From Trueperaceae bacterium (GTDB taxonomy: Bacteria > Deinococcota > Deinococci > Deinococcales > Trueperaceae): DNA of 64,000 nucleotides. This document shows positions 1 through 64,000 of the stretch, one piece after another. Made by a program: the position numbers and the translations under genes. Where the stretch lies: contig CBDBZX010000010.1 of the NCBI GenBank assembly GCA_965213645.1, positions 93,712 through 157,711 of the forward strand. Direction: 5' to 3'. The first letter of the stretch is position 1. Each line of letters begins with the position of its first letter. The notes under the pieces are model-generated. The model was given only the letters and a program-made list of their open reading frames with translations. It was not told where the DNA came from and did no database searches.

Positions 1-93
1 TCTTCACTCCACTTCATAAAACTCATCCATCTTTTACTCAAAATAACGATGCAAGACAAAATTTAGTCTAGTCTTCAGACCTCTGGGGAGGGG

Positions 94-1833
94 GTGACGA
101 TTGGTGAAGCGCTGACACGGGGTAACGCTGGATTTTTGTCAATCACGCATGGAGTAGCACATTCAAGGGTTGAACGGGAGACCACGGTGAACACAACGGT
201 GAACACACGAGTACGGGTTAAAACAGCGCCAAATTTTAGAGGATGGGTGATCAGCACCTTCGCTGTTTGCCTCATCCTCGCCCTCAGCGCCTGCTCACAA
301 AATAGCGCACCTGAGCAAGCTGAGTTGGAAACGCAAGCCCCCAACCTCGTCACGAATTCAGGCTTTAGCGGTACGAGCGGGTGGTCATCCTATTTCAGCA
401 GCCCGATGACGGGCAGATTTTTGATCGAGAGCGGCGCAGGCAAGCTCAACATCCAGAACGCCGACGGCGCCGACTGGAAGGCGCAGCTCTACCAGAACGT
501 GAGCGTGCAGAGCGGCGCACGCTATTCGCTCACCTTTCAAGCGAAGGCGACGGGGGCGCGGCCCTTACGCGTCGCGCTGAGAAATTCAAGCTCGTACAGC
601 GACGTGTGGAGCAAGACGGTCAACCTCACCCCCTCGAACCAGACCTTCGGTCCTTTCACCTTTACGGCGGACGCTGCGAATAACCGCCAGCTCATCTTTT
701 ATGCGGGACAAAGCTCTAAAGATGTCTTTGTAGACAATGTGGTTCTCGAGGTGGCGAGTGGCGCAGCGCCGACACCGCCTAGCGGCGGCAAAACCTATCC
801 TTACGGCGGCAGCTTAGCCCCGAGCCAGTCCGAAGCCGACACCTTGATCCGCAATCTTTACGCCAAGTGGAAGCGCGAGCGCCTCGTCTACGCACCGAAC
901 AAGGGGCTTCAGCCGGGTGAAATCCTCTTGACTAGCAACACTCAGTTCAATAACGGCATGGTCTCTGAGGGCATCGGCTACGGGATGCTCTTGTCGGTTT
1001 ATAACAACGACAAGGCGACCTTCGACGGCATCTGGAAGTTCGGCAAGCGCAACCTCAACCAGTACGGCTTGTTGCCCTGGATATACAACAGCAACAGCCG
1101 CGTCGTCGACCCCAACAACGCTACTGACGGCGACCTAGACGCCGCTTTTGCGCTGATCGTCGCCAACCAAAAGGGTTGGGGGTATGCTCAGGACGCTCGC
1201 AACTTGGTCGATAATATCCTCGAGCACCTCGTGACCTCGGACAACGTCTTGGAGCGGGGCAGGGCCAATAATCCCAAAGACGTCATTAACACCTCTTACG
1301 TGTCGCCGGGCTACTTCAAGGTGTTTGCTGAATTCACGGGCAACAGGCGCTGGCTGGACGTGGCGAGCACGAACTACGCGATTCTCGAGCGGGGCTTAAA
1401 CAACTACACCCTCTTGCCGCATGACGTCAACACGCAGGGCAACGTAGTTGGCAACAACCAGAACTACGACTCCGACGCCGCCAGAGGACCGTGGCGTTTA
1501 GCGACCGACTACGTCTGGTACGGTGACAGCCGCGCCCAAACCCTGCTCAAGAAGTTCAACACCTTTTTCGAGAGTTCTAAAGCGGGGGGCTTGAGCAACC
1601 TGTGTGAAAGTTACGACCGCTTCGGCAATAAGGTCGGCTCTTGGTGTGGCTCCGACGCCGGTTGGATGATCCAAGGGGCCGCCTCCGCGCAGCTCGCCGA
1701 GAACGACAGCGCCGCCCGCCGCGAAGCCTGGAACGCGCTCTCGACGGCCTTCACCGGCAACTACTACTCGTTCGAGCTGACGCAGCTAGGCGTTTTGCTA
1801 ACCTCGGGGCGCTTCTACAACCCGTTGCAGTAG
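94..1833 (+). CDS. Secreted lipoprotein glycoside hydrolase: N-terminal CBM4/9-like carbohydrate-binding module plus GH8 catalytic domain
   Basis: 579-aa ORF. Lipobox LILALSAC. CBM4_9-like segment NLVTNSGFSGTSGWSSY...VDNVVLE. GH8-type motifs SEGIGYGML and ATDGDLDAAFALIVA. True start is probably the in-frame GTG at 187 or 199, just ahead of the signal peptide. Confidence 0.7.
   Translation: MTIGEALTRGNAGFLSITHGVAHSRVERETTVNTTVNTRVRVKTAPNFRGWVISTFAVCLILALSACSQNSAPEQAELETQAPNLVTNSGFSGTSGWSSYFSSPMTGRFLIESGAGKLNIQNADGADWKAQLYQNVSVQSGARYSLTFQAKATGARPLRVALRNSSSYSDVWSKTVNLTPSNQTFGPFTFTADAANNRQLIFYAGQSSKDVFVDNVVLEVASGAAPTPPSGGKTYPYGGSLAPSQSEADTLIRNLYAKWKRERLVYAPNKGLQPGEILLTSNTQFNNGMVSEGIGYGMLLSVYNNDKATFDGIWKFGKRNLNQYGLLPWIYNSNSRVVDPNNATDGDLDAAFALIVANQKGWGYAQDARNLVDNILEHLVTSDNVLERGRANNPKDVINTSYVSPGYFKVFAEFTGNRRWLDVASTNYAILERGLNNYTLLPHDVNTQGNVVGNNQNYDSDAARGPWRLATDYVWYGDSRAQTLLKKFNTFFESSKAGGLSNLCESYDRFGNKVGSWCGSDAGWMIQGAASAQLAENDSAARREAWNALSTAFTGNYYSFELTQLGVLLTSGRFYNPLQ
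184..207 (+). repeat. Perfect 12-nt x2 in-frame tandem duplication (acggtgaacaca; encodes TVNTTVNT) at or near the GH8 start region
   Basis: Read directly from the sequence. Confidence 0.9.
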
Positions 1834-1879
1834 TTAGGATAATGAGGGTTTGCTAGGCGGATGAGTCTTATAAACAGGC

Positions 1880-1921
1880 GCTGAGCTGTTGGTTTTGAGT
1901 TGCCAACAGCTCAGCCCTTTT
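1880..1921 (+). terminator. Rho-independent terminator after the GH8 gene
   Basis: 13-bp stem gctgagctgttgg / ccaacagctcagc (1880-1892 / 1903-1915) followed by ccttttc. Confidence 0.75.
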
Positions 1922-1983
1922 CGTGCGATATGCGGGACAAGCTCTATACTGATACTGCCCCGCTAAACCGGAGACCAAGTTTA

Positions 1984-2070
1984 TACGGATTCCGACTGAT
2001 TACTGCATAAACTCCGACACTGCGTGCTTCTACGGAGTTGTCGTTGATTCCGTAATCATCGGAATCCGTA
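1984..2070. repeat. Long imperfect inverted repeat forming an ~87-nt stem-loop, with an inner 7-bp stem (aactccg / cggagtt)
   Basis: tacggattccgactgattac (1984-2003) pairs with gtaatcatcggaatccgta (2052-2070): 19 bp with one bulged C. No ORF covers it. Confidence 0.7.
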
Positions 2071-2266
2071 GCTCTTTATTCTCGCAGAGGAGCCTTCAGC
2101 CGCTAGCGGGAGCGAACTAGCCCCAACGGGGCGGGCCCTGTTCCCGGAGGGAAACTTCGCAAGCCCTGCGAAGCGGGTATTGCCCGTTCTAGGGTCCACG
2201 CGACTGCGTATCATGCCGTTGTAACTTGCTCATATTGGCTATTCGTTGATGTTACCTAGGTTAGAG

Positions 2267-2310
2267 CACCGTTCGTTTACTTCGTAAAATTACATAACCA
2301 GCTTGACTGG
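2267..2310 (+). repeat. Variant copy of the dispersed caccgttcgtccagct(c/t)gactgg element, split by a 21-nt insertion
   Basis: caccgttcgt (2267-2276) + 21 nt + ccagcttgactgg (2298-2310). The same blocks are contiguous at 41845-41868, 53520-53543 and 53580-53603. Confidence 0.6.
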
Positions 2311-2376
2311 AAAGCTCAAAGGTCGCCGTAGGTCCCCGAAAGGGGGCTCTTAGCCTTCACCTGACCGGCTGATGAT

Positions 2377-2407
2377 TTGAGGATGGCACAAAGTGCCATC
2401 CTCAAAC
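2377..2407. other. Perfect 14-bp stem-loop (tttgaggatggcac aaa gtgccatcctcaaa). A second gtgccatcc copy followed by ctttttc lies at 2444-2459.
   Basis: Read directly. The left arm could pair alternatively with either downstream copy. Confidence 0.6.
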
Positions 2408-2500
2408 GCGCTAGGCGCGTAACTTCAAACGCTCTCACATTGTGCCATCCCTTTTTCAATCTGTAGTTGACCAGATACCTCCATCAATATAACGCATCGG

Positions 2501-2533
2501 GGTTAAACACGCGATAAAGTCGCGTGTTTAACC
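2501..2533 (-). terminator. Perfect 14-bp hairpin 11 nt downstream of the amidase-gene stop; possible terminator, but no clear U-tract
   Basis: ggttaaacacgcga / tcgcgtgtttaacc. Confidence 0.4.
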
Positions 2534-2543
2534 GGAAAAGGCA

Positions 2544-3938
2544 CTACCTGTCGCACTTCTTCGCCACCAGACCGTTCGAGCCCGTGTACACGAACGCATC
2601 GGTAATCCAAGCGCCGTTCGAGAGTTTGTCCCAAATGCGCGTCGTCCCGTAGGGTCCGGTGATCGCCTCGCCGTTCGGTTCTTGACAGATGATGGTCACG
2701 GGCGCGTTGCCGCCAAGCTGTCCGACTCTGCGGTAATTCGTACCAGGGCCACTCCGCAGATTGTAAATACCGTCCGCCAGCGTTCTCGCCTTCACCCCTG
2801 CACTGCTACCGTCACCGCACTTCGCTCTCGCCTTTCTGAGGTAGCGCCGCCAGGGCCAGTTCTCACCGGGGTCGGTACGGGTCTCGGGCTGCAACTGTCC
2901 GTGCCCGACGATGCGCACCCGGTTGAGCGGTACGCCGTTACGTTCACTAATCGCGCAGATGAGCTGCGCCGAGGTATCGATGAGCCCGGCTGAGAAGGTG
3001 CCCGAGGCGTACCCAGCGTGCTCGATGCCGATGGTGAACTCGTTCGTCCGGTCACCGTTGCGCCCGCAGAACTTGTCGCGGTTCAAGCTGCAGCGGTAAG
3101 GGGCGGCGATGTGCCAGGCGGTGTTGTCTTCGCTGACGAGCTGCGACACTTCGGAGCCGGATTCGTTGACGACGTAATGGGCGCTAGCGGGTACGTTCGG
3201 GTTAGTGAGGTGGCTGACGCAGCCTGCGTAGGAGCCCTCGCAGGTGTGAATGATGACCATGAGGGTTTTCGCGTCGCGGCTGTCGTAGTTGGATGAGGGG
3301 TTCCAGACAATGGGCGGGTAGAGGTTGCTCTGCTGCGGCTCGAGCTTCGGGGAGGGCGGCAAAACGAACTGGGGTTTGATATCGCGCTGGGGCTCCAAGG
3401 TCGCTACACGCTCGCCGTCTCTCTCGACGTCCGCCCCTTCTCGTAAAACGCGGTAGACCTCGTTGTGAACGTAGTAAGCTTGCCAGTCCTCATCCTCGAT
3501 ATCGCTATAGCGAGCCACAGCGCTCGCCCACGCCCCTACGTCGCTGCGGTTTATTGCCGCTTCGTCCGCGTAGGCGCTCAGCAGCGCCGCCGCCGCGCGG
3601 ATGTTCGCGTCGGGCTGAGCACGCGCCGCTGCCTCTGACACGTCCGCTAGGGCTGCGCCGCGTGCCAAGCGCTCGCCGCGCAGCGCCATGATGCCGAAGG
3701 CGGGCGCGGTTTCGTGTCTCGCCTCGCCGCGCACCATCTGCCAGCGCGTTTCGGCGTAGCCGATGGCTTTGAGCAACGCGGTCGGCACGCCGAACTCCGC
3801 GCCCGCCTCGGCGAAGAGGGTGTCGAGCTGGCTGGCTGGCGGCGGCGTTGTCTCGGACGGGACATCGGGGGAGGTTACGTCGGTGCTACACGCGGCTAAA
3901 AGGAGTAGGGAGCAAACAACTGCAATTCGTCGCAACAT
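2544..3938 (-). CDS. Lipoprotein peptidoglycan hydrolase: SLT-like lytic transglycosylase + N-acetylmuramoyl-L-alanine amidase (Amidase_2/PGRP type) + C-terminal SH3b-like module
   Basis: Signal peptide and lipobox MLRRIAVVCSLLLLAACS (start taken at this Met; the ORF extends to 3980). SLT-like LLKAIGYAETRW...FGIMAL. Amidase_2-like IIHTCEGS...SAHYVV...NTAWHIA...IGIEHAG...GHGQL...TDPGENWPW. Module IYNLRSGPGTNYRRVG...WDKL...KKC. Confidence 0.8.
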   Translation of the reverse strand: MLRRIAVVCSLLLLAACSTDVTSPDVPSETTPPPASQLDTLFAEAGAEFGVPTALLKAIGYAETRWQMVRGEARHETAPAFGIMALRGERLARGAALADVSEAAARAQPDANIRAAAALLSAYADEAAINRSDVGAWASAVARYSDIEDEDWQAYYVHNEVYRVLREGADVERDGERVATLEPQRDIKPQFVLPPSPKLEPQQSNLYPPIVWNPSSNYDSRDAKTLMVIIHTCEGSYAGCVSHLTNPNVPASAHYVVNESGSEVSQLVSEDNTAWHIAAPYRCSLNRDKFCGRNGDRTNEFTIGIEHAGYASGTFSAGLIDTSAQLICAISERNGVPLNRVRIVGHGQLQPETRTDPGENWPWRRYLRKARAKCGDGSSAGVKARTLADGIYNLRSGPGTNYRRVGQLGGNAPVTIICQEPNGEAITGPYGTTRIWDKLSNGAWITDAFVYTGSNGLVAKKCDR

Positions 3939-4006
3939 AATAAGGTTTCCTCTCGAGAGCAGACTTAGCGCCACACTCAAGCGTCCCTGAGTGTGGCGCG
4001 TATAGG

Positions 4007-4780
4007 CTAGAAACGGATGAAGGAGAGACCAGCAGCGGAGATGCGCCGCGTGCCGTAGGCGTACGGTTTCCAGTTGTACTCCTCGACGGTGATGTCTCCG
4101 TTACCGTGCACCTTCGCCACGTAAGCGACGTGCCCGTAACCCAGCGAGCCACGTTGATACGCCTCCCAGTGGGCGATGTCGCCGACTCTCGGCTTTCCGG
4201 CGACGCGCACCCCGGCGGCCCTCGCCGCGTCGTCCCAGTTGTTCGCGTTGCCCCAATGGACGCCCCGAAAGTAGTTGTGAAACTTGACGTTTTTGACTTT
4301 GCGGACGCGCCAGGTCGCGAACGAGACGCACTGACGGATGTAGAAGTTCCAGGGGTCGACGCCGCTCGTCGAGCCGTTTTTGTAGGGGTAGTTGTCGCCG
4401 ATGATGCGTCCTTGAGTTGGAGACGGCTTGTGACCTTTGCACCAAGGCGCGACACGGTTCATCGAGCCGGTGTAGACGTAAGCGTCGGAAATCCACTTGC
4501 CGCTTGCAAGCTTGTCCCAGAGTCTCGAGTAGCCCCACGGTCCCTTGTGCCGCGTGCCCCGCGCGTGGCAGACGATCTTGACCTCTTGACCGCCCGTCTT
4601 CTGCCCGACGACGCGGTAGTTGGTGCCAGGTCCGCTGCGGAGGTTGATGGTATGCCCTTTTGCCACGGTGCCGGTGGCGGCTTGTGCCTCTAGCTCGGCA
4701 GATTGTGCGGGGGCGTCAACGGTGCCGCAGGCGCTCAGAAAGAGGAGCGCGGCGAGGGCGAATAAACTCAGCTTGTTCAT
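4007..4780 (-). CDS. Lipoprotein with N-terminal SH3b-like module and C-terminal CHAP-domain peptidoglycan amidase/endopeptidase
   Basis: Lipobox LLFLSACG. Module TINLRSGPGTNYRVVGQKTGG...WDKLASGKWISDAYVYTG..RVAPWC. CHAP-like catalytic Cys context FYIRQCVSFATWRV and His context GDIAHWE...GHVAYV. Confidence 0.8.
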   Translation of the reverse strand: MNKLSLFALAALLFLSACGTVDAPAQSAELEAQAATGTVAKGHTINLRSGPGTNYRVVGQKTGGQEVKIVCHARGTRHKGPWGYSRLWDKLASGKWISDAYVYTGSMNRVAPWCKGHKPSPTQGRIIGDNYPYKNGSTSGVDPWNFYIRQCVSFATWRVRKVKNVKFHNYFRGVHWGNANNWDDAARAAGVRVAGKPRVGDIAHWEAYQRGSLGYGHVAYVAKVHGNGDITVEEYNWKPYAYGTRRISAAGLSFIRF

Positions 4781-4837
4781 GGTTGCTTCCTTTCGGAAAT
4801 GAGGTTCGGATGGCAGACGGTGTGGAGGGCTGGTCGC

Positions 4838-6376
4838 TCAGCTACACCCCTTCGCCAACCTGCCGTTGCTGCCCGAGTAGATTAGAGCGTCGCTAATCCA
4901 CTTGCCGTTCTTGAGCTTGTTCCAAAGGCGTGTGGTGCCGTAGGGTCCGGTGATGGCTTCGCCCCGTTCCTGACAGGTGATAACGACGGTGTAGCCGCCG
5001 CCGATGGTGCCCACCTTGCTGTAGTTCGTACCGGGGCCGCTCCGCAGGTTGTAGACGCTGCCGCTCAAAGTCTTAGCCCGCACGCGGTTGACAGTGGCGG
5101 GTCTGGTGTTGAGCTGGCCCAATTCGCGCTCGATACTACCTACCGTGCTGAACGTTCCGCCGCCCCAGAGGACGCCGTAGAGGGTTGCCGTTCCCGATTT
5201 GCCCCGCTTGAAAACGGGAGAGCCGCTGTCGCCTTTGCCGGACCTGATGTTGGACAGGACCTGGCACAGTTGGGTCAGTCCGGTGTCGCCGTTCACATTA
5301 AACTGGTTGACGTTGATGCACGTTCTTGTCACCTTGCCCGAGGTCCAACCCGTCGTCCTCCCCACCTTGTGGAGAATTTCGCCGACGATAGGCGCGTCGG
5401 CTTCGCCCGTGATTCTAAAGGAGCCGTTCACGCTCAGCGCGCCGCTGTTGAGGCTCGTCGTCTTAGCGATTTTGCCCAAAGCGAAGGCGGAACTTCCCGT
5501 ATACCGCGCGAACGAACTGTCGCTGTAGCGGCAGCGCCGTCCAGCGGGGCACTTGCCGCCGCGGAAATAACCGGGGTCTTTCGCCTCTACCCCGATGCGT
5601 CTACCGCCCGGCTGGCTATACACCGTACCTTCCGTACCGCCCTGCGTCTTCGTGCAGTGCGAATTGGTGATGAAACCCGGCGAACCTGCGCGCACAACGT
5701 GAAATCCCAACGTACAAGCGCCGTTGCCGAAGTTGATCTGAAAGCCCCCTCTCGTTGTATTAGGCGAACTTCGCAGCCCTAATAGAGGCATAATGGGTTC
5801 GGTTTCCTCAAAAAGCACTGCACCCTGGGGAACGCCCGCATTTTGCAAGGTGCGCTCTAAGAGGGCGCGGTTGGAAAAATCTTCAACGCCAACAACTAAG
5901 CGGTTCTGGGCTTCGTCGAGGTCGGTGAAGACGACGCCATCTACCCCTAATACCGAGTCAAGCTGCGCTTGCCAGGTGAGCAACTGTTTGACCTCATATT
6001 GACCCTCGAGGATGCGGATATCGGGCGCAGTGTTTTGCGTCTCTAAACCCTCACGCCCCTGCCCCAAGCGCTCCTCACCCAACACATCTTTGAGCGCCGC
6101 CAACGTGTCGCCCCGTTGCGCTTGGGCGTTTTGCGTTGTGATTCCAGCGGTGAGATAGACCGTTAGGACCCCTTCGTCGTCGAAGAAGAACCCGCCGAAG
6201 CCGGGTAGACGCTCCGCGATTTGAGCGAGTTGCTCGTCAGGATTGGCGTTCGCCGAGTACGAAGGTGCTTCGGCTTCACTCTCAGGTTGCGGCGCGGTGG
6301 CGCAACTTGCCAGTACGAGCGCCAAAAATGTCAAAACATTCAGGGTCAGCCACGGCTTAAGTAATCGTTGTCGCAT
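4838..6376 (-). CDS. Lipoprotein serine protease of the alpha-lytic/streptogrisin (S1E) type with pro-region and C-terminal SH3b-like module
   Basis: Lipobox LALVLASCA (start taken at MRQRLLKPW; the ORF extends to 6451). ACTLGFHV, ITNSHC, GDSGSPVF. Module VYNLRSGPGTNYSKVG...GEAITGPYGTTRLWNKL...KGC. Confidence 0.8.
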   Translation of the reverse strand: MRQRLLKPWLTLNVLTFLALVLASCATAPQPESEAEAPSYSANANPDEQLAQIAERLPGFGGFFFDDEGVLTVYLTAGITTQNAQAQRGDTLAALKDVLGEERLGQGREGLETQNTAPDIRILEGQYEVKQLLTWQAQLDSVLGVDGVVFTDLDEAQNRLVVGVEDFSNRALLERTLQNAGVPQGAVLFEETEPIMPLLGLRSSPNTTRGGFQINFGNGACTLGFHVVRAGSPGFITNSHCTKTQGGTEGTVYSQPGGRRIGVEAKDPGYFRGGKCPAGRRCRYSDSSFARYTGSSAFALGKIAKTTSLNSGALSVNGSFRITGEADAPIVGEILHKVGRTTGWTSGKVTRTCINVNQFNVNGDTGLTQLCQVLSNIRSGKGDSGSPVFKRGKSGTATLYGVLWGGGTFSTVGSIERELGQLNTRPATVNRVRAKTLSGSVYNLRSGPGTNYSKVGTIGGGYTVVITCQERGEAITGPYGTTRLWNKLKNGKWISDALIYSGSNGRLAKGCS

Positions 6377-6457
6377 AAGACCTCCCAAAAGGTTTGTTGC
6401 TGAAAGGAATTTAGAGCGGCGTGTGCGCTTGTCCTCTGGCGCACACGCCACGCTTGC

Positions 6458-7588
6458 TCAGCACCAGGGCGCGACGCGCCCCCACGTGCCTGTATTGACC
6501 CAGGCGTCTGAGACCCACTTGCCGCTGGCGAGCTTGTCCCACAAGTCCGAATATTGACCGCCGAGTTCAGGGGGACCTTTATGCCGTGTGCCCCGCTTGT
6601 GACAGACGATGGTGACCTTCTGTCCGCCCGTCTTCTGCCCGACCACCCGGTAGTTGCTGCCGGGACCGCTTCTCAAGTTCACCGTGTAATCCGCTGGGAT
6701 CGTGCCGGTGGCGCTGTCTGAAGAACCCGGATACAGCTTCCGCCACTGGGCGACGTCGCGCTTCGAAAGGTTGGTGCGCCCCCAGTAGCCGTTTACCTCT
6801 TGACCGTTTAGGCGTGTGAAATGAAGAGGTCCAAACTCGCGAGAGTTGTAGTGCATGATGGAGTTGTAGTCGTAGCGGCCCATCTGCACCAGGTTGCAGT
6901 TTCGGGTGAATTGGGCTGGCGCTGAGCTAGTATTGATCATACGGATGTAGCTGTTGCGGTCACAGCGCTTGATTTCATGCTGGAACCCTAGGGCGTGCCC
7001 CAACTCGTGCATGATGAGCGCTTTGCTCGCGCCCTTGCGACCGATGTAAATCCGGCAATTCCCGCCGGAACACCCGTCGTAATAGTTGCTGCCGTTGCCG
7101 TAGTAGATCGTCAGGTAGTGCGGCTGCCCGGTGTAGTTGACGAAGTTGACGCCAGGCACTTGCCGCTCGATCTGATTGAGCGCCGCTTGCAAATTGGTCG
7201 GCGCGTAGACCCTCCGCACCGGGATAACGCCACCCGTGTCGGACCAGAAGGACTTGCCGTTCCAGTGGAGGGCCTGCGGCGAGAGGTTGCGTTGAGACGC
7301 CTCTTCGGGCGTCTTGGCGACTTCGGACGGGTCACCGATGCCGATGTCGCCGTCGTAGATCGCGCGACCATTCACGACCTGGTACTGAATCTTAACGGGC
7401 GTTTCGCCGTCGTTGCCGAGGATGTAGCCTGTATACGCCGGACCTTTCTGCGGGTCTAGTATCCCTATTCCCGGCTGATCGTCCGAGCCTTCTGAGCCGG
7501 CGTCAATGTCTGTGAGTTGGCAGGCGGCGAGCGCTGTCAGAAGGGTCAGCGCGACCGCTAGGTGAACGTAACGTAGGGTATTCATCAC
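6458..7588 (-). CDS. Lipoprotein astacin-family (M12A) zinc metalloprotease with C-terminal SH3b-like module
   Basis: Lipobox LTALAACQ. Full astacin signature HELGHALGFQHEIKRCDRNSY and Met-turn SIMHY. Module TVNLRSGPGSNYRVVGQKTGG...RVAPWC. Confidence 0.85.
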   Translation of the reverse strand: MMNTLRYVHLAVALTLLTALAACQLTDIDAGSEGSDDQPGIGILDPQKGPAYTGYILGNDGETPVKIQYQVVNGRAIYDGDIGIGDPSEVAKTPEEASQRNLSPQALHWNGKSFWSDTGGVIPVRRVYAPTNLQAALNQIERQVPGVNFVNYTGQPHYLTIYYGNGSNYYDGCSGGNCRIYIGRKGASKALIMHELGHALGFQHEIKRCDRNSYIRMINTSSAPAQFTRNCNLVQMGRYDYNSIMHYNSREFGPLHFTRLNGQEVNGYWGRTNLSKRDVAQWRKLYPGSSDSATGTIPADYTVNLRSGPGSNYRVVGQKTGGQKVTIVCHKRGTRHKGPPELGGQYSDLWDKLASGKWVSDAWVNTGTWGRVAPWC

Positions 7589-7643
7589 TTGCTCCTTGTC
7601 ATGAGAAGGTGTCCCGTTTTGCGTGTACGTGAAAACTGATATA

Positions 7644-7694
7644 CGTCTCTCACGGCTATTGCGCTACCGCATACATAAAACGTGGTACACCGCC
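7644..7694 (+). repeat. 51-nt conserved intergenic element, copy A (second copy at 28732-28782)
   Basis: Shares cgtctctc, cgctac and a perfect 17-nt block aaacgtggtacaccgcc with copy B. Confidence 0.7.
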
Positions 7695-7753
7695 TGTCGT
7701 AGGAAAACGCTCGAGAGGTCAGTACGCCCCTTGAAGCTGCTCACTTGCATCCT

Positions 7754-8524
7754 TCAACCGCACCAGGGCGCGACGCGCCCCCACGTGCCCGTGTTGACCC
7801 AAGCGTCCGAAATCCACTTGCCACTCTCGAGCTTATCCCAGAGCCTCGAGTACTGCCCGCCGAGTTCAGCGGGTCCTTTGACCCGTGTGCCCCGTTTATG
7901 GCAAACGATCTTGACCTTCTGGCCGCCTGTCTTCTGCCCGACGACGCGGTAATTCGTGCCGGGGCCGCTCCGCAGGTTCACCGTGTAACCCGCCGGAATC
8001 GTGCCCGTGGCGTACTGCTTGCCGCCCGACACCTTGCTGACGGCGCGTCTGGCTTGTCCTAGGTACTGCTTATACGCGCCGCTGTTATAGGCGACCCAAG
8101 CTGTCCAGTTGCCCCGCTGCCGGTAGATGTTGACCGCCGCTTTCGTGTTGCAGGAGGCGTTGTAGAGGCAGTTCGCCGAGTAGCCGTGAATGCTGTTGAT
8201 CTGATAGAGACCTCGGTCTACCGAGCCGTTGGTATTGCTGTTATAGGCGTCTTGGCACAAGCTTGACTCGGCTTTGGCAATCGCGCCCGCTGTGGCCCAT
8301 TGACTTTTAGGCAAGCGCCCGTCGCGTTTAAGTAGCTTGATCGTCCTCGTCATCGAGATACGTTTACACGCCGCCAGATTCTCGATGTCGGGTTGGGGCG
8401 TCGGCGGGGCGGATTGCTGGCTACAACCCGCGACGAGTGCGAGGAGCAGTGCGGCGATGAGTAAACCTGCTCTGCGTCTGAAAAGCTCTTGCGACGCCGC
8501 TCTATAGATGCTTATACGTCTCAT
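7754..8524 (-). CDS. Lipoprotein lysozyme-like/SLT-type glycosidase with C-terminal SH3b-like module
   Basis: Lipobox LLALVAGCS. AIAKAESSLC...VDRGLYQINS...TAWVAY (Glu-Ser / GLYQIN transglycosylase-like motifs). Module TVNLRSGPGTNYRVVGQKTGG...RVAPWCG. Confidence 0.75.
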   Translation of the reverse strand: MRRISIYRAASQELFRRRAGLLIAALLLALVAGCSQQSAPPTPQPDIENLAACKRISMTRTIKLLKRDGRLPKSQWATAGAIAKAESSLCQDAYNSNTNGSVDRGLYQINSIHGYSANCLYNASCNTKAAVNIYRQRGNWTAWVAYNSGAYKQYLGQARRAVSKVSGGKQYATGTIPAGYTVNLRSGPGTNYRVVGQKTGGQKVKIVCHKRGTRVKGPAELGGQYSRLWDKLESGKWISDAWVNTGTWGRVAPWCG

Positions 8525-8777
8525 GAGAAATGGATGGGTAAGCGCAAGATGTTAAATTTTACACATTGACAGCTCGAGTCTCGCCTGCCTTGCGGATAAA
8601 TTTGCCACTCATGATGAGTCAGCCGTTCCATAAGTATGTCCTCTCCCAAAGGTCACTTCAGACGGCGTATAGAGATAGCGAAAGCATAAAGCTAACCGTC
8701 CTACACACGGATTCTTAAACCTCGTCCCCTTTCTGAGATGCGCATCTCGAACGCTCATCAGCTTGTCATAGGGGGGT

Positions 8778-8848
8778 TGAGAAGCGCCTGAGAAGAGCTG
8801 ATAAACCCCTGAGTTTGGGCCCCTACACGCTCATCGTCCTCTGATAAA
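8778..8848 (+). promoter_or_regulatory. Phased heptad direct repeats (TGAGAAG, TGAGAAG, TGATAAA, TGAGTTT, TGATAAA): candidate SARP box upstream of the regulator gene
   Basis: Heptads start at 8778, 8789, 8799, 8810 and 8842 (spacings 11, 10, 11, 32 nt), i.e. on one helical face. They lie 30-100 nt upstream of the GTG start at 8879. Confidence 0.4.
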
Positions 8849-8878
8849 AGACTCACCTTCCGTTGCTAATCTGACTTC

Positions 8879-11143
8879 GTGCAACTGAAAACTTTCGGGG
8901 GGCTGAGCTTAGAGGGTGCGAACTTTCAGCGGGAAACGCCGCTCATGGTGCTCGTCTACCTCTCGCTCGAGGGGGAGAAACCGCGTAGGCACGTCGCTGA
9001 CCTCTTCTGGCCCGACAAAACAAATAAGACACAGCGCCTCAACAATCTCTCGCGGGTGCTCTCCGACCTACGTAAATACGCGCCCGGCACGTTCGGGGCG
9101 AGCCGTACCCACGTTCGCTCGGCGGTGAACTGCGACGTGCTCGAGTTCCGCCGCGCCCTGCTCGGGAGCGACCACCGAAGGGCCGAAAACCTCTACCGAG
9201 GCCCCTTTTTAGAAGGCCACCTATCTGGCTGGGGCGTCGAACTCGAGGAGTGGATAGACGAGCAGCGTCGCCTCGCTGCCCAGCAGATGCAAGAGGCGTG
9301 TCTCGCGCTCGCTGAGCATGAGGCGGCGAAGCGGCAGTTCGTGCGTGCGGCGTCCTGGGCACAGCAGGCCCACGAACGAAGCGACACGCTCGAGCCTGAC
9401 CTCTCAGAGCGCTTCTACACCCTGCTCGCTGCCGCTGATCACCCACTTGCGGGCGCGGTGCAGCGCGACATGAAAGACTACGACATAGGGCTGTCCCTCT
9501 CCAAAGAGGAGGCGCGGCTCCAACTCAGCCCGACCTTTATTGGGCGAGAACGCGAGCGGGCGCGTCTGCAGGGGCTCGAGGACAGTAGTTGGCTCTGGCT
9601 CAGAGGGGCACAGGGCATGGGCAAAACGAGCCTCCTCAAGCGCCTGCCCGGTACCTTTTTGCCTGCTCGCTCAGGGACGCCGTTAGCGACCCTGGAACCC
9701 CTTTTAGGTGCAGACGTCCACTTGACGGCCAACAGGGGACGGGCCTGGATTCTGCAGAGCCTCCGGGCGCGTGAGGGAACCTGGCTGTTCGACGACTGGG
9801 AAGAGATGGACGCTGAGAGCCGCGAGCTTCTGATATGCCTTCGCAAGTTGAAGCCCCAGCTCCGGGTCGTTATCACTGGGGAAGTGCCGCCGCCTTTCCC
9901 GGTGGATACAGTTTTGGAATTAGGACCTCTTCCCGCCGAAGCACTCGAGGCTTATCCCGGCGCTTGGGAGAAGACGGGTGGGCTGCCCGGCCTCGTCCAC
10001 GCCTACCTGCAAAGGGCGTCTTTAGAGCGCGTGCTAGAGACGCGACTCGCGACCTTCTCCGAGGAGGTGCGCGATGTCTTTTTCGGGCTCACGTTGCTCG
10101 AAGTACCCTGTGTCGCCTTAGTCCGCCGCGCTCTGGGCCTGGACGCTGAAGCGATGACGGGTGCGCTAGACGCCTTGCTGGGAGCCGCCCTCATCACCTC
10201 GTCGGGACGGGTCAGGGCGCACGTGACCGCGTCGGCGCTCCTAGCTTCGCACCCATCGCAGCTCGGTCCCTTGGCCCTCAAACTCGCCCGCTGCTCGGAG
10301 CCTAAGGAGGCGTTTACACTCTATCAACGGGTTCGCGCTTTCTGGACGCAAGCAGATAAACCCGCTATCCGACGCGCCTACGCAGCTTATGCACAGCACC
10401 TCCGGCAGCAAGGGCATTCGGAACAAGCCGACGCCGTCCTACGTGAAGCGTCGCCTGATGAGGAAGTTTCGCTCCTCGGTACTTCGCCCGTAAAAAACGA
10501 GACTTCGCCCGTAAAGAACGAGCAAAGCGACCCAGGCGTATCCGTAGAGGCTGCACCTACCGAAGCCGAGCATTCTCACGTCATCGAAAGGCGCTTTCCG
10601 AGATGGTGGGCGGCAACGCATGTCGTAGGTTTTTTGCTCATCGCACTATTTAGTTCACGCGGCGCTGCCGACGCGGTGACGACGGGCGGTATCATTCTCT
10701 CCACCCTGCTCGTATTAGCCGTGCTGCTCTGTCTGGGGTGGCGACTGGTGCGCCTCAAAACGTCGTCGGTTTGCTGGTCGGGGGTCGGGGTCGCTGTTGC
10801 TGCTGGCGGGGCTTTGGCGCTCGCCACGCTGAGCCATTTGGGTCAGCTCGAGAGCCTCATGTGTTTAGGAAGTGTCGCGACGGTTGTGGGAACCGGAGCG
10901 ACGATAGGTGCGGCCAGAGGCTCTAAAGCCGGGCTCTGCGGCTCGGCCTTCGCCGCCCTCGGTGCACTTTTTGCAGCCGTGCAGCTCTCCTGGGGGACGG
11001 ATGTCGGTCTGCTGAGCGAACTCAATATGTCGCTGCTGACCATGCAACTCGTGCTCAGTGTCGGGGCTGCGTTCTGGGGTTATCTCCTTGCGCTTATCAT
11101 CTTGTCGTCACTCGGGTCCAGAGGATTATTTGTAAAGGGGTAG
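8879..11143 (+). CDS. SARP/AfsR-like regulator: winged-helix + BTAD domain, P-loop NTPase domain, C-terminal multi-pass membrane domain
   Basis: 754-aa ORF. N-terminus MQLKTFGGLSLEG...ADLFWPD...LSDLRKY, then the BTAD-like stretch FRRALLG...LYRGPFLEG...WIDEQRRL. Walker A LRGAQGMGKTSLLKRL. The last ~190 aa are hydrophobic helices. Confidence 0.65.
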   Translation: MQLKTFGGLSLEGANFQRETPLMVLVYLSLEGEKPRRHVADLFWPDKTNKTQRLNNLSRVLSDLRKYAPGTFGASRTHVRSAVNCDVLEFRRALLGSDHRRAENLYRGPFLEGHLSGWGVELEEWIDEQRRLAAQQMQEACLALAEHEAAKRQFVRAASWAQQAHERSDTLEPDLSERFYTLLAAADHPLAGAVQRDMKDYDIGLSLSKEEARLQLSPTFIGRERERARLQGLEDSSWLWLRGAQGMGKTSLLKRLPGTFLPARSGTPLATLEPLLGADVHLTANRGRAWILQSLRAREGTWLFDDWEEMDAESRELLICLRKLKPQLRVVITGEVPPPFPVDTVLELGPLPAEALEAYPGAWEKTGGLPGLVHAYLQRASLERVLETRLATFSEEVRDVFFGLTLLEVPCVALVRRALGLDAEAMTGALDALLGAALITSSGRVRAHVTASALLASHPSQLGPLALKLARCSEPKEAFTLYQRVRAFWTQADKPAIRRAYAAYAQHLRQQGHSEQADAVLREASPDEEVSLLGTSPVKNETSPVKNEQSDPGVSVEAAPTEAEHSHVIERRFPRWWAATHVVGFLLIALFSSRGAADAVTTGGIILSTLLVLAVLLCLGWRLVRLKTSSVCWSGVGVAVAAGGALALATLSHLGQLESLMCLGSVATVVGTGATIGAARGSKAGLCGSAFAALGALFAAVQLSWGTDVGLLSELNMSLLTMQLVLSVGAAFWGYLLALIILSSLGSRGLFVKG
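10481..10522 (+). repeat. 21-nt x2 in-frame tandem duplication (TSPVKNE TSPVKNE) in the linker before the membrane domain
   Basis: acttcgcccgtaaaaaacgag / acttcgcccgtaaagaacgag, one mismatch. Confidence 0.9.
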
Positions 11144-11707
11144 AGTGCGAGCACGAGGATATAGACAAGATGATGAGCCGCCAGACTGATGTAGACCTGG
11201 CGACTCTCCTTCGTTGAGGTTCCCCGGCGCAGAGGTCGTTCTGCTGCAACTGCTGCTTTACGCCGGTGACAGAATTTGGGGTGTCGGTAGCAGCGCAGTC
11301 AGGGGAGATCTCTTCACCGTAGACGCGCGAAGCTTTGTGGGACTGATCTAGGCTAGAGAGTCCTTTCAGGTGGTAGGGGCAGGCTACTGTACGGCGCAGG
11401 AGTAGCAGGTCCAGATGTCGATGAGTTTACAGTCGGGGCTAAACTTCCTGGAGATTAGCACCTTTTCCTTGGTGGCATCACCTCGACCTTCACGAAGACC
11501 GAGACTTTCTTGCCGCAGACACCGGTGGGTGGGAGCAGTTGGAATGACGAAAGAAGCAGCGGGTGAAGCGCGGTTGGAGGCTAAACGTAGCGAACAGTCG
11601 GGTCGTGTTACGAGGGGCGGCACAACATTTGTCCGTCTATTTACCGAAAGTAGCGTGCGGCGTATCAGCTCTCATCTCTAAACCCAAACCGACCCGACGC
11701 ACCCAAG

Positions 11708-13885
11708 CTAAGGCGCTAAACGCTTCTCTTGCAACCTGAGAACCACTTCGGTCTCCGGCGCTGCGGCGTCTCGAGCGAGGCGGACCCGGTAGTCGCCCTT
11801 GGCTACGGTCCAACCAGGGGTATCCGGGTCGTAGGACGCCATCACGCGCAGCTCGTCGCAGATGATGCGGACTGTCGCCGACTGACCTGGCTCGAGCGCA
11901 ACACGCGCCCAACCCGCGAGACGGAAGGTCGGCTCGCTCGCCCCGGCTGGCTCTACGGGCGGCGCGACGTAAACTTGCGGCGTGTCGGTTCCGGTGCGCT
12001 CGCCCACGTTGCTCACCGTCAGCGATACCTCGATTATCCCATCGCCGTTTACCGTAATCTCGACGTTGCTGTAGTCGAAGTGCGTATAAGACAACCCGAA
12101 CCCGAACGGGAACAGGGGCGGTCGCCCCTCGCGAGCGTGCCAGCGGTAGCCGATATCGGCCCCCTCGATGTCGTAGTTGACGCCGACATAGTCGCCCCGG
12201 CGCGGTTGCCCCGGGAAGGATGTCGTATCCTCAGGTGAGCGCACCTCCGGGCGCGGCAGGTCCGCTTCTTCGACCGGAAAACTGACCGGTAGCCTGCCCG
12301 AAGGCGTCACCTCACCTGTCAGTACCGCCGCGATCGCCTGTGCCCCCGCGCTGCCGCCGTACCACGCAGCCAGCACCGCTGACACGTCGTCCAGCCAAGG
12401 CATCAACACCGCCCCCGGCGTTTCCAGAATCACCACCGTCTGAGTCGCCCGTGCCGCTGCCAGCGCAATTAAATCATCTTGAGTGCCACCCAAAGAGAGG
12501 TCGGTGGCGTCCCAGCCTTCAGTAGCCCATTTCTCAGCGAAGATGATGGCGATGTCGTCATCGCGCAGTTCCGACAGATCGTCGCCCAGGAACACGACTT
12601 CGCTTTCACCGAAGCGTTCTTTTATCGTATTGAGCGGCGAAGGACCGTGATAAATACGCGGGAACTCCATCTGCGGAACGCGCGCCCCCTCTCTTTTGGC
12701 GTGTTCTGGTGGCGTCACCGCCGAGCTGCCACCGCCCGAGAGTACCCCGAGGTCGGCGTTCTCGCCGAGCACGGCGATACGTCCTTGCGGCGGGTTTAGC
12801 GGCAAAACATCGTCATTTTTCAGTAGCACAAGGGACTGTTCAGCGACCTGACGCGCGACCTCCAGGTGGCGTGGCAGCGGGGCGAGGTCGGGCAACCGAC
12901 GCTCCTCTAGCGCGCCGACGGAGTGCAGCGCGGCGAGGATGCGGGTCACCATGTCGTCCAGCCGCGCCTCGCTGACCCTACCCTCGGTTACCGCGACTTT
13001 AAGCGGCTCGCCAAAAAAATGTGCCGTGTCCAGGTCCCAGCCCGACTGCCGGTCTAACCCGGCCCACGCCGCATGCTCAGTTGAATGGGTCGCGCCCCAG
13101 TCCGACATGACGAAGCCCTTGAACTGCCAGTCGCCCTTGAGAACCGCAGTGAGCAGGAAATGACTTTCCGACGCATAAATCTTGTTGACCATGTTGTAGC
13201 CGGGCATGATCGAGCGCGGCTGACCGTGTTCAGTAGCAAGCTGGAACGAGAGCAGGTCGGACTCACGCAGCGCCTTTTCGCTAATGTCCGAGCTGACCAT
13301 CACCCGCCCGGTCTCCTCGGGATTGACGGCATAGTGCTTCAGCGTCGAGACGACACCCTGCGACTGGATGCCTGCGACGGACGCCCCTGTGAGCAGACCG
13401 GTATGCAGCGCATCCTCACCTATATATTCGAAGATGCGACCGCCGCGCGGCTCGCGTATCAGGTTCATGCCGCCAGCGAGCTGGACGGAGAAGCCCAGGT
13501 GCCGCGCCTGAGCACCAACAGCCTCGCCCACCGCGTGCGCTGCGTCACGGCAGAAGGTCGCGCCCAAGGCAATGAGCGCGGGAAAGGCGGTGACATCCTC
13601 TTGACTACGAACGTCGTTGGGGTTGGTGACGCCCATGCTAGCGTCGCTCTCGTCCCACATAGGGATGCCCAGGCGAGGCACGCCGGACGTCGCCGCGGCC
13701 GAGCCGTGCGCGCCCTCCAGCGCTCCATCCGCCGCCATTGGAGCCGACACGAGTGAGACCTTTTCGTCCAAGGTCATCTGGGCGACCAGCGCTTCGGCTG
13801 CCGCCCAGTCGTCTTGCCAGCCGGTCCACGGTCCGGGTTCGGCGCGGAAATGACAGATTATCTCTGTAGTCATTATCTTCCCCAT
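11708..13885 (-). CDS. Glycoside hydrolase family 3 beta-glucosidase (BglX-like)
   Basis: 725-aa ORF. GH3 nucleophile motif KGFVMSDWGATHS. Typical GH3 N- and C-terminal domain layout plus a fibronectin-like tail. Confidence 0.85.
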   Translation of the reverse strand: MGKIMTTEIICHFRAEPGPWTGWQDDWAAAEALVAQMTLDEKVSLVSAPMAADGALEGAHGSAAATSGVPRLGIPMWDESDASMGVTNPNDVRSQEDVTAFPALIALGATFCRDAAHAVGEAVGAQARHLGFSVQLAGGMNLIREPRGGRIFEYIGEDALHTGLLTGASVAGIQSQGVVSTLKHYAVNPEETGRVMVSSDISEKALRESDLLSFQLATEHGQPRSIMPGYNMVNKIYASESHFLLTAVLKGDWQFKGFVMSDWGATHSTEHAAWAGLDRQSGWDLDTAHFFGEPLKVAVTEGRVSEARLDDMVTRILAALHSVGALEERRLPDLAPLPRHLEVARQVAEQSLVLLKNDDVLPLNPPQGRIAVLGENADLGVLSGGGSSAVTPPEHAKREGARVPQMEFPRIYHGPSPLNTIKERFGESEVVFLGDDLSELRDDDIAIIFAEKWATEGWDATDLSLGGTQDDLIALAAARATQTVVILETPGAVLMPWLDDVSAVLAAWYGGSAGAQAIAAVLTGEVTPSGRLPVSFPVEEADLPRPEVRSPEDTTSFPGQPRRGDYVGVNYDIEGADIGYRWHAREGRPPLFPFGFGLSYTHFDYSNVEITVNGDGIIEVSLTVSNVGERTGTDTPQVYVAPPVEPAGASEPTFRLAGWARVALEPGQSATVRIICDELRVMASYDPDTPGWTVAKGDYRVRLARDAAAPETEVVLRLQEKRLAP

Positions 13886-14173
13886 TCCTCGATCTGTTTC
13901 AGCCTAATTCTAAAGACAACATAGGCGCTGTCTCCGAGCCCACGTTCTACAATCACCTTCGCGTATGTCTGGCGCACAGCGCCGCAAGACAGCCTAGCCC
14001 TTGCAGGGCACCAAGTTAGCTGGTGCAGTATTAGTTAGAGACTACCTCTCCTGGGTACAGGCTCGGTGCATCAGAAAGAAACCTGCAACTGTGAAGATAA
14101 CCCTTGAAACTCCACATGAATAGTTTTTGTAGGAGCGGTAGCACATAGGATAAAAGATGGTGTAACGTCAGCC

Positions 14174-15022
14174 ATGCCTCTCGTCTATCTCTTAGCGCTC
14201 CTCGTGCTCCTCGCCGCCTTGATAGGGCAGCGTCGCCCTTCTACGGACCTCGCGGGAAGAGGTGAGCGCGACTGGCAGCCCGACCTCGCGAGACAAGCCT
14301 ATGGAACCTTGGGGGGTGACACCTTGACACTCCACAACGTTCGCAACAGCCGCTATCCTGACTCCGGTGGGTCCGTTGATGTGGTGTGGGAAACGCGCCG
14401 CTACGACCTCAGTAAGGTGACACGCCTCTGGTTCCTCATCGCCTCCTTCAGCCGCTTCGAGGCCGTCGCCCACACCTTTTTGAGCTTTGAATTTGAAGAT
14501 GGTCAGTTCTTAGCGGTGTCGGCGGAGGCTCGAGTTGAGCAGGACAAGGAATATAACCTCGTGGAGGGCGTGCTCCGACACTTTGAGCTGAGCTACGTGT
14601 TCGGCGACGAGCGCGACCTCGTGTTGCGCCGCACCTTATATCAAGACACCGAAGTGTACCTCTATCCGCTGATCACGCCGTCCCGTGAGGTTCGCAGCTT
14701 GCTCGTGCGCATGGTTGAAACGGCGAACGAGCTGCGCGAACACGCCCGCTTCTACAACAGCGTCACGGAAAACTGTACGAGCGTCCTGCGCGAACACGCC
14801 AACGAGGTGCGCCCCGGCTCCTTCCGCTCGTTTGCACTCGCTCAGGTGATGCCCGGTATCTCAGACCGGGTGCTCTACCATAGAGGCTGGATCGACACCA
14901 ACTTGCCCTTTGAAGAGATACGCGAGCACTTCGCTATTCAGGAGAAGACGCGACATTGCGAGGTGAATGAGGGGTTCTCGAGCTGCATCCGGAAGGGGCT
15001 GCAAGAAGGCGTAAAGAGGTGA
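14174..15022 (+). CDS. DUF4105 (Lnb N-terminal-domain-like) membrane-anchored protein
   Basis: N-terminal TM helix. AHTFLSFEFEDGQFLAVSAEAR...YNLVEG...ELSYVFGDERDLVLRRT...FYNSVTENCTS matches my recollection of DUF4105. Confidence 0.55.
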   Translation: MPLVYLLALLVLLAALIGQRRPSTDLAGRGERDWQPDLARQAYGTLGGDTLTLHNVRNSRYPDSGGSVDVVWETRRYDLSKVTRLWFLIASFSRFEAVAHTFLSFEFEDGQFLAVSAEARVEQDKEYNLVEGVLRHFELSYVFGDERDLVLRRTLYQDTEVYLYPLITPSREVRSLLVRMVETANELREHARFYNSVTENCTSVLREHANEVRPGSFRSFALAQVMPGISDRVLYHRGWIDTNLPFEEIREHFAIQEKTRHCEVNEGFSSCIRKGLQEGVKR

Positions 15023-15702
15023 GCGCCGTGGCGGAACTGTGGCGTATCATCTGGAGCAGCCTCACGCTAGACTGGGACTTATGGCGCGACCTCGTCGCCA
15101 ATCCTGATGCAGTGCGCTTCCAGTTCGCGGTTCTCATCGTCGTTTTGGCAGGACTCTCTGAAGCCGCCGCGCAAAGCGTGATCTTGTTTCTCAATCAGGT
15201 CAGGCCGCACCGCTTCATCGCCAGCCTGGTTATCAACGCCTTTCTGTTCACCTTCGGCTACGTCTTCTACGTGCTGAGCATCAACCTGGTCGCCCGCGTT
15301 CTGTACGGCGCACCCCGCCCTAATGAACTCATCTTCGACAGCATTGCCCTGACCTACGCGCCCCTTATCTTGAGCTTTTTAAGCCTCATCCCCTACTTCG
15401 GGCGGGGCATCAGGATCGTTCTGTCGGTCTATCACGCGCTGGCGCTGCTCATCGCGGTGCGCGTCACGTTCGCCCTGGAGCCGCCCCAACCCGTCGTCTG
15501 CGTCGCGGTGGGCTGGGTGCTCCTCACCCTCCTGAGCGGGACGATAGGTCGCCCCATCACCGTCTTTGCGCGTTTCTTGCGCAACCGCTTCGCGGGCAAG
15601 CAGCTTCTGAACTTAGAAGAGGTGCGTCAGCGCTACCGCGAGCGGCTCACTCAGGGTGACGCACAGATGCGTAATCAAGCTGAAAGTCAGGGCGAAGCGT
15701 GA
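15019..15702 (+). CDS. Integral membrane protein (about 5 TM helices, Yip1-like topology)
   Basis: GTGA start/stop overlap with the upstream gene. Hydrophobic helices throughout. Confidence 0.5.
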   Translation: MSAVAELWRIIWSSLTLDWDLWRDLVANPDAVRFQFAVLIVVLAGLSEAAAQSVILFLNQVRPHRFIASLVINAFLFTFGYVFYVLSINLVARVLYGAPRPNELIFDSIALTYAPLILSFLSLIPYFGRGIRIVLSVYHALALLIAVRVTFALEPPQPVVCVAVGWVLLTLLSGTIGRPITVFARFLRNRFAGKQLLNLEEVRQRYRERLTQGDAQMRNQAESQGEA

Positions 15703-16739
15703 TCACCACCTTGGTGCTCTTCGCGCTAGCCGCACTTTTCCTCATGGGATTTCTCGCGCCCTTCGAGACGTTTGGCTGGTGGGCGGGCTGGTACGGGGAG
15801 AAGCCGGGCGAGCGAGAGTTACCTGACCCCGACGAGGTCCCGCAAACGGACGCCGCACAGTTTGTCGTGTACTTGACGGGCATCAACGGACTCAACCCGG
15901 AGGAATATACACCGAGTGAAGAGGTCTTTTTGAGAGCACTCCAAGCGCGACTGCCCGATGTTCATCTGGTGGACGACGCCTACCCCTACGCGGCGAGCAA
16001 CCTAGCCTTGACGGGCGAGCGCTTCTTCGGCTGGTTCTGGCGGCGGCTCGGCCATATGAGGGGTAAGGGGGCACTCAGCCTCATCACTTACCTCATCCAC
16101 GTGCGCAACATCTGGCAGGTACTAGTCTCCTCGGACAACCGCTTCGGACCGCTCTACAACTACGCCACCGCGCAGCACGTCCTTATCAAGCTTTTGGAGC
16201 ACGGCTACCCGCTCGGCTCGGGCACGCCCGTCACTTTAATTGGCTACAGCGGCGGCGGGCAGATTTCGGCGGGGGCCGCGCCACTTTTAGAGGAAGCCGT
16301 GCAAGCGCCCGTGCACGTCATCTCGATAGGCGGGGTGATGAGTTCGAACCGCAACATCTTGGACTGCGACGGACTGACCCACCTCTACGGCTCCAAAGAT
16401 ATGGTGCAGCGTCTAGGCTACCTCTTCTTTCCGCAACGCTGGCCCTTCTTGCGTTGGACCGCCTGGAACAAGGCGCGGCGTAGAGGGATCATCCGGCGCG
16501 TTTATACGGGACCGATGGTCCATGTCGGCGTGGGGGATTACATGGACCCGAATATGAAACTGGATACCGGGCAGAGCTATCTCGAGCGGACCTTAGAGAT
16601 CATCACCGAACGCATCGAGGAGTTTAGAGCGGTGCGGGGAACGGGACTGAGCGTGAAGCCAATCGGGGTGAAGGTTTATAGGGACCTTCAGCGTACCGGG
16701 CAGAGTGAAGGTCAGGGTACAGGTCGGGGTACGAGGTGA
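15699..16739 (+). CDS. Membrane-anchored alpha/beta-hydrolase-like protein, unknown specificity
   Basis: GTGA overlap with the upstream gene. N-terminal TM helix. Candidate nucleophile elbow LIGYSGGGQ. Confidence 0.45.
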   Translation: MITTLVLFALAALFLMGFLAPFETFGWWAGWYGEKPGERELPDPDEVPQTDAAQFVVYLTGINGLNPEEYTPSEEVFLRALQARLPDVHLVDDAYPYAASNLALTGERFFGWFWRRLGHMRGKGALSLITYLIHVRNIWQVLVSSDNRFGPLYNYATAQHVLIKLLEHGYPLGSGTPVTLIGYSGGGQISAGAAPLLEEAVQAPVHVISIGGVMSSNRNILDCDGLTHLYGSKDMVQRLGYLFFPQRWPFLRWTAWNKARRRGIIRRVYTGPMVHVGVGDYMDPNMKLDTGQSYLERTLEIITERIEEFRAVRGTGLSVKPIGVKVYRDLQRTGQSEGQGTGRGTR

Positions 16740-17155
16740 AGAGCCTCAACATGATCTGGGGCAACGTCTACTTGCGGGCGTTCTTGCTTGCCACCGCCGC
16801 CGTGCTGCTCGTGTACCTCTTGAACGTCACCCGGCTCGCTTGGCGCAGCTTCCTCATCGCCCAGGGGTATAACCTCTCTACCGAGACGCAATCTACGAAA
16901 CAGCTCGAGTCGTCCTTAGCAGCAGGCATCACCCATATCCGCAGCCACGTTGACATCGAGATGCTTTTAGACCTCGCTACGTATGGAGGTGCTAAGGTCA
17001 TGAAAGATGGGCAGTACGGTTTAGAGGTTGGCAAAAGGGCGGACCTCGTGGTCTTGCCTGGTAACACACCTGCTCAAGCCGTCATCGAACAGCCACCGCG
17101 CACTTTCGTCATCAAAGATGGACAGCTTGTTGCGAAGGGCGGAAAGCTCACATAA
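16736..17155 (+). pseudogene. Amidohydrolase (cytosine-deaminase-like) remnant fused to an N-terminal TM segment
   Basis: 139 aa. GITHIRSHVDI runs directly into a C-terminal amidohydrolase tail ATYGGAKVM...GLEVGKRADLVVLPG...VIKDGQLV. The several-hundred-aa metal-binding barrel expected between them is absent. Confidence 0.5.
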
Positions 17156-17169
17156 ACCAGGGAGGATTT

Positions 17170-18321
17170 ATGAGTCGCACATCTACTATCACAAGAACCA
17201 TCCTTCAAGGAACAGGCGTCCTCGCAGGGGGAGCCCTCGCCGCAGCGGGCGGCTGGTGGCTCTACAGCAGGTTCGGCATTGAGCATAATGCGAACTTGCC
17301 GCCCGCTATAGACGCAGAGCGCAAGGGCTTCACCTCTCGAGCCGCAGGCCGCTTGAGCTATTATCACGACACGAGCGGAAGCGGCACGCCCCTCGTGCTC
17401 CTGCACAGCGTCAACGCCGCTGCCAGTGCTTTCGAGATGAAACCGCTCTTTAAGCACTTTAGAAACGAGCGACCTGTTTACGCCCTCGAGTTACTTGGCT
17501 TCGGCTTCTCGAACCGCGCAAAGAGGGACTTTACACCTGAGCTTTTTACGGAGGCGGTGCTCGAGTTCTTACGTTCTCAAATAGGCGAGCCTGCCGACGT
17601 CGTCGCCCTCTCCCTTAGCAGCGAGTTTGCAGCGCGGGCGGCGCTCGAAGCGCCCGAGTACGTCAACTCTCTCACACTCATCTCGCCCACCGGCTTGGAT
17701 GAGCAGGCTAGAGACGGTGGCAACGAGACATTTTATACCGTCGCCTCAAACCCTCTTTGGGCGCGGGCGTTCTACGACCTCATCGCCACACCCGCCAGCA
17801 TCCGCTACTTCTTGCAGGGGAGCTTCGTCGGTGAGGTGCCAGAAGATTTAGAGCGTTACAGCTACCTCAGTGCGCATCAGCCGGGTGCGGAGCACGTACC
17901 CTTACGCTTTATCAGCGGCAAGCTGTTCACCCCGCAGGTGCGGGAGCGCGTGTACGAACACTTGAGCGTGCCGTCTCTTGTGGTCTTTGACCAGGACGCT
18001 TTTGTGAGCTTCGAAGCGCTGCCGCTACTGCTCAATGCCAATTCAAACATACGAGCGGTGAGGCTTACCCCGTCGCGCGGACTGCCGCAGCTCGAGGCTC
18101 CAGAACGCACCGCAGAGGTATTGAGTGAGTTTTGGCGAGGTTTAGCAGAGCCTTCCTCGAGCCAAAAGTCTGTACGCACGGTCCACAGCGGCTTGGCTCA
18201 TAAGCGTGGCGAACGGGAAATACCTAAAGACAGAGGGTTTGACGATTCGCTTACACTCCTAAATGGGGGCTACACCTTTATCTCCAAACGCTGCGACGAC
18301 CTCCAAATGGACGTGTTCTAA
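17170..18321 (+). CDS. Alpha/beta-fold hydrolase whose reading frame continues without a stop into the N-terminus of a CYP152 P450
   Basis: PLVLLHSVNAAAS, ALSLSSEFAA and a typical C-terminal ...PQLEAPERTAEVLSEFW. Then a linker and the P450 N-terminal motif IPKDRGFDDSLTLLNGGYTFISKR before the TAA at 18319-18321. Confidence 0.7.
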   Translation: MSRTSTITRTILQGTGVLAGGALAAAGGWWLYSRFGIEHNANLPPAIDAERKGFTSRAAGRLSYYHDTSGSGTPLVLLHSVNAAASAFEMKPLFKHFRNERPVYALELLGFGFSNRAKRDFTPELFTEAVLEFLRSQIGEPADVVALSLSSEFAARAALEAPEYVNSLTLISPTGLDEQARDGGNETFYTVASNPLWARAFYDLIATPASIRYFLQGSFVGEVPEDLERYSYLSAHQPGAEHVPLRFISGKLFTPQVRERVYEHLSVPSLVVFDQDAFVSFEALPLLLNANSNIRAVRLTPSRGLPQLEAPERTAEVLSEFWRGLAEPSSSQKSVRTVHSGLAHKRGEREIPKDRGFDDSLTLLNGGYTFISKRCDDLQMDVF

Positions 18322-19473
18322 ACCCGGTTGCTCCTACAAAAAACCATCTGTATGCGCGGACGGGACACTGCCGAGCTGTTCTATGACCGGGAGCGCTTCG
18401 TGCGCTCGGGGGCAGCACCTAAGCGACTGACTCTGACCCTCTTCGGTAAGGGCGGCGTCCAGGGGCTTGACGGCGAGGCGCACATACGCCGCAAAGCGAT
18501 GTTCATGGCCCTCATGTCTAAAGGCGAGCTTCAGCGCATGGCGGATTTGACCGCTGAGCAGTGGCGTGTTTATGCCCAAAGGTGGGCGGGCGCAGGGCAG
18601 GTCGTCCTCTTTGACGAGACGATGGAACTGCTTTTCCGGGCAGCGTGCGAGTGGGCAGGCGTGCCGCTTAGCGAGGACGAGGTAGCGCGGCGCACCCGCG
18701 AGATGGCGGACCTCATCTCCTCGGCGACGGCTATCGGGCCGCACTATTTAGCAGGACGGCTCGCCCGGCACGACGCCGAGCACTGGGCAGGTGGACTGAT
18801 TCAAGAGGTGCGGCGTGGAACGCTGATACCACCTTCAGGAACGGCGCTCGAGCAAATTGCGCTCTTTCGAGATGGAGACGGCAACTTCTTGAGTGAACAC
18901 ACCGCCGCCGCCGAACTCCTCAATGTGGTCCGCCCGGTAGTGGCGGTGTCTCGCTATTTGGTCTTTTGCGCCCACGCTTTACACGAACACCCCGAGTGGC
19001 GCGAGAGGTTGCGTGAAGACGAGCGCGACGTGGAACCCTTCGTACAAGAGGTGCGGCGCTTCTACCCATTCTTCCCCTTCGTCGCTGCCCGCGTGAAAGA
19101 AACCTTTTACTGGCGCGGTTTCCGCTTCGAGAAGGGAACACGCACCCTCTTAGACCTCTACGGGACGAACCACGACGTCAGGTTGTGGGAGGAGCCCGAA
19201 GCGTTTGAGCCCGAACGCTTCCGCAACTGGCAGGGCGACCCCTATACGCTCATCCCGCAAGGGGGCGGCGACCACTATTTGAATCATCGCTGCGCCGGTG
19301 AATGGCTCACCATCGAGGTGATGAAAGAGGCGGTCAAGGCGCTGACCCGCGCCATCACCTACGACGTGCCGAAGCAAGACCTGACGCTCGAGCTTTCAAA
19401 GATGCCCGCTCTGCCAGAGAGCCGCTTTGTCATCAATCATGTGCGGTTGACGTCGACTCACGCAGCTCGCTGA
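18193..19473 (+). pseudogene. CYP152-family fatty-acid peroxygenase P450 (P450BS-beta/OleT-like) interrupted by an in-frame TAA at 18319-18321
   Basis: ORFs 17170-18321 and 18328-19473 are in the same frame. DSLTLL...F*TRLLL..., NVVRPVVAVS (Arg-Pro hallmark), HRCAGEWLTIEVMK heme loop. Candidate independent start TTG at 18193. Confidence 0.7.
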
Positions 19474-19623
19474 GCAGAACGCTGTAGGGATAGCGATGAT
19501 GACAACTGCCTTACCGACCTCTTTCGGTGAAATACTGTGAACGATCTCAACCTCACACTTTTTGCCGTCGGCCTCCTGACACTTGGACGCCGGGTCGAGT
19601 TACGTATAAGTTCCGTGCTGAGT

Positions 19624-19699
19624 TATATAGCAGGTATACCCCTAGAGGCGGGGTACTATATAGCGTTTCCACGTTTCATTGCTACAGCAATGAAACGTG
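19624..19699. terminator. Two adjacent hairpins between the convergent P450 and ABC permease genes (candidate bidirectional terminator)
   Basis: Imperfect tatatag...ctatata hairpin (19624-19662) and a perfect 13-bp stem cacgtttcattgc / gcaatgaaacgtg (19670-19699). Confidence 0.5.
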
Positions 19700-19795
19700 C
19701 GAGCGGATGCGAGAAGAAATAGACACAGTCAGTTGGTGCAGCGAAGCGTGGAAGTGCTAATAGTCGTACTGCTCGAGGAGTGTAGCGCACTCCGG

Positions 19796-20674
19796 TTACC
19801 CCTTCCCGCCGCTCACCGCCATCGCCTGCCGCACTCGGTCGCTGAACACGAGGTAGAGCAGGATAGTTGGCAGCGCTGTCAGCAGCGTGCCCGCTGCCAG
19901 CGGGCCGTACTGGGTCACATACGTTCCCTGAAAGGCGACCAGCGCACGCGGCAGCGTGTAGGTCGCCGGGTCGTTCAGGAAGACCAGCGCAAAGAGGTAC
20001 TCGTTCCAGATAAAGATGGTCTGCAAGATGACGACGGTGTAGAGCGCGGGCCGCGCCAGCGGCAGGATCACCTGAAAAAAGGTGCGCCAGGGCGAGAGCC
20101 CGTCCACGCGCGCGGCGTCCTCCAAAGAGCGCGGCAAGGAGAGGTAGTACGAGCGCATCAAAAAGATGGAGATGGGCAGTCCGAAGGCGACGTTCGGGAA
20201 GATGAGCGCCCAAGGCGTGTTGTATAACCCTAAGTTCCGCAAGAGCTTGAGAAGCGGCACGATGGCGGTGATGGGCGCTAAAAACGTGCCTGACAGGAAG
20301 AGGTAGTAGAAGAGAGGTCGCCCTAGAAACGAGGCTCGAGCCAGCGGATAGGCCGCCATCGCGCTACCTAACGCGACGATGACAACTGCAACCACGGTGA
20401 CGAAGAGCGAGTTCCAGAAGGCCAGCCCTAAACCGCCCTGTGTCCACGCCTGCGCGAAGTTGCCCCACGCAGGCGAAGCGGGCAGCGCCAAGGGGTCGGC
20501 GTAGATTTGGTCGTCCGTCTTGAGCGCGGTGATTGCTATCCAGGCAAGTGGAAATAAGATGACGAAGGCGTAGATCAGGAGCGAAACGCGCAATATCCAG
20601 TAGCCCGGCCCGCGCCGCCGCGCCGTCTTGTCGGCCCTCTCGCCGCGCTGCGTCCGTTTATAGACCCGCGCCAC
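19796..20674 (-). CDS. Carbohydrate ABC transporter permease (MalG-like)
   Basis: 292 aa, 6 TM helices, EAA-like loop SLEDAARVDGLSPWRTF. Confidence 0.85.
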   Translation of the reverse strand: MARVYKRTQRGERADKTARRRGPGYWILRVSLLIYAFVILFPLAWIAITALKTDDQIYADPLALPASPAWGNFAQAWTQGGLGLAFWNSLFVTVVAVVIVALGSAMAAYPLARASFLGRPLFYYLFLSGTFLAPITAIVPLLKLLRNLGLYNTPWALIFPNVAFGLPISIFLMRSYYLSLPRSLEDAARVDGLSPWRTFFQVILPLARPALYTVVILQTIFIWNEYLFALVFLNDPATYTLPRALVAFQGTYVTQYGPLAAGTLLTALPTILLYLVFSDRVRQAMAVSGGKG

Positions 20675-21571
20675 CTACGCTCGCCTCGCCCGCGTCACGC
20701 GGAGCTGCACCAGTACGAGCGAGAGCGCGGCTAGAAACACGACGACGGCTTGCGAGGCGGCGTAGCCCGACTGCAAGCGGCGGAAGGCCGACTTGTAGAT
20801 GATCGTCGGGGCGACCTCCGTGGCGCTCGCGGGGCCGCCGCCCGTCATGATCCACACGAGGTCGAACGCCTTAAAGGAGCCCGTGATAGCGAGGATCAGG
20901 GCGACCACGATGACCTCGCGTAAAAGGGGTACGGAGATTTGTAGGGCGGTCTGCGTAGGCGAGAGCCCGTCCACCTTGGCGGCGTCGTAGAGGTTGCGGG
21001 GGATGGCCTTGAGCCCCGCGATGAAGAGCACCATGTAGAGCCCGATGTAGACCCAGTTGGTGACGAGCAAAATGGTTGGAAAAGCGGTCTGTGGCTCGGC
21101 GAGCCAAGCGCGAGCCCAAGCCTCGAGTCCGACCGCCTCGAGCGCCCAGTTCACCGCGCCGAAGGACGGGTCTAGGAGCCAGGTCCAGATGAGCGCGGTG
21201 GCTGCTAAAGAGATGACGATGGGCAGGAAGATGATAGCCGAGAGCACCCGGTTGGTGCGGGTGGGGCGCTCGAGCGCCAGCGCCAGTCCGATGGCTATGG
21301 GTATCTGCACGAACACCGACACGGCGGCGATGAGCGCGGTGTTGCGGAGCGAGAACAGGAAGAGGTCGTCCTGTAAGAGCGCCCGGTAGTTGGACAGGCC
21401 GATAAAGGTCTTCTGCGGCGAGATGCCGCTCCAGTTGTAGAACGACAGGTAGAAAATCTCCAAGTTCGGCCAGATGTAGAAGAGCACGAAGACCGTTAAG
21501 GCGGGCAGCAGGAGGCCGTAGGCCCACAGGTTGGGGCGTCGTTGAGCGCGGGGCGTCATCCGCGCCGCCAC
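20675..21571 (-). CDS. Carbohydrate ABC transporter permease (MalF-like)
   Basis: 298 aa, EAA-like loop LYDAAKVDGLSPTQT. Abuts the downstream permease gene. Confidence 0.85.
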   Translation of the reverse strand: MAARMTPRAQRRPNLWAYGLLLPALTVFVLFYIWPNLEIFYLSFYNWSGISPQKTFIGLSNYRALLQDDLFLFSLRNTALIAAVSVFVQIPIAIGLALALERPTRTNRVLSAIIFLPIVISLAATALIWTWLLDPSFGAVNWALEAVGLEAWARAWLAEPQTAFPTILLVTNWVYIGLYMVLFIAGLKAIPRNLYDAAKVDGLSPTQTALQISVPLLREVIVVALILAITGSFKAFDLVWIMTGGGPASATEVAPTIIYKSAFRRLQSGYAASQAVVVFLAALSLVLVQLRVTRARRA

Positions 21572-21586
21572 TTGTCAAATTCGGAG

Positions 21587-22867
21587 TTAGGGCAGTTCAC
21601 CCGCCGCCTCCAACTGCTCCGCGACGGTCTCGTGGCGTGTGGCGACCTCTTCGGGCGACATGCGCTCGGCGAAAAGTTGCCCCATCAGCTCGATGTGCTC
21701 GGTGGCGAGCTGCGGCGGCGAGCCCTGGTCGTAGGCGATTTGGAGGTAAGGAGCCTCGTTAATCTGCGTGAGTAGGTCGGTCACGACGGGGTCGTAGGTC
21801 CCTTCGGGCAAGTCGACGTCAAAGGCGGTCAAGCGCCCTGTCGCTTCGACGTAGCCGCGCACATTCTCGGGCTGGGCCAAAAAGCGCACCAGCTCGAGTG
21901 CGGCTTCCTTCTGCTCGGACGCTTCGGACATGCAGTAGAAGGTCTGCGTCGCGCCGACCATCGTGCCGGGGTCGCCTTCGCCGTCCGGGAGGGTCGGAAA
22001 GTTGATGAAGGCGAGGTTGAAGTCGGGGGCGAGTTCGCGCAGGCCGCCGACCATCCACGAGCCCATCAAATACATTGCCGCCTCGCCCGTGAAGAAGGGC
22101 CGCTGCCCCGCGTCGTAGTCCGCGCCCAAAAAGCCGCGCTGAAAGGCGTCCATCTCGACCAAATCTTGGGCGTACTCCCCAGCCTGCACAAAGGCGGGCG
22201 CGGTGAAGGTGCCCCCTCTACTAAGGGCCTCCGCGTAGGCATTCGAGCCGCCGAAGCGGTCCACGAGGTACATGTAGTAAAAGGAGAGCTGCCAGTTGCC
22301 CTGTCCGCCTACGGCGAGGGGCTGGATGTCGGCTTCTTCGAAAGCCTCTATAGCGCTTGTGAACTCCTCCCAGGTCCAGGTCTCGCCCTGCATGGGGTCG
22401 GGAACTTCCAGGCCGACCTGCTCGAAGAGGTCCGCGTTCACGAACATCGGCGCGGCGAAGACCTCGTAGGGGAGGCAGTAGGGTGTCTCGTCAAAGGTCG
22501 CTGCCGAGAGCACGCCCTCGCCGATGAGCCCCTCTTGCTGGAGCCCTTCCAAGAGGTCGCTCATGTCGTAGACGACGTTCTCGCTCACGAACGAACTCAG
22601 AACGCCGCCGCCCCAGGAGTGCCACAGGTCGGGGGGTGCGCCCGCCGCGAGCGCCGCTTGGATGGCGACCTTGAGGTCATCGCCGGAGTAATCCACGCGC
22701 TCAACGCTGATGTCCGGGTGCTCTGCCTCGAACGCCTCGATAAGGGCGTCGCCCCAAACCTTGGTGTCCTCCTCGGCGCTCCAAGTGGTCCACCAAGTTA
22801 CTGTGGTCTGGGCAAACGACAGGCTGACGAAGAGGGCGAGAAGAAGAACGGAAAGAAGACGGGTCAT
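21587..22867 (-). CDS. Extracellular sugar-binding protein of an ABC transporter
   Basis: 426 aa, signal peptide, family-1 solute-binding-protein-like sequence. Confidence 0.8.
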   Translation of the reverse strand: MTRLLSVLLLALFVSLSFAQTTVTWWTTWSAEEDTKVWGDALIEAFEAEHPDISVERVDYSGDDLKVAIQAALAAGAPPDLWHSWGGGVLSSFVSENVVYDMSDLLEGLQQEGLIGEGVLSAATFDETPYCLPYEVFAAPMFVNADLFEQVGLEVPDPMQGETWTWEEFTSAIEAFEEADIQPLAVGGQGNWQLSFYYMYLVDRFGGSNAYAEALSRGGTFTAPAFVQAGEYAQDLVEMDAFQRGFLGADYDAGQRPFFTGEAAMYLMGSWMVGGLRELAPDFNLAFINFPTLPDGEGDPGTMVGATQTFYCMSEASEQKEAALELVRFLAQPENVRGYVEATGRLTAFDVDLPEGTYDPVVTDLLTQINEAPYLQIAYDQGSPPQLATEHIELMGQLFAERMSPEEVATRHETVAEQLEAAGELP

Positions 22868-22868
22868 G

Positions 22869-23919
22869 CTAAACCTCCTGATAGGAATGAACGCGGGGTT
22901 GAGAGGGGGACTCGAGCGTGTGCCCCGTCTCGCGGTCGAAGCGGACGCGGTGGGCCTCGGGCAGCTCTAAAGCGTGTGTCTCGCCGACCCTGGGCAGCTC
23001 GCGCGGGTCGGTCTGGACGGTGACGACCTGGTCGTTCGGCAGGGTCAACTCGGCGAAGCCGACGCCGCCCGCGTCCTCGACGAAGGAGACGCGACCTTTG
23101 AGCATGTCGGGCGCTCCTTCGTGTGTGAGCCGCACGTACTCGGGGCGGACGCCCACCAACTCGTCCGCACTCGGAACCGACCAACTCGCCGTCCACGAGG
23201 TTCATCGGCGGGTTGCCGACGAAGCGGGCGACGAAGAGGGTGGCGGGGTGGTCGTAGACCTCTCGAGGCGTGCCGCGCTGCACCACGCGGCCCCGCTGCA
23301 TCACCACGATTTGGTCGGCCATGACCATCGCCTCGGCCTGGTCGTGGGTGACGTAGACGGCGGTCACGCCCAAGGTCTCCTGGAGCTTCTTGAGTTCGGC
23401 CCTCATGCTGGCGCGCAAGACCGCGTCGAGATTGCTGAGGGGTTCATCCATCAGGAAGAGTTGCGGCTCGCGAACGATGGCGCGGCCCAGCGCTACGCGT
23501 TGCTGCTGCCCGCCCGAGAGTTGACCGGGGCGCTTGTCCAGGTGCTCGGTGATGCCCAGCCGCTCCGCCACCTCGCGCACGCGCCTATCCGCGTCGGCTT
23601 TGCTCACGCCGCTCACCCGCAGGTTCAAGCCGATGTTGCGGTGGACGCTCATGTGGGGATACAGGGCGTAGTCCTGAAAGGCCATCGCCACGTTGCGGGC
23701 TTTGGGCTCCGCCGCCGTCACGTCCTGGTCGCCAAAGAAGACCCGGCCCGAGGTGGGCGTCTCGAGCCCCGCCAAGATGCGCAGCGTGGTGGTTTTGCCG
23801 CAACCCGATGGACCCAGGAGCACGGTGAACTGCCCGTGGGGGAACTCCAGGTCGAGGGGCTGCAAAGCGACCTCTTGCCCGAAGTGCTTGGAGACCCCCT
23901 CGAGGCGAATCGCGCTCAT
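22869..23919 (-). pseudogene. Sugar ABC transporter ATP-binding protein (MalK/UgpC-like) with one frameshift near 23165-23176
   Basis: Walker A GPSGCGKTT, LSGGQQQRV and Walker B LFLMDEP are in the 23919 frame up to ...NLVDGELVGSE. The TOBE-like C-terminus LVGVRPEYVRLTHEG... continues in another frame (ORF 22869-23159). The span is 1051 nt, not a multiple of 3. Confidence 0.75.
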
Positions 23920-24179
23920 CCGTTACCTCGAGCTAGAACGAACTGAATTCTTGATGCCGACAATGCCAACCGACAACCCCCTAACGCCCCGTCATCCCGC
24001 CTACAAGATGTTGTTTACAGGTGAAGTTTACCACATAAGATAGGCAGGAGTGCACCCTGACCCCCTAAAAGGTCGACCTGGTTTGTACTCGGTGCTACAC
24101 TATTCGTAACGAGACAGGAACCCGTGATGAGGTTTATGTCGCGCGGAGTCTTCTACTTGCGGGGGGGTGAGGGAGCGTT

Positions 24180-24965
24180 ATGTCTGACTATCTCAAGAGC
24201 CTCACCTGCCACCCCGTCAAGTCGGCGTCCGGTGTCCCCTTGCAAAGTGCCGACCTCACTAGACGTGGCCTGCGCTTCGACCGGAACTGGGCGATTATAG
24301 ACCCGAGCGGCGAGGTCGTCACGCAGCGCCAGTGCCCAAGGTTGGCGGCCCTGGAGGTCAGCTTGAACGGGTCGCTGGGTCTGCGGCTGGGGGGAGAGAG
24401 GCTCGAGCTGCCTCTGGAGATGTGCGGCCCGGAGGTTCCAGTTACGGTGTTCGGCCAGCCCTGCCCCGCCGTCCAGGTTGACGACGGCGGCTGGCTGGCT
24501 GAAGTGTTCGGCGCACCCTACCGGCTCGTTGGGATGCCTGAGGGGACGGCGCGCCCCAAGCTGCTCCCCTCAGGCGCGGCTTCGAATGTTTCGCTCGCCC
24601 TCACCGACGGCAACCCGCTGCACCTCATCACCACGGCGTCCTTGGCGCACCTCAACCAGCACCTCTCGGTTCCCGTCGGGGCGGAGCGCTTTCGACCTAA
24701 CTTGGTCGTCGAGGGTGACGTGCCCTACGCAGAGGATGGCTGGCGCACGCTCAAGCTCGGTGAGGTCGTCCTGGACGTGTTAGAGCCCTGCGTGCGCTGC
24801 ATGATCGTCAACCTGGACCAGCGCTCAGGCGCGTACAGCAAGGAGACGCTGGGGACGCTCGCCCGGTTGCGACGCTCGTCCGCTGGCGTCACCTTCGGCG
24901 TCCACCTCGCGCCGCGTGCGCCGGGTACGGTGCGGGTAGGGGACAGGCTCGAGGTGCTCGCCTAG
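24180..24965 (+). CDS. MOSC domain protein (N-terminal beta-barrel + MOSC)
   Basis: 261 aa. Conserved Cys context EPCVRCMIVNLDQ. Confidence 0.75.
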   Translation: MSDYLKSLTCHPVKSASGVPLQSADLTRRGLRFDRNWAIIDPSGEVVTQRQCPRLAALEVSLNGSLGLRLGGERLELPLEMCGPEVPVTVFGQPCPAVQVDDGGWLAEVFGAPYRLVGMPEGTARPKLLPSGAASNVSLALTDGNPLHLITTASLAHLNQHLSVPVGAERFRPNLVVEGDVPYAEDGWRTLKLGEVVLDVLEPCVRCMIVNLDQRSGAYSKETLGTLARLRRSSAGVTFGVHLAPRAPGTVRVGDRLEVLA

Positions 24966-25096
24966 AGGTCCGAGATTCCGTGTGGACACCCAACCACGGT
25001 GATTTTCATGCTGCCAGCGTTTGTATAGGTTGAGACGTTTTCAACTTTTTTAGGGCGTTTGGCTGGTTACCGATCAATACATTCACGCGCCGCACT

Positions 25097-25135
25097 GACC
25101 TCTGCAAACGACCTCTGCAAACGACCTCTGCAAAC
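25097..25135 (+). repeat. Perfect 13-nt x3 tandem repeat (gacctctgcaaac) upstream of the GH4 gene
   Basis: Read directly: 25097-25109, 25110-25122, 25123-25135. Confidence 0.95.
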
Positions 25136-25252
25136 GCTGAGCATATCCACTAGAGCGAACGTCGCACTACCAGAAGCCCTTCCCCTCGAGCTTGAAGTAA
25201 AATCGAACTATTTATGGCAGCAGGGACACACTAATTATATCAGGAGGCATCT

Positions 25253-26553
25253 ATCGCACGTATCAAATGGGCTTATATCGGCGGCGGCAGCACCCGCGCG
25301 CCGGGGACGATGGCGGCGTTTATCCAGCAGGGGAGGCGCTTCGCCGGGTCCGAGGTGGTGCTCGTGGACCTGGACGAGGGTCGCTTGGAGCTGGTCGCGG
25401 CGCTCACGCGGCGCATGGCCGAGACGCAAGGGCTGGACCTCACCGTAAGCTGCACAACTGAGCGCAGGACGGCTCTGGCGGACTGCGACGCGGTGCTCTC
25501 CTCGTTTAGACCCGGCGGCTTTGGGGCGCGGCATTTGGACGAAGCCATCCCCTTAGAGCACGGCGTCATCGGGCAGGAGACCCAGGGACCGGGTGGGCTC
25601 TTCATGGCGCTGCGGGCGATGCCCGTCATCAAAGCGCTGGTCGCCGAGATGGAAGAGGTCTGCCCGGACGCACGCCTGCTCAACTACACGAACCCCGTGA
25701 ACGTGGTCGCGGACGCGGTAACGCGGCACAGCCCTATCCAGACCATTTCGCTGTGCGAGGGTCCCATCGTCTTCCCGCAAGAGTTAGCGGTGATGGCGGA
25801 TTTAGAGCCCGCTAAGCTCGATACCGTAATGCTAGGTCTTAACCACGCCTGCTGGAGCGTGCGGCATCTCTATAACGGCGAGGACCTCATCCCACTCGTT
25901 CGGGACGCTTTTGAACGTAAGAAGAATGACCCAAACACCGACCCGAAAGCCCTGCGGATGCTGCACCTCGCCTCGGTCATGGGGAGCATTCCGGCGGCCT
26001 ACTTCCAGTACTACTACTTCAAAGACGAGGTGCTGCGCGAGCTGCAGGCGAAGCCGACCACGCGGGCGCAGGACATCATGGCGGAGGTGGAGGGCTACTG
26101 GCGGCACTACCGCGAGCAGCTCCAAGCGGACGCGCCGAGGCTCGACCCGAAACGCTCGAGGGGCGGTATCTTCGAGCTCGAGCTGGCCTTCGACGTGATG
26201 AACGCGGTTTTCAACGAGCTGAGAGGAGGTCTGGACGCTGAACGTGCCGAACCGGGGCGCACTCCCTGACCTCCCGGACGACCTGGTGGTGGAAGTGCCC
26301 ACTATAGTGACTAAACACGGGGCGACGCCCTTAGCGGCGGGCCGCCTGCCGGGACCCGTGCGCGGTCTTGTCCTGGCGCTCGGCGAATATCAGCGCCTCG
26401 CGGCGGACGCGGCCTGGAGCGGGCGGTAAACTGGAGGCGGTGCAGGCCCTGACCAGCCACCCGCTGGTGCTGTCTTTACCCCTAGCCGAACGGCTCTACG
26501 GCGAGATGGCTCACGCTCAGCGGGCTTGGCTGCCGCAGCGCTATCTCTCATGA
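25253..26553 (+). pseudogene. GH4 glycoside hydrolase (6-phospho-glucosidase-like) lacking a canonical start codon and carrying two +1 frame changes
   Basis: The Rossmann motif KWAYIGGGSTR lies upstream of the first ATG (25310). NYTNP, SLCEGP and GLNHACW are present. The frame changes near 26225-26235 (…FNEL / VWTLNVPNRGALPDLPDDLVVEVP) and near 26415-26425 (…AADAAWS / GKLEAVQALTSHPLV). Confidence 0.7.
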
Positions 26554-27257
26554 ACCTGATCGTCGAGGCGGACCACGAAGCGATGAGCGAGCGAGCCGCC
26601 GATCTTATCGCCGCCGCAATCCGCGAGGAGCCCACCCTGAGCGTACTCGTGGCGACGGGTAACACGCCGCTACGGACCTACGAGAAACTCGTCCAGCAGC
26701 GCGGGGCAGGTCTGGAGACGCGCCACCTCACCGCCCTGCAACTCGACGAGTACGTCGGTGTGGGCGAGGACGATCCACGCTCGCTCTACGGCTGGATGCG
26801 TGAGGCGTTCGTGGAGCCGCTAGGCATAACTCAGGTGGTGCGGCTGCGCGGCGACGCCGAGGACGTAGGGGCGGCCTGCCGCGCCTACGACGAGGCGGTG
26901 CGGAAGCACAGTGGCGTCGACCTCGCCGTGTTGGGCCTCGGGCCGAACGGCCACCTAGGGTTCAACGAGCCGCCCTCCGGCGCTGACGCCCCGACCCGCC
27001 GAGTGACCCTTTCCGAAGCGAGCCTAGAGAGTAACGCAGCCTACTGGCAGGGTGAGGTCCCGCGCTTCGCACTCACCTGCGGCATGTCCACCCTGCTCGC
27101 TGCTAAAAAAATCCTGCTCCTCGTCTCAGGTGCACACAAACACGCCGCGTTGCGGCGTACCTTGGAGGGGCCGGTCACGCCCGAGCTGCCCGCGTCCTAT
27201 TTGCGCGGTCGGGAGGATGTCACCGTCGTCACCGACCGCGCCGCTTGGCCCTCATAA
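26550..27257 (+). CDS. nagB: Glucosamine-6-phosphate deaminase (NagB family)
   Basis: ATGA overlap with the GH4 stop. VATGNTP, LDEYVGV, GLGPNGHLGFNEP. Confidence 0.7.
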   Translation: MNLIVEADHEAMSERAADLIAAAIREEPTLSVLVATGNTPLRTYEKLVQQRGAGLETRHLTALQLDEYVGVGEDDPRSLYGWMREAFVEPLGITQVVRLRGDAEDVGAACRAYDEAVRKHSGVDLAVLGLGPNGHLGFNEPPSGADAPTRRVTLSEASLESNAAYWQGEVPRFALTCGMSTLLAAKKILLLVSGAHKHAALRRTLEGPVTPELPASYLRGREDVTVVTDRAAWPS

Positions 27258-27258
27258 A

Positions 27259-28251
27259 GTGCGACCTTTCGTCATAGGTGTCGACGCAGGGAACACCAAA
27301 ACGGTTGCGTTAGTCGCCTCCACCGAAGGGCAGGTGCTCGGCTGGGGACGCGCCGGGGCCGGGGACATCTACGGCTCGGAAGAGGGGGCCGTGCGGGAGG
27401 TGCGTCATGCGGTAGACACCGCGCTGGAGCGCGCGGCGCTCGATCTTGCCGACATCGGTTCTAGCTGCTTCAGTCTGGTCGGCGTGGACTGGCCCGAAGA
27501 CTTCGCTTTTTGGCGGCGCGAACTCGCGACCTGGGGCTTTGCCCACCCGCCCGAGGTCGTCAACGACGCGCTTGGGGCCCTCCGCAGCGGCTCACCTCAG
27601 CCTTTCGGCGTGGTCGTCGCCTGCGGCACGGGCGCAGCGGTCGGGGCGCAGGGCGTGGCGGGCGAGAGGTGGCACTCGTCGTTCTGGCAGCTTACAGGCG
27701 GCGGCTTCGAGCTGGGCGAGCGCACCCTGCGCGCGGTCTACCTCAGCGAGTTGGGCCTCCTGCCGCCGACGAGTCTGACGACGCGGGTGCTAGCGCACTT
27801 TGATCTGGACACAGCCGAGGTCCTTCTGCACGCCTTCACCTCGAGGGGAGGGCCGCGTCCGGGTCGCCCGAGCGAGCTGGCCCCGCTACTCCTGGACGAG
27901 GCGGCGCACGACCCTGTAGCCCGGAATATCGCGGCGGAGCACGGCGCGGCGCTCGGCGACTACGCCTTGGTCGCGACCCGAAAGGTCGCCCTGGAGGGCC
28001 GCTTCCCGCTCGTCCTCACCGGGGGCGTCTTCCGCCACCCCTCCGCCGTACTCCGGGACGCCCTGGCCGGATGTGTACGGTCTAAGCGACCCGAAGCCGA
28101 AATCGTCCGCGCGCCTGCTGAGCCCGTTATCGGCGCAGCTCTGCTGGCGCTCGAGGCTCTAAACGCCGTAACGCCGGAGGTGCGACAAGCGCTACACGAT
28201 ACAGCGCCGCCTCAGACCTTCTTCGCGACCGCCGCGCCGGAGCTTGCGTGA
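27259..28251 (+). CDS. BadF/BadG/BcrA/BcrD-type ATPase (N-acetylglucosamine kinase-like)
   Basis: A GTG start 2 nt after the nagB stop gives MRPFVIGVDAGNTKT.... ACGTGAA and LTGGVF motifs. The track ORF from 27052 overlaps nagB out of frame. Confidence 0.65.
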   Translation: MRPFVIGVDAGNTKTVALVASTEGQVLGWGRAGAGDIYGSEEGAVREVRHAVDTALERAALDLADIGSSCFSLVGVDWPEDFAFWRRELATWGFAHPPEVVNDALGALRSGSPQPFGVVVACGTGAAVGAQGVAGERWHSSFWQLTGGGFELGERTLRAVYLSELGLLPPTSLTTRVLAHFDLDTAEVLLHAFTSRGGPRPGRPSELAPLLLDEAAHDPVARNIAAEHGAALGDYALVATRKVALEGRFPLVLTGGVFRHPSAVLRDALAGCVRSKRPEAEIVRAPAEPVIGAALLALEALNAVTPEVRQALHDTAPPQTFFATAAPELA

Positions 28252-28731
28252 GCGCGGGCGCTGAGTCACCGGCCACCCGCGCTCGTAGGAGGCTTCAGTG
28301 AACGTGTAGGGGAACAGGTCTAATGATGGTTCTCGTGACGCCGCAACGCAGAGCAGGGCTTAGCAAAAAGTTACTATGCTTATTTTTTCAGACCGAAGCA
28401 CGTATTAGCAGGTACACCCTTGCGGGTACTGTAGTCATCTGATCAGAGTGCGCGAAGCGGTGCCCCCTTTCGGGGATGAACGACGAAGCAACACTCTCAC
28501 CCCAAAGAATATCGTCTAGCACGCACATTGTGAGATGATATCTGCGCTCATCTGTCTCAGTGTATCGTGGAAGTGCTATATAAACCTTCTGCGAGAGACG
28601 CGCGTGTCTCTCGCACAGCGAACCAGCGAACCGCTATCCTCGAGATGACTGTAGGACATCCTCCAGCGACAGAGTTGACACCGCCGTAATCTAAAAACGC
28701 ACCATTTTGTGTGTATCCGAAGTTTGATTTG

Positions 28732-28782
28732 CGTCTCTCGCGACATCATGTCGCTACATATACGAAAACGTGGTACACCGCC
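28732..28782 (+). repeat. 51-nt conserved intergenic element, copy B, ending 38 nt upstream of the SDR start
   Basis: cgtctctc...cgctac...aaacgtggtacaccgcc, as at 7644-7694. Confidence 0.7.
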
Positions 28783-28820
28783 GTAAGCTCGGTTAACTGT
28801 CATCATCGGAGGGGAAATTT

Positions 28821-29591
28821 ATGAGCAAGCTAGAGGCCAAAGTCGCCGTCATCACCGGCTCGGACTCAGGGATAGGGCGAGCCACTGCGGTTGCGTTCGC
28901 GCGTGAGGGCGCAGATGTCGCTATCGATTATCTGGAAGATCAAGAAGGAGCAGAGGAGACAAAACGCCAGGTCGAGGAGGCCGGCAGGAAGGCAGTGGTC
29001 GTCCAGACCGACGTGCGCGACCCCGAACAGGTGGCGCGCTTCTTCGAGCGGGCGCAAGAGTTGGGCACGCCCTACGTGCTGGTGAACAACGCGGGCGCGT
29101 CGGCGGACGCTCCTGTAGCCGAGCTGCCCCTGGAAGATTGGGACAAGGTCTTAAAGACCAACCTCTACGGCCCCTTCCTCTGCTGCCAGCACTTTATACG
29201 CTTGCGCAAAGCGGCAGGGGGCGGGGGAAAGATCATCAACCTCACCTCGGTGCACCAGGAGTTGCCGACGCCGGGTGGCGCAGCCTACGACGCCTCGAAA
29301 GGCGGCTTACGCAATCTCACGCGGGTGCTGGCGTTGGAACTCGCACCGCATAAGATCAACGTCAACAACCTCGCGCCGGGCATGGTGCTCACACCTTTTA
29401 ACCAGGAGGCCCTAGAGGACGAGGAGGCCCGCAAGGAGAGCACCCAGAACATCCCCTGGCAGCGCGCGGCCGAGCCTTGGGAGGTGGCGGCCTTAGCGCT
29501 CTACCTCGCCTCCGAGGAGGCCGACTTCGTCACCGGGCAGACCTTTACGATCGACGGTGGGCAGTCCGTCAACATCGGTCAGGGCGTGTGA
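28821..29591 (+). CDS. Short-chain dehydrogenase/reductase (glucose-1-dehydrogenase-like)
   Basis: VITGSDSGIGRA, NNAG, YDASKGG. Confidence 0.85.
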   Translation: MSKLEAKVAVITGSDSGIGRATAVAFAREGADVAIDYLEDQEGAEETKRQVEEAGRKAVVVQTDVRDPEQVARFFERAQELGTPYVLVNNAGASADAPVAELPLEDWDKVLKTNLYGPFLCCQHFIRLRKAAGGGGKIINLTSVHQELPTPGGAAYDASKGGLRNLTRVLALELAPHKINVNNLAPGMVLTPFNQEALEDEEARKESTQNIPWQRAAEPWEVAALALYLASEEADFVTGQTFTIDGGQSVNIGQGV

Positions 29592-29636
29592 GGAGGGTAA
29601 AGCGAGCGGTTTCGCATAGCCTTCTTATACGAAGTT

Positions 29637-29664
29637 GCATGACTTTGTTTTGCCAAAGTCATGC
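29637..29664 (+). terminator. Perfect 11-bp hairpin 46 nt after the SDR stop (possible terminator; no U-tract)
   Basis: gcatgactttg ttttgc caaagtcatgc. Confidence 0.35.
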
Positions 29665-29853
29665 CCATCTGCGGTGGTAAGTTTAGACGCTCTCAGTAAG
29701 GATAAGTAAGCTACGCAACTCCGTATTAGTGTTCTAGTCGTTGACGTGAAAGGTAGTTAAAGCTCAAGAGGTCGCCGCTGGGGGTGGTAAGGGCGGGTGA
29801 CTCGATTTTTGTCAGTAGTTGGTGCAATCCTTCACCCTCTGTTAAACTCGCTT

Positions 29854-32800
29854 GTGCGCCTCTCCTCTCTTACGCTGCAAGGCTTCAAGAGCTTCGCGAA
29901 TAAAACAACCCTGGAGTTCACCCCCGGTATCACTGCGATCGTCGGGCCGAACGGCTCGGGGAAGTCCAATGTGATTGACGCGCTGCGCTGGGCTTCGGGG
30001 GGCGGCAGGGCGAGCGAGTTTCGCGCGGAGGGCAAGACCGACCTCATCTTTCATGGGGCAGCGGGAGGGCGCAGCTTAGGCTACGCGGAGGTCGCCGTCG
30101 AAGTTGAGCGCTCAGGGGGAAGCGTGCACGTGTCGCGGAGCCTCTTTCGCGACGGGCAGACCAAGCTCAGGTTGGGCGGCAAGAACGCGCGGTTTCTGGA
30201 CGTGGAGGAGGCGCTCTCGGGGAGCGGGCTGGCGCGGGGTGGGCTATCCATCATCGGGCAGGGCGAGGTCTCGCAGGTGTTGATGGCGGACCCGCCAACG
30301 CTGCTCGCCTACGTTGAGGAGGCGGCGGGCGTGGCGAAGCTGACCTCGAGGCGCGAACAAACCCTCTCTCGCTTGGAGAGTGCTAAGGAACATTTAGAGC
30401 GCTTAGAAGACGTGATGGGCGAGTTGCGCCGTCAGCTCGAAACGCTGGAGAAAGAGGCGGAAGAGGCGCAGCGGAGCGCGGCGCTGAGCCGCGAACAGCT
30501 CTCGCTACGCTACACGCTTGCGCAGCGCCGCGTGGAGAGCCTGCAGCGGGAGACGACGGAATTGGAGGCGCGGCGGCAAAACGTGGCGGCGGGTCTGGCG
30601 CACGGCAAGGTGCAACTCGAGGGCGCGAGAGATACGTGGCAGCGCTCACGTGAGGTGCTCGCCGAGGCCGAAGAGGTCTACCGCCGCGCTACGCAAGAGG
30701 CGGAAGCGCGGCGCGGGGACCTGCGTGTGGCGCGGGAGCGCTCGGCGGCGGCGCGTTCAAAACGCGAGGGCTTAGCACGTGAGGAGCGCGGAGTCGCGGA
30801 GGAACTGATCGCTCTTACCCAGGCCGAAGCGCCGCCGCCACCAGGGGGCGACCCCGAAGCGTTAGCGCGTGAGCTAGCAGCGCAAGACGCTGACCTCACG
30901 GTGAAGCGGGCAGCGTTGGGGAAGCTGGAGGCTCACCTCCACACCCTCACGCAAACGCTGGAGCGCGCCCGCCGTGCGGCCTTTGCGCAAGCGCAAGCCG
31001 TAGAGCGCTACGACGTGCAAAAAAAGAGCTTGGAAGCGCAACTCAGCGAAGTCACGGAGCGCTTGGCGGGACTGGAAACGGGTGTTGACACAGGCTTAGA
31101 AGGAGAGGTCGCGCAAGCACAAGCCGCCGCTGACGAAGGGGAGGCGCATGTGCAAACGCTACAAGAACGCCTCGCCGCGCTGCAAAATGCCCATGCTAAC
31201 GCCCACGCCGAAGCGCAGGCGCGGCAGCGTGCGTTTGAGCGCAGCAGAGCAGCCTTCGACGCGCGGCGCGGCTACGCGCAAGGTCCGAAAAATGCGCTCA
31301 CGTCGGGTGTTCCCGGCGTGGTCGGCTCCGTCGCCGACCTCTTGCGTGTGAGCGCTGAGTATCAAACCGCGCTGAGTTGCGCCCTCGGGCGACGCGCCGA
31401 GAACGTCGTGGTCGAATCCGCCGAGGTCGCGCAGCAAGTTCTGGCGCACGTGCGGCGCTCTGGCGGTTGGGTCACGCTCTTACCGCTCGACCTCGTAAAA
31501 GGGCGGCAGGGCTACCTCGCGGACGAGTTGCGCCGTGAGCCGAGCGTGATCGGCCTCTGCGCCGAGTTGGTCGAAACGGACGCACGTTACACGGGAATTG
31601 TGAACCAACTGCTCGGCGCAACCGCGCTCGTCACCTCTCTGGACGACGCTGTGGCCCTCGCCCGCCGCTACGCGAAGAGGCCGCGCTTGGTAACGCTGCA
31701 AGGTGACGTGATAGAGGCGTATGGCGGGATGACGGGCGGACGTCCGCAGGGGAGCGGGGCGGTGCTCGGTTTGGCGGCGGACTTAGACGAGGCTGAGGTC
31801 GCGGCTAGGGACGCCGAACGAGAAGCCGCCGCGCAGAGTGGCGCGGTCGGGCGCTTACAAGGAGAGGTCAAGGAGGTGGTGGAGGCGCGGCGTACCCAAA
31901 GAGATACATTGGAACGCGCGTCTCAAGCGTTGCGCTCAGCGCGGGAGCGAGCAGCGGCGCAGGCGTCGCTCGAGAGCGAGTTGGCGCGGCAGCGGCTCGA
32001 GCTGACCACCCGCCTAGCCGACCTCGTCCCCCCCGAGTCGCCCGCAGAAACGGCGCAAGAGGTCACGGCATTAGAGGCCCGAGTCAGTGACAAACAAGTT
32101 GAACTTGCCGCGTTACAGCGAGAGGTTCGCGCGTCTGAAGGGGTAAGAGGGGAGACCGCGCAAACGCTCACGCTCCTCGGTGAGCGGCGCAAGGATTTTG
32201 AGCGAGCGTTGGAGCGCTTTCAAGCGGGACAAGCGCGGCTGGCGCAGGTGCAAGTCAGAGCCGAAACCTTGCAGCGGGAATTAGCGGGGGCTACAGAGGC
32301 CGAGCAAGCGGCCTTTCTCAGCGCTCGAGAAGCCGAAGCCCGTGTGCCGCAAAATCTGGACGCGCACGAAAAGGCGCTCTCGGAGGCTCGAGAACGTGCC
32401 CGGAGTGCCGAAGAAGCGTTAGGCGATCTGACCCAGCGTCAAGCGGAGCGGGGTGCGTCGCTCGAAGAGGTCAAGCTGACCTTGGCGCGGCGCGAGACGG
32501 CGGCGGAGGTAGCGCAGGAGGAGCGTGCGAGCTTTCCTGAAGGTGTCGAAGTGCTAGAAGGCGGCCTCAAAACGTTGCGCGACAGGCTGACGAGCGTCAC
32601 CCAAACCCTAGAAACTTTGGGCCCCGTCAACCACCGCGCCGCCCACGAAGCCCACGTCCAGCGCGAACGCTGGGAGAACTTGATTGCGCAGTCGAACGAG
32701 GCGAGCCTCGCCGCCACCGAACTCACCACCGTCTTGACCGACATCGAAAGCACCGTCCACACCCGCCTCAGCGCCGCGCTTCAGCAGCTCAAAGCGAAGT

Positions 32801-33240
32801 TCGCGGCGCACATCACGCAACTTTTTGGCGCGGGCGCAGAGGCCAGCATCGACACGATGACCGAAGAAGGCAGGCCCTCCGGCCTCAAAATCAGCCTGCA
32901 ACCGCCCGGCAAGCGGACCCGCTCGCTGAACCTCCTATCGGTAGGCGAGAGGACGATGGGCGCGGTGGCCTTTCTCTTCGCGCTGATGAGCGGTGAAGGC
33001 GAGACAGGACTGCCCATCGCCGTTTTAGATGAGGTAGACGCGCCCTTAGACGAAGCCAACATCCGCCGCTTCTGCGCCTTTTTAGAGCAGCTCGCGGCGC
33101 AAGGTACGCAGTTCGTCCTCATCACGCATCAAAAAGCGACGATGGAGGTGGCGAGTACGCTTTGGGGCGTAACGACGGAGCGCGGGGTGAGCCGGGTGTT
33201 CAGTATCAGCCGGGCGGAGGCCGAAGAGGTCGCGCTTTAG
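29854..33240 (+). CDS. smc: Chromosome segregation protein SMC
   Basis: The start at GTG 29854 gives VRLSSLTLQGFKSF...GPNGSGKSN. Long coiled coils and a hinge. C-terminal LSVGERTM...LDEVDAPLD. The track ORF begins at 29797. Confidence 0.9.
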   Translation: MRLSSLTLQGFKSFANKTTLEFTPGITAIVGPNGSGKSNVIDALRWASGGGRASEFRAEGKTDLIFHGAAGGRSLGYAEVAVEVERSGGSVHVSRSLFRDGQTKLRLGGKNARFLDVEEALSGSGLARGGLSIIGQGEVSQVLMADPPTLLAYVEEAAGVAKLTSRREQTLSRLESAKEHLERLEDVMGELRRQLETLEKEAEEAQRSAALSREQLSLRYTLAQRRVESLQRETTELEARRQNVAAGLAHGKVQLEGARDTWQRSREVLAEAEEVYRRATQEAEARRGDLRVARERSAAARSKREGLAREERGVAEELIALTQAEAPPPPGGDPEALARELAAQDADLTVKRAALGKLEAHLHTLTQTLERARRAAFAQAQAVERYDVQKKSLEAQLSEVTERLAGLETGVDTGLEGEVAQAQAAADEGEAHVQTLQERLAALQNAHANAHAEAQARQRAFERSRAAFDARRGYAQGPKNALTSGVPGVVGSVADLLRVSAEYQTALSCALGRRAENVVVESAEVAQQVLAHVRRSGGWVTLLPLDLVKGRQGYLADELRREPSVIGLCAELVETDARYTGIVNQLLGATALVTSLDDAVALARRYAKRPRLVTLQGDVIEAYGGMTGGRPQGSGAVLGLAADLDEAEVAARDAEREAAAQSGAVGRLQGEVKEVVEARRTQRDTLERASQALRSARERAAAQASLESELARQRLELTTRLADLVPPESPAETAQEVTALEARVSDKQVELAALQREVRASEGVRGETAQTLTLLGERRKDFERALERFQAGQARLAQVQVRAETLQRELAGATEAEQAAFLSAREAEARVPQNLDAHEKALSEARERARSAEEALGDLTQRQAERGASLEEVKLTLARRETAAEVAQEERASFPEGVEVLEGGLKTLRDRLTSVTQTLETLGPVNHRAAHEAHVQRERWENLIAQSNEASLAATELTTVLTDIESTVHTRLSAALQQLKAKFAAHITQLFGAGAEASIDTMTEEGRPSGLKISLQPPGKRTRSLNLLSVGERTMGAVAFLFALMSGEGETGLPIAVLDEVDAPLDEANIRRFCAFLEQLAAQGTQFVLITHQKATMEVASTLWGVTTERGVSRVFSISRAEAEEVAL

Positions 33241-33449
33241 GCGATGGGACCTGAACCTCGGGTTCTCAGGTTTCGTCTCAGTAATATTGCTAGACCACAG
33301 TAGAAAAGCCGTAGAAAGAGGCAAATGCAGTAGGGGTAATTCATACAGTGATGTATAGAGGTGCCCCTACGCCGCGTACTCCCTCATTAGGGAAGATAAT
33401 TGTGCGAAATTCAAAGAGGTTGAGCAATATTTTGGAAGGGCCAAACGCA

Positions 33450-35462
33450 TTACAACGTTACGCCAACTTCACGCAGAGCGCGGTAGAGACGCGCCGAGAG
33501 CGAGCGCACATAGCTCGCCGTCAGGTGGTTCCGGTCCCTAAACAGCACGCGCTCCGCTGTCTCAGCTACGCATACCTCTTCAGGACACAAGAGGGGTGTC
33601 AAGTCGAGCAGGTAGACGTTGTCAAAAGTGCTTGCTGCTTCCCTCTGCGCCCCGAACGCCACTACGTTGTTCGGATGATGAGGTGCGAAGTTGCATGACG
33701 TTTCACGCTCAGGAACGCCTAGTTTCTGCCGCCACGCGAGCCGCGACAAGCAGGCCGGAATATCGGTACCGGGGTGCGGAGAATCGCGAATCACGACGAT
33801 AGCTCGGGCCGTTGCCAAAGCGTCAAATATCCTTTCGCTACCTTTTTGCCAATCTTGCGCGTCGAGCACCCCGTAGTTGCTGAACGACGACATCACGACG
33901 AGGTCAGGGTCAGCGTCTCCAATCGCTGCTACAGCGTCTTCGCGCCACGTATCACATTCGGTGTAGTCGCGCCCGAGGCTCTTCGCGAAGAGCGTCACGT
34001 CGAGGGCTGGACAGCCGACTTTTATAAAGTAAAGAAGCCGCCAGTTCCGCTCCGCAACGACGGCTTGCAGGGCAGGAGCCCACTGCGCGGCGTGGCTGTC
34101 GCCGAAGAGCGCCACGGTGAAGGCTGCGTCTGCGGGTCCATCGCTGCATCCCGCCAAGCGGGTCTCCATACGCTGAACGGTGCAGCGCCAGTCGGAAAAT
34201 CGGGGTGTGTCAGCTCGAGCCTCCACATACCTCTTCTGCTCGGGGCTGCGTAACTCCGCCGCCACCACGCTCCACCACGACGCGCCGAGGCCGAGGGAGA
34301 AAACTGCAAGGACGCTCAGCAGCGTGAAGCCGTAGGACGTGCGGTTGAACGTGGGATTGCGGCGCACGGGGTTCTCCACGAGCCGATAGGACATCTCGGC
34401 GAAACCGAGTGAAACGGTAACGATGATGAGTTTCTGCGCCAGCGTGAGGTTGCTGTCAAACTCGGCGGCGAAGACCAGTGCGGGCCAATGCCAGAGATAC
34501 CACGAGTACGAAAGACGTCCGAAAAAGCGCAGGGGTCGCCAGGAGAGGACCTGAGCGAGCGACCTCTCAGTTTGCGCCGTACCTGCTCGGAGTACGAACA
34601 CCGTACCGAGCACCGGCAGCAGCGCCGTCCAGCCGGGAAAGGGCGTGCGCTCTGTGTAAAAGCTGCTTGCAAAAATGATAGCGGCGAGCCCCGCCCAGCC
34701 TAGAACTTGCGTGAAAATGGTTCGTCTCGGGCGAGACCGAACCTTTGGAACAAGCGCGCCGAGCCCACCGAACGCAAACTCCCACACCCGCGTCGGCGAC
34801 GAGAAGAACGCCCAATGCGTCTGCCCTGTCTCTACAAGAAAGAGCGTGAGCGCGAACGAGGCAGCCGCCACCACCGCCATTCCCCAGGTAAGGCGTCGGC
34901 GGTTCAACCTTGACGAGCCTCGAGCACGTTTGAGAAAGGCGCTCGAGCCCACCAACAACACGGACACAAGCATAGGCCAAACCAGATAAAACTGCTCCTC
35001 AACCGAGAGCGACCAGGTGTGCAGCAGCGGATTCGTATCGGCGTCCGCCGCCAAGTAATCCGTCGCCCGCAGACCGAAAAAGATATTGGATACATACGCT
35101 GCTGTTGCTACCGCCGTCTTAGCCATATCGACCTGCGCAAGCGGTGCGTAGAAAACGAAGGTAAAGCCCACGACGAAGACGAGGAGCAGCGCCGCAGCCG
35201 GGAGCAAACGGCGAGCGCGGCGGACGTAGAACCGCAAGAGGTCAACCGTGCCCGTCTCCTCGACCTCTTTCACCAAGATACTCGTGATGAGGTAACCCGA
35301 GAGGACGAAAAACACATCCACGCCGATGTAGCCGCCCGAGAAGCCCGGTACGCCTGCGTGGTAGAGGACGACGAGCAAGACGGCGATACCGCGAAGTCCT
35401 TCAATATCGGTGCGCCAGGGGAGTGTAGGAGGCGTGCGCTGTGCGATGCTGAGTCCTTCCAA
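33450..35462 (-). CDS. Acyltransferase-3 family membrane O-acyltransferase with C-terminal SGNH-like domain (OafA/YrhL-like)
   Basis: 670 aa. IEGLRGIAVLLVVLYHAG...FFVLSGYLIT, about 10 TM helices, soluble C-terminal domain. Confidence 0.8.
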   Translation of the reverse strand: MEGLSIAQRTPPTLPWRTDIEGLRGIAVLLVVLYHAGVPGFSGGYIGVDVFFVLSGYLITSILVKEVEETGTVDLLRFYVRRARRLLPAAALLLVFVVGFTFVFYAPLAQVDMAKTAVATAAYVSNIFFGLRATDYLAADADTNPLLHTWSLSVEEQFYLVWPMLVSVLLVGSSAFLKRARGSSRLNRRRLTWGMAVVAAASFALTLFLVETGQTHWAFFSSPTRVWEFAFGGLGALVPKVRSRPRRTIFTQVLGWAGLAAIIFASSFYTERTPFPGWTALLPVLGTVFVLRAGTAQTERSLAQVLSWRPLRFFGRLSYSWYLWHWPALVFAAEFDSNLTLAQKLIIVTVSLGFAEMSYRLVENPVRRNPTFNRTSYGFTLLSVLAVFSLGLGASWWSVVAAELRSPEQKRYVEARADTPRFSDWRCTVQRMETRLAGCSDGPADAAFTVALFGDSHAAQWAPALQAVVAERNWRLLYFIKVGCPALDVTLFAKSLGRDYTECDTWREDAVAAIGDADPDLVVMSSFSNYGVLDAQDWQKGSERIFDALATARAIVVIRDSPHPGTDIPACLSRLAWRQKLGVPERETSCNFAPHHPNNVVAFGAQREAASTFDNVYLLDLTPLLCPEEVCVAETAERVLFRDRNHLTASYVRSLSARLYRALREVGVTL

Positions 35463-35575
35463 GAGGTGAATTTGTGCGATTCGCTAAGCTATCAAAGTTT
35501 CTGTAGGCTTAGCAGTCTACCTTTTTACCTCTTGATGCAATTAACACCGTGAGTGATTGGGGGCTCGAGCCACTT

Positions 35576-36019
35576 CTAACGCTCGAGACCCTCCAAGTCG
35601 AGTAAATCCTGCGGTCTCCCCGCTGCCCGTTTCGCTTTTATGAGATCAACTTTGGAGATGAAGTGCATCTCTTCTCCGGCGAGAATCACGGTTTCTCGGT
35701 TCCGCCACGCTTCTGCGAAGTCAACGCCTGGGATGGACATAAGCACGTCAACCCGTAGCGGCGGAGCGCCCATCTGATAGAAGTAGCCCTCTTCAGCAAA
35801 ATCTTGCGGTGTGAGGTTTTCAAGAGGTGCGCCGAATTCGGCAAGCGCGGCGTAAATCGCCCTAGCGTTTTTGTCATCAACTGCGATGAGCAAGTCCAAG
35901 TCCTTTGTAAATCTTGGCTCACTGTAGCGCATCACCGCGTAGCCACCGACGATCAAATAACGAACCTCATATCTTCCCAAAAGTCTCAACAGTTCTCTGA
36001 AGTCGGGGCTCGTCAGCAT
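35576..36019 (-). CDS. Small nucleotidyltransferase-fold protein (MNT/AbiEii-like GG...DLD motif)
   Basis: 147 aa. YLIVGGYAVMRYSEPRFTKDLDLLI. Overlaps the upstream 63-aa ORF by 53 nt. Confidence 0.5.
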   Translation of the reverse strand: MLTSPDFRELLRLLGRYEVRYLIVGGYAVMRYSEPRFTKDLDLLIAVDDKNARAIYAALAEFGAPLENLTPQDFAEEGYFYQMGAPPLRVDVLMSIPGVDFAEAWRNRETVILAGEEMHFISKVDLIKAKRAAGRPQDLLDLEGLER

Positions 36020-36158
36020 AGCCTTCCTTTAGAAGAAGATAGTCTTTGATGAGTTGGGTGGCGGCCTCGAAGAGAACTTCGGGGGGTTGGCTCTGCCAAA
36101 AGGCGATGTCGAAGTCGTCCTCCTCGCCTAATTTGCCGTAGTTTTCTCTGATGGGCAT
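35967..36158 (-). CDS. 63-aa hypothetical partner protein of the nucleotidyltransferase-fold gene
   Basis: Overlapping two-gene arrangement. Acidic small protein ending ...PRLQRTVETFGKI. Confidence 0.4.
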   Translation of the reverse strand: MPIRENYGKLGEEDDFDIAFWQSQPPEVLFEAATQLIKDYLLLKEGYADEPRLQRTVETFGKI

Positions 36159-36199
36159 ACTTCAATTCTAGCGCATATTGGAGGCTGAGGCTCGAGTGA

Positions 36200-36535
36200 T
36201 TACGAAAATAGCAGAGGCTCGAGCTTGTCTAAGACCTCTTCAACAACTTCGGTTGGCAAACTCGTAATGAAGTCAACTTGACGAACACGCCAATCTAAAC
36301 TTTTTATTTGGTTGACGAGAACGACGCCCGAAACCGCTTCACCTTTCGGAATGGAGACTTCAAACGGATAGCCCTTAATTTGGTTAGTAATCGGACAAAA
36401 AAGGGCTAAGCCGCTTCTGCGATTGTAGAGAGAAGGTGATAGAACTAGAGCAGGACGCCTACCCGCTTGCTCGTGACCTCTCTGCGGATTGAAGTCGAGC
36501 CACACGGCGTCGCCGCGTTCAGGAACATAGGCCAC
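36200..36535 (-). CDS. mazF: MazF/PemK-family endoribonuclease toxin
   Basis: PERGDAVWLDFNPQRGHEQAGRRPALVLSP...CPITNQIKGYPFEV. Confidence 0.85.
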   Translation of the reverse strand: MAYVPERGDAVWLDFNPQRGHEQAGRRPALVLSPSLYNRRSGLALFCPITNQIKGYPFEVSIPKGEAVSGVVLVNQIKSLDWRVRQVDFITSLPTEVVEEVLDKLEPLLFS

Positions 36536-36538
36536 CTC

Positions 36539-36793
36539 TTACCAAACCTCATTCCCTACGGGCCCCCCCGTATCTATTTCGGCGTGCGTGTTTTCTTCGG
36601 TGATGCCTTCTACAAGCTGCTCGAGCGAATACTTCGACCTTCTAATGGGCGTGCTAACGGGTGTGACGACTAACTTGCCCTCGACTAAAGTCAAGTCAAC
36701 TTCGGTGTCGGGCCCCATCTTCGTTTCTGCCGCGAATGATTTAGGGATGCGTAAGGCTAAGCTGTTACCCCACTTTTGCACTTTGGTTTTCAT
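36539..36793 (-). CDS. mazE: MazE-type antitoxin (AbrB/SpoVT fold)
   Basis: MKTKVQKWGNSLALRIPKSF. Its stop lies 3 nt upstream of the mazF start. The track ORF starts at 36814. Confidence 0.8.
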   Translation of the reverse strand: MKTKVQKWGNSLALRIPKSFAAETKMGPDTEVDLTLVEGKLVVTPVSTPIRRSKYSLEQLVEGITEENTHAEIDTGGPVGNEVW

Positions 36794-36952
36794 AAAACCT
36801 CCAAGTAGATACAAAGAGTATACAACGTTTCGGAGGGGAGGAGAGTTTGACTCGAGCGACCTCTTGGAGATAAGGGGTAGTGGTGTTGGGGCTCGAGGTT
36901 TTATAAGAACAGCACATTTCAGATGACCGAACAGATAAAAATCTTAACTAGT

Positions 36953-38044
36953 TTACTTTGGAGTAGAAAAATCTGCTGGCTCGAAGTTATCATGAGACCA
37001 TTCTAATGAGTTTGAAATAAATTGATAGGCTACTTCGATATCTCTATACTGTCTCTGACCAAACTCTAACCCCGCCTTTTGTTTTATCTGTACAGCCGGG
37101 TGAACGTAGTTTCGAGTACCTCGCAGAATGTGTGCGATATGTCTACCATTGGCAATAAAGCGCCCAGTTTCAAAATTAGGAAGCCATCCAGCACTGGCAC
37201 AGACATCTATCAATATTTCGAGTTTCCAATCGAGAGGATTTTTCGACTTGAACTTTTTCCTTGTCAACCCCATCTTTTTAAGAGTCTTCCGAACATCTTC
37301 TTCATTTTCAATACAAGTAATAATTAAACGTGCTTCAATTGCTGAGCAAAGCATAATACTAGCGCTCAAGTAAGCTCCATTAGCCGCGCTTAGTGAAGCA
37401 TTACGTTCATAAACCGCTGCCAACTCTTGAAGTCTTTCTACCTCTTCTTTAAGATGCACCGATTTTCGCCCGACATTATGAAGTTCATCAAATCTTTGGC
37501 GATCAGTAGCATAAAGCCTTGCTATATCCAGCACGCCAAATTCGACAAATGTTTCTGCAAGTTTTTTATCTAACGCCTTGTCATACTGAGCGCTTAACGC
37601 TTGGTAACTTTCAGGTGCATCGTCGGGAGCCCAATGCTCGTCATCATCCAACCCGTATGTCTTTTCAATCGCATTCATCTTTTCGGCAATTGGGTCAAGA
37701 ATGTCACTATAGCGACCATAAAGCCATCTTCTTTCATGTACAAGGACTTCAACTGCATAGCATCTACGAAATATATGCTCATGTTCAGATATTTGATTAG
37801 CTTCGTAAAGTGCATCTGCAAATTTAATGTGTACTATGGCGCGTTCACTGGAGTCATTAGAATCGAGCTGTTCTAATATGGTTTCGTCTTTCAAGAATTC
37901 GGTGAGCTTTTCTACATTCTCTTCTCGGACCTCAAGATAGCGAATAGCTTCAATTATCTTTTCTGGAATTTCTTTTGGGGTAGAGAAATCTTTCATAACT
38001 AACTGTAATTCTATCCCGTTTCGCCTTACAGTTTCATAAAACAT
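36953..38044 (-). CDS. 363-aa protein of unknown function in an AT-rich islet; C-terminal helical region is possibly HEPN-like
   Basis: Only long ORF in a segment that is visibly much more AT-rich than its flanks. C-terminal pattern SAIEARL...LEILIDVCASAGWLP...HILRGTRNYVHP (R-x6-H). Confidence 0.55.
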   Translation of the reverse strand: MFYETVRRNGIELQLVMKDFSTPKEIPEKIIEAIRYLEVREENVEKLTEFLKDETILEQLDSNDSSERAIVHIKFADALYEANQISEHEHIFRRCYAVEVLVHERRWLYGRYSDILDPIAEKMNAIEKTYGLDDDEHWAPDDAPESYQALSAQYDKALDKKLAETFVEFGVLDIARLYATDRQRFDELHNVGRKSVHLKEEVERLQELAAVYERNASLSAANGAYLSASIMLCSAIEARLIITCIENEEDVRKTLKKMGLTRKKFKSKNPLDWKLEILIDVCASAGWLPNFETGRFIANGRHIAHILRGTRNYVHPAVQIKQKAGLEFGQRQYRDIEVAYQFISNSLEWSHDNFEPADFSTPK

Positions 38045-38062
38045 AGCAAGTGCCGCATACTG

Positions 38063-38094
38063 TAAGAAAGCAGGGGCATTTCACATGCCCCTGC
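38063..38094 (-). terminator. Rho-independent terminator of pruA
   Basis: 10-bp perfect stem gcaggggcat / atgcccctgc followed on the minus strand by ctttctt. Starts 16 nt after the pruA stop. Confidence 0.7.
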
Positions 38095-38109
38095 CACTTC
38101 CACAAACCT

Positions 38110-39678
38110 CTAAAACCGCTCCACCACCGTCTTCATCTCCATAAACAACCGCAGATAGTCCGGCCCCCCCGCCTTCGAGTTCGTCCCGGAGAGCTTATAC
38201 CCACCAAAGGGCTGAATGCCAACCAACGCCCCGGTGATGCTGCGGTTAAAGTAGAGGTTCCCAACCTGAAACTCACGCCGTGCCTGCTCCAAGCGTGCGC
38301 GGCTCTTGCTAATCACGCCACCTGTGAGCCCGTAAACCGTCGCGTTGGCAATCTCTAAGGCGTGGTCGAAGTCTCGAGCTTTCATGACCGAGACGACGGG
38401 GCCGAAGATTTCCTCGCAGGCGATGGACGCGCTTTGCGGCACGTCGGCGAAGACGGTAGGCTGAATGAAGTGACCTTCGTCACCTGCGCGTTCGCCCCCC
38501 GCCACGAGCTTCGCCTCGACCTTGCCGTTGTCGATGTAGCCCATGATCTTATCCACCGCTTTTTGATTGATAACGGCGGCGACGTCGGGGTTCTCTTCGG
38601 CGGGGCCGACTTTGAGGGCTTCCACGCGCCCGGTGAACTTCTCTAAAAATTCGTCGTAGACCTCTTGCACCACGATGAGGCGGCTCATCGCGGAGCACTT
38701 CTGACCCTGAAAGCCGTAGCCGCTCGCCGCCGCGACCTCTGCCGCGTAGTCGAGGTCAGCGGTCTCGTCCACGATGAGGGCGTCTTTGCCGCCCATCTCC
38801 AAGCAGACGCGCTTGATCCATTTCTGACCGGGCTGCACCTTCGCGGCGCGTTCGTTGATGCGCAGACCCGTCGCCACCGAGCCCGTAAAGTTGATGAAGC
38901 GCGTGCGTGGATGGTCAACCAAAGCGTCGCCGAGTTCGGCGTCGTCGCCCGTCAAGAGGTTGATGACGCCCGGCGGAAAGCCCGCCTCTTCAACGCACTC
39001 CATGAATTTCTGCGCGATAATCACGGTATCGGGCGAGGGCTTGAGGATGACGGTGTTGCCGACAGCGACAGGGCCGATGGTCGTACCTGTCAAGATAGCG
39101 AGCAAGAAGTTCCAGGGCGGGATGACGACGCCGACGCCGATAGGGATATAGAACGAGGTATTCTCTTCGCCGGGGTAGTCGTAGGTGGGCAGGGGACCCT
39201 CTAATTTGAGAGATTCTCGAGCGTAATACTCCACAAAGTCAATCGCCTCAGCAACATCCGCTTCGGCCTCCTTATAGTTCTTCGCCGCTTCAAACGTCTC
39301 CCAAGCGGAGAGTTCGAACTTGCGGCGGCGCATGACGGCGGCGAGCTTCATCAAGGCTCTAGCGCGGTGCGCCATCGGCAGCCCTGACCAAGTCTCGAAC
39401 GCCTCCCACGCGGTATCCATCGCCTTTTCAATCTGCTTCTTCTTGCCCTTAGCGGTGCGCCCGACGACCTCTTCGGTTTTGCTGGGATTGTGGGACTCGA
39501 GCCACTCCCCCGTCTCGATCTTCTCGCCGCCAATCACGAGCGCATAGTCCTGCCCGAGTTGGTTGCGCACCTCGGCGAGCGCTTTCTGGTAGCTTTCGAC
39601 GACGTCGGGCTGACTAAAGTCCGAATACGGCTCAATGTTGTACGGTTCGAAAAGGTCATTCACGACTTGTTTCTCCAT
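38110..39678 (-). CDS. pruA: L-glutamate gamma-semialdehyde (1-pyrroline-5-carboxylate) dehydrogenase
   Basis: 522 aa aldehyde dehydrogenase. LEMGGKDA and FGFQGQKCSA motifs. RocA/PruA-type N-terminus. Adjacent to proline dehydrogenase. Confidence 0.85.
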   Translation of the reverse strand: MEKQVVNDLFEPYNIEPYSDFSQPDVVESYQKALAEVRNQLGQDYALVIGGEKIETGEWLESHNPSKTEEVVGRTAKGKKKQIEKAMDTAWEAFETWSGLPMAHRARALMKLAAVMRRRKFELSAWETFEAAKNYKEAEADVAEAIDFVEYYARESLKLEGPLPTYDYPGEENTSFYIPIGVGVVIPPWNFLLAILTGTTIGPVAVGNTVILKPSPDTVIIAQKFMECVEEAGFPPGVINLLTGDDAELGDALVDHPRTRFINFTGSVATGLRINERAAKVQPGQKWIKRVCLEMGGKDALIVDETADLDYAAEVAAASGYGFQGQKCSAMSRLIVVQEVYDEFLEKFTGRVEALKVGPAEENPDVAAVINQKAVDKIMGYIDNGKVEAKLVAGGERAGDEGHFIQPTVFADVPQSASIACEEIFGPVVSVMKARDFDHALEIANATVYGLTGGVISKSRARLEQARREFQVGNLYFNRSITGALVGIQPFGGYKLSGTNSKAGGPDYLRLFMEMKTVVERF

Positions 39679-39701
39679 ATCGCTATCTCCTATATAGAAT
39701 G

Positions 39702-39735
39702 AAAAAAGGTGTCTGTTGCAGCTTGCAACGACACC
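39702..39735 (-). promoter_or_regulatory. Terminator-like hairpin + U-tract located 24 nt upstream of the pruA start codon
   Basis: Minus strand: ggtgtcgttgcaagctgcaacagacacc tttttt cattctatataggagatagcgat ATG. Confidence 0.5.
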
Positions 39736-39893
39736 CTATCAGGAATGAAGGGTTTGGAGCTAGAGGTTAGGTCAGAGAGGGTGCTCGAGGTGACAAGCCG
39801 CAGCAGATAAAGCTCAGCACCTCACCAGAATTCCCCTAGAGGCTCGAGTATAAATACCGACGCCCGCCTGCCAAATTCCTACTTCTTACCTCT

Positions 39894-40823
39894 CTAACCC
39901 AACAGACCTCTCGCCACAAAGAGCAAATTCGCGGGACGCTCCGCTAAGCGGCGGCTGAAATAGCCGTACCAGTCCTCGCCGTAAGGAATGTAGATGCGCA
40001 CCACATGACCTCTTTCGACCAAGGCTTTTTGCAAGGTCGGCTTGACGCCGTACAAAAACTGATACTCGTAACGCTCCGGTCCCAAGCCTGCGCCGCGAAT
40101 GTACGCCTCGCTCTCGCGGATGATCGCCTCGTCGTGGGTGGCGATGCCGATCTTTGCGCCGCCCCCCAACCCCACATAAATCATCTCGCGGAGCTGATTG
40201 TCCACGTCGATTTTATCCTGATAAGCGACATCGTCGCCTTCTAAGTACGCGCCCTTAACGACGCGAACTGTCGGCTTGGGGTCTAGCTCCAACAAACCCT
40301 TGAGGTCGTCCAGCGTCCGGTAGAGGTAACTCTGCAATACGGTTGAGACGTGGTGATACCCCTCGTTGTGGAGCGCTTTATAGAGGTCTAGCGTGCCGTC
40401 AACATAGGGGACGTTTTCCATATCCAAACAGATGTCGGCGTCTATTTCTCTTGCGCGTTCGGCGACGCGGCGAGCATTTTTGAGGGCCAGCTCTAAGCTC
40501 ACCCCGAGACCTAGCTGCGTCGGCTTGACGCTCATGTAGCGCTCGACCTCTTCACCCTCGAGCCCGTCTAGCGTGGCGAGAATCTCTCTCGTCATCGCCT
40601 CTGCGCCCTCTTCGGTGTCCACGAATTCACCCAAGAGGTCCAAGATGGACTTGAGGTCTTTTTGCTGTAACTCGCGCACCGACCCTAACACGTCCGTGAG
40701 CGACTCGCCGGCGACAAAGCGCCCGACACCGAGCCGCCAGCCCTGCTTCTTGATGAAGTTCGACACGGGGGGCGCGTCGGCGACGCCTAAAACGCTGCTC
40801 TTATAAACTGAGGCAAAACTCAC
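39894..40823 (-). CDS. Monofunctional proline dehydrogenase
   Basis: 309 aa. C-terminal VRIYIPYGEDWYGYFSRRLAERPANLLF, typical of PRODH. Confidence 0.85.
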   Translation of the reverse strand: MSFASVYKSSVLGVADAPPVSNFIKKQGWRLGVGRFVAGESLTDVLGSVRELQQKDLKSILDLLGEFVDTEEGAEAMTREILATLDGLEGEEVERYMSVKPTQLGLGVSLELALKNARRVAERAREIDADICLDMENVPYVDGTLDLYKALHNEGYHHVSTVLQSYLYRTLDDLKGLLELDPKPTVRVVKGAYLEGDDVAYQDKIDVDNQLREMIYVGLGGGAKIGIATHDEAIIRESEAYIRGAGLGPERYEYQFLYGVKPTLQKALVERGHVVRIYIPYGEDWYGYFSRRLAERPANLLFVARGLLG

Positions 40824-41133
40824 ATCTCACCTGCCGCGTCGGGGTAGAGGTTGCGTGAAAATGGTGTATTTGTTACATCTATAGGTGTAGGGGTCATGGA
40901 CTATTGTAGCGAATACCGGGGAGGTTCACAAGATGAGACTTGTAGTAATTTGGTGTGAACGCGACCTGACATGGCTAGACCTACATGACGAGTACTTGGT
41001 AAACAAGTACTGATAAAGTAAAACTTCGCATAGCCGCGCATAGTGCGTACTGATAAGCTCGAGGTGTGAACCGGATGTCAACCTTCGTCTATACTTTTTC
41101 TATATATGTGCTTATGTACTCGAGAGAGGTCGT

Positions 41134-41793
41134 GTGAAACTCTTTTTTATCCGCCACGGCGAGACCGATTGGCACGCACTAGAGGCGCGGGGCGTGCGCG
41201 GCTGGGCGCGTTCGTTTGCCCCTTTGACGCAGCTCGGTCGGATGCAGATCAGCGTGATCGCCAACGATTACCGCTTAGAGGAAGCCGAAGGGATTCTCTG
41301 CTCGTCGTACGCACGAGCCCTGGAGTCCGCCGGTATTTTGAGCCGTTCGCTCAATCAGCCCTTCTACGTCGAATACGACCTGCACGAATGGCTACCGCAA
41401 AAAGACCCCTTGGGTGACGTGGACGAGCAAATTCAGCAAGAGGCGAATAAGCAGCTAAGCTACTACACAGGCTTTATCCCCTTCGCCGACAGACGTATGA
41501 ACCGCGAGGGTAGCGCCCCGCAAGTGGATCGCCGCACGCCCGTGCGTGAACGCGAAGTGCCGCCGCCCGAAGCCCGCAGTTGGGAGAGCGTCGAAGAGGT
41601 GCGCGAGCGCGTCTTGAGCGTCTTGAGCCGCTACCAGCACATGCAAACCCTCATCGTCGTGTCACACGCGGTGGTGATTACCAGTATGTTAGGGCAGCAG
41701 CGACAGATTGAGCACGCCGAAATCGTGCCGATGCACGTGGATTTTAGCGGGCCGACGCCTGTGATTAGTGAGTTGCGGGAGCAGGTAGGGTAA
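41134..41793 (+). CDS. Histidine phosphatase family protein (phosphoglycerate-mutase-like)
   Basis: KLFFIRHGETDWH, with a later VVSHAVV. Confidence 0.75.
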   Translation: MKLFFIRHGETDWHALEARGVRGWARSFAPLTQLGRMQISVIANDYRLEEAEGILCSSYARALESAGILSRSLNQPFYVEYDLHEWLPQKDPLGDVDEQIQQEANKQLSYYTGFIPFADRRMNREGSAPQVDRRTPVREREVPPPEARSWESVEEVRERVLSVLSRYQHMQTLIVVSHAVVITSMLGQQRQIEHAEIVPMHVDFSGPTPVISELREQVG

Positions 41794-41799
41794 AAAGAC

Positions 41800-41894
41800 A
41801 GTTAAAAGTGATGAGCAACGAGCAATGAGTGAAAGGCTAAAACTCACCGCTCGTCCAGCTTGACTGGATTGCTCTTTGCTTTTAACTCATTGCT
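41800..41894 (+). repeat. Dispersed hairpin repeat element (single copy) with core ctcaccgctcgtccagcttgactggatt
   Basis: Termini gttaaaag/cttttaac and agcaatgagt/actcattgct are self-complementary. The core matches 53518-53545 and 53578-53605. Confidence 0.75.
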
Positions 41895-41945
41895 ATCTTG
41901 TTTTACACTGCTGCATGTTCTCCCATCCCCTAGTTTTAGAAGGTA

Positions 41946-42518
41946 ATGTCGTTCGGCTCGAGCCCCTTAGAAGAAACCCACACCGCGCCGCTTATGGAGA
42001 TTGCCAGGGCGACCCCTGAGCTGTTTCGCTACACCTCGACGCCCGTCACGGACGAACAAGCTGAAGCGTACTTTGAGCGGGCCTTTAGAGAGCGCGAGCA
42101 GGGGAGAGCGTATCCCTTCGTGCTCGTGCATAAGCCGAGCGGTGACATTGTTGGGACGAGCCGCTTTGCGGACATCTTGTGGCATCACCGGAACGCTGAA
42201 CTCGGCTATACCTGGCTGACGCCCCAGGTGCAGGGAACAAGCGTCAACGTAGAGAGTAAGTATCTGATGCTCAAACACGCCTTTGAAGCCTTGGACTTCT
42301 TGCGCGTCCACATCATCACCGACACGCGTAACACGCATTCGCAGCGGGCGATTCGCGCCCTCGGCGCAACCTACGAGGGGACATTGCGGGCGCATCACAT
42401 TGCTAAAGGGAATTACATTCGGGACACGATGGTTTTTTCCATCATCTATAGCGAATGGCCTGAGGTTAAGGAGCGTTTAGAGAAACGAACCGAAGCGAAG
42501 TCAAGAGGTCGAGACTAA
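41946..42518 (+). CDS. GNAT-family N-acetyltransferase (RimJ/RimL-like)
   Basis: 190 aa. Typical Acetyltransf_3-like pattern ...AELGYTWL...GTSVNVESKYLMLKHAFE.... Confidence 0.7.
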   Translation: MSFGSSPLEETHTAPLMEIARATPELFRYTSTPVTDEQAEAYFERAFREREQGRAYPFVLVHKPSGDIVGTSRFADILWHHRNAELGYTWLTPQVQGTSVNVESKYLMLKHAFEALDFLRVHIITDTRNTHSQRAIRALGATYEGTLRAHHIAKGNYIRDTMVFSIIYSEWPEVKERLEKRTEAKSRGRD

Positions 42519-42529
42519 CGAGGGGTGAT

Positions 42530-43807
42530 CTAAAGAGGAGTAAGACTTACCCACAGGCCGTTTTTGGGATGAACCGTGTTGCCCGTTTCCTCCACCGGAG
42601 AGGTCCAAGCGGGCTGAACGTCGTAGCGCTGCACCAACCTGATGAGGCCGACTTTGAGAATGGTCGTGGCGAGCCCCGCGCCGATGCAGTAGCGTGAGCC
42701 GCCGCCGAAAGGGAGATAGGAGAACGGAGGTGGGGCGTCAACCTCGTCGCTCTCGGCGTTCCAGCGCTCGGGGTTGAAGTGAAGCGGGTCGCGGTAGGGA
42801 GCGAGGCGGTGGGTGACGTGGGCTGAAAAGGCCACCAAGCTCCCCTTTTTAAGGTTGTAGCCCGCGAATTCTAAATCTTGCTCGGCTTGCCGCAAGCCTG
42901 CCGGGGCGGGCGGATAGAGCCGCAACGTCTCTTTGATGATGCGCTCTAAATAAGGAAGCTTGAGCGCGTTCACGCCACTAACATCGCTGACCTCTTCTCG
43001 CAAGCGCTTTAGAGCGTCTGGATGTGTGAGGAGCGCGTACACCGCCCAACTCAGCGCCGCGCTCGTCGTGTCGAAGCCCGCCGAAACGAGGCTCACGGCT
43101 TGGTCGCGCACTTCACGGTCTGAGAGACCGTTACCTTCTTCATCTTTCGCGTCTAAGAGCATTCCTACTACGTCGTTCGTCTGAGCACTCAATCGCCGCC
43201 GCGCAATCTCTTTTAGAAGTAGGGTATCGACTTTGCGCCGCGCTGTGAGAAAGCGACGCCAGGCCGTTCCGGGCAGGGGAAGTTTAAGCTGCTGCGCCAA
43301 AAAAGGAAGGTTCGCAAAGCGCATCATCGCGCCGATGTTGGGGACGAGTTCGGGAATGCGCTGTAAGGTCTCGCGCCCTAGCAGCGTCTCACAGATGATG
43401 CTGAGGATGCTGGGGCGAACGCTGCTGTAAAAATCAAAAGGTTGACTCGTGGGCAACTCAGCGAAGAGGTCGCTCAAGCGTCCGTCAATTGCGTTTACCA
43501 TCGGCCCCAAGCGCTTGTGGTGAAAGGCGGGCTGCACCAGTCGGCGGCGGCGCAAATGCGCGGGCTCGTCGCTGGTGATAAGCGCGTAGTCGCCCGTGAT
43601 GGGCTGCAAAAAGCGGTAGGCGCGGCGCAGGGTGAAGTGCTGGGCGGCGTCTTGGAGAACGAAGCAGTTGGCGTCCGCGCCGATGAGCCAGGTGAAGCGC
43701 AGCGGTCCGAAGCCGAAGGCAAACACGGAGCCGTAGCGCTCGTGAAGGCTCATCACGGCGGCGTTGGGGTACGACGCGGCACGTTCCATGACGCGCAGGT
43801 GGTCCAA
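42530..43807 (-). CDS. Cytochrome P450
   Basis: Heme loop FGGGSRYCIGAGLA. ETLRLYPP. Confidence 0.9.
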   Translation of the reverse strand: MDHLRVMERAASYPNAAVMSLHERYGSVFAFGFGPLRFTWLIGADANCFVLQDAAQHFTLRRAYRFLQPITGDYALITSDEPAHLRRRRLVQPAFHHKRLGPMVNAIDGRLSDLFAELPTSQPFDFYSSVRPSILSIICETLLGRETLQRIPELVPNIGAMMRFANLPFLAQQLKLPLPGTAWRRFLTARRKVDTLLLKEIARRRLSAQTNDVVGMLLDAKDEEGNGLSDREVRDQAVSLVSAGFDTTSAALSWAVYALLTHPDALKRLREEVSDVSGVNALKLPYLERIIKETLRLYPPAPAGLRQAEQDLEFAGYNLKKGSLVAFSAHVTHRLAPYRDPLHFNPERWNAESDEVDAPPPFSYLPFGGGSRYCIGAGLATTILKVGLIRLVQRYDVQPAWTSPVEETGNTVHPKNGLWVSLTPL

Positions 43808-43838
43808 ACCTGTAGGAGAGGGGGGGCTAACGGACGCC

Positions 43839-44534
43839 TTAACGTATCCCGTGTAAAATCTCCTCGAGCCCCTCTGGATCGTTGATAAAGACCTCTCTCG
43901 GTTTCGTGCTGATGACCGCCTCGCCCTCCAACGCTTTGAGCGCCCGCGTCACGGTCTCGCGGCTCGTGCCCGCCAAGCTTGCCAGCTCTTGATGGGTAAG
44001 GCGCAAAAGCGCCCTGCCCTCGTCCGCAAAGTCGATGAGGCCGCCCCGGTAAAGCCGCAAAAGCACGTAAGCGACGCGCCCCTGTGCGTCTTTGTAAGAC
44101 AAGACCTGCGCCTCGTCGCCCATGCCGCGCAGCCGTTGGGCGAGCGTATAGGTCACGTTCAAGTTGATGCTCGGATACTCGCTGATCAGCCTGCTGAAGT
44201 CATCCTTGAAGAGCATATAGACGAGCGTATCACGTATCGAAATGGCGGCGGCGCTGCGCCCCTGTTCGCCCAAAAGCGCCATCTCGCCAAAGAACTCGGG
44301 GGGCTTCAAAACAGCTAAGGTCTTCTCGTGGCCCTCCAAGTCGATCTTATAGAGCTTGACCATCCCCTCAGCGAGGATGTAGAGCACTTCACCCATGTCG
44401 CCCTCGCGGAACAAGATATCGTCCTTGCCGACGCGCTTAGGTTGGAGGGATTCGGCGGCGATGTCTAAGGCTCGCTCGGGTGCGCCTTTGAAGAGGGGGA
44501 CTTGGGCGAGAAAGTGAATGAACTGAGACGCCAT
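43839..44534 (-). CDS. Crp/Fnr-family transcriptional regulator
   Basis: cNMP-binding domain (FGEMALL) and HTH TSRETVTRALKALE. Confidence 0.85.
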   Translation of the reverse strand: MASQFIHFLAQVPLFKGAPERALDIAAESLQPKRVGKDDILFREGDMGEVLYILAEGMVKLYKIDLEGHEKTLAVLKPPEFFGEMALLGEQGRSAAAISIRDTLVYMLFKDDFSRLISEYPSINLNVTYTLAQRLRGMGDEAQVLSYKDAQGRVAYVLLRLYRGGLIDFADEGRALLRLTHQELASLAGTSRETVTRALKALEGEAVISTKPREVFINDPEGLEEILHGIR

Positions 44535-44682
44535 TAGCGTGTCTCTCCTCGTACGGTTAAAATCTTAACGGTCAAGTGTTGGTGTGTGGTGACGGCTGCC
44601 CCGCCTTCCTCACGTTTAGAACCTGTCATCAGCACTTAGCCTAGCACAGCGCTAGGCGCGGTTACAGGGGTTTGCGCTCACT

Positions 44683-45420
44683 GTGGTTATATTAACGTCC
44701 GTGAGTCACGCTTCATCACAGACACCCGTGCCCCCACCTGTACCCCCGCTGCGTTGCGCCGAGTTGCGCCGCAGTTTCGACACGCCCGAGACGAGGCTCG
44801 AGATTCTACGCGGCGTCAACCTGACCCTGTATCCCGCGCAAGTCGTCGCCATTTTAGGACCCTCGGGCTCGGGCAAGAGCACACTTTTACACCTCTTAGG
44901 TGGGCTGGATAAACCCACTTCGGGCGAAATCTATTGGGGCGAACGGGCCGTTCACGCCTTGGACCAGCGTGTGCTCGCCAAGGTGCGCACGCACGCGCTT
45001 GGACTTATCTTTCAGCAGCATTATCTGTTAGAAGATTTGAGCGTGTTAGAAAACGTCACCTTACCGGGGCGCATCAGCGGCGCGGTGGACGCCGCGAGAG
45101 GTAAAGACTTACTCAGCCGCGTCGGACTCACGGGGCGCATGAACTTCTTGCCGAAAAAACTGTCCGGCGGCGAACGGCAGCGCGTGGCGGTCGCCAGGGC
45201 CCTCTACAACCGCCCCGGCGTCATCTTGGCCGACGAGCCAACGGGCAGCTTAGACCGCCACAGCGCGAAGGCGGTGTACGAGCTATTAGTCGAACTCGCC
45301 AAAGAGGAGGGGAGCGCGGTCTTGATGGTCACACATGACGAGGGGTTAGTGGAGCGCGTGGACGCTCGCTACTATTTGGAAGAGGGTGTTTTGGAGCCAG
45401 AGGGTAAAGCAGTAAATTAG
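44683..45420 (+). CDS. ABC transporter ATP-binding protein (LolD/MacB-ATPase-like); no adjacent permease gene
   Basis: GPSGSGKSTLL, LSGGERQRVAVARAL, ILADEPTG. Confidence 0.8.
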   Translation: MVILTSVSHASSQTPVPPPVPPLRCAELRRSFDTPETRLEILRGVNLTLYPAQVVAILGPSGSGKSTLLHLLGGLDKPTSGEIYWGERAVHALDQRVLAKVRTHALGLIFQQHYLLEDLSVLENVTLPGRISGAVDAARGKDLLSRVGLTGRMNFLPKKLSGGERQRVAVARALYNRPGVILADEPTGSLDRHSAKAVYELLVELAKEEGSAVLMVTHDEGLVERVDARYYLEEGVLEPEGKAVN

Positions 45421-45482
45421 GTCTGAAGTTGAGAGGTCTCTATGCCCGTCTTTTTCTATCCGATTCTAGCCGATAAACTATT

Positions 45483-46394
45483 TTGATTGATACTTTGACA
45501 TTCGATAAATCTCTAAATGAACATAAAAGGTCACGCCGACTGCGCTTGGGCGTGGCGCTTGGTGGCGGTACGGCTAGGGCCTACGCCCACGTGGGAGCGC
45601 TTAGCGTTTTAGAAGAGGTCGGACATCCCCCCGATGTGCTCACAGGGACGAGCTACGGGGCGCTTATCGGGGCGCTCTACGCGTTAGAGCCTGACGCGCA
45701 GAAAATCGCACGTTGGGCACGCCAGCAAAACATGGTGACGTGGTGGTCGCGCAACCTCGACGCGGGCTTCGCCAGGGCGAGCCTGGTCGCGGGGGAAAGG
45801 ATCGAGCGGTGGCTGGATGAGCTTTTCGGCGGGGCGACCTTTGCAGATACAAAGGTCCCGCTCCTCATCGCCTGCACGGACGTGGACACGGGCGAACTCG
45901 CCCTGTTGCAAGAAGGCTCTTTAGCGAAGGCTGTAAGGGCGAGTTGCGCGTTGCCGGGCATCTACGCCGTGCCTGAGGTGGCGGGGCGGCGGCTGATCGA
46001 CGGCGGCTTCGTGATGCCCGTGCCCGCCGCACCTCTTTTAGAGGTCGCGGATACGGTTATCGGTCTGCACGCGGGGATTGAGGTCGAACGCGCCCGTTCG
46101 GTGGGTTTGCTCAAAAGGGGGTGGGGCTCGAGCCTCGGTCAACACCTCTACACCCGTGCGCTCCGTTCAGAGCGCCGCAATGCGCGGAGCGCGCTCAGCA
46201 AAGGACTCGCCCACGCCGCCGCCTCGTACAGCCGCGCCGCCGCCGTTCCGAACGAATGCTTGCTCGTCAAAACTGCGCCGCCCGTCGCCTGGTGGGACTT
46301 TCACAAGTCCGAGTTGGCAGTCGCGGCGGGTGAACGGGCGATGCGCTTAGCGCTACCCGAACTATTGAAGAGGTTAGAAGGTAAGCTAGTTTAA
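45483..46394 (+). CDS. Patatin-like phospholipase
   Basis: GGGTARAYAHVGAL, GTSYGA (GxSxG), DGGF. Confidence 0.8.
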   Translation: MIDTLTFDKSLNEHKRSRRLRLGVALGGGTARAYAHVGALSVLEEVGHPPDVLTGTSYGALIGALYALEPDAQKIARWARQQNMVTWWSRNLDAGFARASLVAGERIERWLDELFGGATFADTKVPLLIACTDVDTGELALLQEGSLAKAVRASCALPGIYAVPEVAGRRLIDGGFVMPVPAAPLLEVADTVIGLHAGIEVERARSVGLLKRGWGSSLGQHLYTRALRSERRNARSALSKGLAHAAASYSRAAAVPNECLLVKTAPPVAWWDFHKSELAVAAGERAMRLALPELLKRLEGKLV

Positions 46395-46395
46395 T

Positions 46396-46785
46396 ATGTA
46401 CGTGTTTCGTCCCCTTTCACAAACAGCTTGGTTCGTCGCGCTCAGTGACCTTCACGCCGCGCTCACCTCGAGAGACACCCAAGCGGTTCAAAACGCTTAC
46501 ACCTCGCTCTACGCCGCGCTAACTGAAACGAATGCGTCCGATTTAATGAGCGCGGCAGCGCGGGACTTGTGCTGTTTGGACTCGAGCCTCGCTACCGCTG
46601 TTATGGCTTCTAAAGATACGACCTCTCGAGACCTACCCGCTGGACTGCTCGAGGGTGCACGTCATGACCTAGACGCACTTCTCGCACTGCTTAAACGTAA
46701 TTGGCGCGAAGAGGTCTGCGAGTTAGTAGAAAAGCGCGTGCCCCCTCTCGCCGAGCTTGCAGCGGCCTCTCGAATTACCTCTTGA
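46396..46785 (+). CDS. Hypothetical protein, coupled to the downstream ATPase gene
   Basis: 129-aa ORF. Its TGA overlaps a TTG start (cTTGAcc) of the next gene. Confidence 0.4.
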   Translation: MYVFRPLSQTAWFVALSDLHAALTSRDTQAVQNAYTSLYAALTETNASDLMSAAARDLCCLDSSLATAVMASKDTTSRDLPAGLLEGARHDLDALLALLKRNWREEVCELVEKRVPPLAELAAASRITS

Positions 46786-47618
46786 CCTCATCACAGTTGA
46801 AGACCGAAGAGGTCTTGACTCAAGCTCATGGCACGCACTACCGCCAACACGGTTCAGGCCACCTCGCCCGCTACGGGGCGTTCCGCTGGACAGGTCAACG
46901 CTTGGAGGGTATCGCTTACCCCGCCCGAAGTGAGCTGTCGCGGCTGGTCGGCTTAGAGCGCCCGCTAGAACAACTCATTCAGAACACCGAAGCCTTTTTA
47001 GCGTGCAAGCCCGCGCAGCACACCCTTCTCTATGGACCACGGGGCAGCGGTAAATCTACCGCCGTCAAGAGTTTACTGTCACGCTATGAAGAGCGCGGTC
47101 TGCGTTTGATTGAACTGCCCGCGCCCTACCTTTCCAATTTGCCCAAAGTTATCGACCTCTTGCGCGGACGCCCGCACCGCTACGTGCTCTTCGTGGACGA
47201 CCTCAGCTTCGGCAAGGATGACGTGGGTTACGCGCCGCTCAAAACGCTCTTAGAGGGCTCCCTGACCGAGCGCCCCGAGAACATCCTCGTCTACGCCACG
47301 AGCAACCGCCGTCACCTCGTTTCGGAGAGTTTTTCCGACCGCCCCGACCCCTTGAACGACCCTTCTTATAACGATGTGCACGCTTGGGACACGCAGCATG
47401 AGCGCCTCGCGCTAGCAGACCGTTTTGGTTTGACGCTGACCTTCCCAAACGCTACGCAGTCGCGCTATTTGGAGATTGTGCGGGGGTTGGCGGCTCGAGC
47501 GGGAATGGAAGTGGATGACCTAGACGCCAAAGCCGTTCGCTACGCCGAGTGGGGCAACGGTTATTCGGGGCGCACGGCGCAGCAGTTTATAGAGAGGTTG
47601 ACAGCAGGGTTAGCGTAG
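46782..47618 (+). CDS. DUF815-type AAA ATPase
   Basis: YGAFRW...LLYGPRGSGKST...VLFVDDLSF. The start is taken at TTG 46782, because the N-terminus of the track ORF from 46701 looks out of frame. Confidence 0.6.
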   Translation: MTSSQLKTEEVLTQAHGTHYRQHGSGHLARYGAFRWTGQRLEGIAYPARSELSRLVGLERPLEQLIQNTEAFLACKPAQHTLLYGPRGSGKSTAVKSLLSRYEERGLRLIELPAPYLSNLPKVIDLLRGRPHRYVLFVDDLSFGKDDVGYAPLKTLLEGSLTERPENILVYATSNRRHLVSESFSDRPDPLNDPSYNDVHAWDTQHERLALADRFGLTLTFPNATQSRYLEIVRGLAARAGMEVDDLDAKAVRYAEWGNGYSGRTAQQFIERLTAGLA

Positions 47619-48413
47619 CCAGCTTCTGACAGGGTTCTCCAAGTCGAAGAGCGCGTCGTCTACGGGCTCGTTGAACTCGAGGTTGGTAAAGCTCATCTCT
47701 GTTTGGAGGGTAGCCTGGTCATCTTCTAGCGTGTACATCGTCATACCGGACATAATGGTGTGACCACGTACTTCGCGGTACTCCCCTAATACTGTCAGGG
47801 TTTTGGCAGCTTCGGGTGTTGTCTGAACCGACGCGACTAGCGTGTTGTCGTCGCTGAAAATAAGGTGCACCTCTATGGATTCACCCATCGTAGATGCTAC
47901 CGCTGCTGGTACGCCCATCGTGACCGTGACCTGCTCCCCTCGGACGAGCCCGGCGTAGCTTTGGACGCCGTCGTAAGTGGCCGTGTCGTAGTCCACCGGA
48001 TAGAGGTTGGCGGGGTCGAACTGAACCGTTTCCAACATCTCGCCTAGCTGCCCAGCTTGCTCAGCGGGAAGGGGACGAATCTCGCTCTCATCTTCGCCAG
48101 GAAAAAAAGACTGCATAAACGCCTCCCCCTGATCGTAAGCGAACCGCAACGTTAGCGCCTCGTCGAAGTACATCTCTTGATACACGCGGCGTCCTATAAA
48201 GTCCATTACGAGACGTATCTTCGCAGTGAATTCAGCGTTGCCCTCAGGCGTGTAGTTGGTCATATTGATGGTCATGCGGAGCGTATCGAGGTCTAGCGGT
48301 TCAGCCTGCTCCGCAGGCTCTAGTAGCTCGAGGGCACGTTCATCCGCCTGAGCAAAGGCGGGTGAGATAAGTAAGGCGAGTAGAAAGAGGGTGAAACGAA
48401 AAAATGAGGTCAT
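47610..48413 (-). CDS. Secreted hypothetical protein
   Basis: Signal peptide MTSFFRFTLFLLALLISPAFAQ. No recognisable motif. Confidence 0.45.
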   Translation of the reverse strand: MTSFFRFTLFLLALLISPAFAQADERALELLEPAEQAEPLDLDTLRMTINMTNYTPEGNAEFTAKIRLVMDFIGRRVYQEMYFDEALTLRFAYDQGEAFMQSFFPGEDESEIRPLPAEQAGQLGEMLETVQFDPANLYPVDYDTATYDGVQSYAGLVRGEQVTVTMGVPAAVASTMGESIEVHLIFSDDNTLVASVQTTPEAAKTLTVLGEYREVRGHTIMSGMTMYTLEDDQATLQTEMSFTNLEFNEPVDDALFDLENPVRSWLR

Positions 48414-48633
48414 GCGGGCTCCTTTAGCGCATCTTAGAGTGCGGGCGCTCGGCTAAGGGGTGGAAAAGACGCCTGAGACCTTTCACAAAACCTCAATGAA
48501 GCTCACATTGACGCTTTAGCAGACATTTAGCCCGGAACGTCATTGTTAGGCTAACCTACATAGTTCATGACACCGCCTAATACACTTGTGCATCTCTACT
48601 CATTACATCTTGAATTCAAGCAAAGGTGAAACG

Positions 48634-49680
48634 ATGGCTAGACCTCTGATAATCTCACTAATACTCCTCTTCTTAGCCGCGTGCAGCTTCGCGCCGCTCC
48701 GATATACCGTCAATTTGCTCAACGAACTCCCCAACCAGACCTCGGGCAGCTTCACGTTGGACACGTCCTCGAGCACACTCGACCTCTTGCCGCTGCTCGG
48801 TAACGCGGAGGGCAGCTTCCGCCAGAACCTCCCGGCGGGTGGCGTGGATTTTCCGCTCTCGGTCACGTTGCCTACCTCGGCGGGGCAACCTATCGACCTG
48901 ACGAACGAGCCGCTGCCCGTAACCCTAGAGGACGTAACGGTGCGCTATACCCTCTTGCTGACCAGTGAGAACTTGTCGGGAACGCTAGAGGTGCAGCCCT
49001 ATTTGGCTCCAGCAGGGGGCGACGCGGTGGACACGCCAGCTTACGCGCTCGGCGATGTGCAGCGCGTGACCTTAGGGGAGACGAGTACGCTGCAAGCTGA
49101 GGTGATATTGAATGAGGCGCAACTTAGAGGCGTCAATAATAGGAGTTTGCGCTTGGCGCTCGGCGTACGCGGTGAGGCGGGCGTGGCGGCAGCCGGAGAG
49201 GTCGCGCTGGGCTATGAATTTTCGGAGTTGTCCATTGACATCGGCGAGGTTGGCGCGGGGACGAATACCCGCTTGCCCGACGCGGACGGCGAAGCGCTCG
49301 ACTTCACCGACGTGGACGTACCCGGTCCGGGGCGTCTCATCGGCGCGAAACTCAATTACGATCTGACGCTCACCCATGACGCCGTCGCTAGTGGCACGCT
49401 CACCGCGCAGGTCTACGTCGCACCGCCGGGTGAGGAAACGCTCTGGCAGGAGAAGTTCTTGTTCGACGAACAGCGTGTCGATATGGCGCAGCAAGAGGTC
49501 AATATCGTGGGTCAAGCGAGCTTGAACGGCGACCAGCGCCCGCTCTTGGGTGAGCAGCAACTTCGCATCGGTGTACGCATCTCGGGTGACGCCGCCGTAA
49601 ACGTTGGCGACGAGGACGACGAGATTATCGTCACTTACGAGATGAACCAGCTTGACCTCAGAGTCAGCTACGCGCTTTGA
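48634..49680 (+). CDS. Hypothetical lipoprotein
   Basis: MARPLIISLILLFLAACSF lipobox. aaaggtga RBS ahead of the ATG at 48634. Confidence 0.5.
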   Translation: MARPLIISLILLFLAACSFAPLRYTVNLLNELPNQTSGSFTLDTSSSTLDLLPLLGNAEGSFRQNLPAGGVDFPLSVTLPTSAGQPIDLTNEPLPVTLEDVTVRYTLLLTSENLSGTLEVQPYLAPAGGDAVDTPAYALGDVQRVTLGETSTLQAEVILNEAQLRGVNNRSLRLALGVRGEAGVAAAGEVALGYEFSELSIDIGEVGAGTNTRLPDADGEALDFTDVDVPGPGRLIGAKLNYDLTLTHDAVASGTLTAQVYVAPPGEETLWQEKFLFDEQRVDMAQQEVNIVGQASLNGDQRPLLGEQQLRIGVRISGDAAVNVGDEDDEIIVTYEMNQLDLRVSYAL

Positions 49681-50404
49681 GCCAACCTTCCAACCACGTT
49701 TCGGCGTGGGGCATCCCGCTCTCCCGTGCTGCACGAATAAGCGGCGCTACGTCATAGGGCACGCGCCGAAAGGTGAGGCTCGGTTGTTCGCTCACTATAC
49801 TGAGGAGCGCATACTCCGCGTAATGCGGATTGACTGCGCCCTTCGCGCCGTCAAAGAAGGCGAAGGGCAAGCCGACGCTGCCAGGGTTAATGAGAAAACC
49901 TTCTTTGTAGCGGCGCAAAAGCTGCGTGTGCGTGTGGCCGCCCGCCATCACCTGAGCGTAATTGCCCGAAAAGAGGTCATCCAGCGTTTCGTTCGGTGTC
50001 GTGGCAACGATGACATCGTCGAAGGACTTAGGCGAGCCGTGAAAGCACAGCAGCGAGACGCCCTCTATCTCCAAGTTCAAGGTCGGCTCAAAGGTACGCA
50101 CGAACGCGAGGTCATCTTCACGCATCTGCCCGGCGCACCACTGCTCGATGTCGAAAAAGAACTGTGCGTTCTCGCCCGTGACCTCTTCGCGCTGGCGCGG
50201 CTCGAGCATCGCCGCATCAACATTGCCCATCACTACCGGACACTCCAGCGCTTTAACGCCCGAGAGCGCCTCACGCGGCTGCGGGCCGAAGCTCGCCACG
50301 TCGCCCAAGCAGACGATTTGCTCTGCGCCGACCTCTTCGATATTTTTCAGAACGGCCTCTAACCCCGGCAAGTTTCCGTGAATATCTGAGATGATAGCGA
50401 TCAT
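49664..50404 (-). CDS. Metallophosphoesterase (YfcE/MJ0936-like)
   Basis: IAIISDIHGN, CLGDV, GNVD, GGHTH. Confidence 0.8.
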   Translation of the reverse strand: MIAIISDIHGNLPGLEAVLKNIEEVGAEQIVCLGDVASFGPQPREALSGVKALECPVVMGNVDAAMLEPRQREEVTGENAQFFFDIEQWCAGQMREDDLAFVRTFEPTLNLEIEGVSLLCFHGSPKSFDDVIVATTPNETLDDLFSGNYAQVMAGGHTHTQLLRRYKEGFLINPGSVGLPFAFFDGAKGAVNPHYAEYALLSIVSEQPSLTFRRVPYDVAPLIRAARESGMPHAETWLEGWLKARS

Positions 50405-52224
50405 TCCTCTATATTACTCAACTCACCTTTGAGCTGCGCCACCCACGCGGCGAGCGCGTAGGCTTCCCCTCTCGTGAGCGTATCCTCGTTTGCAAACCTC
50501 TCGGGCGCGAACCCGTAGTGACTCCAATTCGGCTCTAAACACAGCCCGACCTCACAGGCGGCCTGGGCGGTCATCTCGAGCGCCAACTGCGGTGTCAATG
50601 CACCTGGAGGCGTGCCGAAGCTCGAGAGTAACGTCTGCCCCAACGCCTCATCGCCCAAAAAGCGCTGCCCGACGTTCGATAAGAGGTAGAGGTAGCCCAA
50701 GGCCGACATCTCCGCGCTCAAGTTCGGCTCGTTCTCGTAGCCGCCGAGCGCCAACCCGCGACCTCTCAGCGTGCGGTACGCCTCGTAAAATTCGTGCGAG
50801 GTGGGGCCGGAAGGCGTGCGCTCTCTGACCTCGGCCAAGTACGCGCCGCGCTCTTCTAAGCGTTCGCGCAGGGCTTGAACTTCACCGACCTCTTCTGCGA
50901 AGGCGGCGGGCGTGAGGTCGCGCTCAGCCGCCCGCGCCGCCGCCACACCTACCGCCTCTCCTAGTGCCATGCCAAAGGGGACCACTCGAGCCGAAGACGC
51001 CGCCAACGGGTCGTAGCCCGCCGCTTTGCCGACGACCCAGAGACCTTCAACCCCTTGCGGGATGCTCACACAGAGCTTCGCCCCGTAAACTTCAGGCGTG
51101 CCGTAGACGTAGCCGTTATCGAAAGGGGTCAGCGTTTGCACGTCTAAAGGGTAGCCGCCCGCGACCACGTCCTCGTCCGTTACGACGTTGCCGAGTACGT
51201 CGTCCACCGTGAGTGTGCAGCGCGTCTCGATGTGGCGCGTCTCGCGGATGTAGAGCCTGTCCGCGACGCCGCCAAAGCGGGCGTTTTCAAAGCCTGGCAG
51301 CTCATTTTTGAGGTAGGCGATGATGCGCGGGGCTTCACGTTCGGCCCTAGCAAAGCCCTCGGTAACGCTCTCAGAATCAAAGGGGTTCACGCCGTAGATA
51401 AGGAGCGCGTTGACCAAAACCGAGCCGTCCGCCTGCTTGCCCAAATTGAGCCCGCGCAGCCTGAGCCCCGCCTCTTGCGCCTCGTACGCCGCTGGGTAGC
51501 CACCGAAGTGTCCCCAGGCGACGTAGTCGTCCACGACAGCGTAGCTTTTACCTCTTGCCCGAACACCCCACTTCAGCGCGTTCCAGTCCACCCCGTCGAT
51601 CTGGAAGACGAGCGTGTCTGCCATGCGCTCGTTTAGGCCGAGCGAGGCGAAGCCTAGTGTGAAGGGTGCGCCTGCGGCGGCGTTGAGGTCGGCCTCGGCG
51701 GTGGCGTCGATAATCTGCGAGGCGCTCACCCTTTTGCCGTTGATTTGGACGCCTGTGACGCGCTGATTCTCGAGCACAGGATCAACCTCCGCGCCAAGCT
51801 GCAAGGCAACCCCGGCCTCGCTCAACATCTCGACAAACGCGCTCTCCGCCTCGCGCACGTCGAACGACCCGCCGCGCCCGACGCGCGCCCACCAGTCCAA
51901 AAAGAGCCCCTGCTGATACGTGGGCTGCGTGCGCAGGTCGAGCGAGTTCATCTGACCGAGCACGAAGAGCCCGCCGACCCGCGCGTCTTCGCTCACCAGC
52001 AAGGTGCGTGCGCCCTCTTGCGCCGCCGCCACCGCCGCTGTGACCCCCTCGGGCTCGCTGCCGACGACGATGACGTCATAGTCGTTCTGGGTAGAGTCGT
52101 TCGGAGTGGTTCGTGAATCAGTGGTGGTTTGAGGTTGTCCAAGAGCGAGGTTAGCCAATAGCAAAACCAGTAAAAGGTAGTGTAAGGTACGAAGTCGAGA
52201 CAGGGCGTGTGACATCGGCCTCAA
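50401..52224 (-). CDS. Secreted FAD-dependent oxidoreductase
   Basis: Signal peptide. Dinucleotide fold YDVIVVGSEPEGVTAAVAAAQEGARTLLV. ATGA overlap with the downstream gene. Confidence 0.65.
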   Translation of the reverse strand: MRPMSHALSRLRTLHYLLLVLLLANLALGQPQTTTDSRTTPNDSTQNDYDVIVVGSEPEGVTAAVAAAQEGARTLLVSEDARVGGLFVLGQMNSLDLRTQPTYQQGLFLDWWARVGRGGSFDVREAESAFVEMLSEAGVALQLGAEVDPVLENQRVTGVQINGKRVSASQIIDATAEADLNAAAGAPFTLGFASLGLNERMADTLVFQIDGVDWNALKWGVRARGKSYAVVDDYVAWGHFGGYPAAYEAQEAGLRLRGLNLGKQADGSVLVNALLIYGVNPFDSESVTEGFARAEREAPRIIAYLKNELPGFENARFGGVADRLYIRETRHIETRCTLTVDDVLGNVVTDEDVVAGGYPLDVQTLTPFDNGYVYGTPEVYGAKLCVSIPQGVEGLWVVGKAAGYDPLAASSARVVPFGMALGEAVGVAAARAAERDLTPAAFAEEVGEVQALRERLEERGAYLAEVRERTPSGPTSHEFYEAYRTLRGRGLALGGYENEPNLSAEMSALGYLYLLSNVGQRFLGDEALGQTLLSSFGTPPGALTPQLALEMTAQAACEVGLCLEPNWSHYGFAPERFANEDTLTRGEAYALAAWVAQLKGELSNIEE

Positions 52225-52345
52225 TCTACCAAGCGGAGCTCGAGGCGGTATGTGAGCTTCTTACCTCTTTATCCCCCCAGCACCCTTTAAGCAGATATTT
52301 ACCCCAGGCTCATAGCCTCCTCTTACAGGGGTGATAGCATATCGC

Positions 52346-53464
52346 ATGAACGAAACTATCAAGAAACGCCACCTCTTTCTCCTCACACTCCCGCTACTCT
52401 TACTCTCCAGTTGCCTCCCCGAAGCGGAGGAGGGGCTGAGCCTGCACGACGTGTCGCTCTACGGCGACACAGCTAGCGCCGCGACCCTCTACGGCTACTT
52501 TTACGGGGAGCCGGCGCAACTCAGCGCGGGCGGGCGCACGCTGAACTTAACCGAGGGCAACGCGGACGACCCGCTCGCCGTGCCCGAGGCGTTACTAGTC
52601 AACGGCGAGCCTACCTTAAATCAGTCGATTGCGCCACTGAACCCTCTTCCCTTCACGGTGCAGCGCACGTCCTTCTCGACCGACCTCATCCTCCAGACGG
52701 ACGAGGATTTGGGAGCCGTCGCCTACTACGACGGCGAGCTGTGGTTCACCCTCACCGAAGACGCTGGAGCGGGCGAAGAGCAGCGCGTCGTGCCGCGCGA
52801 GCGCGTGAGCGGACTCTTCGGTTTAGGCGAGTTGACCCGCGAAGAGGCGCGTGCTTTTGAAAGGCTCCTCACCGAGCGCGGTCCCGTCGTCGTAGCGGCG
52901 CTGCCCGAAACGAGAACGCAAGCGCGGCGCGTAGGCGGCTTGGACGACTACCGCCGCACCGCGCTCGTCGTGCAAGAGGGATTGGAGACCGACATGAGCG
53001 ACGCGGCAAATCAAGGTGACGCGGAAACCGCGCCTACAGAAACTAGTGACATAACCTGGGAGGAACTCGCCAGGGGCAGCCAAGCCAGCGGCGGCGAAAG
53101 CCCGCGCTTTTTCGTAGCGACGAGCCAAGCAGAGCTAGAAAACCTCTGGGGTCTCGCCTACGGCAGCCTCCTCACGCCGCCCGAGGTGCCCGACATCGAC
53201 TTCAGCCGCGAGAGCGTCGCCGGGATGTTTTTAGGGCAGCAGTCAACAGGTGGCTACGGTGTAGATGTGCAGGACGTGACCTTAGAGGACGACGAAGTCT
53301 ACCTCCAAGTCAACGTCACCGAGCCCGCACAAGGAGCCATCACCACGCAAGCGCTCACGAACCCCTGGGTGGTGGTGCGCATCAGCCGCCCCGAGCTTAG
53401 CAACGCTTGGTTTAGGGAGGTGGGCTCGGGGGAGCTATTGGGTGTGGCGAGAGCAGGAAAATAA
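52346..53464 (+). CDS. Hypothetical lipoprotein, C-terminal PrcB-like domain
   Basis: Lipobox LLLLSSC. The C-terminal pattern FVATSQAELENLW...GMFLGQQSTGGYGV...VVVRI resembles the PrcB C-terminal domain. Confidence 0.4.
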   Translation: MNETIKKRHLFLLTLPLLLLSSCLPEAEEGLSLHDVSLYGDTASAATLYGYFYGEPAQLSAGGRTLNLTEGNADDPLAVPEALLVNGEPTLNQSIAPLNPLPFTVQRTSFSTDLILQTDEDLGAVAYYDGELWFTLTEDAGAGEEQRVVPRERVSGLFGLGELTREEARAFERLLTERGPVVVAALPETRTQARRVGGLDDYRRTALVVQEGLETDMSDAANQGDAETAPTETSDITWEELARGSQASGGESPRFFVATSQAELENLWGLAYGSLLTPPEVPDIDFSRESVAGMFLGQQSTGGYGVDVQDVTLEDDEVYLQVNVTEPAQGAITTQALTNPWVVVRISRPELSNAWFREVGSGELLGVARAGK

Positions 53465-53465
53465 G

Positions 53466-53622
53466 AAGCAACGAGCAACAAGTTGAAAGTTAAAGGCATT
53501 TGGTTTTTCACTTTCAACTCACCGTTCGTCCAGCTCGACTAGATTACTCATTGCTTTCAACTGTCTCTTACTCGTTGCTCACCGTTCGTCCAGCTCGACT
53601 GGATTGCTTTTAACTCATTGCT
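53466..53622 (+). repeat. Composite dispersed repeat: two tandem cores ctcaccgttcgtccagctcgact(a/g)gatt plus flanking hairpin arms, filling the gap between convergent genes
   Basis: Cores at 53518-53545 and 53578-53605. Hairpin ttgaaagt...actttcaa at 53483-53517. Terminal blocks agcaacgagcaa / aactcattgct as in the 41800-41894 copy. Confidence 0.8.
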
Positions 53623-53623
53623 T

Positions 53624-54805
53624 CTATGTCAAAGCGTGCGGGTCAAAAAGCCTCTTGTATTCGTCGCCCGCAAAGCGGTCCGTCATCCCTGCCAAGTAAT
53701 CCGTCACCGTGCGCGCTACACCCTTCTCCTCAGCTCTGGCTTGCAAATGAAAGGGCAGCATCGTCGGCGTTTCCAAGTATGCGCAGAAGAGGCTCTCCAA
53801 AATCCTATCCGCTTTTTTGGTCATGCGAATGAGGCGGTAGTGACGGTAGAGGTTTTTGAACAGGAAGTCTTTGAGTTCGCGGAGTTGTTCGCTCATCTCA
53901 GGCGAGGTGCTGACTAAGGTCTGCGGCGCTCGGCGGACATCCTCTAAAGTCTTTATGTCAGCGTCCACTAAACGAGCGTTGGTGCAGTGGATCGTATCCT
54001 CGATGATGCGACCCAAGAGCTTGCGGATGAGCAAGTAGCGCGTCTCGTTGGTGAGCGTGTGCGGGTCAATCTCTAGCTCACGCATCAGTCCGCCCACGAG
54101 CGGCACCTCTTGAATTTGCGCCCCCGTGAGATGACCTGAGCGCAACCCGTCATCTAAATCGTGCGCGTTGTAGGCGAGTTCGTCCGCGACGTTGACGACT
54201 TGCGCCTCTAAGGTCGGCTGCTTGTCGGGTTCCCAGTCGTCTCGAGGCAACGTTGCAGCTAGCGTGTCGGGCAGCATTCCGGCCAAAGGCATCTTTTCGT
54301 GCTTCATGATGCCCTCTAAGGTCTCCCAGGTGAGGTTGAGCCCCGGAAAATCCGTGTAGCGCGTCTCCAACTCGGTGACGACGCGCAAGGACTGTTTGTT
54401 GTGGTCAAAGCCACCTTCATCTTTAGCCAGTCGGTCGAGGGTGCGCTCGCCCGCGTGACCGAAGGGGGGATGACCCAAGTCGTGGGCGAGCGCTACCGTC
54501 TCGGTGAGGTCATCGTTGAGTCCGAGTGCCCGAGAGATACTCTTCGCCACCTGCGCCACCTCTAAGGTGTGCGTGAGCCGCGTGCGGTAGTAGTCGCCCT
54601 GATAGTTGACAAAGACTTGGGTTTTGTATTCAAGCCGCCGAAATGCGCTCGTGTGAATCACCCTGTCGCGGTCTTTCTGATACGCCGTGCGGTACGCCGC
54701 TTCGTTTTCGGAATAGAGGCGGCCTTTTGAAAGGCTCGAGAGCGCCGCGTAAGGCGCGAGCGTGGCGGCTTCGTCCTTCTCGAGCCGCTCCCTTGTGAAA
54801 AGCAT
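53624..54805 (-). CDS. dgt: dGTP triphosphohydrolase-like HD-domain protein
   Basis: RTRLTHTLEVAQV, AHDLGHPPFGH, NVADELAYNAHDLDDG. Confidence 0.85.
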   Translation of the reverse strand: MLFTRERLEKDEAATLAPYAALSSLSKGRLYSENEAAYRTAYQKDRDRVIHTSAFRRLEYKTQVFVNYQGDYYRTRLTHTLEVAQVAKSISRALGLNDDLTETVALAHDLGHPPFGHAGERTLDRLAKDEGGFDHNKQSLRVVTELETRYTDFPGLNLTWETLEGIMKHEKMPLAGMLPDTLAATLPRDDWEPDKQPTLEAQVVNVADELAYNAHDLDDGLRSGHLTGAQIQEVPLVGGLMRELEIDPHTLTNETRYLLIRKLLGRIIEDTIHCTNARLVDADIKTLEDVRRAPQTLVSTSPEMSEQLRELKDFLFKNLYRHYRLIRMTKKADRILESLFCAYLETPTMLPFHLQARAEEKGVARTVTDYLAGMTDRFAGDEYKRLFDPHALT

Positions 54806-54955
54806 GAGGTGAGATTAGCATTTGGAAGAGAAAGAGAATGTTTCGAAGTGCAAGGTAGCTTAATGAGAAGCCGAGAAGGTGAGGAGATGAGGAGAAAAAC
54901 TCTAAGTTTACCCCTCCCCCTCATCTCCCTACCTCTAGTTGACCTCTTGACAAAC

Positions 54956-54969
54956 TTAACACTGTTAAG
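54956..54969. promoter_or_regulatory. Operator palindrome TTAACAcTGTTAAg overlapping the tetR promoter (ttgaca at 54947-54952)
   Basis: Identical 14-mer at 55665-55678. Confidence 0.6.
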
Positions 54970-54984
54970 TAAAGTATAAGTGTA

Positions 54985-55647
54985 ATGACGAAGGCTCGAG
55001 ACCCAAAGACCCGCGATGAGCGCATCCAGTCGCGTAGCGCCAAACGCCGCGCTAAGCAGAAGGAGGAACTGCGCTCAGCTATCTTGACGGCAGCGAAAGA
55101 CCTCTTCTTAGCGCACGGCTACGAGGGCTTCTCTTTGCGCGGAGTCGCCGAAGCGGTCGGTTATTCGCCCACCACGATTTACCTCTACTTCGCCGACAAA
55201 GACGAACTCCTTTTACACGTCTGTTTAGAGGGCTTTCAAACCTTTGGCGCGATGCTCCGCGCTGGCTACAAGAGCAGCGACGACCCGCGCGAAAAGCTCG
55301 CCGCGCTCGGTGAGCAGTATTTTAAGTTCGGCTTGGAAAACCCCGCCAACTACCGTTTGATGTTTATGCAGCGCACGGATATGAGGCTCGAGGAACTCCC
55401 CGAAGGCTACGAGCAGCCTGGCGACAGCTTCGGCTATTTAGCCACAACCGTCCAGGAATGTATCAGCGCGGGCTACCTTCACGGCGATCCTCAGACGCTC
55501 GCCAACTTCATCTGGAGCGGGATTCACGGCATCGTCTCGCTCGCGTTAGTGGACGACCCGCACTACACCCGCAAGGACGCAGAGGCGTCTTTCGCACTCT
55601 ACAAAGCGCAGATGCACCGCGCTTTGAACGAGGGAGGTGAACACTAA
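54985..55647 (+). CDS. TetR/AcrR-family transcriptional regulator
   Basis: HTH FLAHGYEGFSLRGVAEAVGYSPTTIYLYF. Confidence 0.9.
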   Translation: MTKARDPKTRDERIQSRSAKRRAKQKEELRSAILTAAKDLFLAHGYEGFSLRGVAEAVGYSPTTIYLYFADKDELLLHVCLEGFQTFGAMLRAGYKSSDDPREKLAALGEQYFKFGLENPANYRLMFMQRTDMRLEELPEGYEQPGDSFGYLATTVQECISAGYLHGDPQTLANFIWSGIHGIVSLALVDDPHYTRKDAEASFALYKAQMHRALNEGGEH

Positions 55648-55664
55648 AATTTTTTAACTACAAA

Positions 55665-55678
55665 TTAACACTGTTAAG
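55665..55678. promoter_or_regulatory. Second copy of the TTAACAcTGTTAAg operator, upstream of the membrane-protein gene
   Basis: Identical to 54956-54969. Lies 45 nt upstream of the ATG at 55723. Confidence 0.6.
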
Positions 55679-55722
55679 CAACTTTAAGCCGTTCCTTTTT
55701 GATTGAGCAAAGGAGTGTAACA

Positions 55723-56712
55723 ATGACCTTAGAAACGCCTAACCCCACCACCTTCGTCCGCCGCCTCTGGCACACCCACGCCCCGCTGAGCGTCTCCGCC
55801 TTTCTCACCCTCGGGCTCCTCGCCTTTTTCACTGCGGGTCTCTTCCTAGACGAGCGCATCATCACGGGCGTTCCCGCCTGGCTCAAGCCGACGAAGTTCG
55901 CGATTTCGATCAGCATCTACACCTTTACGCTGCTCTGGTTTTTGGGCTTTATCAGCACGGACAAGCCCTGGCGTAAGCGGCTCGTGAGCGTCCTCGGCTG
56001 GGTTGTCGTGCTGACTTTTACCGCCGAGTGGGTAGCGATCACCACGCAAGCAGCGCGGGGTCAAGCGAGCCACTTCAACGTTTCCGACCCTCTCGCGACC
56101 TCTTTGTGGGCGCTGATGGCGGGCGCGATTATGATGCTTTGGATAGCGAACTTTATCATCGCAGGCTTGCTCCTCTTTCAACGTTTTGAAAATCCCGCCT
56201 TTGCTTGGTCGCTCCGCTTAGGGCTTATGATCACAATTATCGGGATGGGTCTAGGCTATCTGATGACGAGCCCGACTGCGTTGCAGATGGCGCAGTGGGA
56301 GACGGGCGAGAATGTGACGGTTGTCGGGGCGCACAGCGTTGGCGTGCCGGACGGAGGCGAGGGTCTACCCTTCGTCAATTGGAGCACGCAAGGGGGCGAC
56401 CTCCGCATCGGTCACTTCGTCGGGATGCACGCGCTCCAGGTCATTCCCTTCTTAGGCTGGCTGGTGACGCGCCGCCGCAGGTTAAATAGAGGTCAGTTGA
56501 ATAGAGGTCAACAAACGGCGCTGGTGTGGACTGGAGCGGCGGGCTATTTGAGCATCACCTTACTTCTGACCTGGCAGGCGCTGAGGGCGCAGTCCATTAT
56601 CCAGCCGGACGCCTTGACGCTTCTAGTGTTTGGGTCTATCGTCGCTGTAGTCGTTCTGTCAACCGTCGCTATTATTTTTAGAAGTTCGGCTCGAGCCTTT
56701 CAGGAGGTCTAA
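55723..56712 (+). CDS. Integral membrane protein (about 8 TM helices), unknown function
   Basis: aggag RBS ahead of the ATG at 55723. Contains a 15-nt x2 tandem duplication (LNRGQLNRGQ) at 56482-56511. Confidence 0.55.
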   Translation: MTLETPNPTTFVRRLWHTHAPLSVSAFLTLGLLAFFTAGLFLDERIITGVPAWLKPTKFAISISIYTFTLLWFLGFISTDKPWRKRLVSVLGWVVVLTFTAEWVAITTQAARGQASHFNVSDPLATSLWALMAGAIMMLWIANFIIAGLLLFQRFENPAFAWSLRLGLMITIIGMGLGYLMTSPTALQMAQWETGENVTVVGAHSVGVPDGGEGLPFVNWSTQGGDLRIGHFVGMHALQVIPFLGWLVTRRRRLNRGQLNRGQQTALVWTGAAGYLSITLLLTWQALRAQSIIQPDALTLLVFGSIVAVVVLSTVAIIFRSSARAFQEV

Positions 56713-56714
56713 CC

Positions 56715-57632
56715 ATGCGCTTAGGACGTGTTTTCACCCTTTTAGGATTCGCGCTAGCTTCGGTTGCTGTGGCGCTCGGCGCAGTCCGTATGCTAGGCGG
56801 TATAGCAAGCCGTGTCGAACACAACTTCGCTGAGCATGACGGCGTGAAAACGCACTACGTCAGCTCGGGAAGCGGTCCACTCATCGTGCTTGTCCACGGT
56901 ATTCCCGAGTTCTGGTACTCGTGGCGGGAGCAGATAGAGCCACTCGCCGCCGCTGGTTTCCGAGTTGTGGCGATTGACCAGCGCGGCTTTAACCGTTCGG
57001 ACAAGCCTGCAAATAGGGAAGACTACGCAACCCAGCACGTCGTGGAGGATGTCGCCGCCGTCATCCGTCAAGAGGGGTACGAGCGAGCCCACGTCGTTGG
57101 ACACGACTCCGGCGCGTTGGTCGCATGGCTCTTCGCCACCTTTCACCCCGAGATGACGGATAAACTCACCATTTTGAGCGTGCCGCACCCGAATGCGTTT
57201 GCCGAAGAACTCGCCTTAAACCCCGCCCAGCACGAGGCGAGCGAATATGCGAGAGGGATGCAACAACCTGACGCCCGCGCCGCCTTCCGCGTCGGACCTA
57301 TCGGCGTGTTGCGCGACCCGCTCGGTTTTCCGCTCTACGTTGCCGCCGACGTCCGCACCGATCACCGCGCCGTGACCTCGTTTTATCAGGTGAATTATCC
57401 GCGAGAACCTTATGAGATCAACCACACGTTACCCAAAGTGCAAGCGCCGACGCTCGTAATTCACGGCGCACAAGATCAGTTTTTGCTCGCCTCGGGACAC
57501 GCCCGCAACGCTCAGTGGATAGAGTCGGAGCCCGAAACGGTGATGTTGGATGCGGGGCATTTTGTTCATCAAGAAAAGCCGGAAGAGGTCAACACGGTGA
57601 TGCTCGAGTTCCTAACAGACGGTTCAAGGTGA
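56715..57632 (+). CDS. Alpha/beta hydrolase (epoxide-hydrolase/haloalkane-dehalogenase-like)
   Basis: VHGIPEFWYSWREQI, DQRGFNRSD, VVGHDSGALVAW. Confidence 0.8.
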   Translation: MRLGRVFTLLGFALASVAVALGAVRMLGGIASRVEHNFAEHDGVKTHYVSSGSGPLIVLVHGIPEFWYSWREQIEPLAAAGFRVVAIDQRGFNRSDKPANREDYATQHVVEDVAAVIRQEGYERAHVVGHDSGALVAWLFATFHPEMTDKLTILSVPHPNAFAEELALNPAQHEASEYARGMQQPDARAAFRVGPIGVLRDPLGFPLYVAADVRTDHRAVTSFYQVNYPREPYEINHTLPKVQAPTLVIHGAQDQFLLASGHARNAQWIESEPETVMLDAGHFVHQEKPEEVNTVMLEFLTDGSR

Positions 57633-57712
57633 CGCTCCCTCAAACCAATCTCTGAGAAGCTACCCAATTCACAAGAGTCAAAATCCACAAAGGTCAAATG
57701 AAAGGATAAGTT

Positions 57713-58132
57713 ATGTTAGACGCCGCTGACATCAGTATTTCTACTTCTCTCACTTGGATGCGCGTCATGTACGCCGTCGCCATCGTCGGTGCTGGCGCGG
57801 TGGGTTTAACCACGCTGTTCGCCCCCCGTCTAGCGTCGCAGTATATCTTCGCAGGCGGAACCGAGGTCGATGTTTACCTCCGCATCCTCGGCGCTCTGTG
57901 GCTGGCGCTCGGCGTCGCTTCGGTGTTCGGGCTCGCTCAACCTCTAAAATTCAGCGTCGTCTTTCTGATTCAACTAACCTACAAAACAGCGTGGTTGGTC
58001 GTGGCGGCGCTGCCTGCTTTGGCGAGTGGCAATAGAGAGGTGGGGCTTATTTTCCTCACCGCTTTATTTGCAGCGTGGGTTGTTGCCTTGCTCTTCGTCG
58101 CGCCTTTCCGCTATCTATTTGGAGCACCGTGA
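57713..58132 (+). CDS. Small integral membrane protein (4 TM helices)
   Basis: 139 aa, hydrophobic. GTGA overlap with the next gene. Confidence 0.5.
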   Translation: MLDAADISISTSLTWMRVMYAVAIVGAGAVGLTTLFAPRLASQYIFAGGTEVDVYLRILGALWLALGVASVFGLAQPLKFSVVFLIQLTYKTAWLVVAALPALASGNREVGLIFLTALFAAWVVALLFVAPFRYLFGAP

Positions 58133-58863
58133 AGGCGCTGGCAAAGGGTATCTATCAGCTTAACTTGGGTAAGGCGAACGTTTTTGTACTTGAGGGCAAA
58201 GACGGCCTCGCGCTGGTGGATACGGCTGTTGTAGGCGTGAAGGAAAAGTTAGAAAAAGCCCTCCATCAAAACGGTTTCGCTCTTAAAGACATCAAACACA
58301 TCCTCGTAACGCACGCGCATGTGGACCACGTTGGGGGGCTTAAAGAGATTCAAACGGCAACGAGCGCGTCAGTGTGGGTGCACCGCTTGGACGCGCCGTT
58401 CGTGCGTCGAGGCGAGCCTACGCCCTACCCAGACACGTCGGAACTCGAGCTGTTCGACAGGGGTATGGGCCGGCTTATCGCGTCCTTTGTCGGCGACGAA
58501 CAACCCGCTGCGCCGGTTCATCATGAGGTCGAAGAGGGCGACGTGCTCAATGAAATTCGTGAGGGCCTTCGTGTGGTTCACCTGCCCGGTCACAGCCCCG
58601 GACAGGTCGGCTTCTGGCTCCCCGAGGAGCGAATCTTGCTCGGCGGCGACGTGATGATGCACCTCTTGCCCTGGTTGCATCTGCCCCTGGGTGCGTACAC
58701 ACCTGACATGGCAGAGGCAAAACGCTCAATCGTCAAAGCTGCTGCGCTGAAACCGCGCTCGGTAGGCGTAGGACACGGTGCGCCGCTCATTGGAAACGCC
58801 GAGGCGAAGCTGGCGCAGTTCGCTGCGAAACTTCAGAAAACTTTGGTGCCCGCAAGAGGTTAG
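58129..58863 (+). CDS. MBL-fold metallo-hydrolase
   Basis: THAHVDHVGG, HLPGHSPG. GTG start overlapping the upstream stop. Confidence 0.8.
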   Translation: MKALAKGIYQLNLGKANVFVLEGKDGLALVDTAVVGVKEKLEKALHQNGFALKDIKHILVTHAHVDHVGGLKEIQTATSASVWVHRLDAPFVRRGEPTPYPDTSELELFDRGMGRLIASFVGDEQPAAPVHHEVEEGDVLNEIREGLRVVHLPGHSPGQVGFWLPEERILLGGDVMMHLLPWLHLPLGAYTPDMAEAKRSIVKAAALKPRSVGVGHGAPLIGNAEAKLAQFAAKLQKTLVPARG

Positions 58864-58955
58864 GCTTAGGTGAAAGGGCGCAGCTATTATTTTCGCGACA
58901 TATGTACCTAGAAACGCCGCATTCACTAAGCGTTTTGGTGACCAGATGCAGCCCG

Positions 58956-59399
58956 CTAACCTGACGGTTGAGACCTGCTGTGCTCACTTACTTGCCGTTT
59001 GAGCCGCCCCATAATCGCGCTCATCCCGCGCAGCCTCAAAGGTGAAATGACCTCGCCGAGCTTCATCTGCATATAGAAGTCGTCGGGCGTCTCTAAAATC
59101 TGCTGGGGCGCTAAACCGCTCAAGCCTTCGGATAAGATGCCTGCGAACCCCCTCGTCGTAGGCGCTTCGGGGGGCGCGTCGAAGTGGAAGACGACGTGCT
59201 CACTGTCAGGGAACTCCGTAGCGATGAAAAAGGGGGTTTGACACTCGTGGACCTTTTCCATCTGGTCGCGGCTGTCTTCTAGCTCAGCGGGAAGGGGCGG
59301 AACTTTCTTGGAATACTCCAAAAGCAGTTGAAGCCTCAGTTGTTTAGGGGCACTGCTAAAGGTGCTCACGATGGTCTGAAGTTGGTCGGGTACGCTCAT
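58956..59399 (-). CDS. sufE: SufE-family sulfur acceptor protein
   Basis: KVHECQTPFFI... and ISPLRLRGMSAI patterns typical of SufE. Confidence 0.7.
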   Translation of the reverse strand: MSVPDQLQTIVSTFSSAPKQLRLQLLLEYSKKVPPLPAELEDSRDQMEKVHECQTPFFIATEFPDSEHVVFHFDAPPEAPTTRGFAGILSEGLSGLAPQQILETPDDFYMQMKLGEVISPLRLRGMSAIMGRLKRQVSEHSRSQPSG

Positions 59400-59434
59400 A
59401 GCTTTACTATAAGACGGTAGCGTGAAGAGGTAAG

Positions 59435-60898
59435 TTAAGGGGAAAACGGAAGGAGCGCTCTATCGAGTGCTTCGTCAATTCTCCTCATGTCCAGTGACCT
59501 CTCCAGGTGGGCGGCGAGGGTGTCGAGGGCGGTGTCCACGTGCGTGAGCCAGTCTTGTGAAGAGGTCTCTGCGCCGAGCTTACCTAAGAACCACCTTCTA
59601 AACGCGGTGTTGTCGAAGAGCCCATGCGCGTAGACGCCCATCACATTGCCCTGGCTAAAGCCTAACTTCTCGCTGAGAAGAGGTTGGACGTGAGCCCCGG
59701 CCTGAGTTCGTCCGTGATGGATTTCGTAGCCTTGTAAGGTGTCGCCAGTGGGGAGGAGCGTCGTGGCTATTTGCCGCGTCACTTTATCTGCGGCCATGAC
59801 CGTCTCAATATCTAGTAGACCTAGACCCGCTACGCTTTCGCTCGAGGTTTCAACGTCCTGCGGGTCGTGCACAGCGTGTCCGAGCATCTGAAAGCCGCCG
59901 CAGATGCCGAGCACCGGGACGCCTAACTTGGCGAGATGCGCAACCTCTTCGGCTAGGCCGCTGCGCTGCAAGAACCCTAAGTCGGCGGCGACGTGTTTCG
60001 AGCCCGCCAGGATGACGGCGTCCGCCTTGCGCAAGCGGTGAACCTCATGAACGAAGGTCGCGTGGACGCTCTTCTCGTGCACAAGGGCGTCGAACTCGTC
60101 GAAGTTGGACAAGTAAGGTGTTTTGAGAATGGCGAGGTGCGGTTTGTCGTCCGCACCTCTTGCAAGCTGCGCAGGCTTGGTAGCGAGAAGGCGTCCTCTT
60201 CGGGAAGAGGGAGCGGGAGCATCGGCACGACGCCGAGCGTAGGGACGCGGGTGCGCGTTTCTAACCAGTCCATAGCGTTCCCCAAAAGCGCCTCCTCGCC
60301 GCGAAACTTGTTCAGAATAAAACCTGTGAGCAGCCCCCTCTCCTCGTCGTCCAAGCAGTGCCACGTCCCCAAGAGGTGCGCGAACGCGCCGCCCCGGTCA
60401 ATATCAGCCGCGAGCAGCACGCGAGCGTTGACCTCTTTCGCGACGCGCATATTGACGATGTCGCTCGCCTTGAGGTTGACCTCAGCCGGGCTGCCTGCGC
60501 CCTCAATGACGACCAAGTCAACCTCTTCCATCAAGCTGTCAAGGCTGTCCCGGACGCTCCCCCAGAGATAAGGTTTGCGCTCCGTCCAGGGAACGTCGCG
60601 CAGGTCGCGCCGCGCCTTGCCCAACACCACGACCTGTGAGCGCGTGTCCGCTTCGGGCTTGAGGAGCACGGGGTTCATGCGCACGTCGGGGCGGATGCGG
60701 GCGGCTTGGGCTTGGAGGAGCTGCGCCCGGCCCATCTCTAAGCCCTCAGTGCGTGACGCCCGCGTTGTTGCTCATGTTCTGCGCTTTGAAAGGGGCGACC
60801 TTGACGCCGCGATTAGCGTAGAGGCGGCACAGGCCAGCGACGAGGTACGATTTGCCCGCGTCCGAGGTGCAGCCTTGGACCATCAGGGCTTTAGCCAC
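59435..60898 (-). pseudogene. cobQ: Cobyric acid synthase CobQ, split over three ORF pieces by two opposite frame changes
   Basis: N-terminus [17 protein letters not shown]...NMSNNAGVT stops at 60746-60748. The middle part (EGLEMGRAQ...VIEGAGSPAE...LPEEDA) is in another frame. The GATase part (LAILKTPYLSNFDEF...ICGGFQMLG) returns to the first frame near 60150-60185. Span is 1464 nt = 488 codons. Confidence 0.75.
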
Positions 60899-61988
60899 GC
60901 TCGGACCTCTTCTCAGTATGTGGATAGTCCGTCCGCAACCAGTCTATGAACCTCTCGTTTTCGTGCGGCTGCTGCGCGGCGAGGCGTACCTTGGTGGGCA
61001 GGCCGAAGCTGGTGCAGTCGCGCACGCGCACGCCTGCTGCCAGTGCCCGCTGCTTAAAGGACGGGGCGTGACCAACTTCGGTGAGGAAGTAGTTGGTGTG
61101 CGTATCGTTTACCCGTAATCCTAACCCCCGAAGCTCGGCTTGAAATTCTAAACGGACGGTGTGAAGCTTAGGCAAGCGTCGCCCGCAAGAACGCTTGGCC
61201 CTCTCTCAGAAAGCGCCCATTTCAAGGCGCATATTGGGCGTGGCTGCCGAGGTGCCACGGCGGGGCGCTACGCTCTAAAACGCGCCCTATCTCAGCGGGT
61301 CCAAGGGCGTAGCCTAAGCGAATTCCCGGTATCCGAAAGCTCTTGGTCAGAGAGTGGAGTTGCAAGATGTTGGCGGGGAAAGTTCTAGTGACCTCTCGAG
61401 TACCTTGTGATGGGATGTCCAAGAACTCGAGATACGCCGCGTCCAAAACGAGCAGCGCATCCTCCTCTGCGCAGGCGTGTGCGATGCTCGCTAAGTCGTC
61501 CGCTGACCAGGCGTGCCCGGTGGGGTTGTTCGGCTGACAGAGCCAGACGAGCGTCGGATGGAGGGTATGAATGTCTCTTAGCACAGCGGTTGCATCGGGG
61601 CTGTTTTCCTCATAAGGGGAACAGGTATGGACCTGAGCGCCACATAAACGAGCGGCGCGGGCGTACTCGCCGAAGGTCGGCGCGGCGACTAAGACGCGCT
61701 TAGAGGCGTCTAAATAGCAGCGGCTCAGGCGGTGAATCAGCTCTGCCGTCCCATGTCCTAAGCTGACCTGAGATGCCTCCACTTGATGATGTTGGGCGAT
61801 GAGGTGCTTCTCTTGAGCGTAGCTCGGGTCGGGGTAGGTCTGAACGGGGGTGTGTTTGAGGTGCTCCAGCAACCCCTCACTCGGCCCGAACGGGTTGCTG
61901 TTCACGCTGAAGTCGAGCGACGCGTCGAGCGTCCATCGGGGCCGCCGTGCGTATCAAAGTCGGTGTCGGGGAGGACAGATTTGGGCAT
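60891..61988 (-). pseudogene. Threonine-phosphate decarboxylase / class-II aminotransferase (CobC/CobD-like), frame-disrupted
   Basis: MPKSVLPDTDFDTHGG (ATG at 61988) is in one frame. WTLDASLDFSVNSNPFGP...NNPTG...SLTKSFRIPGIRLGY is in a second. The C-terminus PKLHTVRLEF...NYFLTEV...VRDCTSFGLP is back in the first. The junction at 61175-61230 needs at least one shift, and probably more. Confidence 0.65.
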
Positions 61989-61997
61989 AGTTACACG

Positions 61998-62894
61998 TTA
62001 GCCGTAGAGCGTCCAGAGCAGGTGAGCCGCGCCTAAAAGGAGGACGGTAAGGAGGCTGCAGGGGCGAATCCAGTGGATACTCAGCCGAATATCCTCTGCT
62101 GTCGGCGCACGCCCTTCGGGGTTGAGCACATAGACCTCTCGCTTATCCAGCCTAACACCCAAGCCCCCGGCGGCGGCAGCCATCGGCCAGCCTGCATTGG
62201 GGGAAGGCGTCCTTTTGGCATCCTGCCACGCCGTGCGCCAAGCGCGACGCGCACTCGCCCCGATGAGCGGCGCGGCGAGGCAGAGCATAAGGGCGCTGAG
62301 GCGGGCGGGGATGAGGTTCAAGAGGTCGTCGAGCCTTGCGGCGGCTTTGCCGAGGTGCTCGAGCTTCCCCTCTCGGTAGCCCAACATAGCGTCCGCCGTA
62401 TTCACAAAGCGGTAGACCCACGCGCCCGTTAAGCCGAACAGAACGAAGTAGAAAAAGGGCGCAACGACGCTGTCGCTCAAGTTTTCGGCGAGCGATTCGA
62501 TGGTTGCTCCCGCGACTTCGGCGTCGCTCAGTTGGCGCGTGTCGCGGCTGACGAGGTGGTAGGCGAGCAGAACGCGGGCGTTAGAGAGGTCAGCTTGCTC
62601 GAGCGCACTTCTCACCTCATGTCCTGCCCTGAGGAGCGCCGTTAGGCTAAAGCTAGGCTTGAGCGCCAAAGCCGTAAGCGGCAGGCTCAGCCAGAGCGGG
62701 AAGAGGTGCAGCGCCCAGGTGATAGACCAAGCCACTGCGCTCACAACGAGACAGCCGAGCGTCAGCGCGTTCGCGCCCGTCCATAAAAGGTCAATAGGTG
62801 TGCCCTCTCTGCGTTTGACCCATGTTAGATAGCGCCCAAACCACGCCACGGGATGCCAGTGGGTCGGCGGTTCGCCCAAGAGATCAACGAGCAT
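61998..62894 (-). CDS. cbiB: Adenosylcobinamide-phosphate synthase CbiB (CobD)
   Basis: LLGEPPTHWHPVAWFGR, membrane helices, typical CbiB length. Confidence 0.8.
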   Translation of the reverse strand: MLVDLLGEPPTHWHPVAWFGRYLTWVKRREGTPIDLLWTGANALTLGCLVVSAVAWSITWALHLFPLWLSLPLTALALKPSFSLTALLRAGHEVRSALEQADLSNARVLLAYHLVSRDTRQLSDAEVAGATIESLAENLSDSVVAPFFYFVLFGLTGAWVYRFVNTADAMLGYREGKLEHLGKAAARLDDLLNLIPARLSALMLCLAAPLIGASARRAWRTAWQDAKRTPSPNAGWPMAAAAGGLGVRLDKREVYVLNPEGRAPTAEDIRLSIHWIRPCSLLTVLLLGAAHLLWTLYG

Positions 62895-63095
62895 GGCGAG
62901 CCCGAGGACGGCTAGGCTAATGGCGGGTTCCTTGCGCTAAAAGGTATTTTTCTGTTGCCATTAATGTCTCTGTCAATTCAAAACGTTCGTCAAGCATATC
63001 TTATTCATACTACGTTCACCGTGCGGACTTTTTACATAATGCTAACGTTGTCATTGCTTAAAACTGGAGAGGGCCGCGTGGTATCTTGGCTCGGT

Positions 63096-64000
63096 ATGAC
63101 TTATCCTGACGTGCTCGAGATTCACCCCAAACGGAGCGTTGACGCAAATTTAGCTGTACCCGGCTCCAAAAGCCTAACCAACCGCGCCTTTATCGTGGCG
63201 GCGTTGGCGGAGGGAACCTCGGTCTTGAAGGGCGGCCTCATCGCTGAAGACGCCGAGGTGATGGTTCGCGCCCTCCGCGCCCTCGGCTTTAAGGTCCAGG
63301 TGGACGGTACGACCTTTACGGTGCATGGGCAAGGTGGCAGGGTTCCCAACGCCTCAGCGGAGTTGGATTTAAGACTCTCAGGCACCTCAATTCGCTTTCT
63401 CACGGCGCTCGTCACTTTGGGAAGAGGTCACTACCTTTTGGACGGCAACGCGCGGATGCGGCAGCGGCCTATCCAGGATTTGCTGAACGCGCTAGAGCCT
63501 CTTGGCGCAACCGTCGGCACGCAGTTTGAAACAGGCTGTCCGCCTGTCGTGGTCGAAGCGGCGGGGCTGCGCGGTGGAGAGACGCGGATTGCGGGAGAGA
63601 GTTCGTCGCAGTACCTCTCGGCCCTCCTCATGGCTGCACCGTACGCGGAGGGTTCGGTCACGTTAGAGGTTGATGGCGAGCTGACCTCTAAGCCCTTTAT
63701 CGACATGACGCTGAACCTCATGGCGGACTTTGGCATTTCAGTCCAGCGAGAAGGCTACGAGCGTTTCACGGTTCAACCGCAGACGTATGGGCCGCAAACT
63801 TACAACATCGAAGGGGACGCGATGGCGGCGGGTTATGTGTGGGCAGCGGCGGCTATTGCGGGCGGACGGGTGCGCGTAGAGAACGTAGGAGCGACCTCTT
63901 TGCAAGGCGATAGACGCCTAGCCGACGTGCTCGGTGAGATGGGTTGCGCGGTAACCTGGACTGAGGAGAGCTGTGAAGTCGCCTTGCCAGAAGGCAAGCT
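63096..64000 (+). CDS. aroA: 3-phosphoshikimate 1-carboxyvinyltransferase (EPSP synthase), 3' end outside the window
   Basis: Open frame from ATG 63096 to the window end (absent from the ORF track because it has no stop). LAVPGSKSLTNRA, LRLSGTSIRFL, LDGNARMRQRPI, SSQYLSALLMAAP. Confidence 0.9.
   Translation, partial: MTYPDVLEIHPKRSVDANLAVPGSKSLTNRAFIVAALAEGTSVLKGGLIAEDAEVMVRALRALGFKVQVDGTTFTVHGQGGRVPNASAELDLRLSGTSIRFLTALVTLGRGHYLLDGNARMRQRPIQDLLNALEPLGATVGTQFETGCPPVVVEAAGLRGGETRIAGESSSQYLSALLMAAPYAEGSVTLEVDGELTSKPFIDMTLNLMADFGISVQREGYERFTVQPQTYGPQTYNIEGDAMAAGYVWAAAAIAGGRVRVENVGATSLQGDRRLADVLGEMGCAVTWTEESCEVALPEGK

Follow-up and report, generated by a model that had tools for sequence, protein, structure and literature searches.

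An 8.6-kb island in a Deinococcota bacterium joins a SARP-type regulator to five putative lytic lipoproteins that share one SH3b-like module

The 64-kb stretch of DNA analysed here (referred to as the window) contains an 8.6-kb island at positions 2544-11143, which consists of a regulator gene and five genes for predicted lytic lipoproteins (Table 1). We favour, with modest confidence, the reading that this island encodes an accessory, regulator-controlled bacteriolytic cocktail, functionally similar to the lytic secretome of Lysobacter. Its component families are known, and it is their packaging in one regulated island that is new. A preliminary description of this DNA had considered the composition undescribed, which holds for the packaging; the module family and its many lytic fusions, however, have already been published (PMC10394673), and the Lysobacter cocktail is known as well.

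Table 1. Features of the island and their coordinates in the window (domain boundaries marked with ~ are approximate).
Feature	Position	Strand	Description
P1	2544..3938	-	Predicted lipoprotein (LAAC); weak SLT-like N-domain; Amidase_2 ~2862-3263; C-terminal class-B module 2550-2789
P2	4007..4780	-	Predicted lipoprotein (LSAC); N-terminal class-A module 4436-4672; CHAP ~4073-4354
P3	4838..6376	-	Predicted lipoprotein (LASC); pro-domain ~5804-6244; alpha-lytic-type S1 ~5102-5764; C-terminal class-B module 4841-5077
P4	6458..7585	-	Predicted lipoprotein (LAAC); astacin M12A ~6731-7198; C-terminal class-A module 6461-6706
P5	7754..8524	-	Predicted lipoprotein (VAGC); SLT_3 lysozyme-like domain ~8096-8302; C-terminal class-A module 7757-8005
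Divergent control region	8525..8878	.	Conserved, mean column identity 79% (five loci)
Heptamer direct repeats (n=4)	8778..8816	+	Candidate SARP binding site
Regulator	8879..11143	+	SARP domain, P-loop/NOD, helical middle, C-terminal hydrophobic segments

According to the open reading frames of the window, positions 2544-8524 indeed carry five consecutive genes on the minus strand (P1-P5), separated by gaps of 68, 57, 81, and 168 nt. Their start sites, chosen by SD-like motifs and orthologues, are likely the true ones. SD-like motifs are located upstream of P1-P4, and none was found before P5. Together with the short gaps and the absence of convincing internal terminators in the array, these motifs fit a single operon. 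The lipobox that had been claimed for every array protein, here defined as a signal peptide ending with [LVI][ASTVI][GAS]C, can be read directly from all five translations and is kept in orthologues, which suggests that P1-P5 are exported as lipoproteins. As for P2, the exact protein is found in a public collection.

Four of the catalytic domains proposed in the preliminary description score above their Pfam thresholds: Amidase_2 in P1 and CHAP in P2 (73.4 and 65.3 bits, respectively, with a gathering score of 26 in both cases), astacin in P4 (74.8 bits, cut-off 22.5), and SLT_3 in P5 (45.6 bits, gathering score 27). The P1 amidase also matches AmpDh2/AmpD in PDB with E ~1e-9, and the P4 translation contains HELGHALGFQHE, which corresponds to the HExxHxxGFxHE zinc motif, along with the SIMHY Met-turn (pattern SxMHY). 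The SLT assignment for the N-terminal domain of P1, however, is weak (E 0.013; 15.5 bits, i.e., below the gathering score of 21.3), and no match to PDB sequences was found for this domain. It contains an AET...GIMAL motif that is conserved in orthologues and reminiscent of ES...GLMQ.

The S1 protease suggested for P3 is supported by its catalytic triad and by structure comparison. P3 has no match to S1/Trypsin in Pfam; the only profile matches found are weak ones to Nal1_C (E 1e-3) and the Rv1815 type (E 0.013). The triad of H265 (TNSHC), D311 (YSDSS), and S409 (GDSGS) is, however, invariant across 38 homologues, and the AF2 model has pLDDT ~90 for the pro and catalytic domains. The top Foldseek matches are alpha-lytic protease (3URE, 2ALP) and Lysobacter L1 (5MRR) and L5 (5MRT), with E of about 3e-13 to 1e-12 and TM of 0.78-0.82 relative to the target. 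The predicted structure has a chymotrypsin fold nearest to the alpha-lytic proteases (MEROPS S1E). Residues ~70-216 of P3 are confidently modelled as an alpha/beta domain, which is conserved in the family.

The claim that one module with two cysteines is common to all five proteins is confirmed by both alignment and HMM search. The alignment of this ~79-aa module spans 79 columns, 28 of which are invariant, among them those of both cysteines, and in the six-frame translation of the window the module HMM finds exactly five copies, all in P1-P5, belonging to two subtypes (classes A and B, Table 1). Its proposed SH3b-like nature also agrees with the observed similarities. Against Pfam SH3_3, the modules score 20.9-25.4 bits (E 1.6e-5 to 4e-4) with mostly the first half of the model aligned, and none of the five reaches the gathering score (27 bits). 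For the N-terminal SH3 of NCBIfam GsmA, E values range from 1e-9 to 3e-15, and in PDB the module profile matches the solved fungal domains 8B2G, 8B2H, and 8B2F (E 3.6e-16, 1.1e-14, and 3.7e-10, respectively), covering residues 5-74 of 74. Both module cysteines align with Cys33 and Cys72 of these domains, which form a disulfide in the fungal structures (PMC10394673), suggesting an SH3-like fold with a disulfide for the module as well. The AF2 model of the P3 module (residues 453-537), computed from an input alignment without module-bearing homologues, has pLDDT ~30.

Both Cys9-Cys53 and Cys33-Cys72 are reported to be conserved in all fungal examples (PMC10394673). The former pair is absent from the module, which has Leu at the Cys9 position and Lys/Ala at the Cys53 position; since only the Cys33/Cys72 positions are kept, the module represents a bacterial sister group outside the 4-Cys fungal group. 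Judging by sequence, it is no new module but belongs to a cell-wall-binding family with solved structures. In that family, the T. saccata domain has been shown to bind cells of Micrococcus, and Arg10 of the fungal domain, which aligns with R of the module's NLRSGPG, is contacted by triglycine (PMC10394673). By likeness to these solved homologues, the module may hold the enzymes on peptidoglycan. The fusion census for the module-type domain includes CHAP, M23, Amidase_2/6, and NlpC/P60, and the fungal-type domain has been presented as a portable tag in fusions with amidase, C40, M23, GH24, and GH73 (PMC10394673).

As for the neighbouring regulator, its SARP-type fold, also put forward previously, is borne out by the AF2 model (pLDDT 92.9), for which the top four Foldseek matches belong to AfsR (8HVR, 8K60) and EmbR (2FF4) with prob 1.0 and TMq 0.56-0.67 (E 8.8e-6 and TM 0.61 for 8HVR). 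The SARP domain (residues 1-215, 8879-9523) is followed by a P-loop/NOD with Walker A at about 9605-9628. Pfam BTAD and Trans_reg_C are absent at E<0.01 from the regulator and all 21 relatives, the N-terminal profile has no match among PDB sequences, and for AAA_16 there is a weak match with E 0.038, which improves to 1.5e-4 among relatives. The C-terminal TPR domain of large SARPs is absent as well; residues ~575-754 (about 10601-11140) contain ~5-6 hydrophobic transmembrane-like segments, and the regulator is probably anchored in the membrane.

Neither an Rfam match nor a covariation-supported RNA structure was found in the control region between the regulator and P5. It contains four conserved heptamers (TGAGAAG, TGAGAAG, TGATAAA, and TGAGTTT) whose start positions are separated by 11, 10, and 11 nt, and the exact double heptamer has one occurrence in the window. 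In SARP targets, direct repeats recur with a period of 11 bp (PMC10936776) or 22 bp, and the four heptamers, which resemble this architecture, constitute a candidate SARP binding site.

The regulator and the array recur as a block (2544 to about 11130) in related metagenome contigs, although the independence of these observations is limited because all but one of the related loci come from a single metagenome sample. L064 contains the entire six-gene block and L066 the five-gene array, in both cases with the gene order preserved. The divergent regulator/SLT_3 pair is present in the window, L064, L065, L068, and L069. In every locus with a regulator and a lytic gene, the SLT_3 gene (P5 type) is the first one beside the regulator. 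The loci contain 5, 5, 3, 3, and at least 3 lytic genes, with M23 lipoproteins (LSAC lipobox) swapped into variant islands; the flanks differ in every locus, and transposase genes adjoin the block in three of them. The conserved block, differing flanks, adjacent transposases, and variable gene content together indicate an accessory island, as opposed to scattered housekeeping autolysins. The clade is rare: a search of 5.8 billion proteins revealed only 6 close relatives of the regulator, and neither the GTDB representatives nor the JGI metagenomes yielded a close relative. Most of the Deinococcota data at hand lack the island.

If the island is a bacteriolytic cocktail, the large SARP-type activator, probably membrane-anchored, would bind the 11-nt-spaced heptamers and turn the five-gene operon on. 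The array products would be exported as lipoproteins, as their lipoboxes suggest, with the S1 protease and perhaps the astacin made as zymogens, for which removal of the pro-domain would also mean release from the lipid anchor. The module, presumably braced by its disulfide, would hold each enzyme on peptidoglycan in the manner of its fungal homologues. Glycan strands would then be cut by SLT_3, the MurNAc-L-Ala amide bond by Amidase_2, and stem peptides or cross-bridges by CHAP and the alpha-lytic-type S1 protease, as well as by M23 in variant islands. The most likely target would be the wall of other bacteria, whether these are competitors still alive or dead cells that serve as food. The previously suggested "complete envelope-degrading kit" with surface or vesicle delivery was, however, inferential and overstated: genes for secretion systems, the biogenesis of vesicles, or immunity do not accompany the island consistently.

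A more specific and rather tentative extension is a self-contained inducible weapon, in which the membrane SARP-NOD protein would sense a competitor, prey, or envelope cue and activate the operon, and lipid-tethered hydrolases or zymogens would be freed by pro-domain cleavage or vesicles, homing to foreign walls via the two tag subtypes. If true, this would be a sign that a lineage of Deinococcota lives by bacteriolysis and perhaps by predation. It would also make the regulator the first of the SARP type to be dedicated to a lytic-enzyme regulon and not to secondary metabolism, as we know of no earlier example.

The enzymes may also act on the producer itself. In self-directed wall remodelling or autolysis, the lipoproteins would stay on the producer membrane, bind its own peptidoglycan through the module, and help to separate daughter cells, to pass through a developmental transition, to release eDNA in biofilms, or to lyse the cell in a programmed way. 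The membrane regulator would sense the envelope state. This is the main rival reading, which we judge clearly less likely than bacteriolysis. The lipobox is present on all array proteins, and a lipid anchor with a wall tag suits the producer's own wall equally well; the module matches the SH3 of GsmA, a family named for a wall hydrolase of sporangiospore maturation, which is a self-directed developmental enzyme; the apparent membrane segments of the regulator could monitor the envelope; and no immunity gene would be needed. Moreover, the peptidoglycan of Deinococcus and Thermus has Orn-Gly-Gly bridges. Taken together with such bridges, the triglycine binding seen for the homologous fungal domain (PMC10394673) suggests that self or kin walls could be the module ligand. 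The island, however, varies in content and location among close relatives, lies beside transposases, and is absent from most Deinococcota data, all of which is unusual for core morphogenetic hydrolases. In addition, astacins and pro-domain-bearing proteases of the alpha-lytic type typically act outside the cell as degradative enzymes.

Two further explanations appear highly improbable. Amidase_2 with SH3 resembles an endolysin architecture, weak PHROG endolysin matches are reported, and the NOD/P-loop of the regulator is of the type used by STAND sensors, which could indicate either a lysis cassette of phage origin or a defence against phages by abortive infection, with a STAND-like sensor triggering suicidal lysis. 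Phage structural, holin, and integrase genes, however, are absent from the island and its flanks, no PADLOC models are matched, the IMG/VR scan gave only weak, partial module matches, lipoprotein export is ill-suited to holin-dependent endolysins, and the GC and GC3 values of the island are the same as those of the host. Nor do we favour the idea that independent hydrolases with housekeeping roles and a common domain lie together by chance, next to an unrelated regulator. Wall hydrolases very often carry SH3b-type domains, with 3704 representative clusters matching the module, but all five module copies in 64 kb are adjacent, gene order is retained in L064 and L066, and the regulator/SLT_3 pair recurs in five loci with a control region that is 79% conserved.

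In comparison with the solved fungal wall-binding domains, the homology of the module extends along the entire ~73-aa domain, including the xRSGPG, WDK, and DxY/F motifs and the Cys33-Cys72 pair. The bacterial module differs in that the first disulfide is missing and the distal insertion (GPYG or GPPELGG) is longer. Its astacin, alpha-lytic-type S1, and SLT_3 partners are not listed in PMC10394673, and in the island five fusions stand side by side under one regulator. As for GsmA (NCBIfam NF038016, sporangiospore maturation cell wall hydrolase), the match to its N-terminal SH3 is limited to that part (model positions ~1-96 of 316), with scores of 38-56 bits versus the family cut-off of 240, and its catalytic parts are unrelated to those of the array proteins.

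With AfsR-type large SARPs of Streptomyces (SARP + NOD + TPR) and EmbR of Mycobacterium, the regulator shares the N-terminal fold (TM ~0.6), and, as in the AfsR type, its SARP domain is followed by a P-loop NOD. The control region beside its gene contains direct repeats that are candidates for the 11-bp periodicity of SARP targets. Unlike these proteins, it lacks Pfam BTAD/Trans_reg_C and PDB sequence matches, belongs to a Deinococcota host and not to an actinomycete, has transmembrane-like segments where its ~800-aa relatives carry TPR arrays, and presumably controls hydrolases instead of an antibiotic biosynthetic cluster.

The secretome of Lysobacter XL1 / enzymogenes (L1/L5, Blp, Ami, and muramidase) comprises the enzyme classes that are predicted for the island and combines them to lyse other bacteria. 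The beta-lytic protease Blp is an M23 enzyme. In Lysobacter, alpA and alpB are adjacent and the other lytic genes are located elsewhere; to our knowledge, they do not form one operon, and neither a SARP regulator of their own nor lipoprotein products that share an SH3b tag have been described for them. The classic bacteriolytic secretome combines alpha-lytic protease, M23, amidase, and muramidase (PMC12250508, PMC8415630, PMC12219114, PMC13300490), of which L1 and L5 cleave the bridges of peptidoglycan, and L5 is carried by outer-membrane vesicles (PMC12250508, PMC8415630). Similarly, the nearest structures to P3 are alpha-lytic protease, L1, and L5, the array contains an amidase and a glycan-cutting enzyme, and M23 appears in variant islands.

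According to the reading frames, lipoboxes, and a module HMM, the preliminary description was right that the window holds five adjacent minus-strand lipobox genes with a common module (P1 to P5, see table), each opening with a hydrophobic N-terminal signal. Their probable true starts were set by orthologue N-termini and Shine-Dalgarno-like motifs; the motifs (GAGAGGAAA, GAAAGGAAG, GGGAGG, and AAGGAG) lie 6-10 nt 5' of ATG, and none was found before the start of P5. With the corrected starts, the intergenic gaps equal 68, 57, 81, and 168 nt. GC and GC3 of the array are the same as in the remainder of the window, and a scan for sigma-70 promoters and terminators returned nothing exceeding shuffle expectation.

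Features of the island, its surroundings, and related loci (window coordinates unless a locus, L, is named)
Feature	Coordinates	Probable start	Lipobox	Module (class)	Description
P1	2544-3980 (-)	3938	LAAC	2550-2789 (B)	Amidase_2, 73 bits (Pfam, above threshold); AmpDh2/AmpD structures also matched
P2	4007-4780 (-)	4780	LSAC	4436-4672 (A)	CHAP, 65 bits (Pfam, above threshold)
P3	4838-6451 (-)	6376	LASC	4841-5077 (B)	pro-domain and protease (4838-6376); S1 assignment supported by modelled fold
P4	6458-7588 (-)	7585	LAAC	6461-6706 (A)	Astacin, 75 bits (Pfam, above threshold); HELGHALGFQHE and SIMHY Met-turn legible in translation
P5	7754-8524 (-)	8524	VAGC	7757-8005 (A)	SLT_3, 46 bits (Pfam, above threshold)
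Divergent intergenic region	8525-8878				354 nt
Invariant block	~25-45 nt upstream of P5 ATG				GTGTAAAAT.TAACATCT
Conserved palindrome	~8608-8620				ACTCATGATGAGT
Conserved palindrome	~8735-8748				GAGATGCGCATCTC
Candidate heptamer repeats	8778-8816				TGAGAAG, TGAGAAG, TGATAAA, TGAGTTT; starts 8778, 8789, 8799, 8810
Regulator	8879-11143 (+)	8879 (GTG)			SARP fold supported by model, residues 1-215
Regulator codons skipped in P0239	8879-8944				22 codons, MQLKTFGGLSLEG...
Hydrophobic regulator C-terminus	10601-11140				residues ~575-754
Region with GH8 + CBM_4_9 lipoprotein gene	94-2543		LSAC		convergent to array
Hairpin after GH8 gene	1880-1915				strong, 14-bp stem
Carbohydrate-scavenging neighbours	11708-23919				GH3 beta-glucosidase-type enzyme, Lnb_N-domain protein, NgcE-like (GlcNAc/chitobiose-type) sugar ABC transporter
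M23 lipoprotein, ~444 aa	L065:8555-9886, L068:5839-7173, L071:1727-3061				variant islands
Amidase-astacin locus	L077:2735-6326				65% GC, more distant
Transporter genes	L071:5733-10505				3' of array: MarR, FtsX/MacB-type permeases, LolA-like (PF17131) protein, ABC ATPase
Transporter genes	L068:3356-5464				after array: FtsX and ABC ATPase

The shared module is a segment of ~79 aa; 28 columns, two Cys among them, are invariant in the alignment of the five copies. In a six-frame translation of the whole 64 kb, its HMM finds exactly five copies, all inside P1-P5. DNA identity among them is 50-83%, and they are therefore old paralogous fusions rather than recent duplicates. The module scores 20.9-25.4 bits against Pfam SH3_3, slightly below the 27-bit cut-off, and matches the N-terminal SH3 of GsmA, an NCBIfam sporangiospore-maturation wall hydrolase. 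That it is SH3b-like, as suggested earlier, is supported by its profile, which matches 8B2G, 8B2H, and 8B2F, solved structures of fungal SH3-like domains that bind cell walls, over their full length (E 3.6e-16 to 3.7e-10). The fungal domain has disulfides Cys9-Cys53 and Cys33-Cys72, binds Micrococcus lysodeikticus cells, and touches a triglycine ligand with Arg10 (PMC10394673). In the HMMER alignments, the two Cys of the module correspond to Cys33 and Cys72 and the invariant Arg of NLRSGPG to Arg10, whereas Cys9 and Cys53 are replaced by Leu and Lys/Ala, respectively. Thus, judged by its sequence, the module is a bacterial sister form of a known wall-binding domain, with one predicted disulfide between its two Cys. 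The sole model to cover a module, the AF2 model of P3, leaves that part unresolved at low confidence.

Among 1.84 billion representatives, 3704 clusters match the module family (779 at E<1e-10), and it also occurs as free-standing Streptomyces proteins of ~100-125 aa. Fusions elsewhere involve CHAP (11/46 sampled proteins) and M23 (6/46), with Amidase_6, cutinase, Amidase_2, NlpC/P60, CAP, S8, and others as further partners, often with 2-3 module copies. As for the fungal-type domain, "module walking" has been described over amidases, C40, M23, GH24, GH73, and muramidases of the new family GH184 (PMC10394673). The five copies in the window fall into class A (signature HxRGTRxKGP; two copies also have a PELG/AELG-type insertion of four residues) and class B (QE(P)xGEAITGPYGTT), with ~55% DNA identity between the classes, which may recognise different ligands. 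Module copies group by gene and not by locus, and thus each tag co-evolved with its enzyme. Recombination or concerted evolution driven by the repeated modules is unsupported, given the same clustering.

Regarding the catalytic domains, Pfam thresholds served as the criterion and 4 domains score above them. The earlier calls of Amidase_2, CHAP, astacin, and SLT_3 stand according to Pfam, and that of S1 according to the fold; the SLT domain proposed for P1 is unproven, since the additional N-domain of this protein has a weak SLT likeness under the Pfam threshold (E 0.013). A PDB sequence search with that N-domain gave no match. P3 has no Pfam protease match. It belongs to a family of >2000 proteins of ~410 aa, mostly unannotated or "hypothetical" (homologues P0361-P0477), with named members chiefly from Gemmatimonadota/Longimicrobia MAGs, for which Pfam models give nothing beyond weak Nal1_C matches. 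H265, D311, and S409 are invariant in the family, the AlphaFold model of P3 has pLDDT ~90 over the pro-domain (~70-216) and catalytic domain, and its top PDB structural matches are alpha-lytic protease and the bacteriolytic Lysobacter proteases L1 and L5 (E ~3e-13, TM ~0.8 relative to target). Taken together, the invariant residues, the confident model, and these fold matches support P3 as an alpha-lytic-type S1 protease. Most members of the family lack the module, and therefore its fusion to P3 is particular to the present clade.

The divergent regulator and 20 of its relatives give no Pfam BTAD or Trans_reg_C match. A PDB sequence search with its N-terminal profile was empty and the other such searches were swamped by TPR matches; only the fold search settled the N-terminus. 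Residues 1-215 are modelled confidently by AlphaFold (pLDDT 92.9), and the four top structural matches are AfsR (8HVR, 8K60) and EmbR (prob 1.0, TM ~0.6). The model thus supports a SARP fold and agrees with the SARP-type call made for this gene before. A Walker A motif follows, with G246, G248, and K249 invariant. Approximately 200 homologues of ~800 aa, the named ones from Trueperaceae, Meiothermus, Thermaceae, and Deinococcus, align with just the first 71% of the regulator and end in TPR arrays, where the window's protein has ~5-6 hydrophobic transmembrane-like segments. The probable placement of the organism in Deinococcota is drawn solely from these homologues. The hydrophobic end is common to only six close relatives and one relative at 39% identity. 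The public gene call P0239 (732 aa) begins past the GTG start of the regulator, and the omitted N-terminus is conserved among relatives and supplies the opening strands of the SARP fold in the model; the call is therefore probably too short.

The divergent intergenic region has 79% identity over five loci, whose regulators are 68-85% identical to that of the window, and is conserved about equally to, or more than, the flanking genes. The candidate heptamer repeats in it have spacings of 11, 10, and 11 nt, similar to the 11-nt-type repeat spacing expected of SARP targets (PMC10936776), and the exact double heptamer occurs once in the window. An Rfam search of 1800-9200 gave no match at E<=1. 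An RNA leader in this region was considered and rejected, with an RNAalifold covariation term of -0.28 and few compensatory pairs.

Related metagenome loci were obtained through exact-protein look-ups. Nearly all of them come from one ENA sample and thus represent related populations, not independent lineages. Gene order proved to be conserved together with the regulator, a point on which the preliminary description had asked for a check: L064 has the regulator divergent from SLT_3, astacin, S1, CHAP, and Amidase_2 genes with five modules, and L066, 96% identical to the window, has the same five-gene array. The other loci vary in content, with the regulator divergent from SLT_3, M23, and Amidase_2 in L065, from SLT_3, S1, and M23 in L068 (4.39-Mb contig), and from SLT_3 up to the contig edge in L069, while L071 keeps S1, M23, and Amidase_2 from a contig edge. 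The M23 lipoproteins lack the shared module, and their N-terminal ~290 aa have no Pfam match. L077 encodes a P1-like lipoprotein (SLT-like and Amidase_2) with Golvesin_C replacing the module. It is followed by an astacin that carries two modules and by another astacin-like lipoprotein. Linkage of amidase and astacin therefore extends outside the clade, in a form with an exchanged tag. A scan of GTDB representative genomes with P4 returned relatives of 25-43% identity only and no module-bearing arrays, and a JGI metagenome scan with the SLT_3 and module alignment returned nothing close.

BLASTN homology to the window spans the P1 stop (2544) to the regulator end (~11130) and no further. Flanks differ at every locus, and transposase genes adjoin the island in L064, L065, and L066. 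In the window, the GH8 gene is followed by the hairpin and by 710 nt without a convincing ORF, and the equivalent gap in L066 holds a transposase fragment (DUF4096). Transporter genes following the L071 and L068 arrays may provide a lipoprotein or enzyme export link; such genes are not beside the island in the window. The carbohydrate-scavenging neighbours of the window are not kept beside the island at other loci.

In the proposed mechanism, the regulator would activate the operon via the heptamer repeats, and the products of P1-P5 would be lipid-anchored after export. Pro-domain cleavage would mature P3, perhaps also P4, and at the same time release them from the lipid anchor. The tag would dock each enzyme onto peptidoglycan, and the set could cut glycan, amide, and peptide bonds. 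Since the island is accessory, mobile-looking, and variable in content, an antagonistic or scavenging role is somewhat favoured for it and core morphogenetic autolysins are disfavoured. The main rival, a self-directed wall remodelling or autolysis programme, would accord with the predicted lipid anchors, the apparently envelope-embedded regulator, and the GsmA-like tag. Moreover, the wall of Deinococcota contains Orn-Gly-Gly, and by analogy an oligoglycine-binding tag could recognise the host's own wall. However, the same accessory and variable character of the island speaks against this programme, which appears less probable. As for a phage or defence origin, it is unlikely: weak matches at the level of domains are all that PHROG gives, PADLOC finds no match, no phage genes lie nearby, and the module matches in viral contigs (IMG/VR) are all weak and partial.

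Should the operon prove to be a switchable lytic cocktail, it would be a natural co-evolved set of at least five wall-targeted enzymes, candidates for enzybiotic mining, and would be a hint of Deinococcota that attack other bacteria or use them as food. Its regulator would then offer a tractable example of a SARP-family activator from a non-actinomycete, in which a membrane domain stands in for the TPR sensor. The island also shows that module walking of this wall-binding domain can occur inside one locus. In practical terms its value is moderate, because every part is from a known family and the functions are predicted by computation.

Literature searches found no description of a Deinococcota lytic-enzyme cluster, nor of any cluster of such make-up. 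The earlier claim of an undescribed composition thus holds for the combination and not for its parts: all component families are known, and the literature already describes both a transferable wall-binding tag and cocktails of lytic enzymes. What appears to be new is one compact operon of 3-5 lipoprotein hydrolases with a common tag, the linked SARP-fold regulator with hydrophobic membrane-like segments in place of a sensor domain, and, probably, the Deinococcota host. Fusion of the tag to an astacin, an alpha-lytic-type protease, and SLT_3 is also new, none of the three being among the tag partners listed in PMC10394673. In comparison with the bacteriolytic secretome of Lysobacter, in which L1 and L5 cleave cross-bridges and L5 is carried by outer-membrane vesicles (PMC12250508, PMC8415630, PMC12219114, PMC13300490), the island and its variants have the same palette of an alpha-lytic-type protease, M23, an amidase, and a glycan-cutting enzyme.

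Follow-up and report, generated by a model that had tools for sequence, protein, structure and literature searches.

Does a single TAA codon interrupt a natural fusion between an alpha/beta-hydrolase and a CYP152 cytochrome P450, and what became of the P450 beyond it? The question is raised by a locus in a 64,000-nucleotide stretch of a Trueperaceae bacterium contig (the window, meaning the whole stretch analyzed). The first ORF (17170-18321, + strand) encodes 383 aa and is terminated by TAA at 18319-18321. It is preceded by a Shine-Dalgarno sequence, GGGAGG (17160-17165, +), found by sequence inspection and motif scan 4 nt 5' of the ATG of the fusion gene, and its product is already on record for the window's genome (P0240). 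The product opens with a hydrophobic N-terminus and an alpha/beta-hydrolase fold; a linker then leads into the first 35 residues of a CYP152 P450. After the TAA, the frame runs unbroken from 18322 to a TGA at 19471-19473, and these 383 codons plus TGA (18322-19473, +) hold the rest of the P450 with no additional lesion. An earlier note on this DNA had read the locus as a hydrolase continuing in frame through a linker into a CYP152 P450, with the TAA as the sole break and about 768 codons if it were absent. The ORF, frame and domain analyses verified this arrangement, and the count on the sequence, both sides of the TAA included, was 768 codons.

By sequence comparison, the P450 part is a member of the CYP152 fatty-acid peroxygenases, and its enzyme activity is predicted. 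With the stop taken as Gln, everything from residue 349 (nt 18214) onwards aligned over its whole length with CYP152 enzymes of solved structure; the E-values were 1.4e-142 against 6fyj and 8.6e-133 against P450BS-beta (1izo, chain residues 3-415 covered), and full-length alignments to CYP152 structures spanned 1e-107 to 1e-142. E-values of such size exclude a chance match. The alignment crossed the TAA uninterrupted, and thus 35 residues of P450 homology, REIPKDRGFDDSLTLLNGGYTFISKRCDDLQMDVF (18214-18318, +), lie 5' of it, still joined to the hydrolase; in the alignment they pair with residues 3-37 in the 1izo chain and 7-41 in the 6fyj chain. As the earlier note had read it, therefore, the segment upstream of the stop is homologous to the CYP152 N-terminus, and the TAA stands where P450BS-beta has Gln (residue 38 of the 1izo chain); 6fyj has Glu there. 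The two family hallmarks that it had named were also present. The I-helix Arg-Pro pair (18931-18936, +), the carboxylate-binding signature of CYP152, replaces the usual acid-alcohol pair within NVVRPVV (18922-18942) and forms an invariant alignment column with P450BS-beta and OleT; the heme-ligand Cys codon (19291-19293, +) was placed in HRCAGEW by sequence and alignment. Equivalents of Phe79 and Gln85 are kept in the alignment. The position of OleT His85 holds Gln (GVQGLDG), as in P450BS-beta, rather than the OleT-type His. His85 is not known to be an absolute determinant. Since the Gln85 equivalent is present and the OleT His is not, the intact enzyme would more likely hydroxylate than decarboxylate fatty acids. 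The NCBIfam CypC equivalog NF053744 scored 590.7 bits with the stop as Gln, just below its 600-bit cut-off, and 523.5 bits with the product from the ATG at 18352. The locus as it stands in the window has no uninterrupted CDS for a complete P450, as the longest products after the TAA begin at profile position 41 to 49 of 416.

The hydrolase domain extends over approximately aa 50-326 (17317-18147, +), as judged by Pfam, AlphaFold2 and Foldseek. Residues 75-317 matched Pfam Abhydrolase_6 (2.4e-11) and Abhydrolase_1 (5.6e-8), and the AlphaFold2 model (pLDDT 87.3) gave Foldseek matches to alpha/beta-hydrolases at E ~1e-14. Ser148 (17611-17613, +), invariant in 33 family members, occupies the nucleophile elbow A-L-S-L-S-S, which the model places after strand 142-147 and before helix 150-160 and which follows the small-x-Ser-x-small pattern expected after beta5. 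The invariant Asp274 and Asp276 after strand 269-273 fit the acidic residue of the triad expected after beta7. The canonical catalytic His is not present; the loop after beta8 reads S-R-G304-L305-P306 family-wide, compared with G-A-G-H in P0283, a fusion protein considered below. The invariant cap-loop residue His236 might substitute for it. No curated esterase or lipase family of NCBIfam matched, and the best hydrolase match there (61.6 bits against a cut-off of 307) reflects generic fold similarity only. Thus, of the proposed lipase or esterase that feeds fatty acids to the P450, the alpha/beta-hydrolase fold stood, whereas the lipase or esterase identity, lacking a canonical His and a curated family, is plausible only.

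A Gly/Ala-rich hydrophobic segment precedes the domain at approximately aa 10-32 (17197-17265, +; Kyte-Doolittle maximum of 1.15 over aa 10-28), and AlphaFold2 modelled a long helix there (aa 4-36). From its hydrophobicity and the modelled helix, it is a possible membrane anchor. It is retained in a relative, P0123 (L004), in which the hydrolase domain was deleted and the N-terminal helix is joined directly to the P450. A Tat signal was considered for the KRR motif in the N-terminus of P0123 and rejected, as twin arginines were not conserved in other members. The linker (approximately aa 327-348; 18148-18213, +) varies among relatives in the alignment of fusions, and its counterpart in the P0391 model showed pLDDT below 50. 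The AlphaFold2 model of the full P0391 fusion (pTM 0.50; pLDDT below 55 over the linker and the P450 N-terminus) was too poor for placing the stop or for domain packing.

The search for unbroken orthologues that the earlier note had suggested returned five relatives, 68-86% identical, with uninterrupted fused ORFs of ~770-790 codons, one of them called at 840 from an upstream start. These were L008/P0391 (775 aa), L046/P0392, P0393 (771 aa), P0394 (788 aa) and P0395 (775 aa); one intact fusion lies in a MAG labelled uncultured Trueperaceae (Deinococcota). A sixth relative (P0014/L002), on a frameshifted contig, passes the site without a stop. Orthologues thus do not always carry a stop followed by a canonical P450 start, and the natural hydrolase-CYP152 fusion that had been conjectured exists. 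Both modules share one ORF in several lineages of the gene family, though not in the window's allele. In L003, the P450 module bears another stop and a frameshift, so that at least one lineage appears able to do without it. Seeming stops in L002 and L008, at 18874 and 18889, were an artefact of pairwise DNA mapping, both loci encoding continuous proteins. In the genome-collection scan, which covered species representatives and did not include the window's own genome, one fused locus (L008) was found among 26, and a scan of JGI metagenomes for fusions returned standalone P450s only. Standalone hydrolases with no neighbouring P450 were found at 68-76% identity, and an origin of the fusion from a widely conserved gene pair was therefore rejected.

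We next consider the stop itself. The two closest intact relatives (L002 and L046) have CAA at exactly this codon, L003, L004 and L008 have GAG, and L001 shares the TAA (18319-18321, +). Each of the five intact fusions and the sixth relative carries either CAA or GAG there. The codon history in these sequences is nested, from GAG to CAA to TAA, and the change from CAA to TAA that had been suggested is thereby supported. L001 is a distinct genome: its DNA is 94.5% identical, the differences are biased to synonymous sites, and the upstream gene content differs, the two genes directly upstream being deleted in the window. Neighbouring genes are intact in the window where they are fragmented in L001, and the window is therefore the cleaner assembly. 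We are confident that an ancestral fusion acquired a genuine nonsense mutation here. The "recent nonsense mutation" of the earlier note accordingly stood as to the mutation, whereas its recency sits uneasily with a stop shared between genomes and with a downstream dN/dS of ~0.2.

Our best explanation starts from what the comparisons show: the locus descends from one gene whose product began with a hydrophobic helix, went on with an alpha/beta-hydrolase fold and a flexible linker, and ended in an entire CYP152 fatty-acid peroxygenase. In the intact enzyme, the anchored hydrolase would free or deliver a fatty acid at the membrane, and the P450 module would then oxidize it with H2O2; this hand-over of substrate is put forward as an inference, since the hydrolase lacks the canonical catalytic His. 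In the ancestor that the window shares with its sister L001, a single C-to-T transition converted CAA (Gln) to TAA. In the window, the hydrolase would still be made from the first ORF, with a 57-residue tail consisting of the linker and 35 P450 residues, while ribosomes would stop at the TAA and restart at the TTG at 18328 or the ATG at 18352, yielding a separate P450 chain. A covalent fusion would thereby have become a two-chain system. Whether the P450 half is still expressed in the window is, on the sequence evidence, an even call, and we hold the explanation as a whole, with an ancestral fusion, a real stop and a separately translated P450 body, with only half confidence.

The candidate restart codons were the TTG at 18328-18330 (+), the first in frame and 6 nt 3' of the stop, and the ATG at 18352-18354 (+), the second, which is where the 373-aa P450 recorded for the window's genome (P0121) starts. 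The motif scan found no Shine-Dalgarno sequence before either codon, and no promoter-like site was found near them. The TTG at 18193, suggested earlier as a restart for the P450, is in frame but lies 5' of the TAA, giving a 42-residue peptide only, and so cannot restore the P450 here. With a start at 18328 or 18352, the P450 fold loses 40 to 48 residues from its N-terminus, and the product from 18352 lacks CypC profile positions 1-48. The lost residues make up helix A together with the opening strand of sheet 1, and their absence may block folding. The 35 residues attached to the hydrolase could conceivably dock in trans onto the separate P450 body and complete its fold, an idea that we consider improbable. 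If true, it would hold two enzymes together without a covalent link and would account for constrained codons on either side of the stop.

What favors separate translation is the selection on the P450 body after the stop. In the non-recombinant segments between the window and L001, omega was 0.207 for the P450 (Sd 24.5, Nd 17.5; p = 3.7e-6 against neutrality) and 0.216 for the hydrolase. On the window branch alone, the P450 gave Sd 9.5 and Nd 8.5 (p = 0.004), with an omega of ~0.28, about twice the intact-versus-intact baseline of 0.12-0.13. A pooled dN/dS of 0.23 between the window and L001 was set aside because the pair is a recombination mosaic, and the calculation was redone on clonal segments and per branch. 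The P450 half thus looks, from its substitutions, to be selectively maintained, and this purifying selection leads us to lean, at about even confidence, towards its translation as a separate chain. Several observations count against this view. Restart signals are missing, N-terminal P450 residues are lost, and the mosaic nature of the locus could void the dN/dS argument. Omega on the window branch is raised, replacements unique to the window stand at clade-conserved sites (E to G in LLNEGY, P to K in VPPQDL), upstream genes are deleted, and the L003 module has its lesions.

The strongest rival is that the TAA killed the P450 module, leaving the hydrolase, with a useless tail, as the sole product while the P450 sequence decays. 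The constraint would then be only apparent, because the stop would be far younger than the mean divergence of the window and L001, having spread by homologous recombination within one species. By default, a nonsense codon in the core of a domain means loss of function, and the absence of translation-restart signals agrees with this, as do the mildly raised omega, the replacement of conserved residues on both branches, the deletion of adjacent genes in the window and the independent lesions in L003. That the hydrolase functions without a P450 is shown by its standalone relatives at 68-76% identity, and recombination is frequent right here, with two imported blocks in the 2.3 kb of the locus. 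However, the SNP-free tract around the TAA is just 55 bp and therefore bears no footprint of recent allele transfer; strain-specific differences at -52 and +4 nt limit any transferred tract to at most 116 bp. The omega of 0.21 in clonal segments equals that of the hydrolase, and against the baseline, a pseudogene phase would occupy only ~10-17% of the divergence time. Furthermore, the window's 1149 nt beyond the TAA have acquired no second stop or frameshift. We give loss of the P450 a serious, though somewhat less than even, chance; a P450 that is still translated and a very young stop spread by recombination are about equally likely.

Persistence of the full-length fusion at lower dosage, through readthrough or suppression of the TAA (for instance a leaky context or a suppressor tRNA), would account for the constraint before and after the stop, with no need for a truncated P450 to fold. 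However, UAA is generally the least leaky bacterial stop codon, and the TAA is an ordinary stop in the window, terminating 15 of its 46 long ORFs, with four genes ending in the identical TAA-A context. No tRNA gene or Rfam element was found within the window, and no unusual RNA structure was found 3' of the TAA. Readthrough is thus very unlikely. A sequencing or assembly artefact, with CAA as the true codon and an intact 768-codon fusion, is less likely still: only one base differs and related low-coverage contigs are error-prone (frameshifts in L001 and L002), but the identical TAA occurs in two different genomes, the window is the one with intact neighbours, such errors as those contigs show are frameshifting indels rather than substitutions, and CAA stands in a near-identical context in L002 and L046, which come from L001's sample.

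The P450 part shares full-length homology and signature residues with known CYP152 enzymes (P450BS-beta/CypC CYP152A1, P450SP-alpha, CYP152K6 and OleT-JE CYP152L1). However, these known enzymes, like almost every database representative, are soluble standalone proteins of ~415 aa, whereas here a protein of ~770 aa that starts with a hydrophobic stretch has the P450 as its C-terminal module, cut by a stop in the window. Covalent joining of a P450 to a partner enzyme is shared with P450BM3/CYP102A1, the CYP116B class and fungal MpaDE. The partners in P450BM3 and CYP116B are redox domains, and the hydrolase half of MpaDE, an enzyme of a fungal natural-product pathway, is not known to be of the alpha/beta-hydrolase type. 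In contrast to these natural fusions, the present one places an alpha/beta-hydrolase fold N-terminal to a peroxide-driven CYP152 that needs no redox partner. MpaDE is itself a natural P450-hydrolase pairing (bioRxiv 10.1101/524025). Engineered cascades, in which a fungal lipase is co-expressed or mixed with OleT, produce alkenes from triglycerides (PMC4355466, PMC7075034). They follow the same proposed logic, with a hydrolase releasing a free fatty acid that a CYP152 converts; however, the modules here are naturally fused, the hydrolase is no recognised lipase, and the P450 belongs to the hydroxylase-like type with Gln85. PlaF (6i8w) and ABHD6 (7ots), lipid hydrolases anchored in the membrane through their N-termini, were among the top structural matches, at Foldseek ranks 3 and 10 (E ~1e-14). 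They likewise begin with a long helix that leads into an alpha/beta-hydrolase fold, but identity is 13-19%, many unrelated alpha/beta-hydrolases score alike, and the canonical His is missing here.

The same module order, alpha/beta-hydrolase then CYP152, was found in P0283, a 787-aa JGI "fatty-acid peroxygenase". Its P450 is only ~45% identical. The hydrolase half is of another kind, a canonical Abhydrolase_1 in which GHSWG, Asp and GAGH motifs are present, and it had no phmmer match to that of P0014. P0283 is probably an independent fusion event; an alpha/beta-hydrolase fold has been joined to CYP152 in nature at least once, and probably twice. No description of a natural alpha/beta-hydrolase-CYP152 fusion was found in the open-access literature, and as far as that literature shows, the gene is a previously undescribed fusion of this kind.

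CYP152 enzymes are much-studied biocatalysts that convert fatty acids to hydroxy-acids and terminal alkenes, and pairing with a lipase lets them start from oils. Intact genes for expression are available in L008/P0391, L046/P0392, P0394 and the unrelated P0283; these fusions could reveal a natural source of CYP152 substrate and could supply a linker and a domain order for engineering. The window's allele is a testable evolutionary puzzle, as it has a nonsense codon within a domain and downstream sequence still under selection. Beyond the locus, a perfect 14-bp inverted repeat with a 2-nt loop (19670-19699, no strand assigned) lies between the convergent P450 and ABC-permease genes and is possibly a terminator.

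The first ORF of the locus (17170-18321, + strand; 383 aa) starts with ATG behind a GGGAGG Shine-Dalgarno sequence, and Pfam hits to Abhydrolase_6 and Abhydrolase_1 cover its residues 75-317. Past the TAA at 18319-18321, the frame stays open for another 383 codons, up to TGA at 19471-19473. When Gln was put in place of the stop, residues 349-767 aligned end to end with the solved CYP152 structures 6fyj (1.4e-142) and 1izo (P450BS-beta, 8.6e-133), in which the stop position corresponds to Glu and to residue 38 (Gln) of the chain, respectively. As this alignment spans the TAA, the hydrolase ORF also codes, 5' of the stop, for 35 P450-fold residues. The earlier note had described the locus correctly. 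Its one error is the P450 restart proposed at TTG 18193: this codon is in frame with the TAA and lies 5' of it, and translation from there cannot restore the P450. Also upstream of the stop, the window alone has Gly in place of the clade-conserved Glu in LLNEGY (18265-18267).

Homology searches and contig look-ups gathered a small clade of related loci. L008 (P0391; 69% to the window), from a MAG labelled uncultured Trueperaceae, Deinococcota, encodes the modules in the window's order in one unbroken ORF of 775 codons, with GAG at the stop site. The proteins P0393, P0394 and P0395 (68-71%) are likewise intact at 771, 788 and 775 aa, respectively, with Glu at that site. L046 (P0392; 86-88%), which shares the upstream amidohydrolase with the window, is intact with CAA; it was called at 840 aa, and its true length is probably ~767 aa, counted from the Met aligned with the window's start. 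In L002 (P0014; 87-88%), whose contig name marks 2x coverage, the stop site is read through as CAA and the hydrolase is frameshifted upstream. L003 (6001-8354; ~70%), on a 676-kb contig with 11x coverage marked in its name, is open at the window's stop site (GAG) and carries its own TAG, at a Gln/Glu codon equivalent to window 18577 (CAA, CAG or GAG in other loci), and a later frameshift; these lesions mean either that the P450 module decayed a second time, independently, or that the assembly is in error. In L004 (P0123; 80%, GAG), the hydrolase domain is deleted and the N-terminal hydrophobic segment is directly joined to the linker and P450, a layout recalling the N-terminal anchor of eukaryotic microsomal P450s. 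The L004 gene (6001-7407, 468 aa) retains an intact CYP152 with the hydrolase neatly excised, and a type I restriction-modification system lies upstream of it. These relatives show the gene for the hydrolase-CYP152 fusion to be real and ancestral.

Hydrolase relatives at a greater distance (68-76%) are standalone, with no P450 alongside. When 1.84 billion representatives were searched exhaustively, CYP152s proved to be nearly always standalone proteins of ~415 aa. The sole other long match in that search was P0283 (787 aa, on a JGI contig of 9,945 bp), in which an Abhydrolase_1 domain with a canonical triad (GHSWG, Asp, GAGH) is fused to CYP152. Its CYP152 is only ~45% identical, and this fusion probably arose independently. 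The N-terminus of P0283 is long and rich in Arg/Pro, and the protein also has a hydrophobic segment. No description of natural alpha/beta-hydrolase-CYP152 fusions was found in the searchable open-access literature, and the pairings described there are engineered lipase-plus-OleT cascades (PMC4355466, PMC7075034). As a natural multidomain P450, the gene family has an as yet unreported partner; its intact orthologues are available for direct tests, and the nonsense-split allele poses a clear, answerable question.

The codon at the stop site forms a nested series: the outer lineages have GAG, the two intact relatives nearest to the window CAA, and the window and its sister genome L001 TAA. A single C-to-T transition in an ancestor shared by the window and L001 explains this series. 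L001 and the window are different genomes: they share 94.5% DNA identity over 7.4 kb, their differences are biased towards synonymous sites, and L001 keeps ~2 kb of upstream genes lost in the window. The contig of L001 shows noise (21 gap events, neighbouring genes in fragments), whereas the window's neighbours are intact. TAA closes 15 of the 46 long ORFs in the window, and four of these share the TAA-A context of the site. A TAA common to a distinct genome and ordinary as a stop in the window makes an artefact very unlikely, indicating that the stop is a genuine, inherited mutation. Together with the intact relatives, these results bear out the earlier proposal of a natural fusion broken by a CAA-to-TAA change.

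The AI-2E-family transporter and amidohydrolase genes are intact in L001 (1756-2847 and 2965-4155), the amidohydrolase also in L046, indicating that ~2 kb was lost from the window directly upstream of the fusion gene. The deletion scar is a 139-aa ORF (16736-17155, with 16862-16959) composed of transporter aa 1-37 and amidohydrolase aa ~92-124 and 325-397.

Next, selection on the P450 after the stop was analyzed. Pooled dN/dS between the window and L001 was 0.23. This pair is a recombination mosaic, with ~3% divergence over most of the gene and 13-17% in 17890-18069 and 18730-19089, where the window-L001 distance equals that of either from L002; these blocks look like recombinational imports. 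In block 18730-19089, the window resembles L004 (HEHPEW...ERD) and L001 resembles L002 (HKHPEW...TY). On clonal segments only, omega between the window and L001 was 0.207 for the P450 after the stop (Sd 24.5, Nd 17.5; p vs neutrality 3.7e-6) and 0.216 for the hydrolase (Sd 13, Nd 9; p 5e-4); on the window branch only, it was ~0.28 (Sd 9.5, Nd 8.5; p 0.004) and ~0.10 (Sd 9, Nd 3; p 3e-4), respectively. The L002 vs L046 baseline, from whole segments, was 0.124 for the P450 (Sd 121, Nd 67) and 0.131 for the hydrolase (Sd 91.5, Nd 50.5). No second lesion was found in the window's 1149 nt past the stop, and the stretch free of SNPs around the TAA reaches at most 55 bp, leaving no footprint of recent allele transfer. 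Lys replaces a clade-conserved Pro in VPPQDL (19372-19374) in the window alone, and in L001 alone, Ile replaces Thr beside the stop and Ser replaces Pro in IPQGGG; such replacements may point to relaxed constraint or, in L001, to errors in the reads.

In the window allele, split by the nonsense codon, the P450 half either still serves as a chain of its own or was lost very recently. Given a TAA shared by descent and constraint on the P450, the P450 would have been selected while carrying the stop and would still have to be made, the likeliest route being termination and then restart at TTG 18328, 6 nt past the stop. We give its translation as a separate chain about an even chance. Alternatively, a young TAA allele was spread by recombination, so that the constraint predates the stop and the P450 is a fresh pseudogene, a serious possibility that we hold at less than even. 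The population is visibly recombining at the locus, no Shine-Dalgarno sequence precedes TTG 18328 or ATG 18352, no promoter-like site was found near these restart codons, the RNA after the stop lacks unusual structure, and a restart product would be short of 40-48 N-terminal fold residues. The unique window replacements at clade-conserved sites, the two genes directly upstream reduced to a chimeric scar and the separate P450-module lesions in L003 also favour loss, but the post-stop omega on clonal segments and the lack of a second lesion or transfer footprint argue against it. Readthrough of the TAA and artefact share the small probability that is left. No tRNA gene or Rfam element was found within the window.

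The P450 module has every CYP152 signature checked (Arg-Pro pair, Cys loop, Phe79 and Gln85 equivalents) in a comparison with P450BS-beta and the decarboxylase OleT; the P450BS-beta sequence used there agrees with the 1izo alignment. Against the CypC equivalog model it scored 590.7 bits, just short of the 600-bit cut-off. Gln, not His, at position 85 suggests that the intact P450 would favour hydroxylation over OleT-style decarboxylation. The hydrolase model was confident (pLDDT 87.3), and its long N-terminal helix spans a hydrophobic segment rich in Gly and Ala. Structural neighbours of the module are generic alpha/beta-hydrolases, among them PlaF and ABHD6, which are N-terminally anchored, fatty-acid-releasing lipid hydrolases. 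By analogy, it is plausible that an anchored hydrolase would free fatty acid at the membrane and hand it over to the tethered peroxygenase. In the hydrolase family, to which window 17170-18192 belongs and which has >100 homologues, including Anaerolinea thermophila ANT_19180, Ser148 of the nucleophile elbow, Asp274/276 and His236 are invariant; the canonical catalytic-His loop is G-L-P throughout, and His236 lies in a cap loop. This pattern suggests that the triad His has moved or that the role is not hydrolytic; the module might serve in binding or scaffolding instead. The domain falls within no curated family, and the JGI label of its homologues, 'pimeloyl-ACP methyl ester carboxylesterase', is generic.

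Further upstream of the fusion gene, ORF 14174-15019 has an Lnb_N (N-terminal periplasmic) domain (1.1e-33), and the following ORFs 15019-15702 and 15699-16739 gave no Pfam match. Downstream, the intergenic region 19623-19760 between the convergent P450 and ABC-permease genes contains a perfect 14-bp hairpin (19670-19699) nested within a 22-nt imperfect inverted repeat, and a ~35-bp intergenic segment is placed differently in the window than in L001, with gap events at 19624 and 19760.

Follow-up and report, generated by a model that had tools for sequence, protein, structure and literature searches.

A horizontally acquired single-gene islet in a Trueperaceae bacterium encodes a two-domain protein with a divergent DUF4145-like HEPN domain, a candidate for phage defence

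The 64,000-nt stretch of Trueperaceae DNA analysed here (the window) contains a short AT-rich islet, wedged between a mazEF toxin-antitoxin (TA) pair and the terminator of pruA, that carries one long open reading frame (ORF). The locus raises the question of how this gene came to lie between these flanks and what its product might do. The original prediction, made from the letters alone, had described an orphan gene of foreign composition, possibly HEPN-like at its C-terminus, that might encode a defence or RNase effector. The islet and its flanks comprise the following features.

36200..36814, minus strand: mazE-mazF pair, context and outside the gene's own system
36200-36535, minus strand: mazF (Pfam PemK_toxin, 4e-28)
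36539-36814, minus strand: mazE (Pfam MazE_antitoxin, 9e-9)
36953..38044, minus strand: longest ORF, 363 aa with the stop codon included, intact, the sole long ORF in the islet
38064..38094, minus strand: pruA terminator hairpin plus T-run, read from the sequence; right swap breakpoint, where sister homology resumes

The drop in base composition relative to both flanks, originally noted by eye, was borne out by sliding-window analysis. GC was 0.37-0.43 over positions ~36,800-38,150; beyond them it rose to ~0.60 towards pruA and to 0.47-0.53 towards the TA genes. The 1,164-bp segment 36,901-38,064 had a GC of 0.398 against a genome mean of 0.5685 (sd 0.039, z = -4.33), and GC3 of the ORF was 0.327, compared with 0.70-0.77 in pruA, the putA-like gene, smc and the acyltransferase gene. 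Genome-wide, equally low GC was found in only 20/43,027 sliding windows (0.046%), in 6 other regions. The single 363-aa ORF between MazEF and the pruA terminator stood as described, and no integrase, transposase or flanking direct repeat was found around the islet, as had also been claimed; tRNA genes and Rfam families were likewise not found there.

The origin of the islet was addressed by comparison with two sister species of the same genus (G001 and G002). In both, the identical slot, from mazE to the pruA terminator, holds a DUF402 gene. The exchanged segment and its left edge are as follows.

36901..38064, no strand: swapped cargo segment, consisting of the ORF flanked by ~50 nt (3') and ~20 nt (5')
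36889..36897, plus strand: GGGCTCGAG block at the left breakpoint, the last mazE-side sequence that this genome shares with the sister genomes

A 757-bp segment with the DUF402 gene takes the place of this cargo in the sister species, with breakpoints at ~36,900 and ~38,065. Because a different, DUF402 gene occupies the same slot in both sisters, the slot is a hotspot for cargo swapping. The octamer GGCTCGAG is over-represented across the whole 64,000-nt window, and the GGCTCGAG block at the breakpoint was therefore rejected as a specific att site. The gene itself was missing from 59 of 60 related genomes, the single match being a distant relative of the C-terminal domain only, and it was GC-poorer than its locus in 6/6 other host genomes examined. 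Its foreign origin is upheld by the extreme GC, by its being missing from both same-genus genomes and by the occurrence of its close relatives in Gammaproteobacteria and Bacteroidota. We conclude that the islet is cargo of a single gene that arrived by horizontal transfer and occupies a variable accessory slot, with the pruA terminator on one side and a small TA island on the other. The locus is a clean case in which one gene stands in for another at a chromosomal hotspot and no recombinase or repeat signature is present.

Full-length alignment to relatives showed that the ORF is free of frameshifts and internal stops, and every residue conserved in the family is retained. The reading frame probably begins downstream of the first possible start, as listed here.

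36953..37996, minus strand: likely true coding region, 347 aa from M17
38008..38037, minus strand: candidate sigma-70-like promoter, ATGAAA-18 nt-TAGAAT (consensus scan, 9/12 matches)

The start column of all 14 close relatives falls at residue 22, and residues 1-23 had pLDDT <50 in the AF2 model. Together with the promoter-like site upstream, these observations point to M17 as the probable true start, giving a product of 347 aa. The candidate promoter, a consensus-level match only, ends 11 nt 5' of the M17 ATG. An mRNA initiated from it would be near-leaderless, beginning just before that ATG, and the gene is presumably expressed in this host. No Shine-Dalgarno sequence for the ORF was visible by eye.

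Although the gene had been called an orphan, it is not one. Sequence search recovered 14 relatives at 45-49% identity, and a profile search recovered 808 representatives of 50%-identity clusters at E <= 1e-3, 143 of them at <= 1e-30. Family members are mostly 325-370 aa long with both domains present, and the family is spread patchily over distant phyla. Even with the cut-off relaxed to E <= 1, the protein itself drew no match from Pfam, NCBIfam, PHROGs or PADLOC. None of the relatives carrying a source name or a precomputed Pfam tag had an informative annotation. No family member was found in the sequenced phages searched, and the plasmids searched held only one, plus two C-domain-only matches. 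Two members (P0125 and P0133) are frameshifted, and one subfamily (P0161, P0170-P0172) carries a Cys-rich C-terminal extension. Sequence matches in PDB, with the protein, the C-domain, the 91-member profile or a bridging protein (below) as query, were rejected as noise (IDH, XPB and designed repeat proteins); there was also a weak match to PDB 9wx2 ('Dandelion-hepn', E = 0.15).

The protein divides into two domains.

37460..37975, minus strand: N-terminal all-helical domain, residues ~24-195, ~175 aa (AF2 helices over residues 28-196)
36989..37459, minus strand: C-terminal DUF4145-like HEPN domain, residues ~196-352 (domain model, hhalign, bridging proteins)

The HEPN/DUF4145-like character proposed for the C-terminus was examined by profile and fold comparison. 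The protein does not reach the gathering threshold of PF13643 (23.1 bits), and a search with PF13643 over the whole genome matched two other loci and not this gene. Aligned by hhalign, the C-domain profile matched the DUF4145 profile with a probability of 63.7% (P = 6.7e-5, 88 columns), and the controls were clean (N-domain 2.1%, reversed profile 0.1%). Among the 91 family members, two matched Pfam DUF4145 (best E = 1.6e-6), one matched HEPN_Swt1 and one HEPN_Apea (E = 0.044). Two proteins bridge the family and DUF4145: a Streptomyces protein (family C-HMM 4.5e-20, DUF4145 HMM 1.6e-9; 1.1e-3 and 19.4 bits against Pfam DUF4145, whose gathering threshold lies at 23.1 bits) and L074 (2.2e-18 and 6.9e-6, respectively). 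In the AF2 model (pLDDT 80.9, pTM 0.77) the C-domain is all-alpha apart from a small hairpin, and it contains an insert that comprises a beta-hairpin and a conserved [N/D]-P...W...GW motif. In Foldseek searches with the C-domain, the sole compact superpositions were to HEPN proteins (rmsd 6-7 A), but all had E >1; target TM values were 0.58 for 2q00, 0.56 for 1ufb, 0.47-0.49 for 4nqf and 0.41 for 3o10, and AbiV, Csm6 and Csx1 were also among the matches. Whole-protein fold searches of PDB and the viral BFVD gave nothing at E <0.2 and no meaningful probability except for HEPN proteins. The profile-profile match, the two bridging proteins, the HEPN-only compact fold matches and the near-invariant residues described next assign the C-domain, by remote homology, as a divergent DUF4145-like HEPN domain.

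The residues predicted to be catalytic map as follows.

37334..37336, minus strand: codon of E237, the invariant Glu of the first HEPN helix (91/91 family members)
37097..37123, minus strand: predicted catalytic motif R308-G-T-R311-N312-Y-V-H315-P316, [R/K]-x2-R-N-x2-H-P

E237 aligns with the helix-1 Glu of DUF4145. The R-x6-H arrangement with an RN dipeptide, pointed out in the original prediction, is present in the string HILRGTRNYVHP, which comprises R308, R311, N312, H315 and P316: R308-x6-H315 fits the HEPN Rx4-6H motif, in which a polar residue typically follows the Arg, and R311-N312 supplies the dipeptide. The Arg and His on which that reading depended turned out to be strongly conserved. 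Among the 91 members R311 is kept in 90, N312 in 88, H315 in 90 and P316 in 89, and position 308 is basic in 82 (R in 74, K in 8). The motif is atypical, in that the best-conserved Arg, R311, lies only three residues from the His and so outside the canonical Rx4-6H, while the canonically spaced R308 is not invariant. The DUF4145 signature R-x2-G-N-x3-H-P is also departed from, with the Gly replaced by Arg and one residue fewer. The Arg and His of DUF4145 have R308 and H315 as their aligned counterparts; in RAZR they are R146 and H154, catalytic residues that are both required for defence (PMC13017515). The motif region had a pLDDT of 54-71 in the full-length model.

The N-domain had no match in Pfam, PDB or BFVD, and no CxxC pair was found in it. 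Family column counts identified conserved positions at R106, G110, Y112, G131-L132, W138, P144 and G192. The possibility that it is a second, degenerate HEPN domain was rejected (hhalign 0.9% against the C-domain and 2.1% against DUF4145). We propose that it is a sensor or regulatory domain. The C-module is itself reused elsewhere: it is joined to an AbiTii-like N-terminus in G034 (2.9e-4) and in L073 (7.3e-6; 26.7 bits, cut-off 27.6), and two further N-terminal types precede it in other proteins. The occurrence of the C-module behind varied N-termini fits the scheme of a variable N-terminal domain plus HEPN described for HEPN proteins (PMC3710099).

Genomic neighbourhoods of the family were searched with PADLOC. 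In a raw tally without a background rate, the 75 pooled neighbours included QatA-D, JetD, ThsB of Thoeris (2.5e-125) and SoFic (8.8e-117), along with PDC-S13, PDC-S31 (two members), a type IV restriction enzyme (two members), a type II methyltransferase and a type I specificity subunit. The same pool held three integrases, an IS110 transposase and TA genes (ParE/Phd). The proposed proximity of homologues to defence or TA genes is therefore observed, at the level of this raw tally. A Sphingomonas member directly adjoins a Qat system. The C-module-only Streptomyces relative is flanked by JetD, a TIGR02680 gene, which we take to be Wadjet JetC, and an overlapping AAA partner gene. Some members lie at the ends of prophages or integrative elements, beside IS elements and TA pairs, and the neighbourhoods of L001, L009 and L065 look purely metabolic. 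A conserved partner gene was rejected, as the adjacent genes differ in every locus examined; the small genes downstream of L001, L006, L007 and L009 are unrelated to one another and to MazE.

Among known systems, the protein resembles RAZR, the ring-activated zinc-finger RNase of E. coli formerly known as PD-T7-4 (PMC13017515). Both are single proteins with a non-catalytic N-domain and a C-terminal, DUF4145-type divergent HEPN domain (an RNase in RAZR and predicted to be one here), and both are found in accessory or defence contexts; abortive infection is the mode of action of RAZR and the one proposed here. The RAZR N-domain is, however, a Cys4 zinc ribbon of ~65 aa, whereas here it is helical, ~175 aa long and without CxxC. 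The RAZR motif is Rx7H with Gly-Asn, in contrast to Rx6H with Arg-Asn, the C-domain described here has the extra insert ([N/D]-P..W..GW plus hairpin), and PADLOC assigns this protein to 0 families at E <= 1. With Pfam DUF4145 (PF13643) it shares a profile homology that, though remote, is reproducible and covers helix 1 and the R..N...HP motif, and with the DUF4145-like clade an association with restriction-modification and defence genes (PMC3710099). It differs in the one-residue deletion, the Gly to Arg change and the insert added between the core helices, and the protein and most of its family fall under the Pfam threshold.

The distant C-module relatives G034 and L073 share the architecture of c2405, an AbiTii N-terminus plus HEPN that has been placed in the DUF4145-like group (PMC3710099). 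Compared by description, c2405 keeps the His without the Arg, whereas the C-module here keeps two Arg residues; the N-domain of our protein, for its part, is not AbiTii (no AbiTii match in Pfam). AbiJ, AbiV and ApeA are built on the plan predicted here, in which a HEPN RNase effector follows an N-terminal domain for sensing or regulation, but neither domain has a detectable sequence relation to theirs beyond the superfamily level. HEPN-MNT type II/VII TA systems likewise have a HEPN-fold putative RNase, and a gene of the nucleotidyltransferase fold lies nearby in the window; however, no MNT gene is conserved next to the family, and the nearby two-gene nucleotidyltransferase cassette persists in a sister species that lacks this gene.

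We consider it moderately probable that the protein is a sensor-plus-HEPN RNase of the abortive-infection type, and it is a good candidate for a new single-protein phage-defence family. In the mechanism that we propose, the HEPN domain would act as an RNase that needs no metal, and its active site would be composite, formed across a HEPN dimer from E237, R308 and/or R311, N312 and H315. In the resting state the HEPN domain would be inactive until the N-domain senses an infection cue, which may be a protein or assembly of a phage or other mobile element. Once triggered, it would cleave cellular and/or phage RNA, and the infected cell would stop growing. RAZR has been shown to act by abortive infection of this kind, and HEPN proteins of the AbiJ and AbiTii types have been proposed to do so.

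A more far-reaching version joins several of these elements, and as a whole we hold it only tentatively, as possible but somewhat doubtful. It would make the family a widespread, unrecognised single-protein immune system missed by current defence finders, with hundreds of 50%-identity clusters in Proteobacteria, Bacteroidota, the phylum of this host and others. The ~175-aa helical N-domain would be a new kind of infection sensor. The HEPN site would be rebuilt on an Arg-Asn-x2-His core, R311 replacing or aiding the canonical Arg, and with a site rebuilt in this way the enzyme could act on a different RNA target, such as specific tRNAs. The C-module behind AbiTii-like and other N-termini would constitute a new effector clade, sister to DUF4145/RAZR.

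The position of the gene invites a role within its immediate surroundings, either as part of a three-gene module with MazEF or as the HEPN partner of the nearby nucleotidyltransferase in an HEPN-MNT-type TA system. The ORF and mazE share a strand, the ORF being 138 nt upstream; no terminator was detected between them, and a DUF6036/AbiEii-like nucleotidyltransferase gene, in its own two-gene cassette, is ~1 kb away. The sister species nevertheless keep mazE next to the DUF402 gene, G001 also keeps mazF and the nucleotidyltransferase pair, and neither MazEF nor a nucleotidyltransferase adjoins the gene at any of the 13 other family loci examined or at the C-module-only Streptomyces locus. Coupling to either cassette was rejected on the sister-genome comparison, and we regard it as very improbable. 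An independent selfish element or addiction factor, in which a HEPN toxin is checked by its own N-domain or by an unlinked factor and serves to stabilise mobile elements or to compete between them (plasmid or prophage exclusion, post-segregational killing), is unlikely but deserves more weight. It would suit a horizontally mobile gene found at element ends and near IS elements and TA pairs, a C-module relative that adjoins Wadjet, an anti-plasmid system, and the frequency of HEPN domains as TA toxins (PMC3710099). It is harder to reconcile with a downstream gene that is different at every locus, with the near-absence from the phages and plasmids searched, and with the strongest neighbours (Qat, ThsB and SoFic) being anti-phage.

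The atypical motif, with Rx3H for its best-conserved Arg and one residue fewer than DUF4145, could instead belong to a non-catalytic HEPN-like protein in which the conserved R, N and H bind a ligand or partner in a binding or regulatory role. The DUF4145-like group has members without the full catalytic dyad, c2405 and MtlR, and recruitment to binding or regulation has already been proposed for MtlR (PMC3710099). Against this, E237, R311, N312 and H315 are near-invariant among proteins of only 21-46% identity, which is the pattern of an active site, and the patchy, defence-island-linked spread is unlike that of a pathway-tied regulator; there is accordingly little probability that the domain is non-catalytic. 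We give a similarly small chance to the gene being a functionless passenger, recently acquired and silent or neutral in this host. The extreme, unameliorated composition, the missing Shine-Dalgarno sequence, the promoter match at consensus level only and the frameshifted members elsewhere would agree with such a passenger, but the ORF is full length with all conserved residues kept, and a plausible near-leaderless promoter precedes M17.

If the reading as an abortive-infection RNase is confirmed, a large family outside Pfam, NCBIfam, PHROGs and PADLOC would join the one-protein abortive-infection RNases. Its N-domain would be a new candidate for a sensor, with phage escape genetics as a route to the trigger, and its motif would serve as a natural experiment that shows how much remodelling a HEPN catalytic site tolerates. 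Within this genome, islets of extremely low GC are a useful guide to defence genes: 3/6 of the other equally low-GC islets encode GmrSD-type or OLD/Gabija-type defence proteins.

GC content across approximately 36,800-38,150 was 0.37-0.43 in a sliding-window profile; towards pruA it was about 0.60, and in the toxin-antitoxin genes on the other flank 0.47-0.53. Measured against same-size windows of the whole 4.31-Mb assembly (mean GC 0.5685, sd 0.039), the segment 36,901-38,064 (1,164 bp, GC 0.398) gave z = -4.33; just 0.046% of the windows are equally low in GC, and these lie in six other regions. Third-position GC was 0.327 in the 363-aa ORF versus 0.70-0.77 in pruA, the putA-like gene, smc and the acyltransferase. 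The original observation of an AT-rich islet holding a single 363-aa ORF was confirmed, at essentially the coordinates claimed. The features are as follows.

36953..38044, minus strand: single long ORF, 363 aa
One flank of the ORF: mazE (Pfam MazE_antitoxin, 9e-9) and mazF (PemK_toxin, 4e-28)
Other flank of the ORF: pruA stop and terminator hairpin (hairpin 38064-38094)
38037-38008, minus strand: promoter-like site ATGAAA-18-TAGAAT, ending 11 nt before the M17 ATG (37996)

No integrase, transposase, tRNA, Rfam family or flanking direct repeat was found around the ORF; the claimed lack of integrase, transposase and direct repeats was thus borne out. Because the start column of all 14 close relatives aligns with residue 22, residues 1-23 are disordered in the predicted model and the promoter-like site lies just before M17, the actual product is likely to be 347 aa long, starting at M17 of a near-leaderless mRNA.

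The gene is absent from both same-genus genomes (G001 and G002) and from 57 of 58 other relatives searched, the one match being only a distant relative of the C-terminal domain. The two sister species keep pruA and mazE at 82-90% DNA identity, and the interval between these genes is 757 bp there versus approximately 1,247 bp in the window. The 757-bp segment codes for a 220-aa DUF402 protein (Pfam 1.4e-8).

G001, L031 (G001:C1:399700-403200) 2403-3065, minus strand: DUF402 gene
G002, L032 (G002:C4:199600-203600) 434-1096, plus strand: DUF402 gene

Alignment to the sister genomes placed the breakpoints of the swap at ~36,900, just past a GGGCTCGAG block shared with them, and at ~38,065, the pruA terminator. 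With these breakpoints the exchanged unit is the ORF plus only ~50 and ~20 nt of flank. G001 has an extra 202-aa PIN-domain gene adjoining the nucleotidyltransferase pair, and G002 is without mazF and without that pair. The comparison indicates that the locus is a cargo slot rather than a simple insertion, and that the entire stretch 35.5-38.1 kb is a hotspot of variable accessory content. Since MazEF and the nucleotidyltransferase cassette are retained where the cargo differs, the 363-aa gene has no functional tie to them; coupling of the gene to either is contradicted by the sister genomes and is highly improbable.

Within the 64-kb window there are 40 copies of the octamer GGCTCGAG (e.g. 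35562-35571, 36189-36196, 36216-36223 and 36890-36897) versus 5.6 +/- 2.4 expected from dinucleotide shuffles. They lie on both strands, in genic and intergenic sequence, with zero copies within the 363-aa gene. Some are found where modules of the TA island meet, and also at the left breakpoint of the swap. The excess might come from an uptake- or Chi-like word, or from codon effects.

The 363-aa protein had no match in Pfam, NCBIfam, PHROGs or PADLOC, and none in the PDB by sequence. It is not the orphan it had been taken for: 14 proteins are 45-49% identical to it, and when 1.84 billion cluster representatives were searched exhaustively with a profile, 808 matched at E <= 1e-3 and 143 at <= 1e-30. 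The best 150 of the 808 are nearly all 325-370 aa and span both halves. Close relatives in named organisms come from Halopseudomonas, Vibrio, Photobacterium, Zooshikella, Lysobacterales and Enterobacterales MAGs and two Bacteroidota, and a more distant member (32.8% identity) is carried by a Sphingomonas megaplasmid. The family gene is GC-poorer than its surroundings in 6/6 relatives' genomes checked, and the C-terminal module occurs in just 7 of 301 genomes of the host's own phylum. This distribution is that of a horizontally moving accessory gene. In two ~340-aa members (P0125 and P0133) similarity ends right after the '[N/D]-P' motif and low-complexity sequence follows, a pattern that fits decay of the gene by frameshift in some genomes.

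Although the 363-aa protein falls below the Pfam DUF4145 threshold, five lines of evidence agree that its C-terminal domain (residues ~196-352) is a divergent DUF4145-like HEPN domain, as originally predicted. When 91 diverse family members were scanned one by one, two matched Pfam DUF4145 (best 1.6e-6), and HEPN_Swt1 and HEPN_Apea were each touched by single members. Against a DUF4145 alignment built from 30 genomic matches above the Pfam cut-off, the family C-domain profile gave an hhalign probability of 63.7% (P = 6.7e-5, 88 columns), versus 2.1% for the N-domain profile and 0.1% for the reversed C-domain profile. The families are linked by two bridging proteins. One, encoded on a Streptomyces plasmid, matches the family C-HMM (4.5e-20) and the DUF4145 HMM (1.6e-9) over the same residues, and Pfam DUF4145 at 1.1e-3; the other, L074, scores 2.2e-18 and 6.9e-6 against these two HMMs, respectively. 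Folded alone, the C-domain gave a confident model (pLDDT 80.9, pTM 0.77). Foldseek returned zero statistically significant matches to it, with weak E-values; the compact superpositions were only HEPN (2q00, 1ufb, 4nqf and the sacsin HEPN domain; rmsd 6-7 A, target TM-score 0.41-0.58), and AbiV, Csm6 and Csx1 were also among the matches listed. A 163-aa solved chain, PDB 9wx2_A 'Dandelion-hepn', matched the C-domain profile weakly (E = 0.15, residues ~210-293, spanning helix 1 and the '[N/D]-P..W' insert motif) and may be the closest solved structure.

The R and H residues singled out in the prediction are conserved. Across 91 members just 21-46% identical, E237 is present in 91, R311 in 90, N312 in 88, H315 in 90 and P316 in 89, with 74 Arg and eight Lys at position 308. 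This pattern is what a catalytic centre would be expected to leave, and we read these residues as the predicted active site; that the domain is a non-catalytic HEPN-like binder, as in MtlR, is accordingly set beside it as a quite unlikely reading. Confidence for the motif region is modest when the full-length protein is modelled. The DUF4145 motif 'R-x2-G-N-x3-H-P' aligns with '[R/K]308-x2-R311-N312-x2-H315-P316' through a one-residue deletion, in identical register in every alignment, and R308-x6-H315 therefore has the canonical Rx4-6H spacing. R311, the better conserved of the two Arg, is family-specific and stands where DUF4145 has Gly. One DUF4145 protein studied in depth, RAZR, cleaves single-stranded RNA and needs R146 and H154 for phage defence (PMC13017515); in the motif alignment these correspond to R308 and H315.

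The N-terminal domain (residues ~24-195) is all-helical in the predicted model. Conserved, non-invariant positions are R106, G110, Y112, G131-L132, W138, P144 and G192, and the domain has no relative in Pfam, PDB or BFVD. Because no invariant polar constellation points to catalysis, we infer a sensor, regulatory or oligomerisation domain. A second HEPN domain here was rejected by profile comparison. The C-module, with the signature E...W...GW...[LV]R[DE][YF]RN[YL]VHP, recurs behind other N-termini: AbiTii-like in G034, a genome with a distant relative (E = 2.9e-4), and in L073 (7.3e-6; 26.7 bits, below the 27.6 cut-off); unrelated in L070, L072 and L074; and, in Streptomyces, of a third type, the gene there overlapping that of a 1,453-aa AAA protein. 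This is exactly the scheme of the HEPN survey, in which abortive-infection proteins place variable N-terminal domains before HEPN effectors, including AbiTii fused to the DUF4145-like c2405 family (PMC3710099). A 374-414-aa subfamily (P0161, P0170, P0171 and P0172; e.g. L065:10001-11245) has a ~60-aa extra C-terminal extension with CxxC...CxxC spacing (...HTCTNCREG...ECWLCELY...), which resembles a zinc ribbon lying C-terminal to the HEPN domain, in the order opposite to RAZR.

No conserved partner gene was found among the loci compared; a type of neighbourhood recurs instead. A complete Qat system directly adjoins the Sphingomonas member. The Halopseudomonas locus holds a TIR/ThsB protein, DUF6236 and two DUF2971 (PDC-S31) genes, a Flavobacteriaceae MAG locus SoFic and Bro-N, and one metagenomic locus DUF5677, a PLD nuclease and a 955-aa methyltransferase. 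Integrases mark prophage-like elements at the L006 and Zooshikella loci, IS110 is present at L007, and the Photobacterium locus has a transposase and ParE/Phd. The C-module-only Streptomyces relative is flanked by Wadjet JetD, a TIGR02680 gene, which we take to be Wadjet JetC, and an AAA partner gene. We pooled 75 neighbours from 15 loci (the window, 13 other family loci and this Streptomyces locus). PADLOC matches among them included QatA-D, JetD, ThsB (2.5e-125), SoFic (8.8e-117), PDC-S13, PDC-S37, two PDC-S31, two type IV restriction enzymes, a type II methyltransferase and a type I specificity subunit, by our own count about a dozen distinct proteins of the 75, a qualitative figure with no matched background; a Pfam scan added three integrases and IS110. 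The expected association of homologues with defence or TA genes was thus seen qualitatively for Qat, ThsB, SoFic, restriction genes and ParE/Phd, but the L001, L009 and L065 neighbourhoods are mostly metabolic in look.

At the Streptomyces locus (L067:1142-6342, S. chartreusis plasmid NZ_CP108842.1) the 280-aa C-module protein gene shares a 4-nt overlap (translational coupling) with the AAA-domain protein gene, and the pair adjoins the TIGR02679 (JetD) and TIGR02680 genes; the two may form a two-gene system on the same effector. In two unrelated hosts the family member is followed immediately downstream by a short GIY-YIG-like fragment, which may be coincidence or a mobile-endonuclease remnant.

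L001:11064-11363 and L066:8582-8779 (Enterobacterales MAG and Sphingomonas): GIY-YIG-like fragments, one with Pfam 1.6e-3, the other annotated GIY-YIG nuclease

Given this homology, conservation, modularity, mobility and context, the best-supported reading, with a probability a little above even, is that the 363-aa protein works alone as an immune RNase of the abortive-infection type. The HEPN RNase, as a dimer, would be held in check by an N-terminal sensor; a cue from a phage or mobile element would release it, and RNA cleavage would then arrest the cell. The mobility of the gene also bears on a selfish or addiction factor, or a factor in competition between elements, which is unlikely. Expression would presumably start at the promoter-like site; that the gene is a silent passenger in this host has a small probability.

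An immune RNase joining sensor and HEPN domains would be unsurprising in principle, such proteins being already known (RAZR, AbiJ, ApeA). The 363-aa protein differs from Pfam DUF4145 in score and exact motif, however, and unlike RAZR it has no zinc ribbon and no PADLOC match; it is therefore best regarded as a putative variant of the known scheme. What appears new is the remodelled motif and the undescribed N-terminal domain, in a large family outside Pfam, NCBIfam, PHROGs and PADLOC. The gene offers a concrete candidate, open to test, for a defence family overlooked by current tools.

Of the six further islets in the host genome with GC as low as this, three code for GmrSD-type or OLD/Gabija-type proteins; these three lie outside the window.

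G000:C2:1455478-1456518: GmrSD_N/NsnA-like
G000:C2:1795080-1796339: OLD/Gabija GajA-like ATPase-TOPRIM
G000:C2:2159364-2160929: GmrSD_N/PDC-M55C/HEC-05-like

Judged by these three of six, extreme low-GC islets in this genome appear to be largely defence cargo. Another of its seven lowest-GC islets, also outside the window (G000:C2:1553683-1554735, minus strand), codes for a 351-aa protein with no Pfam or PADLOC match. Its C-terminus reads ...AYNPRNDIVHRG..., with a canonical HEPN-like R-N-x3-H motif, which makes it a second unannotated HEPN candidate in the host genome.
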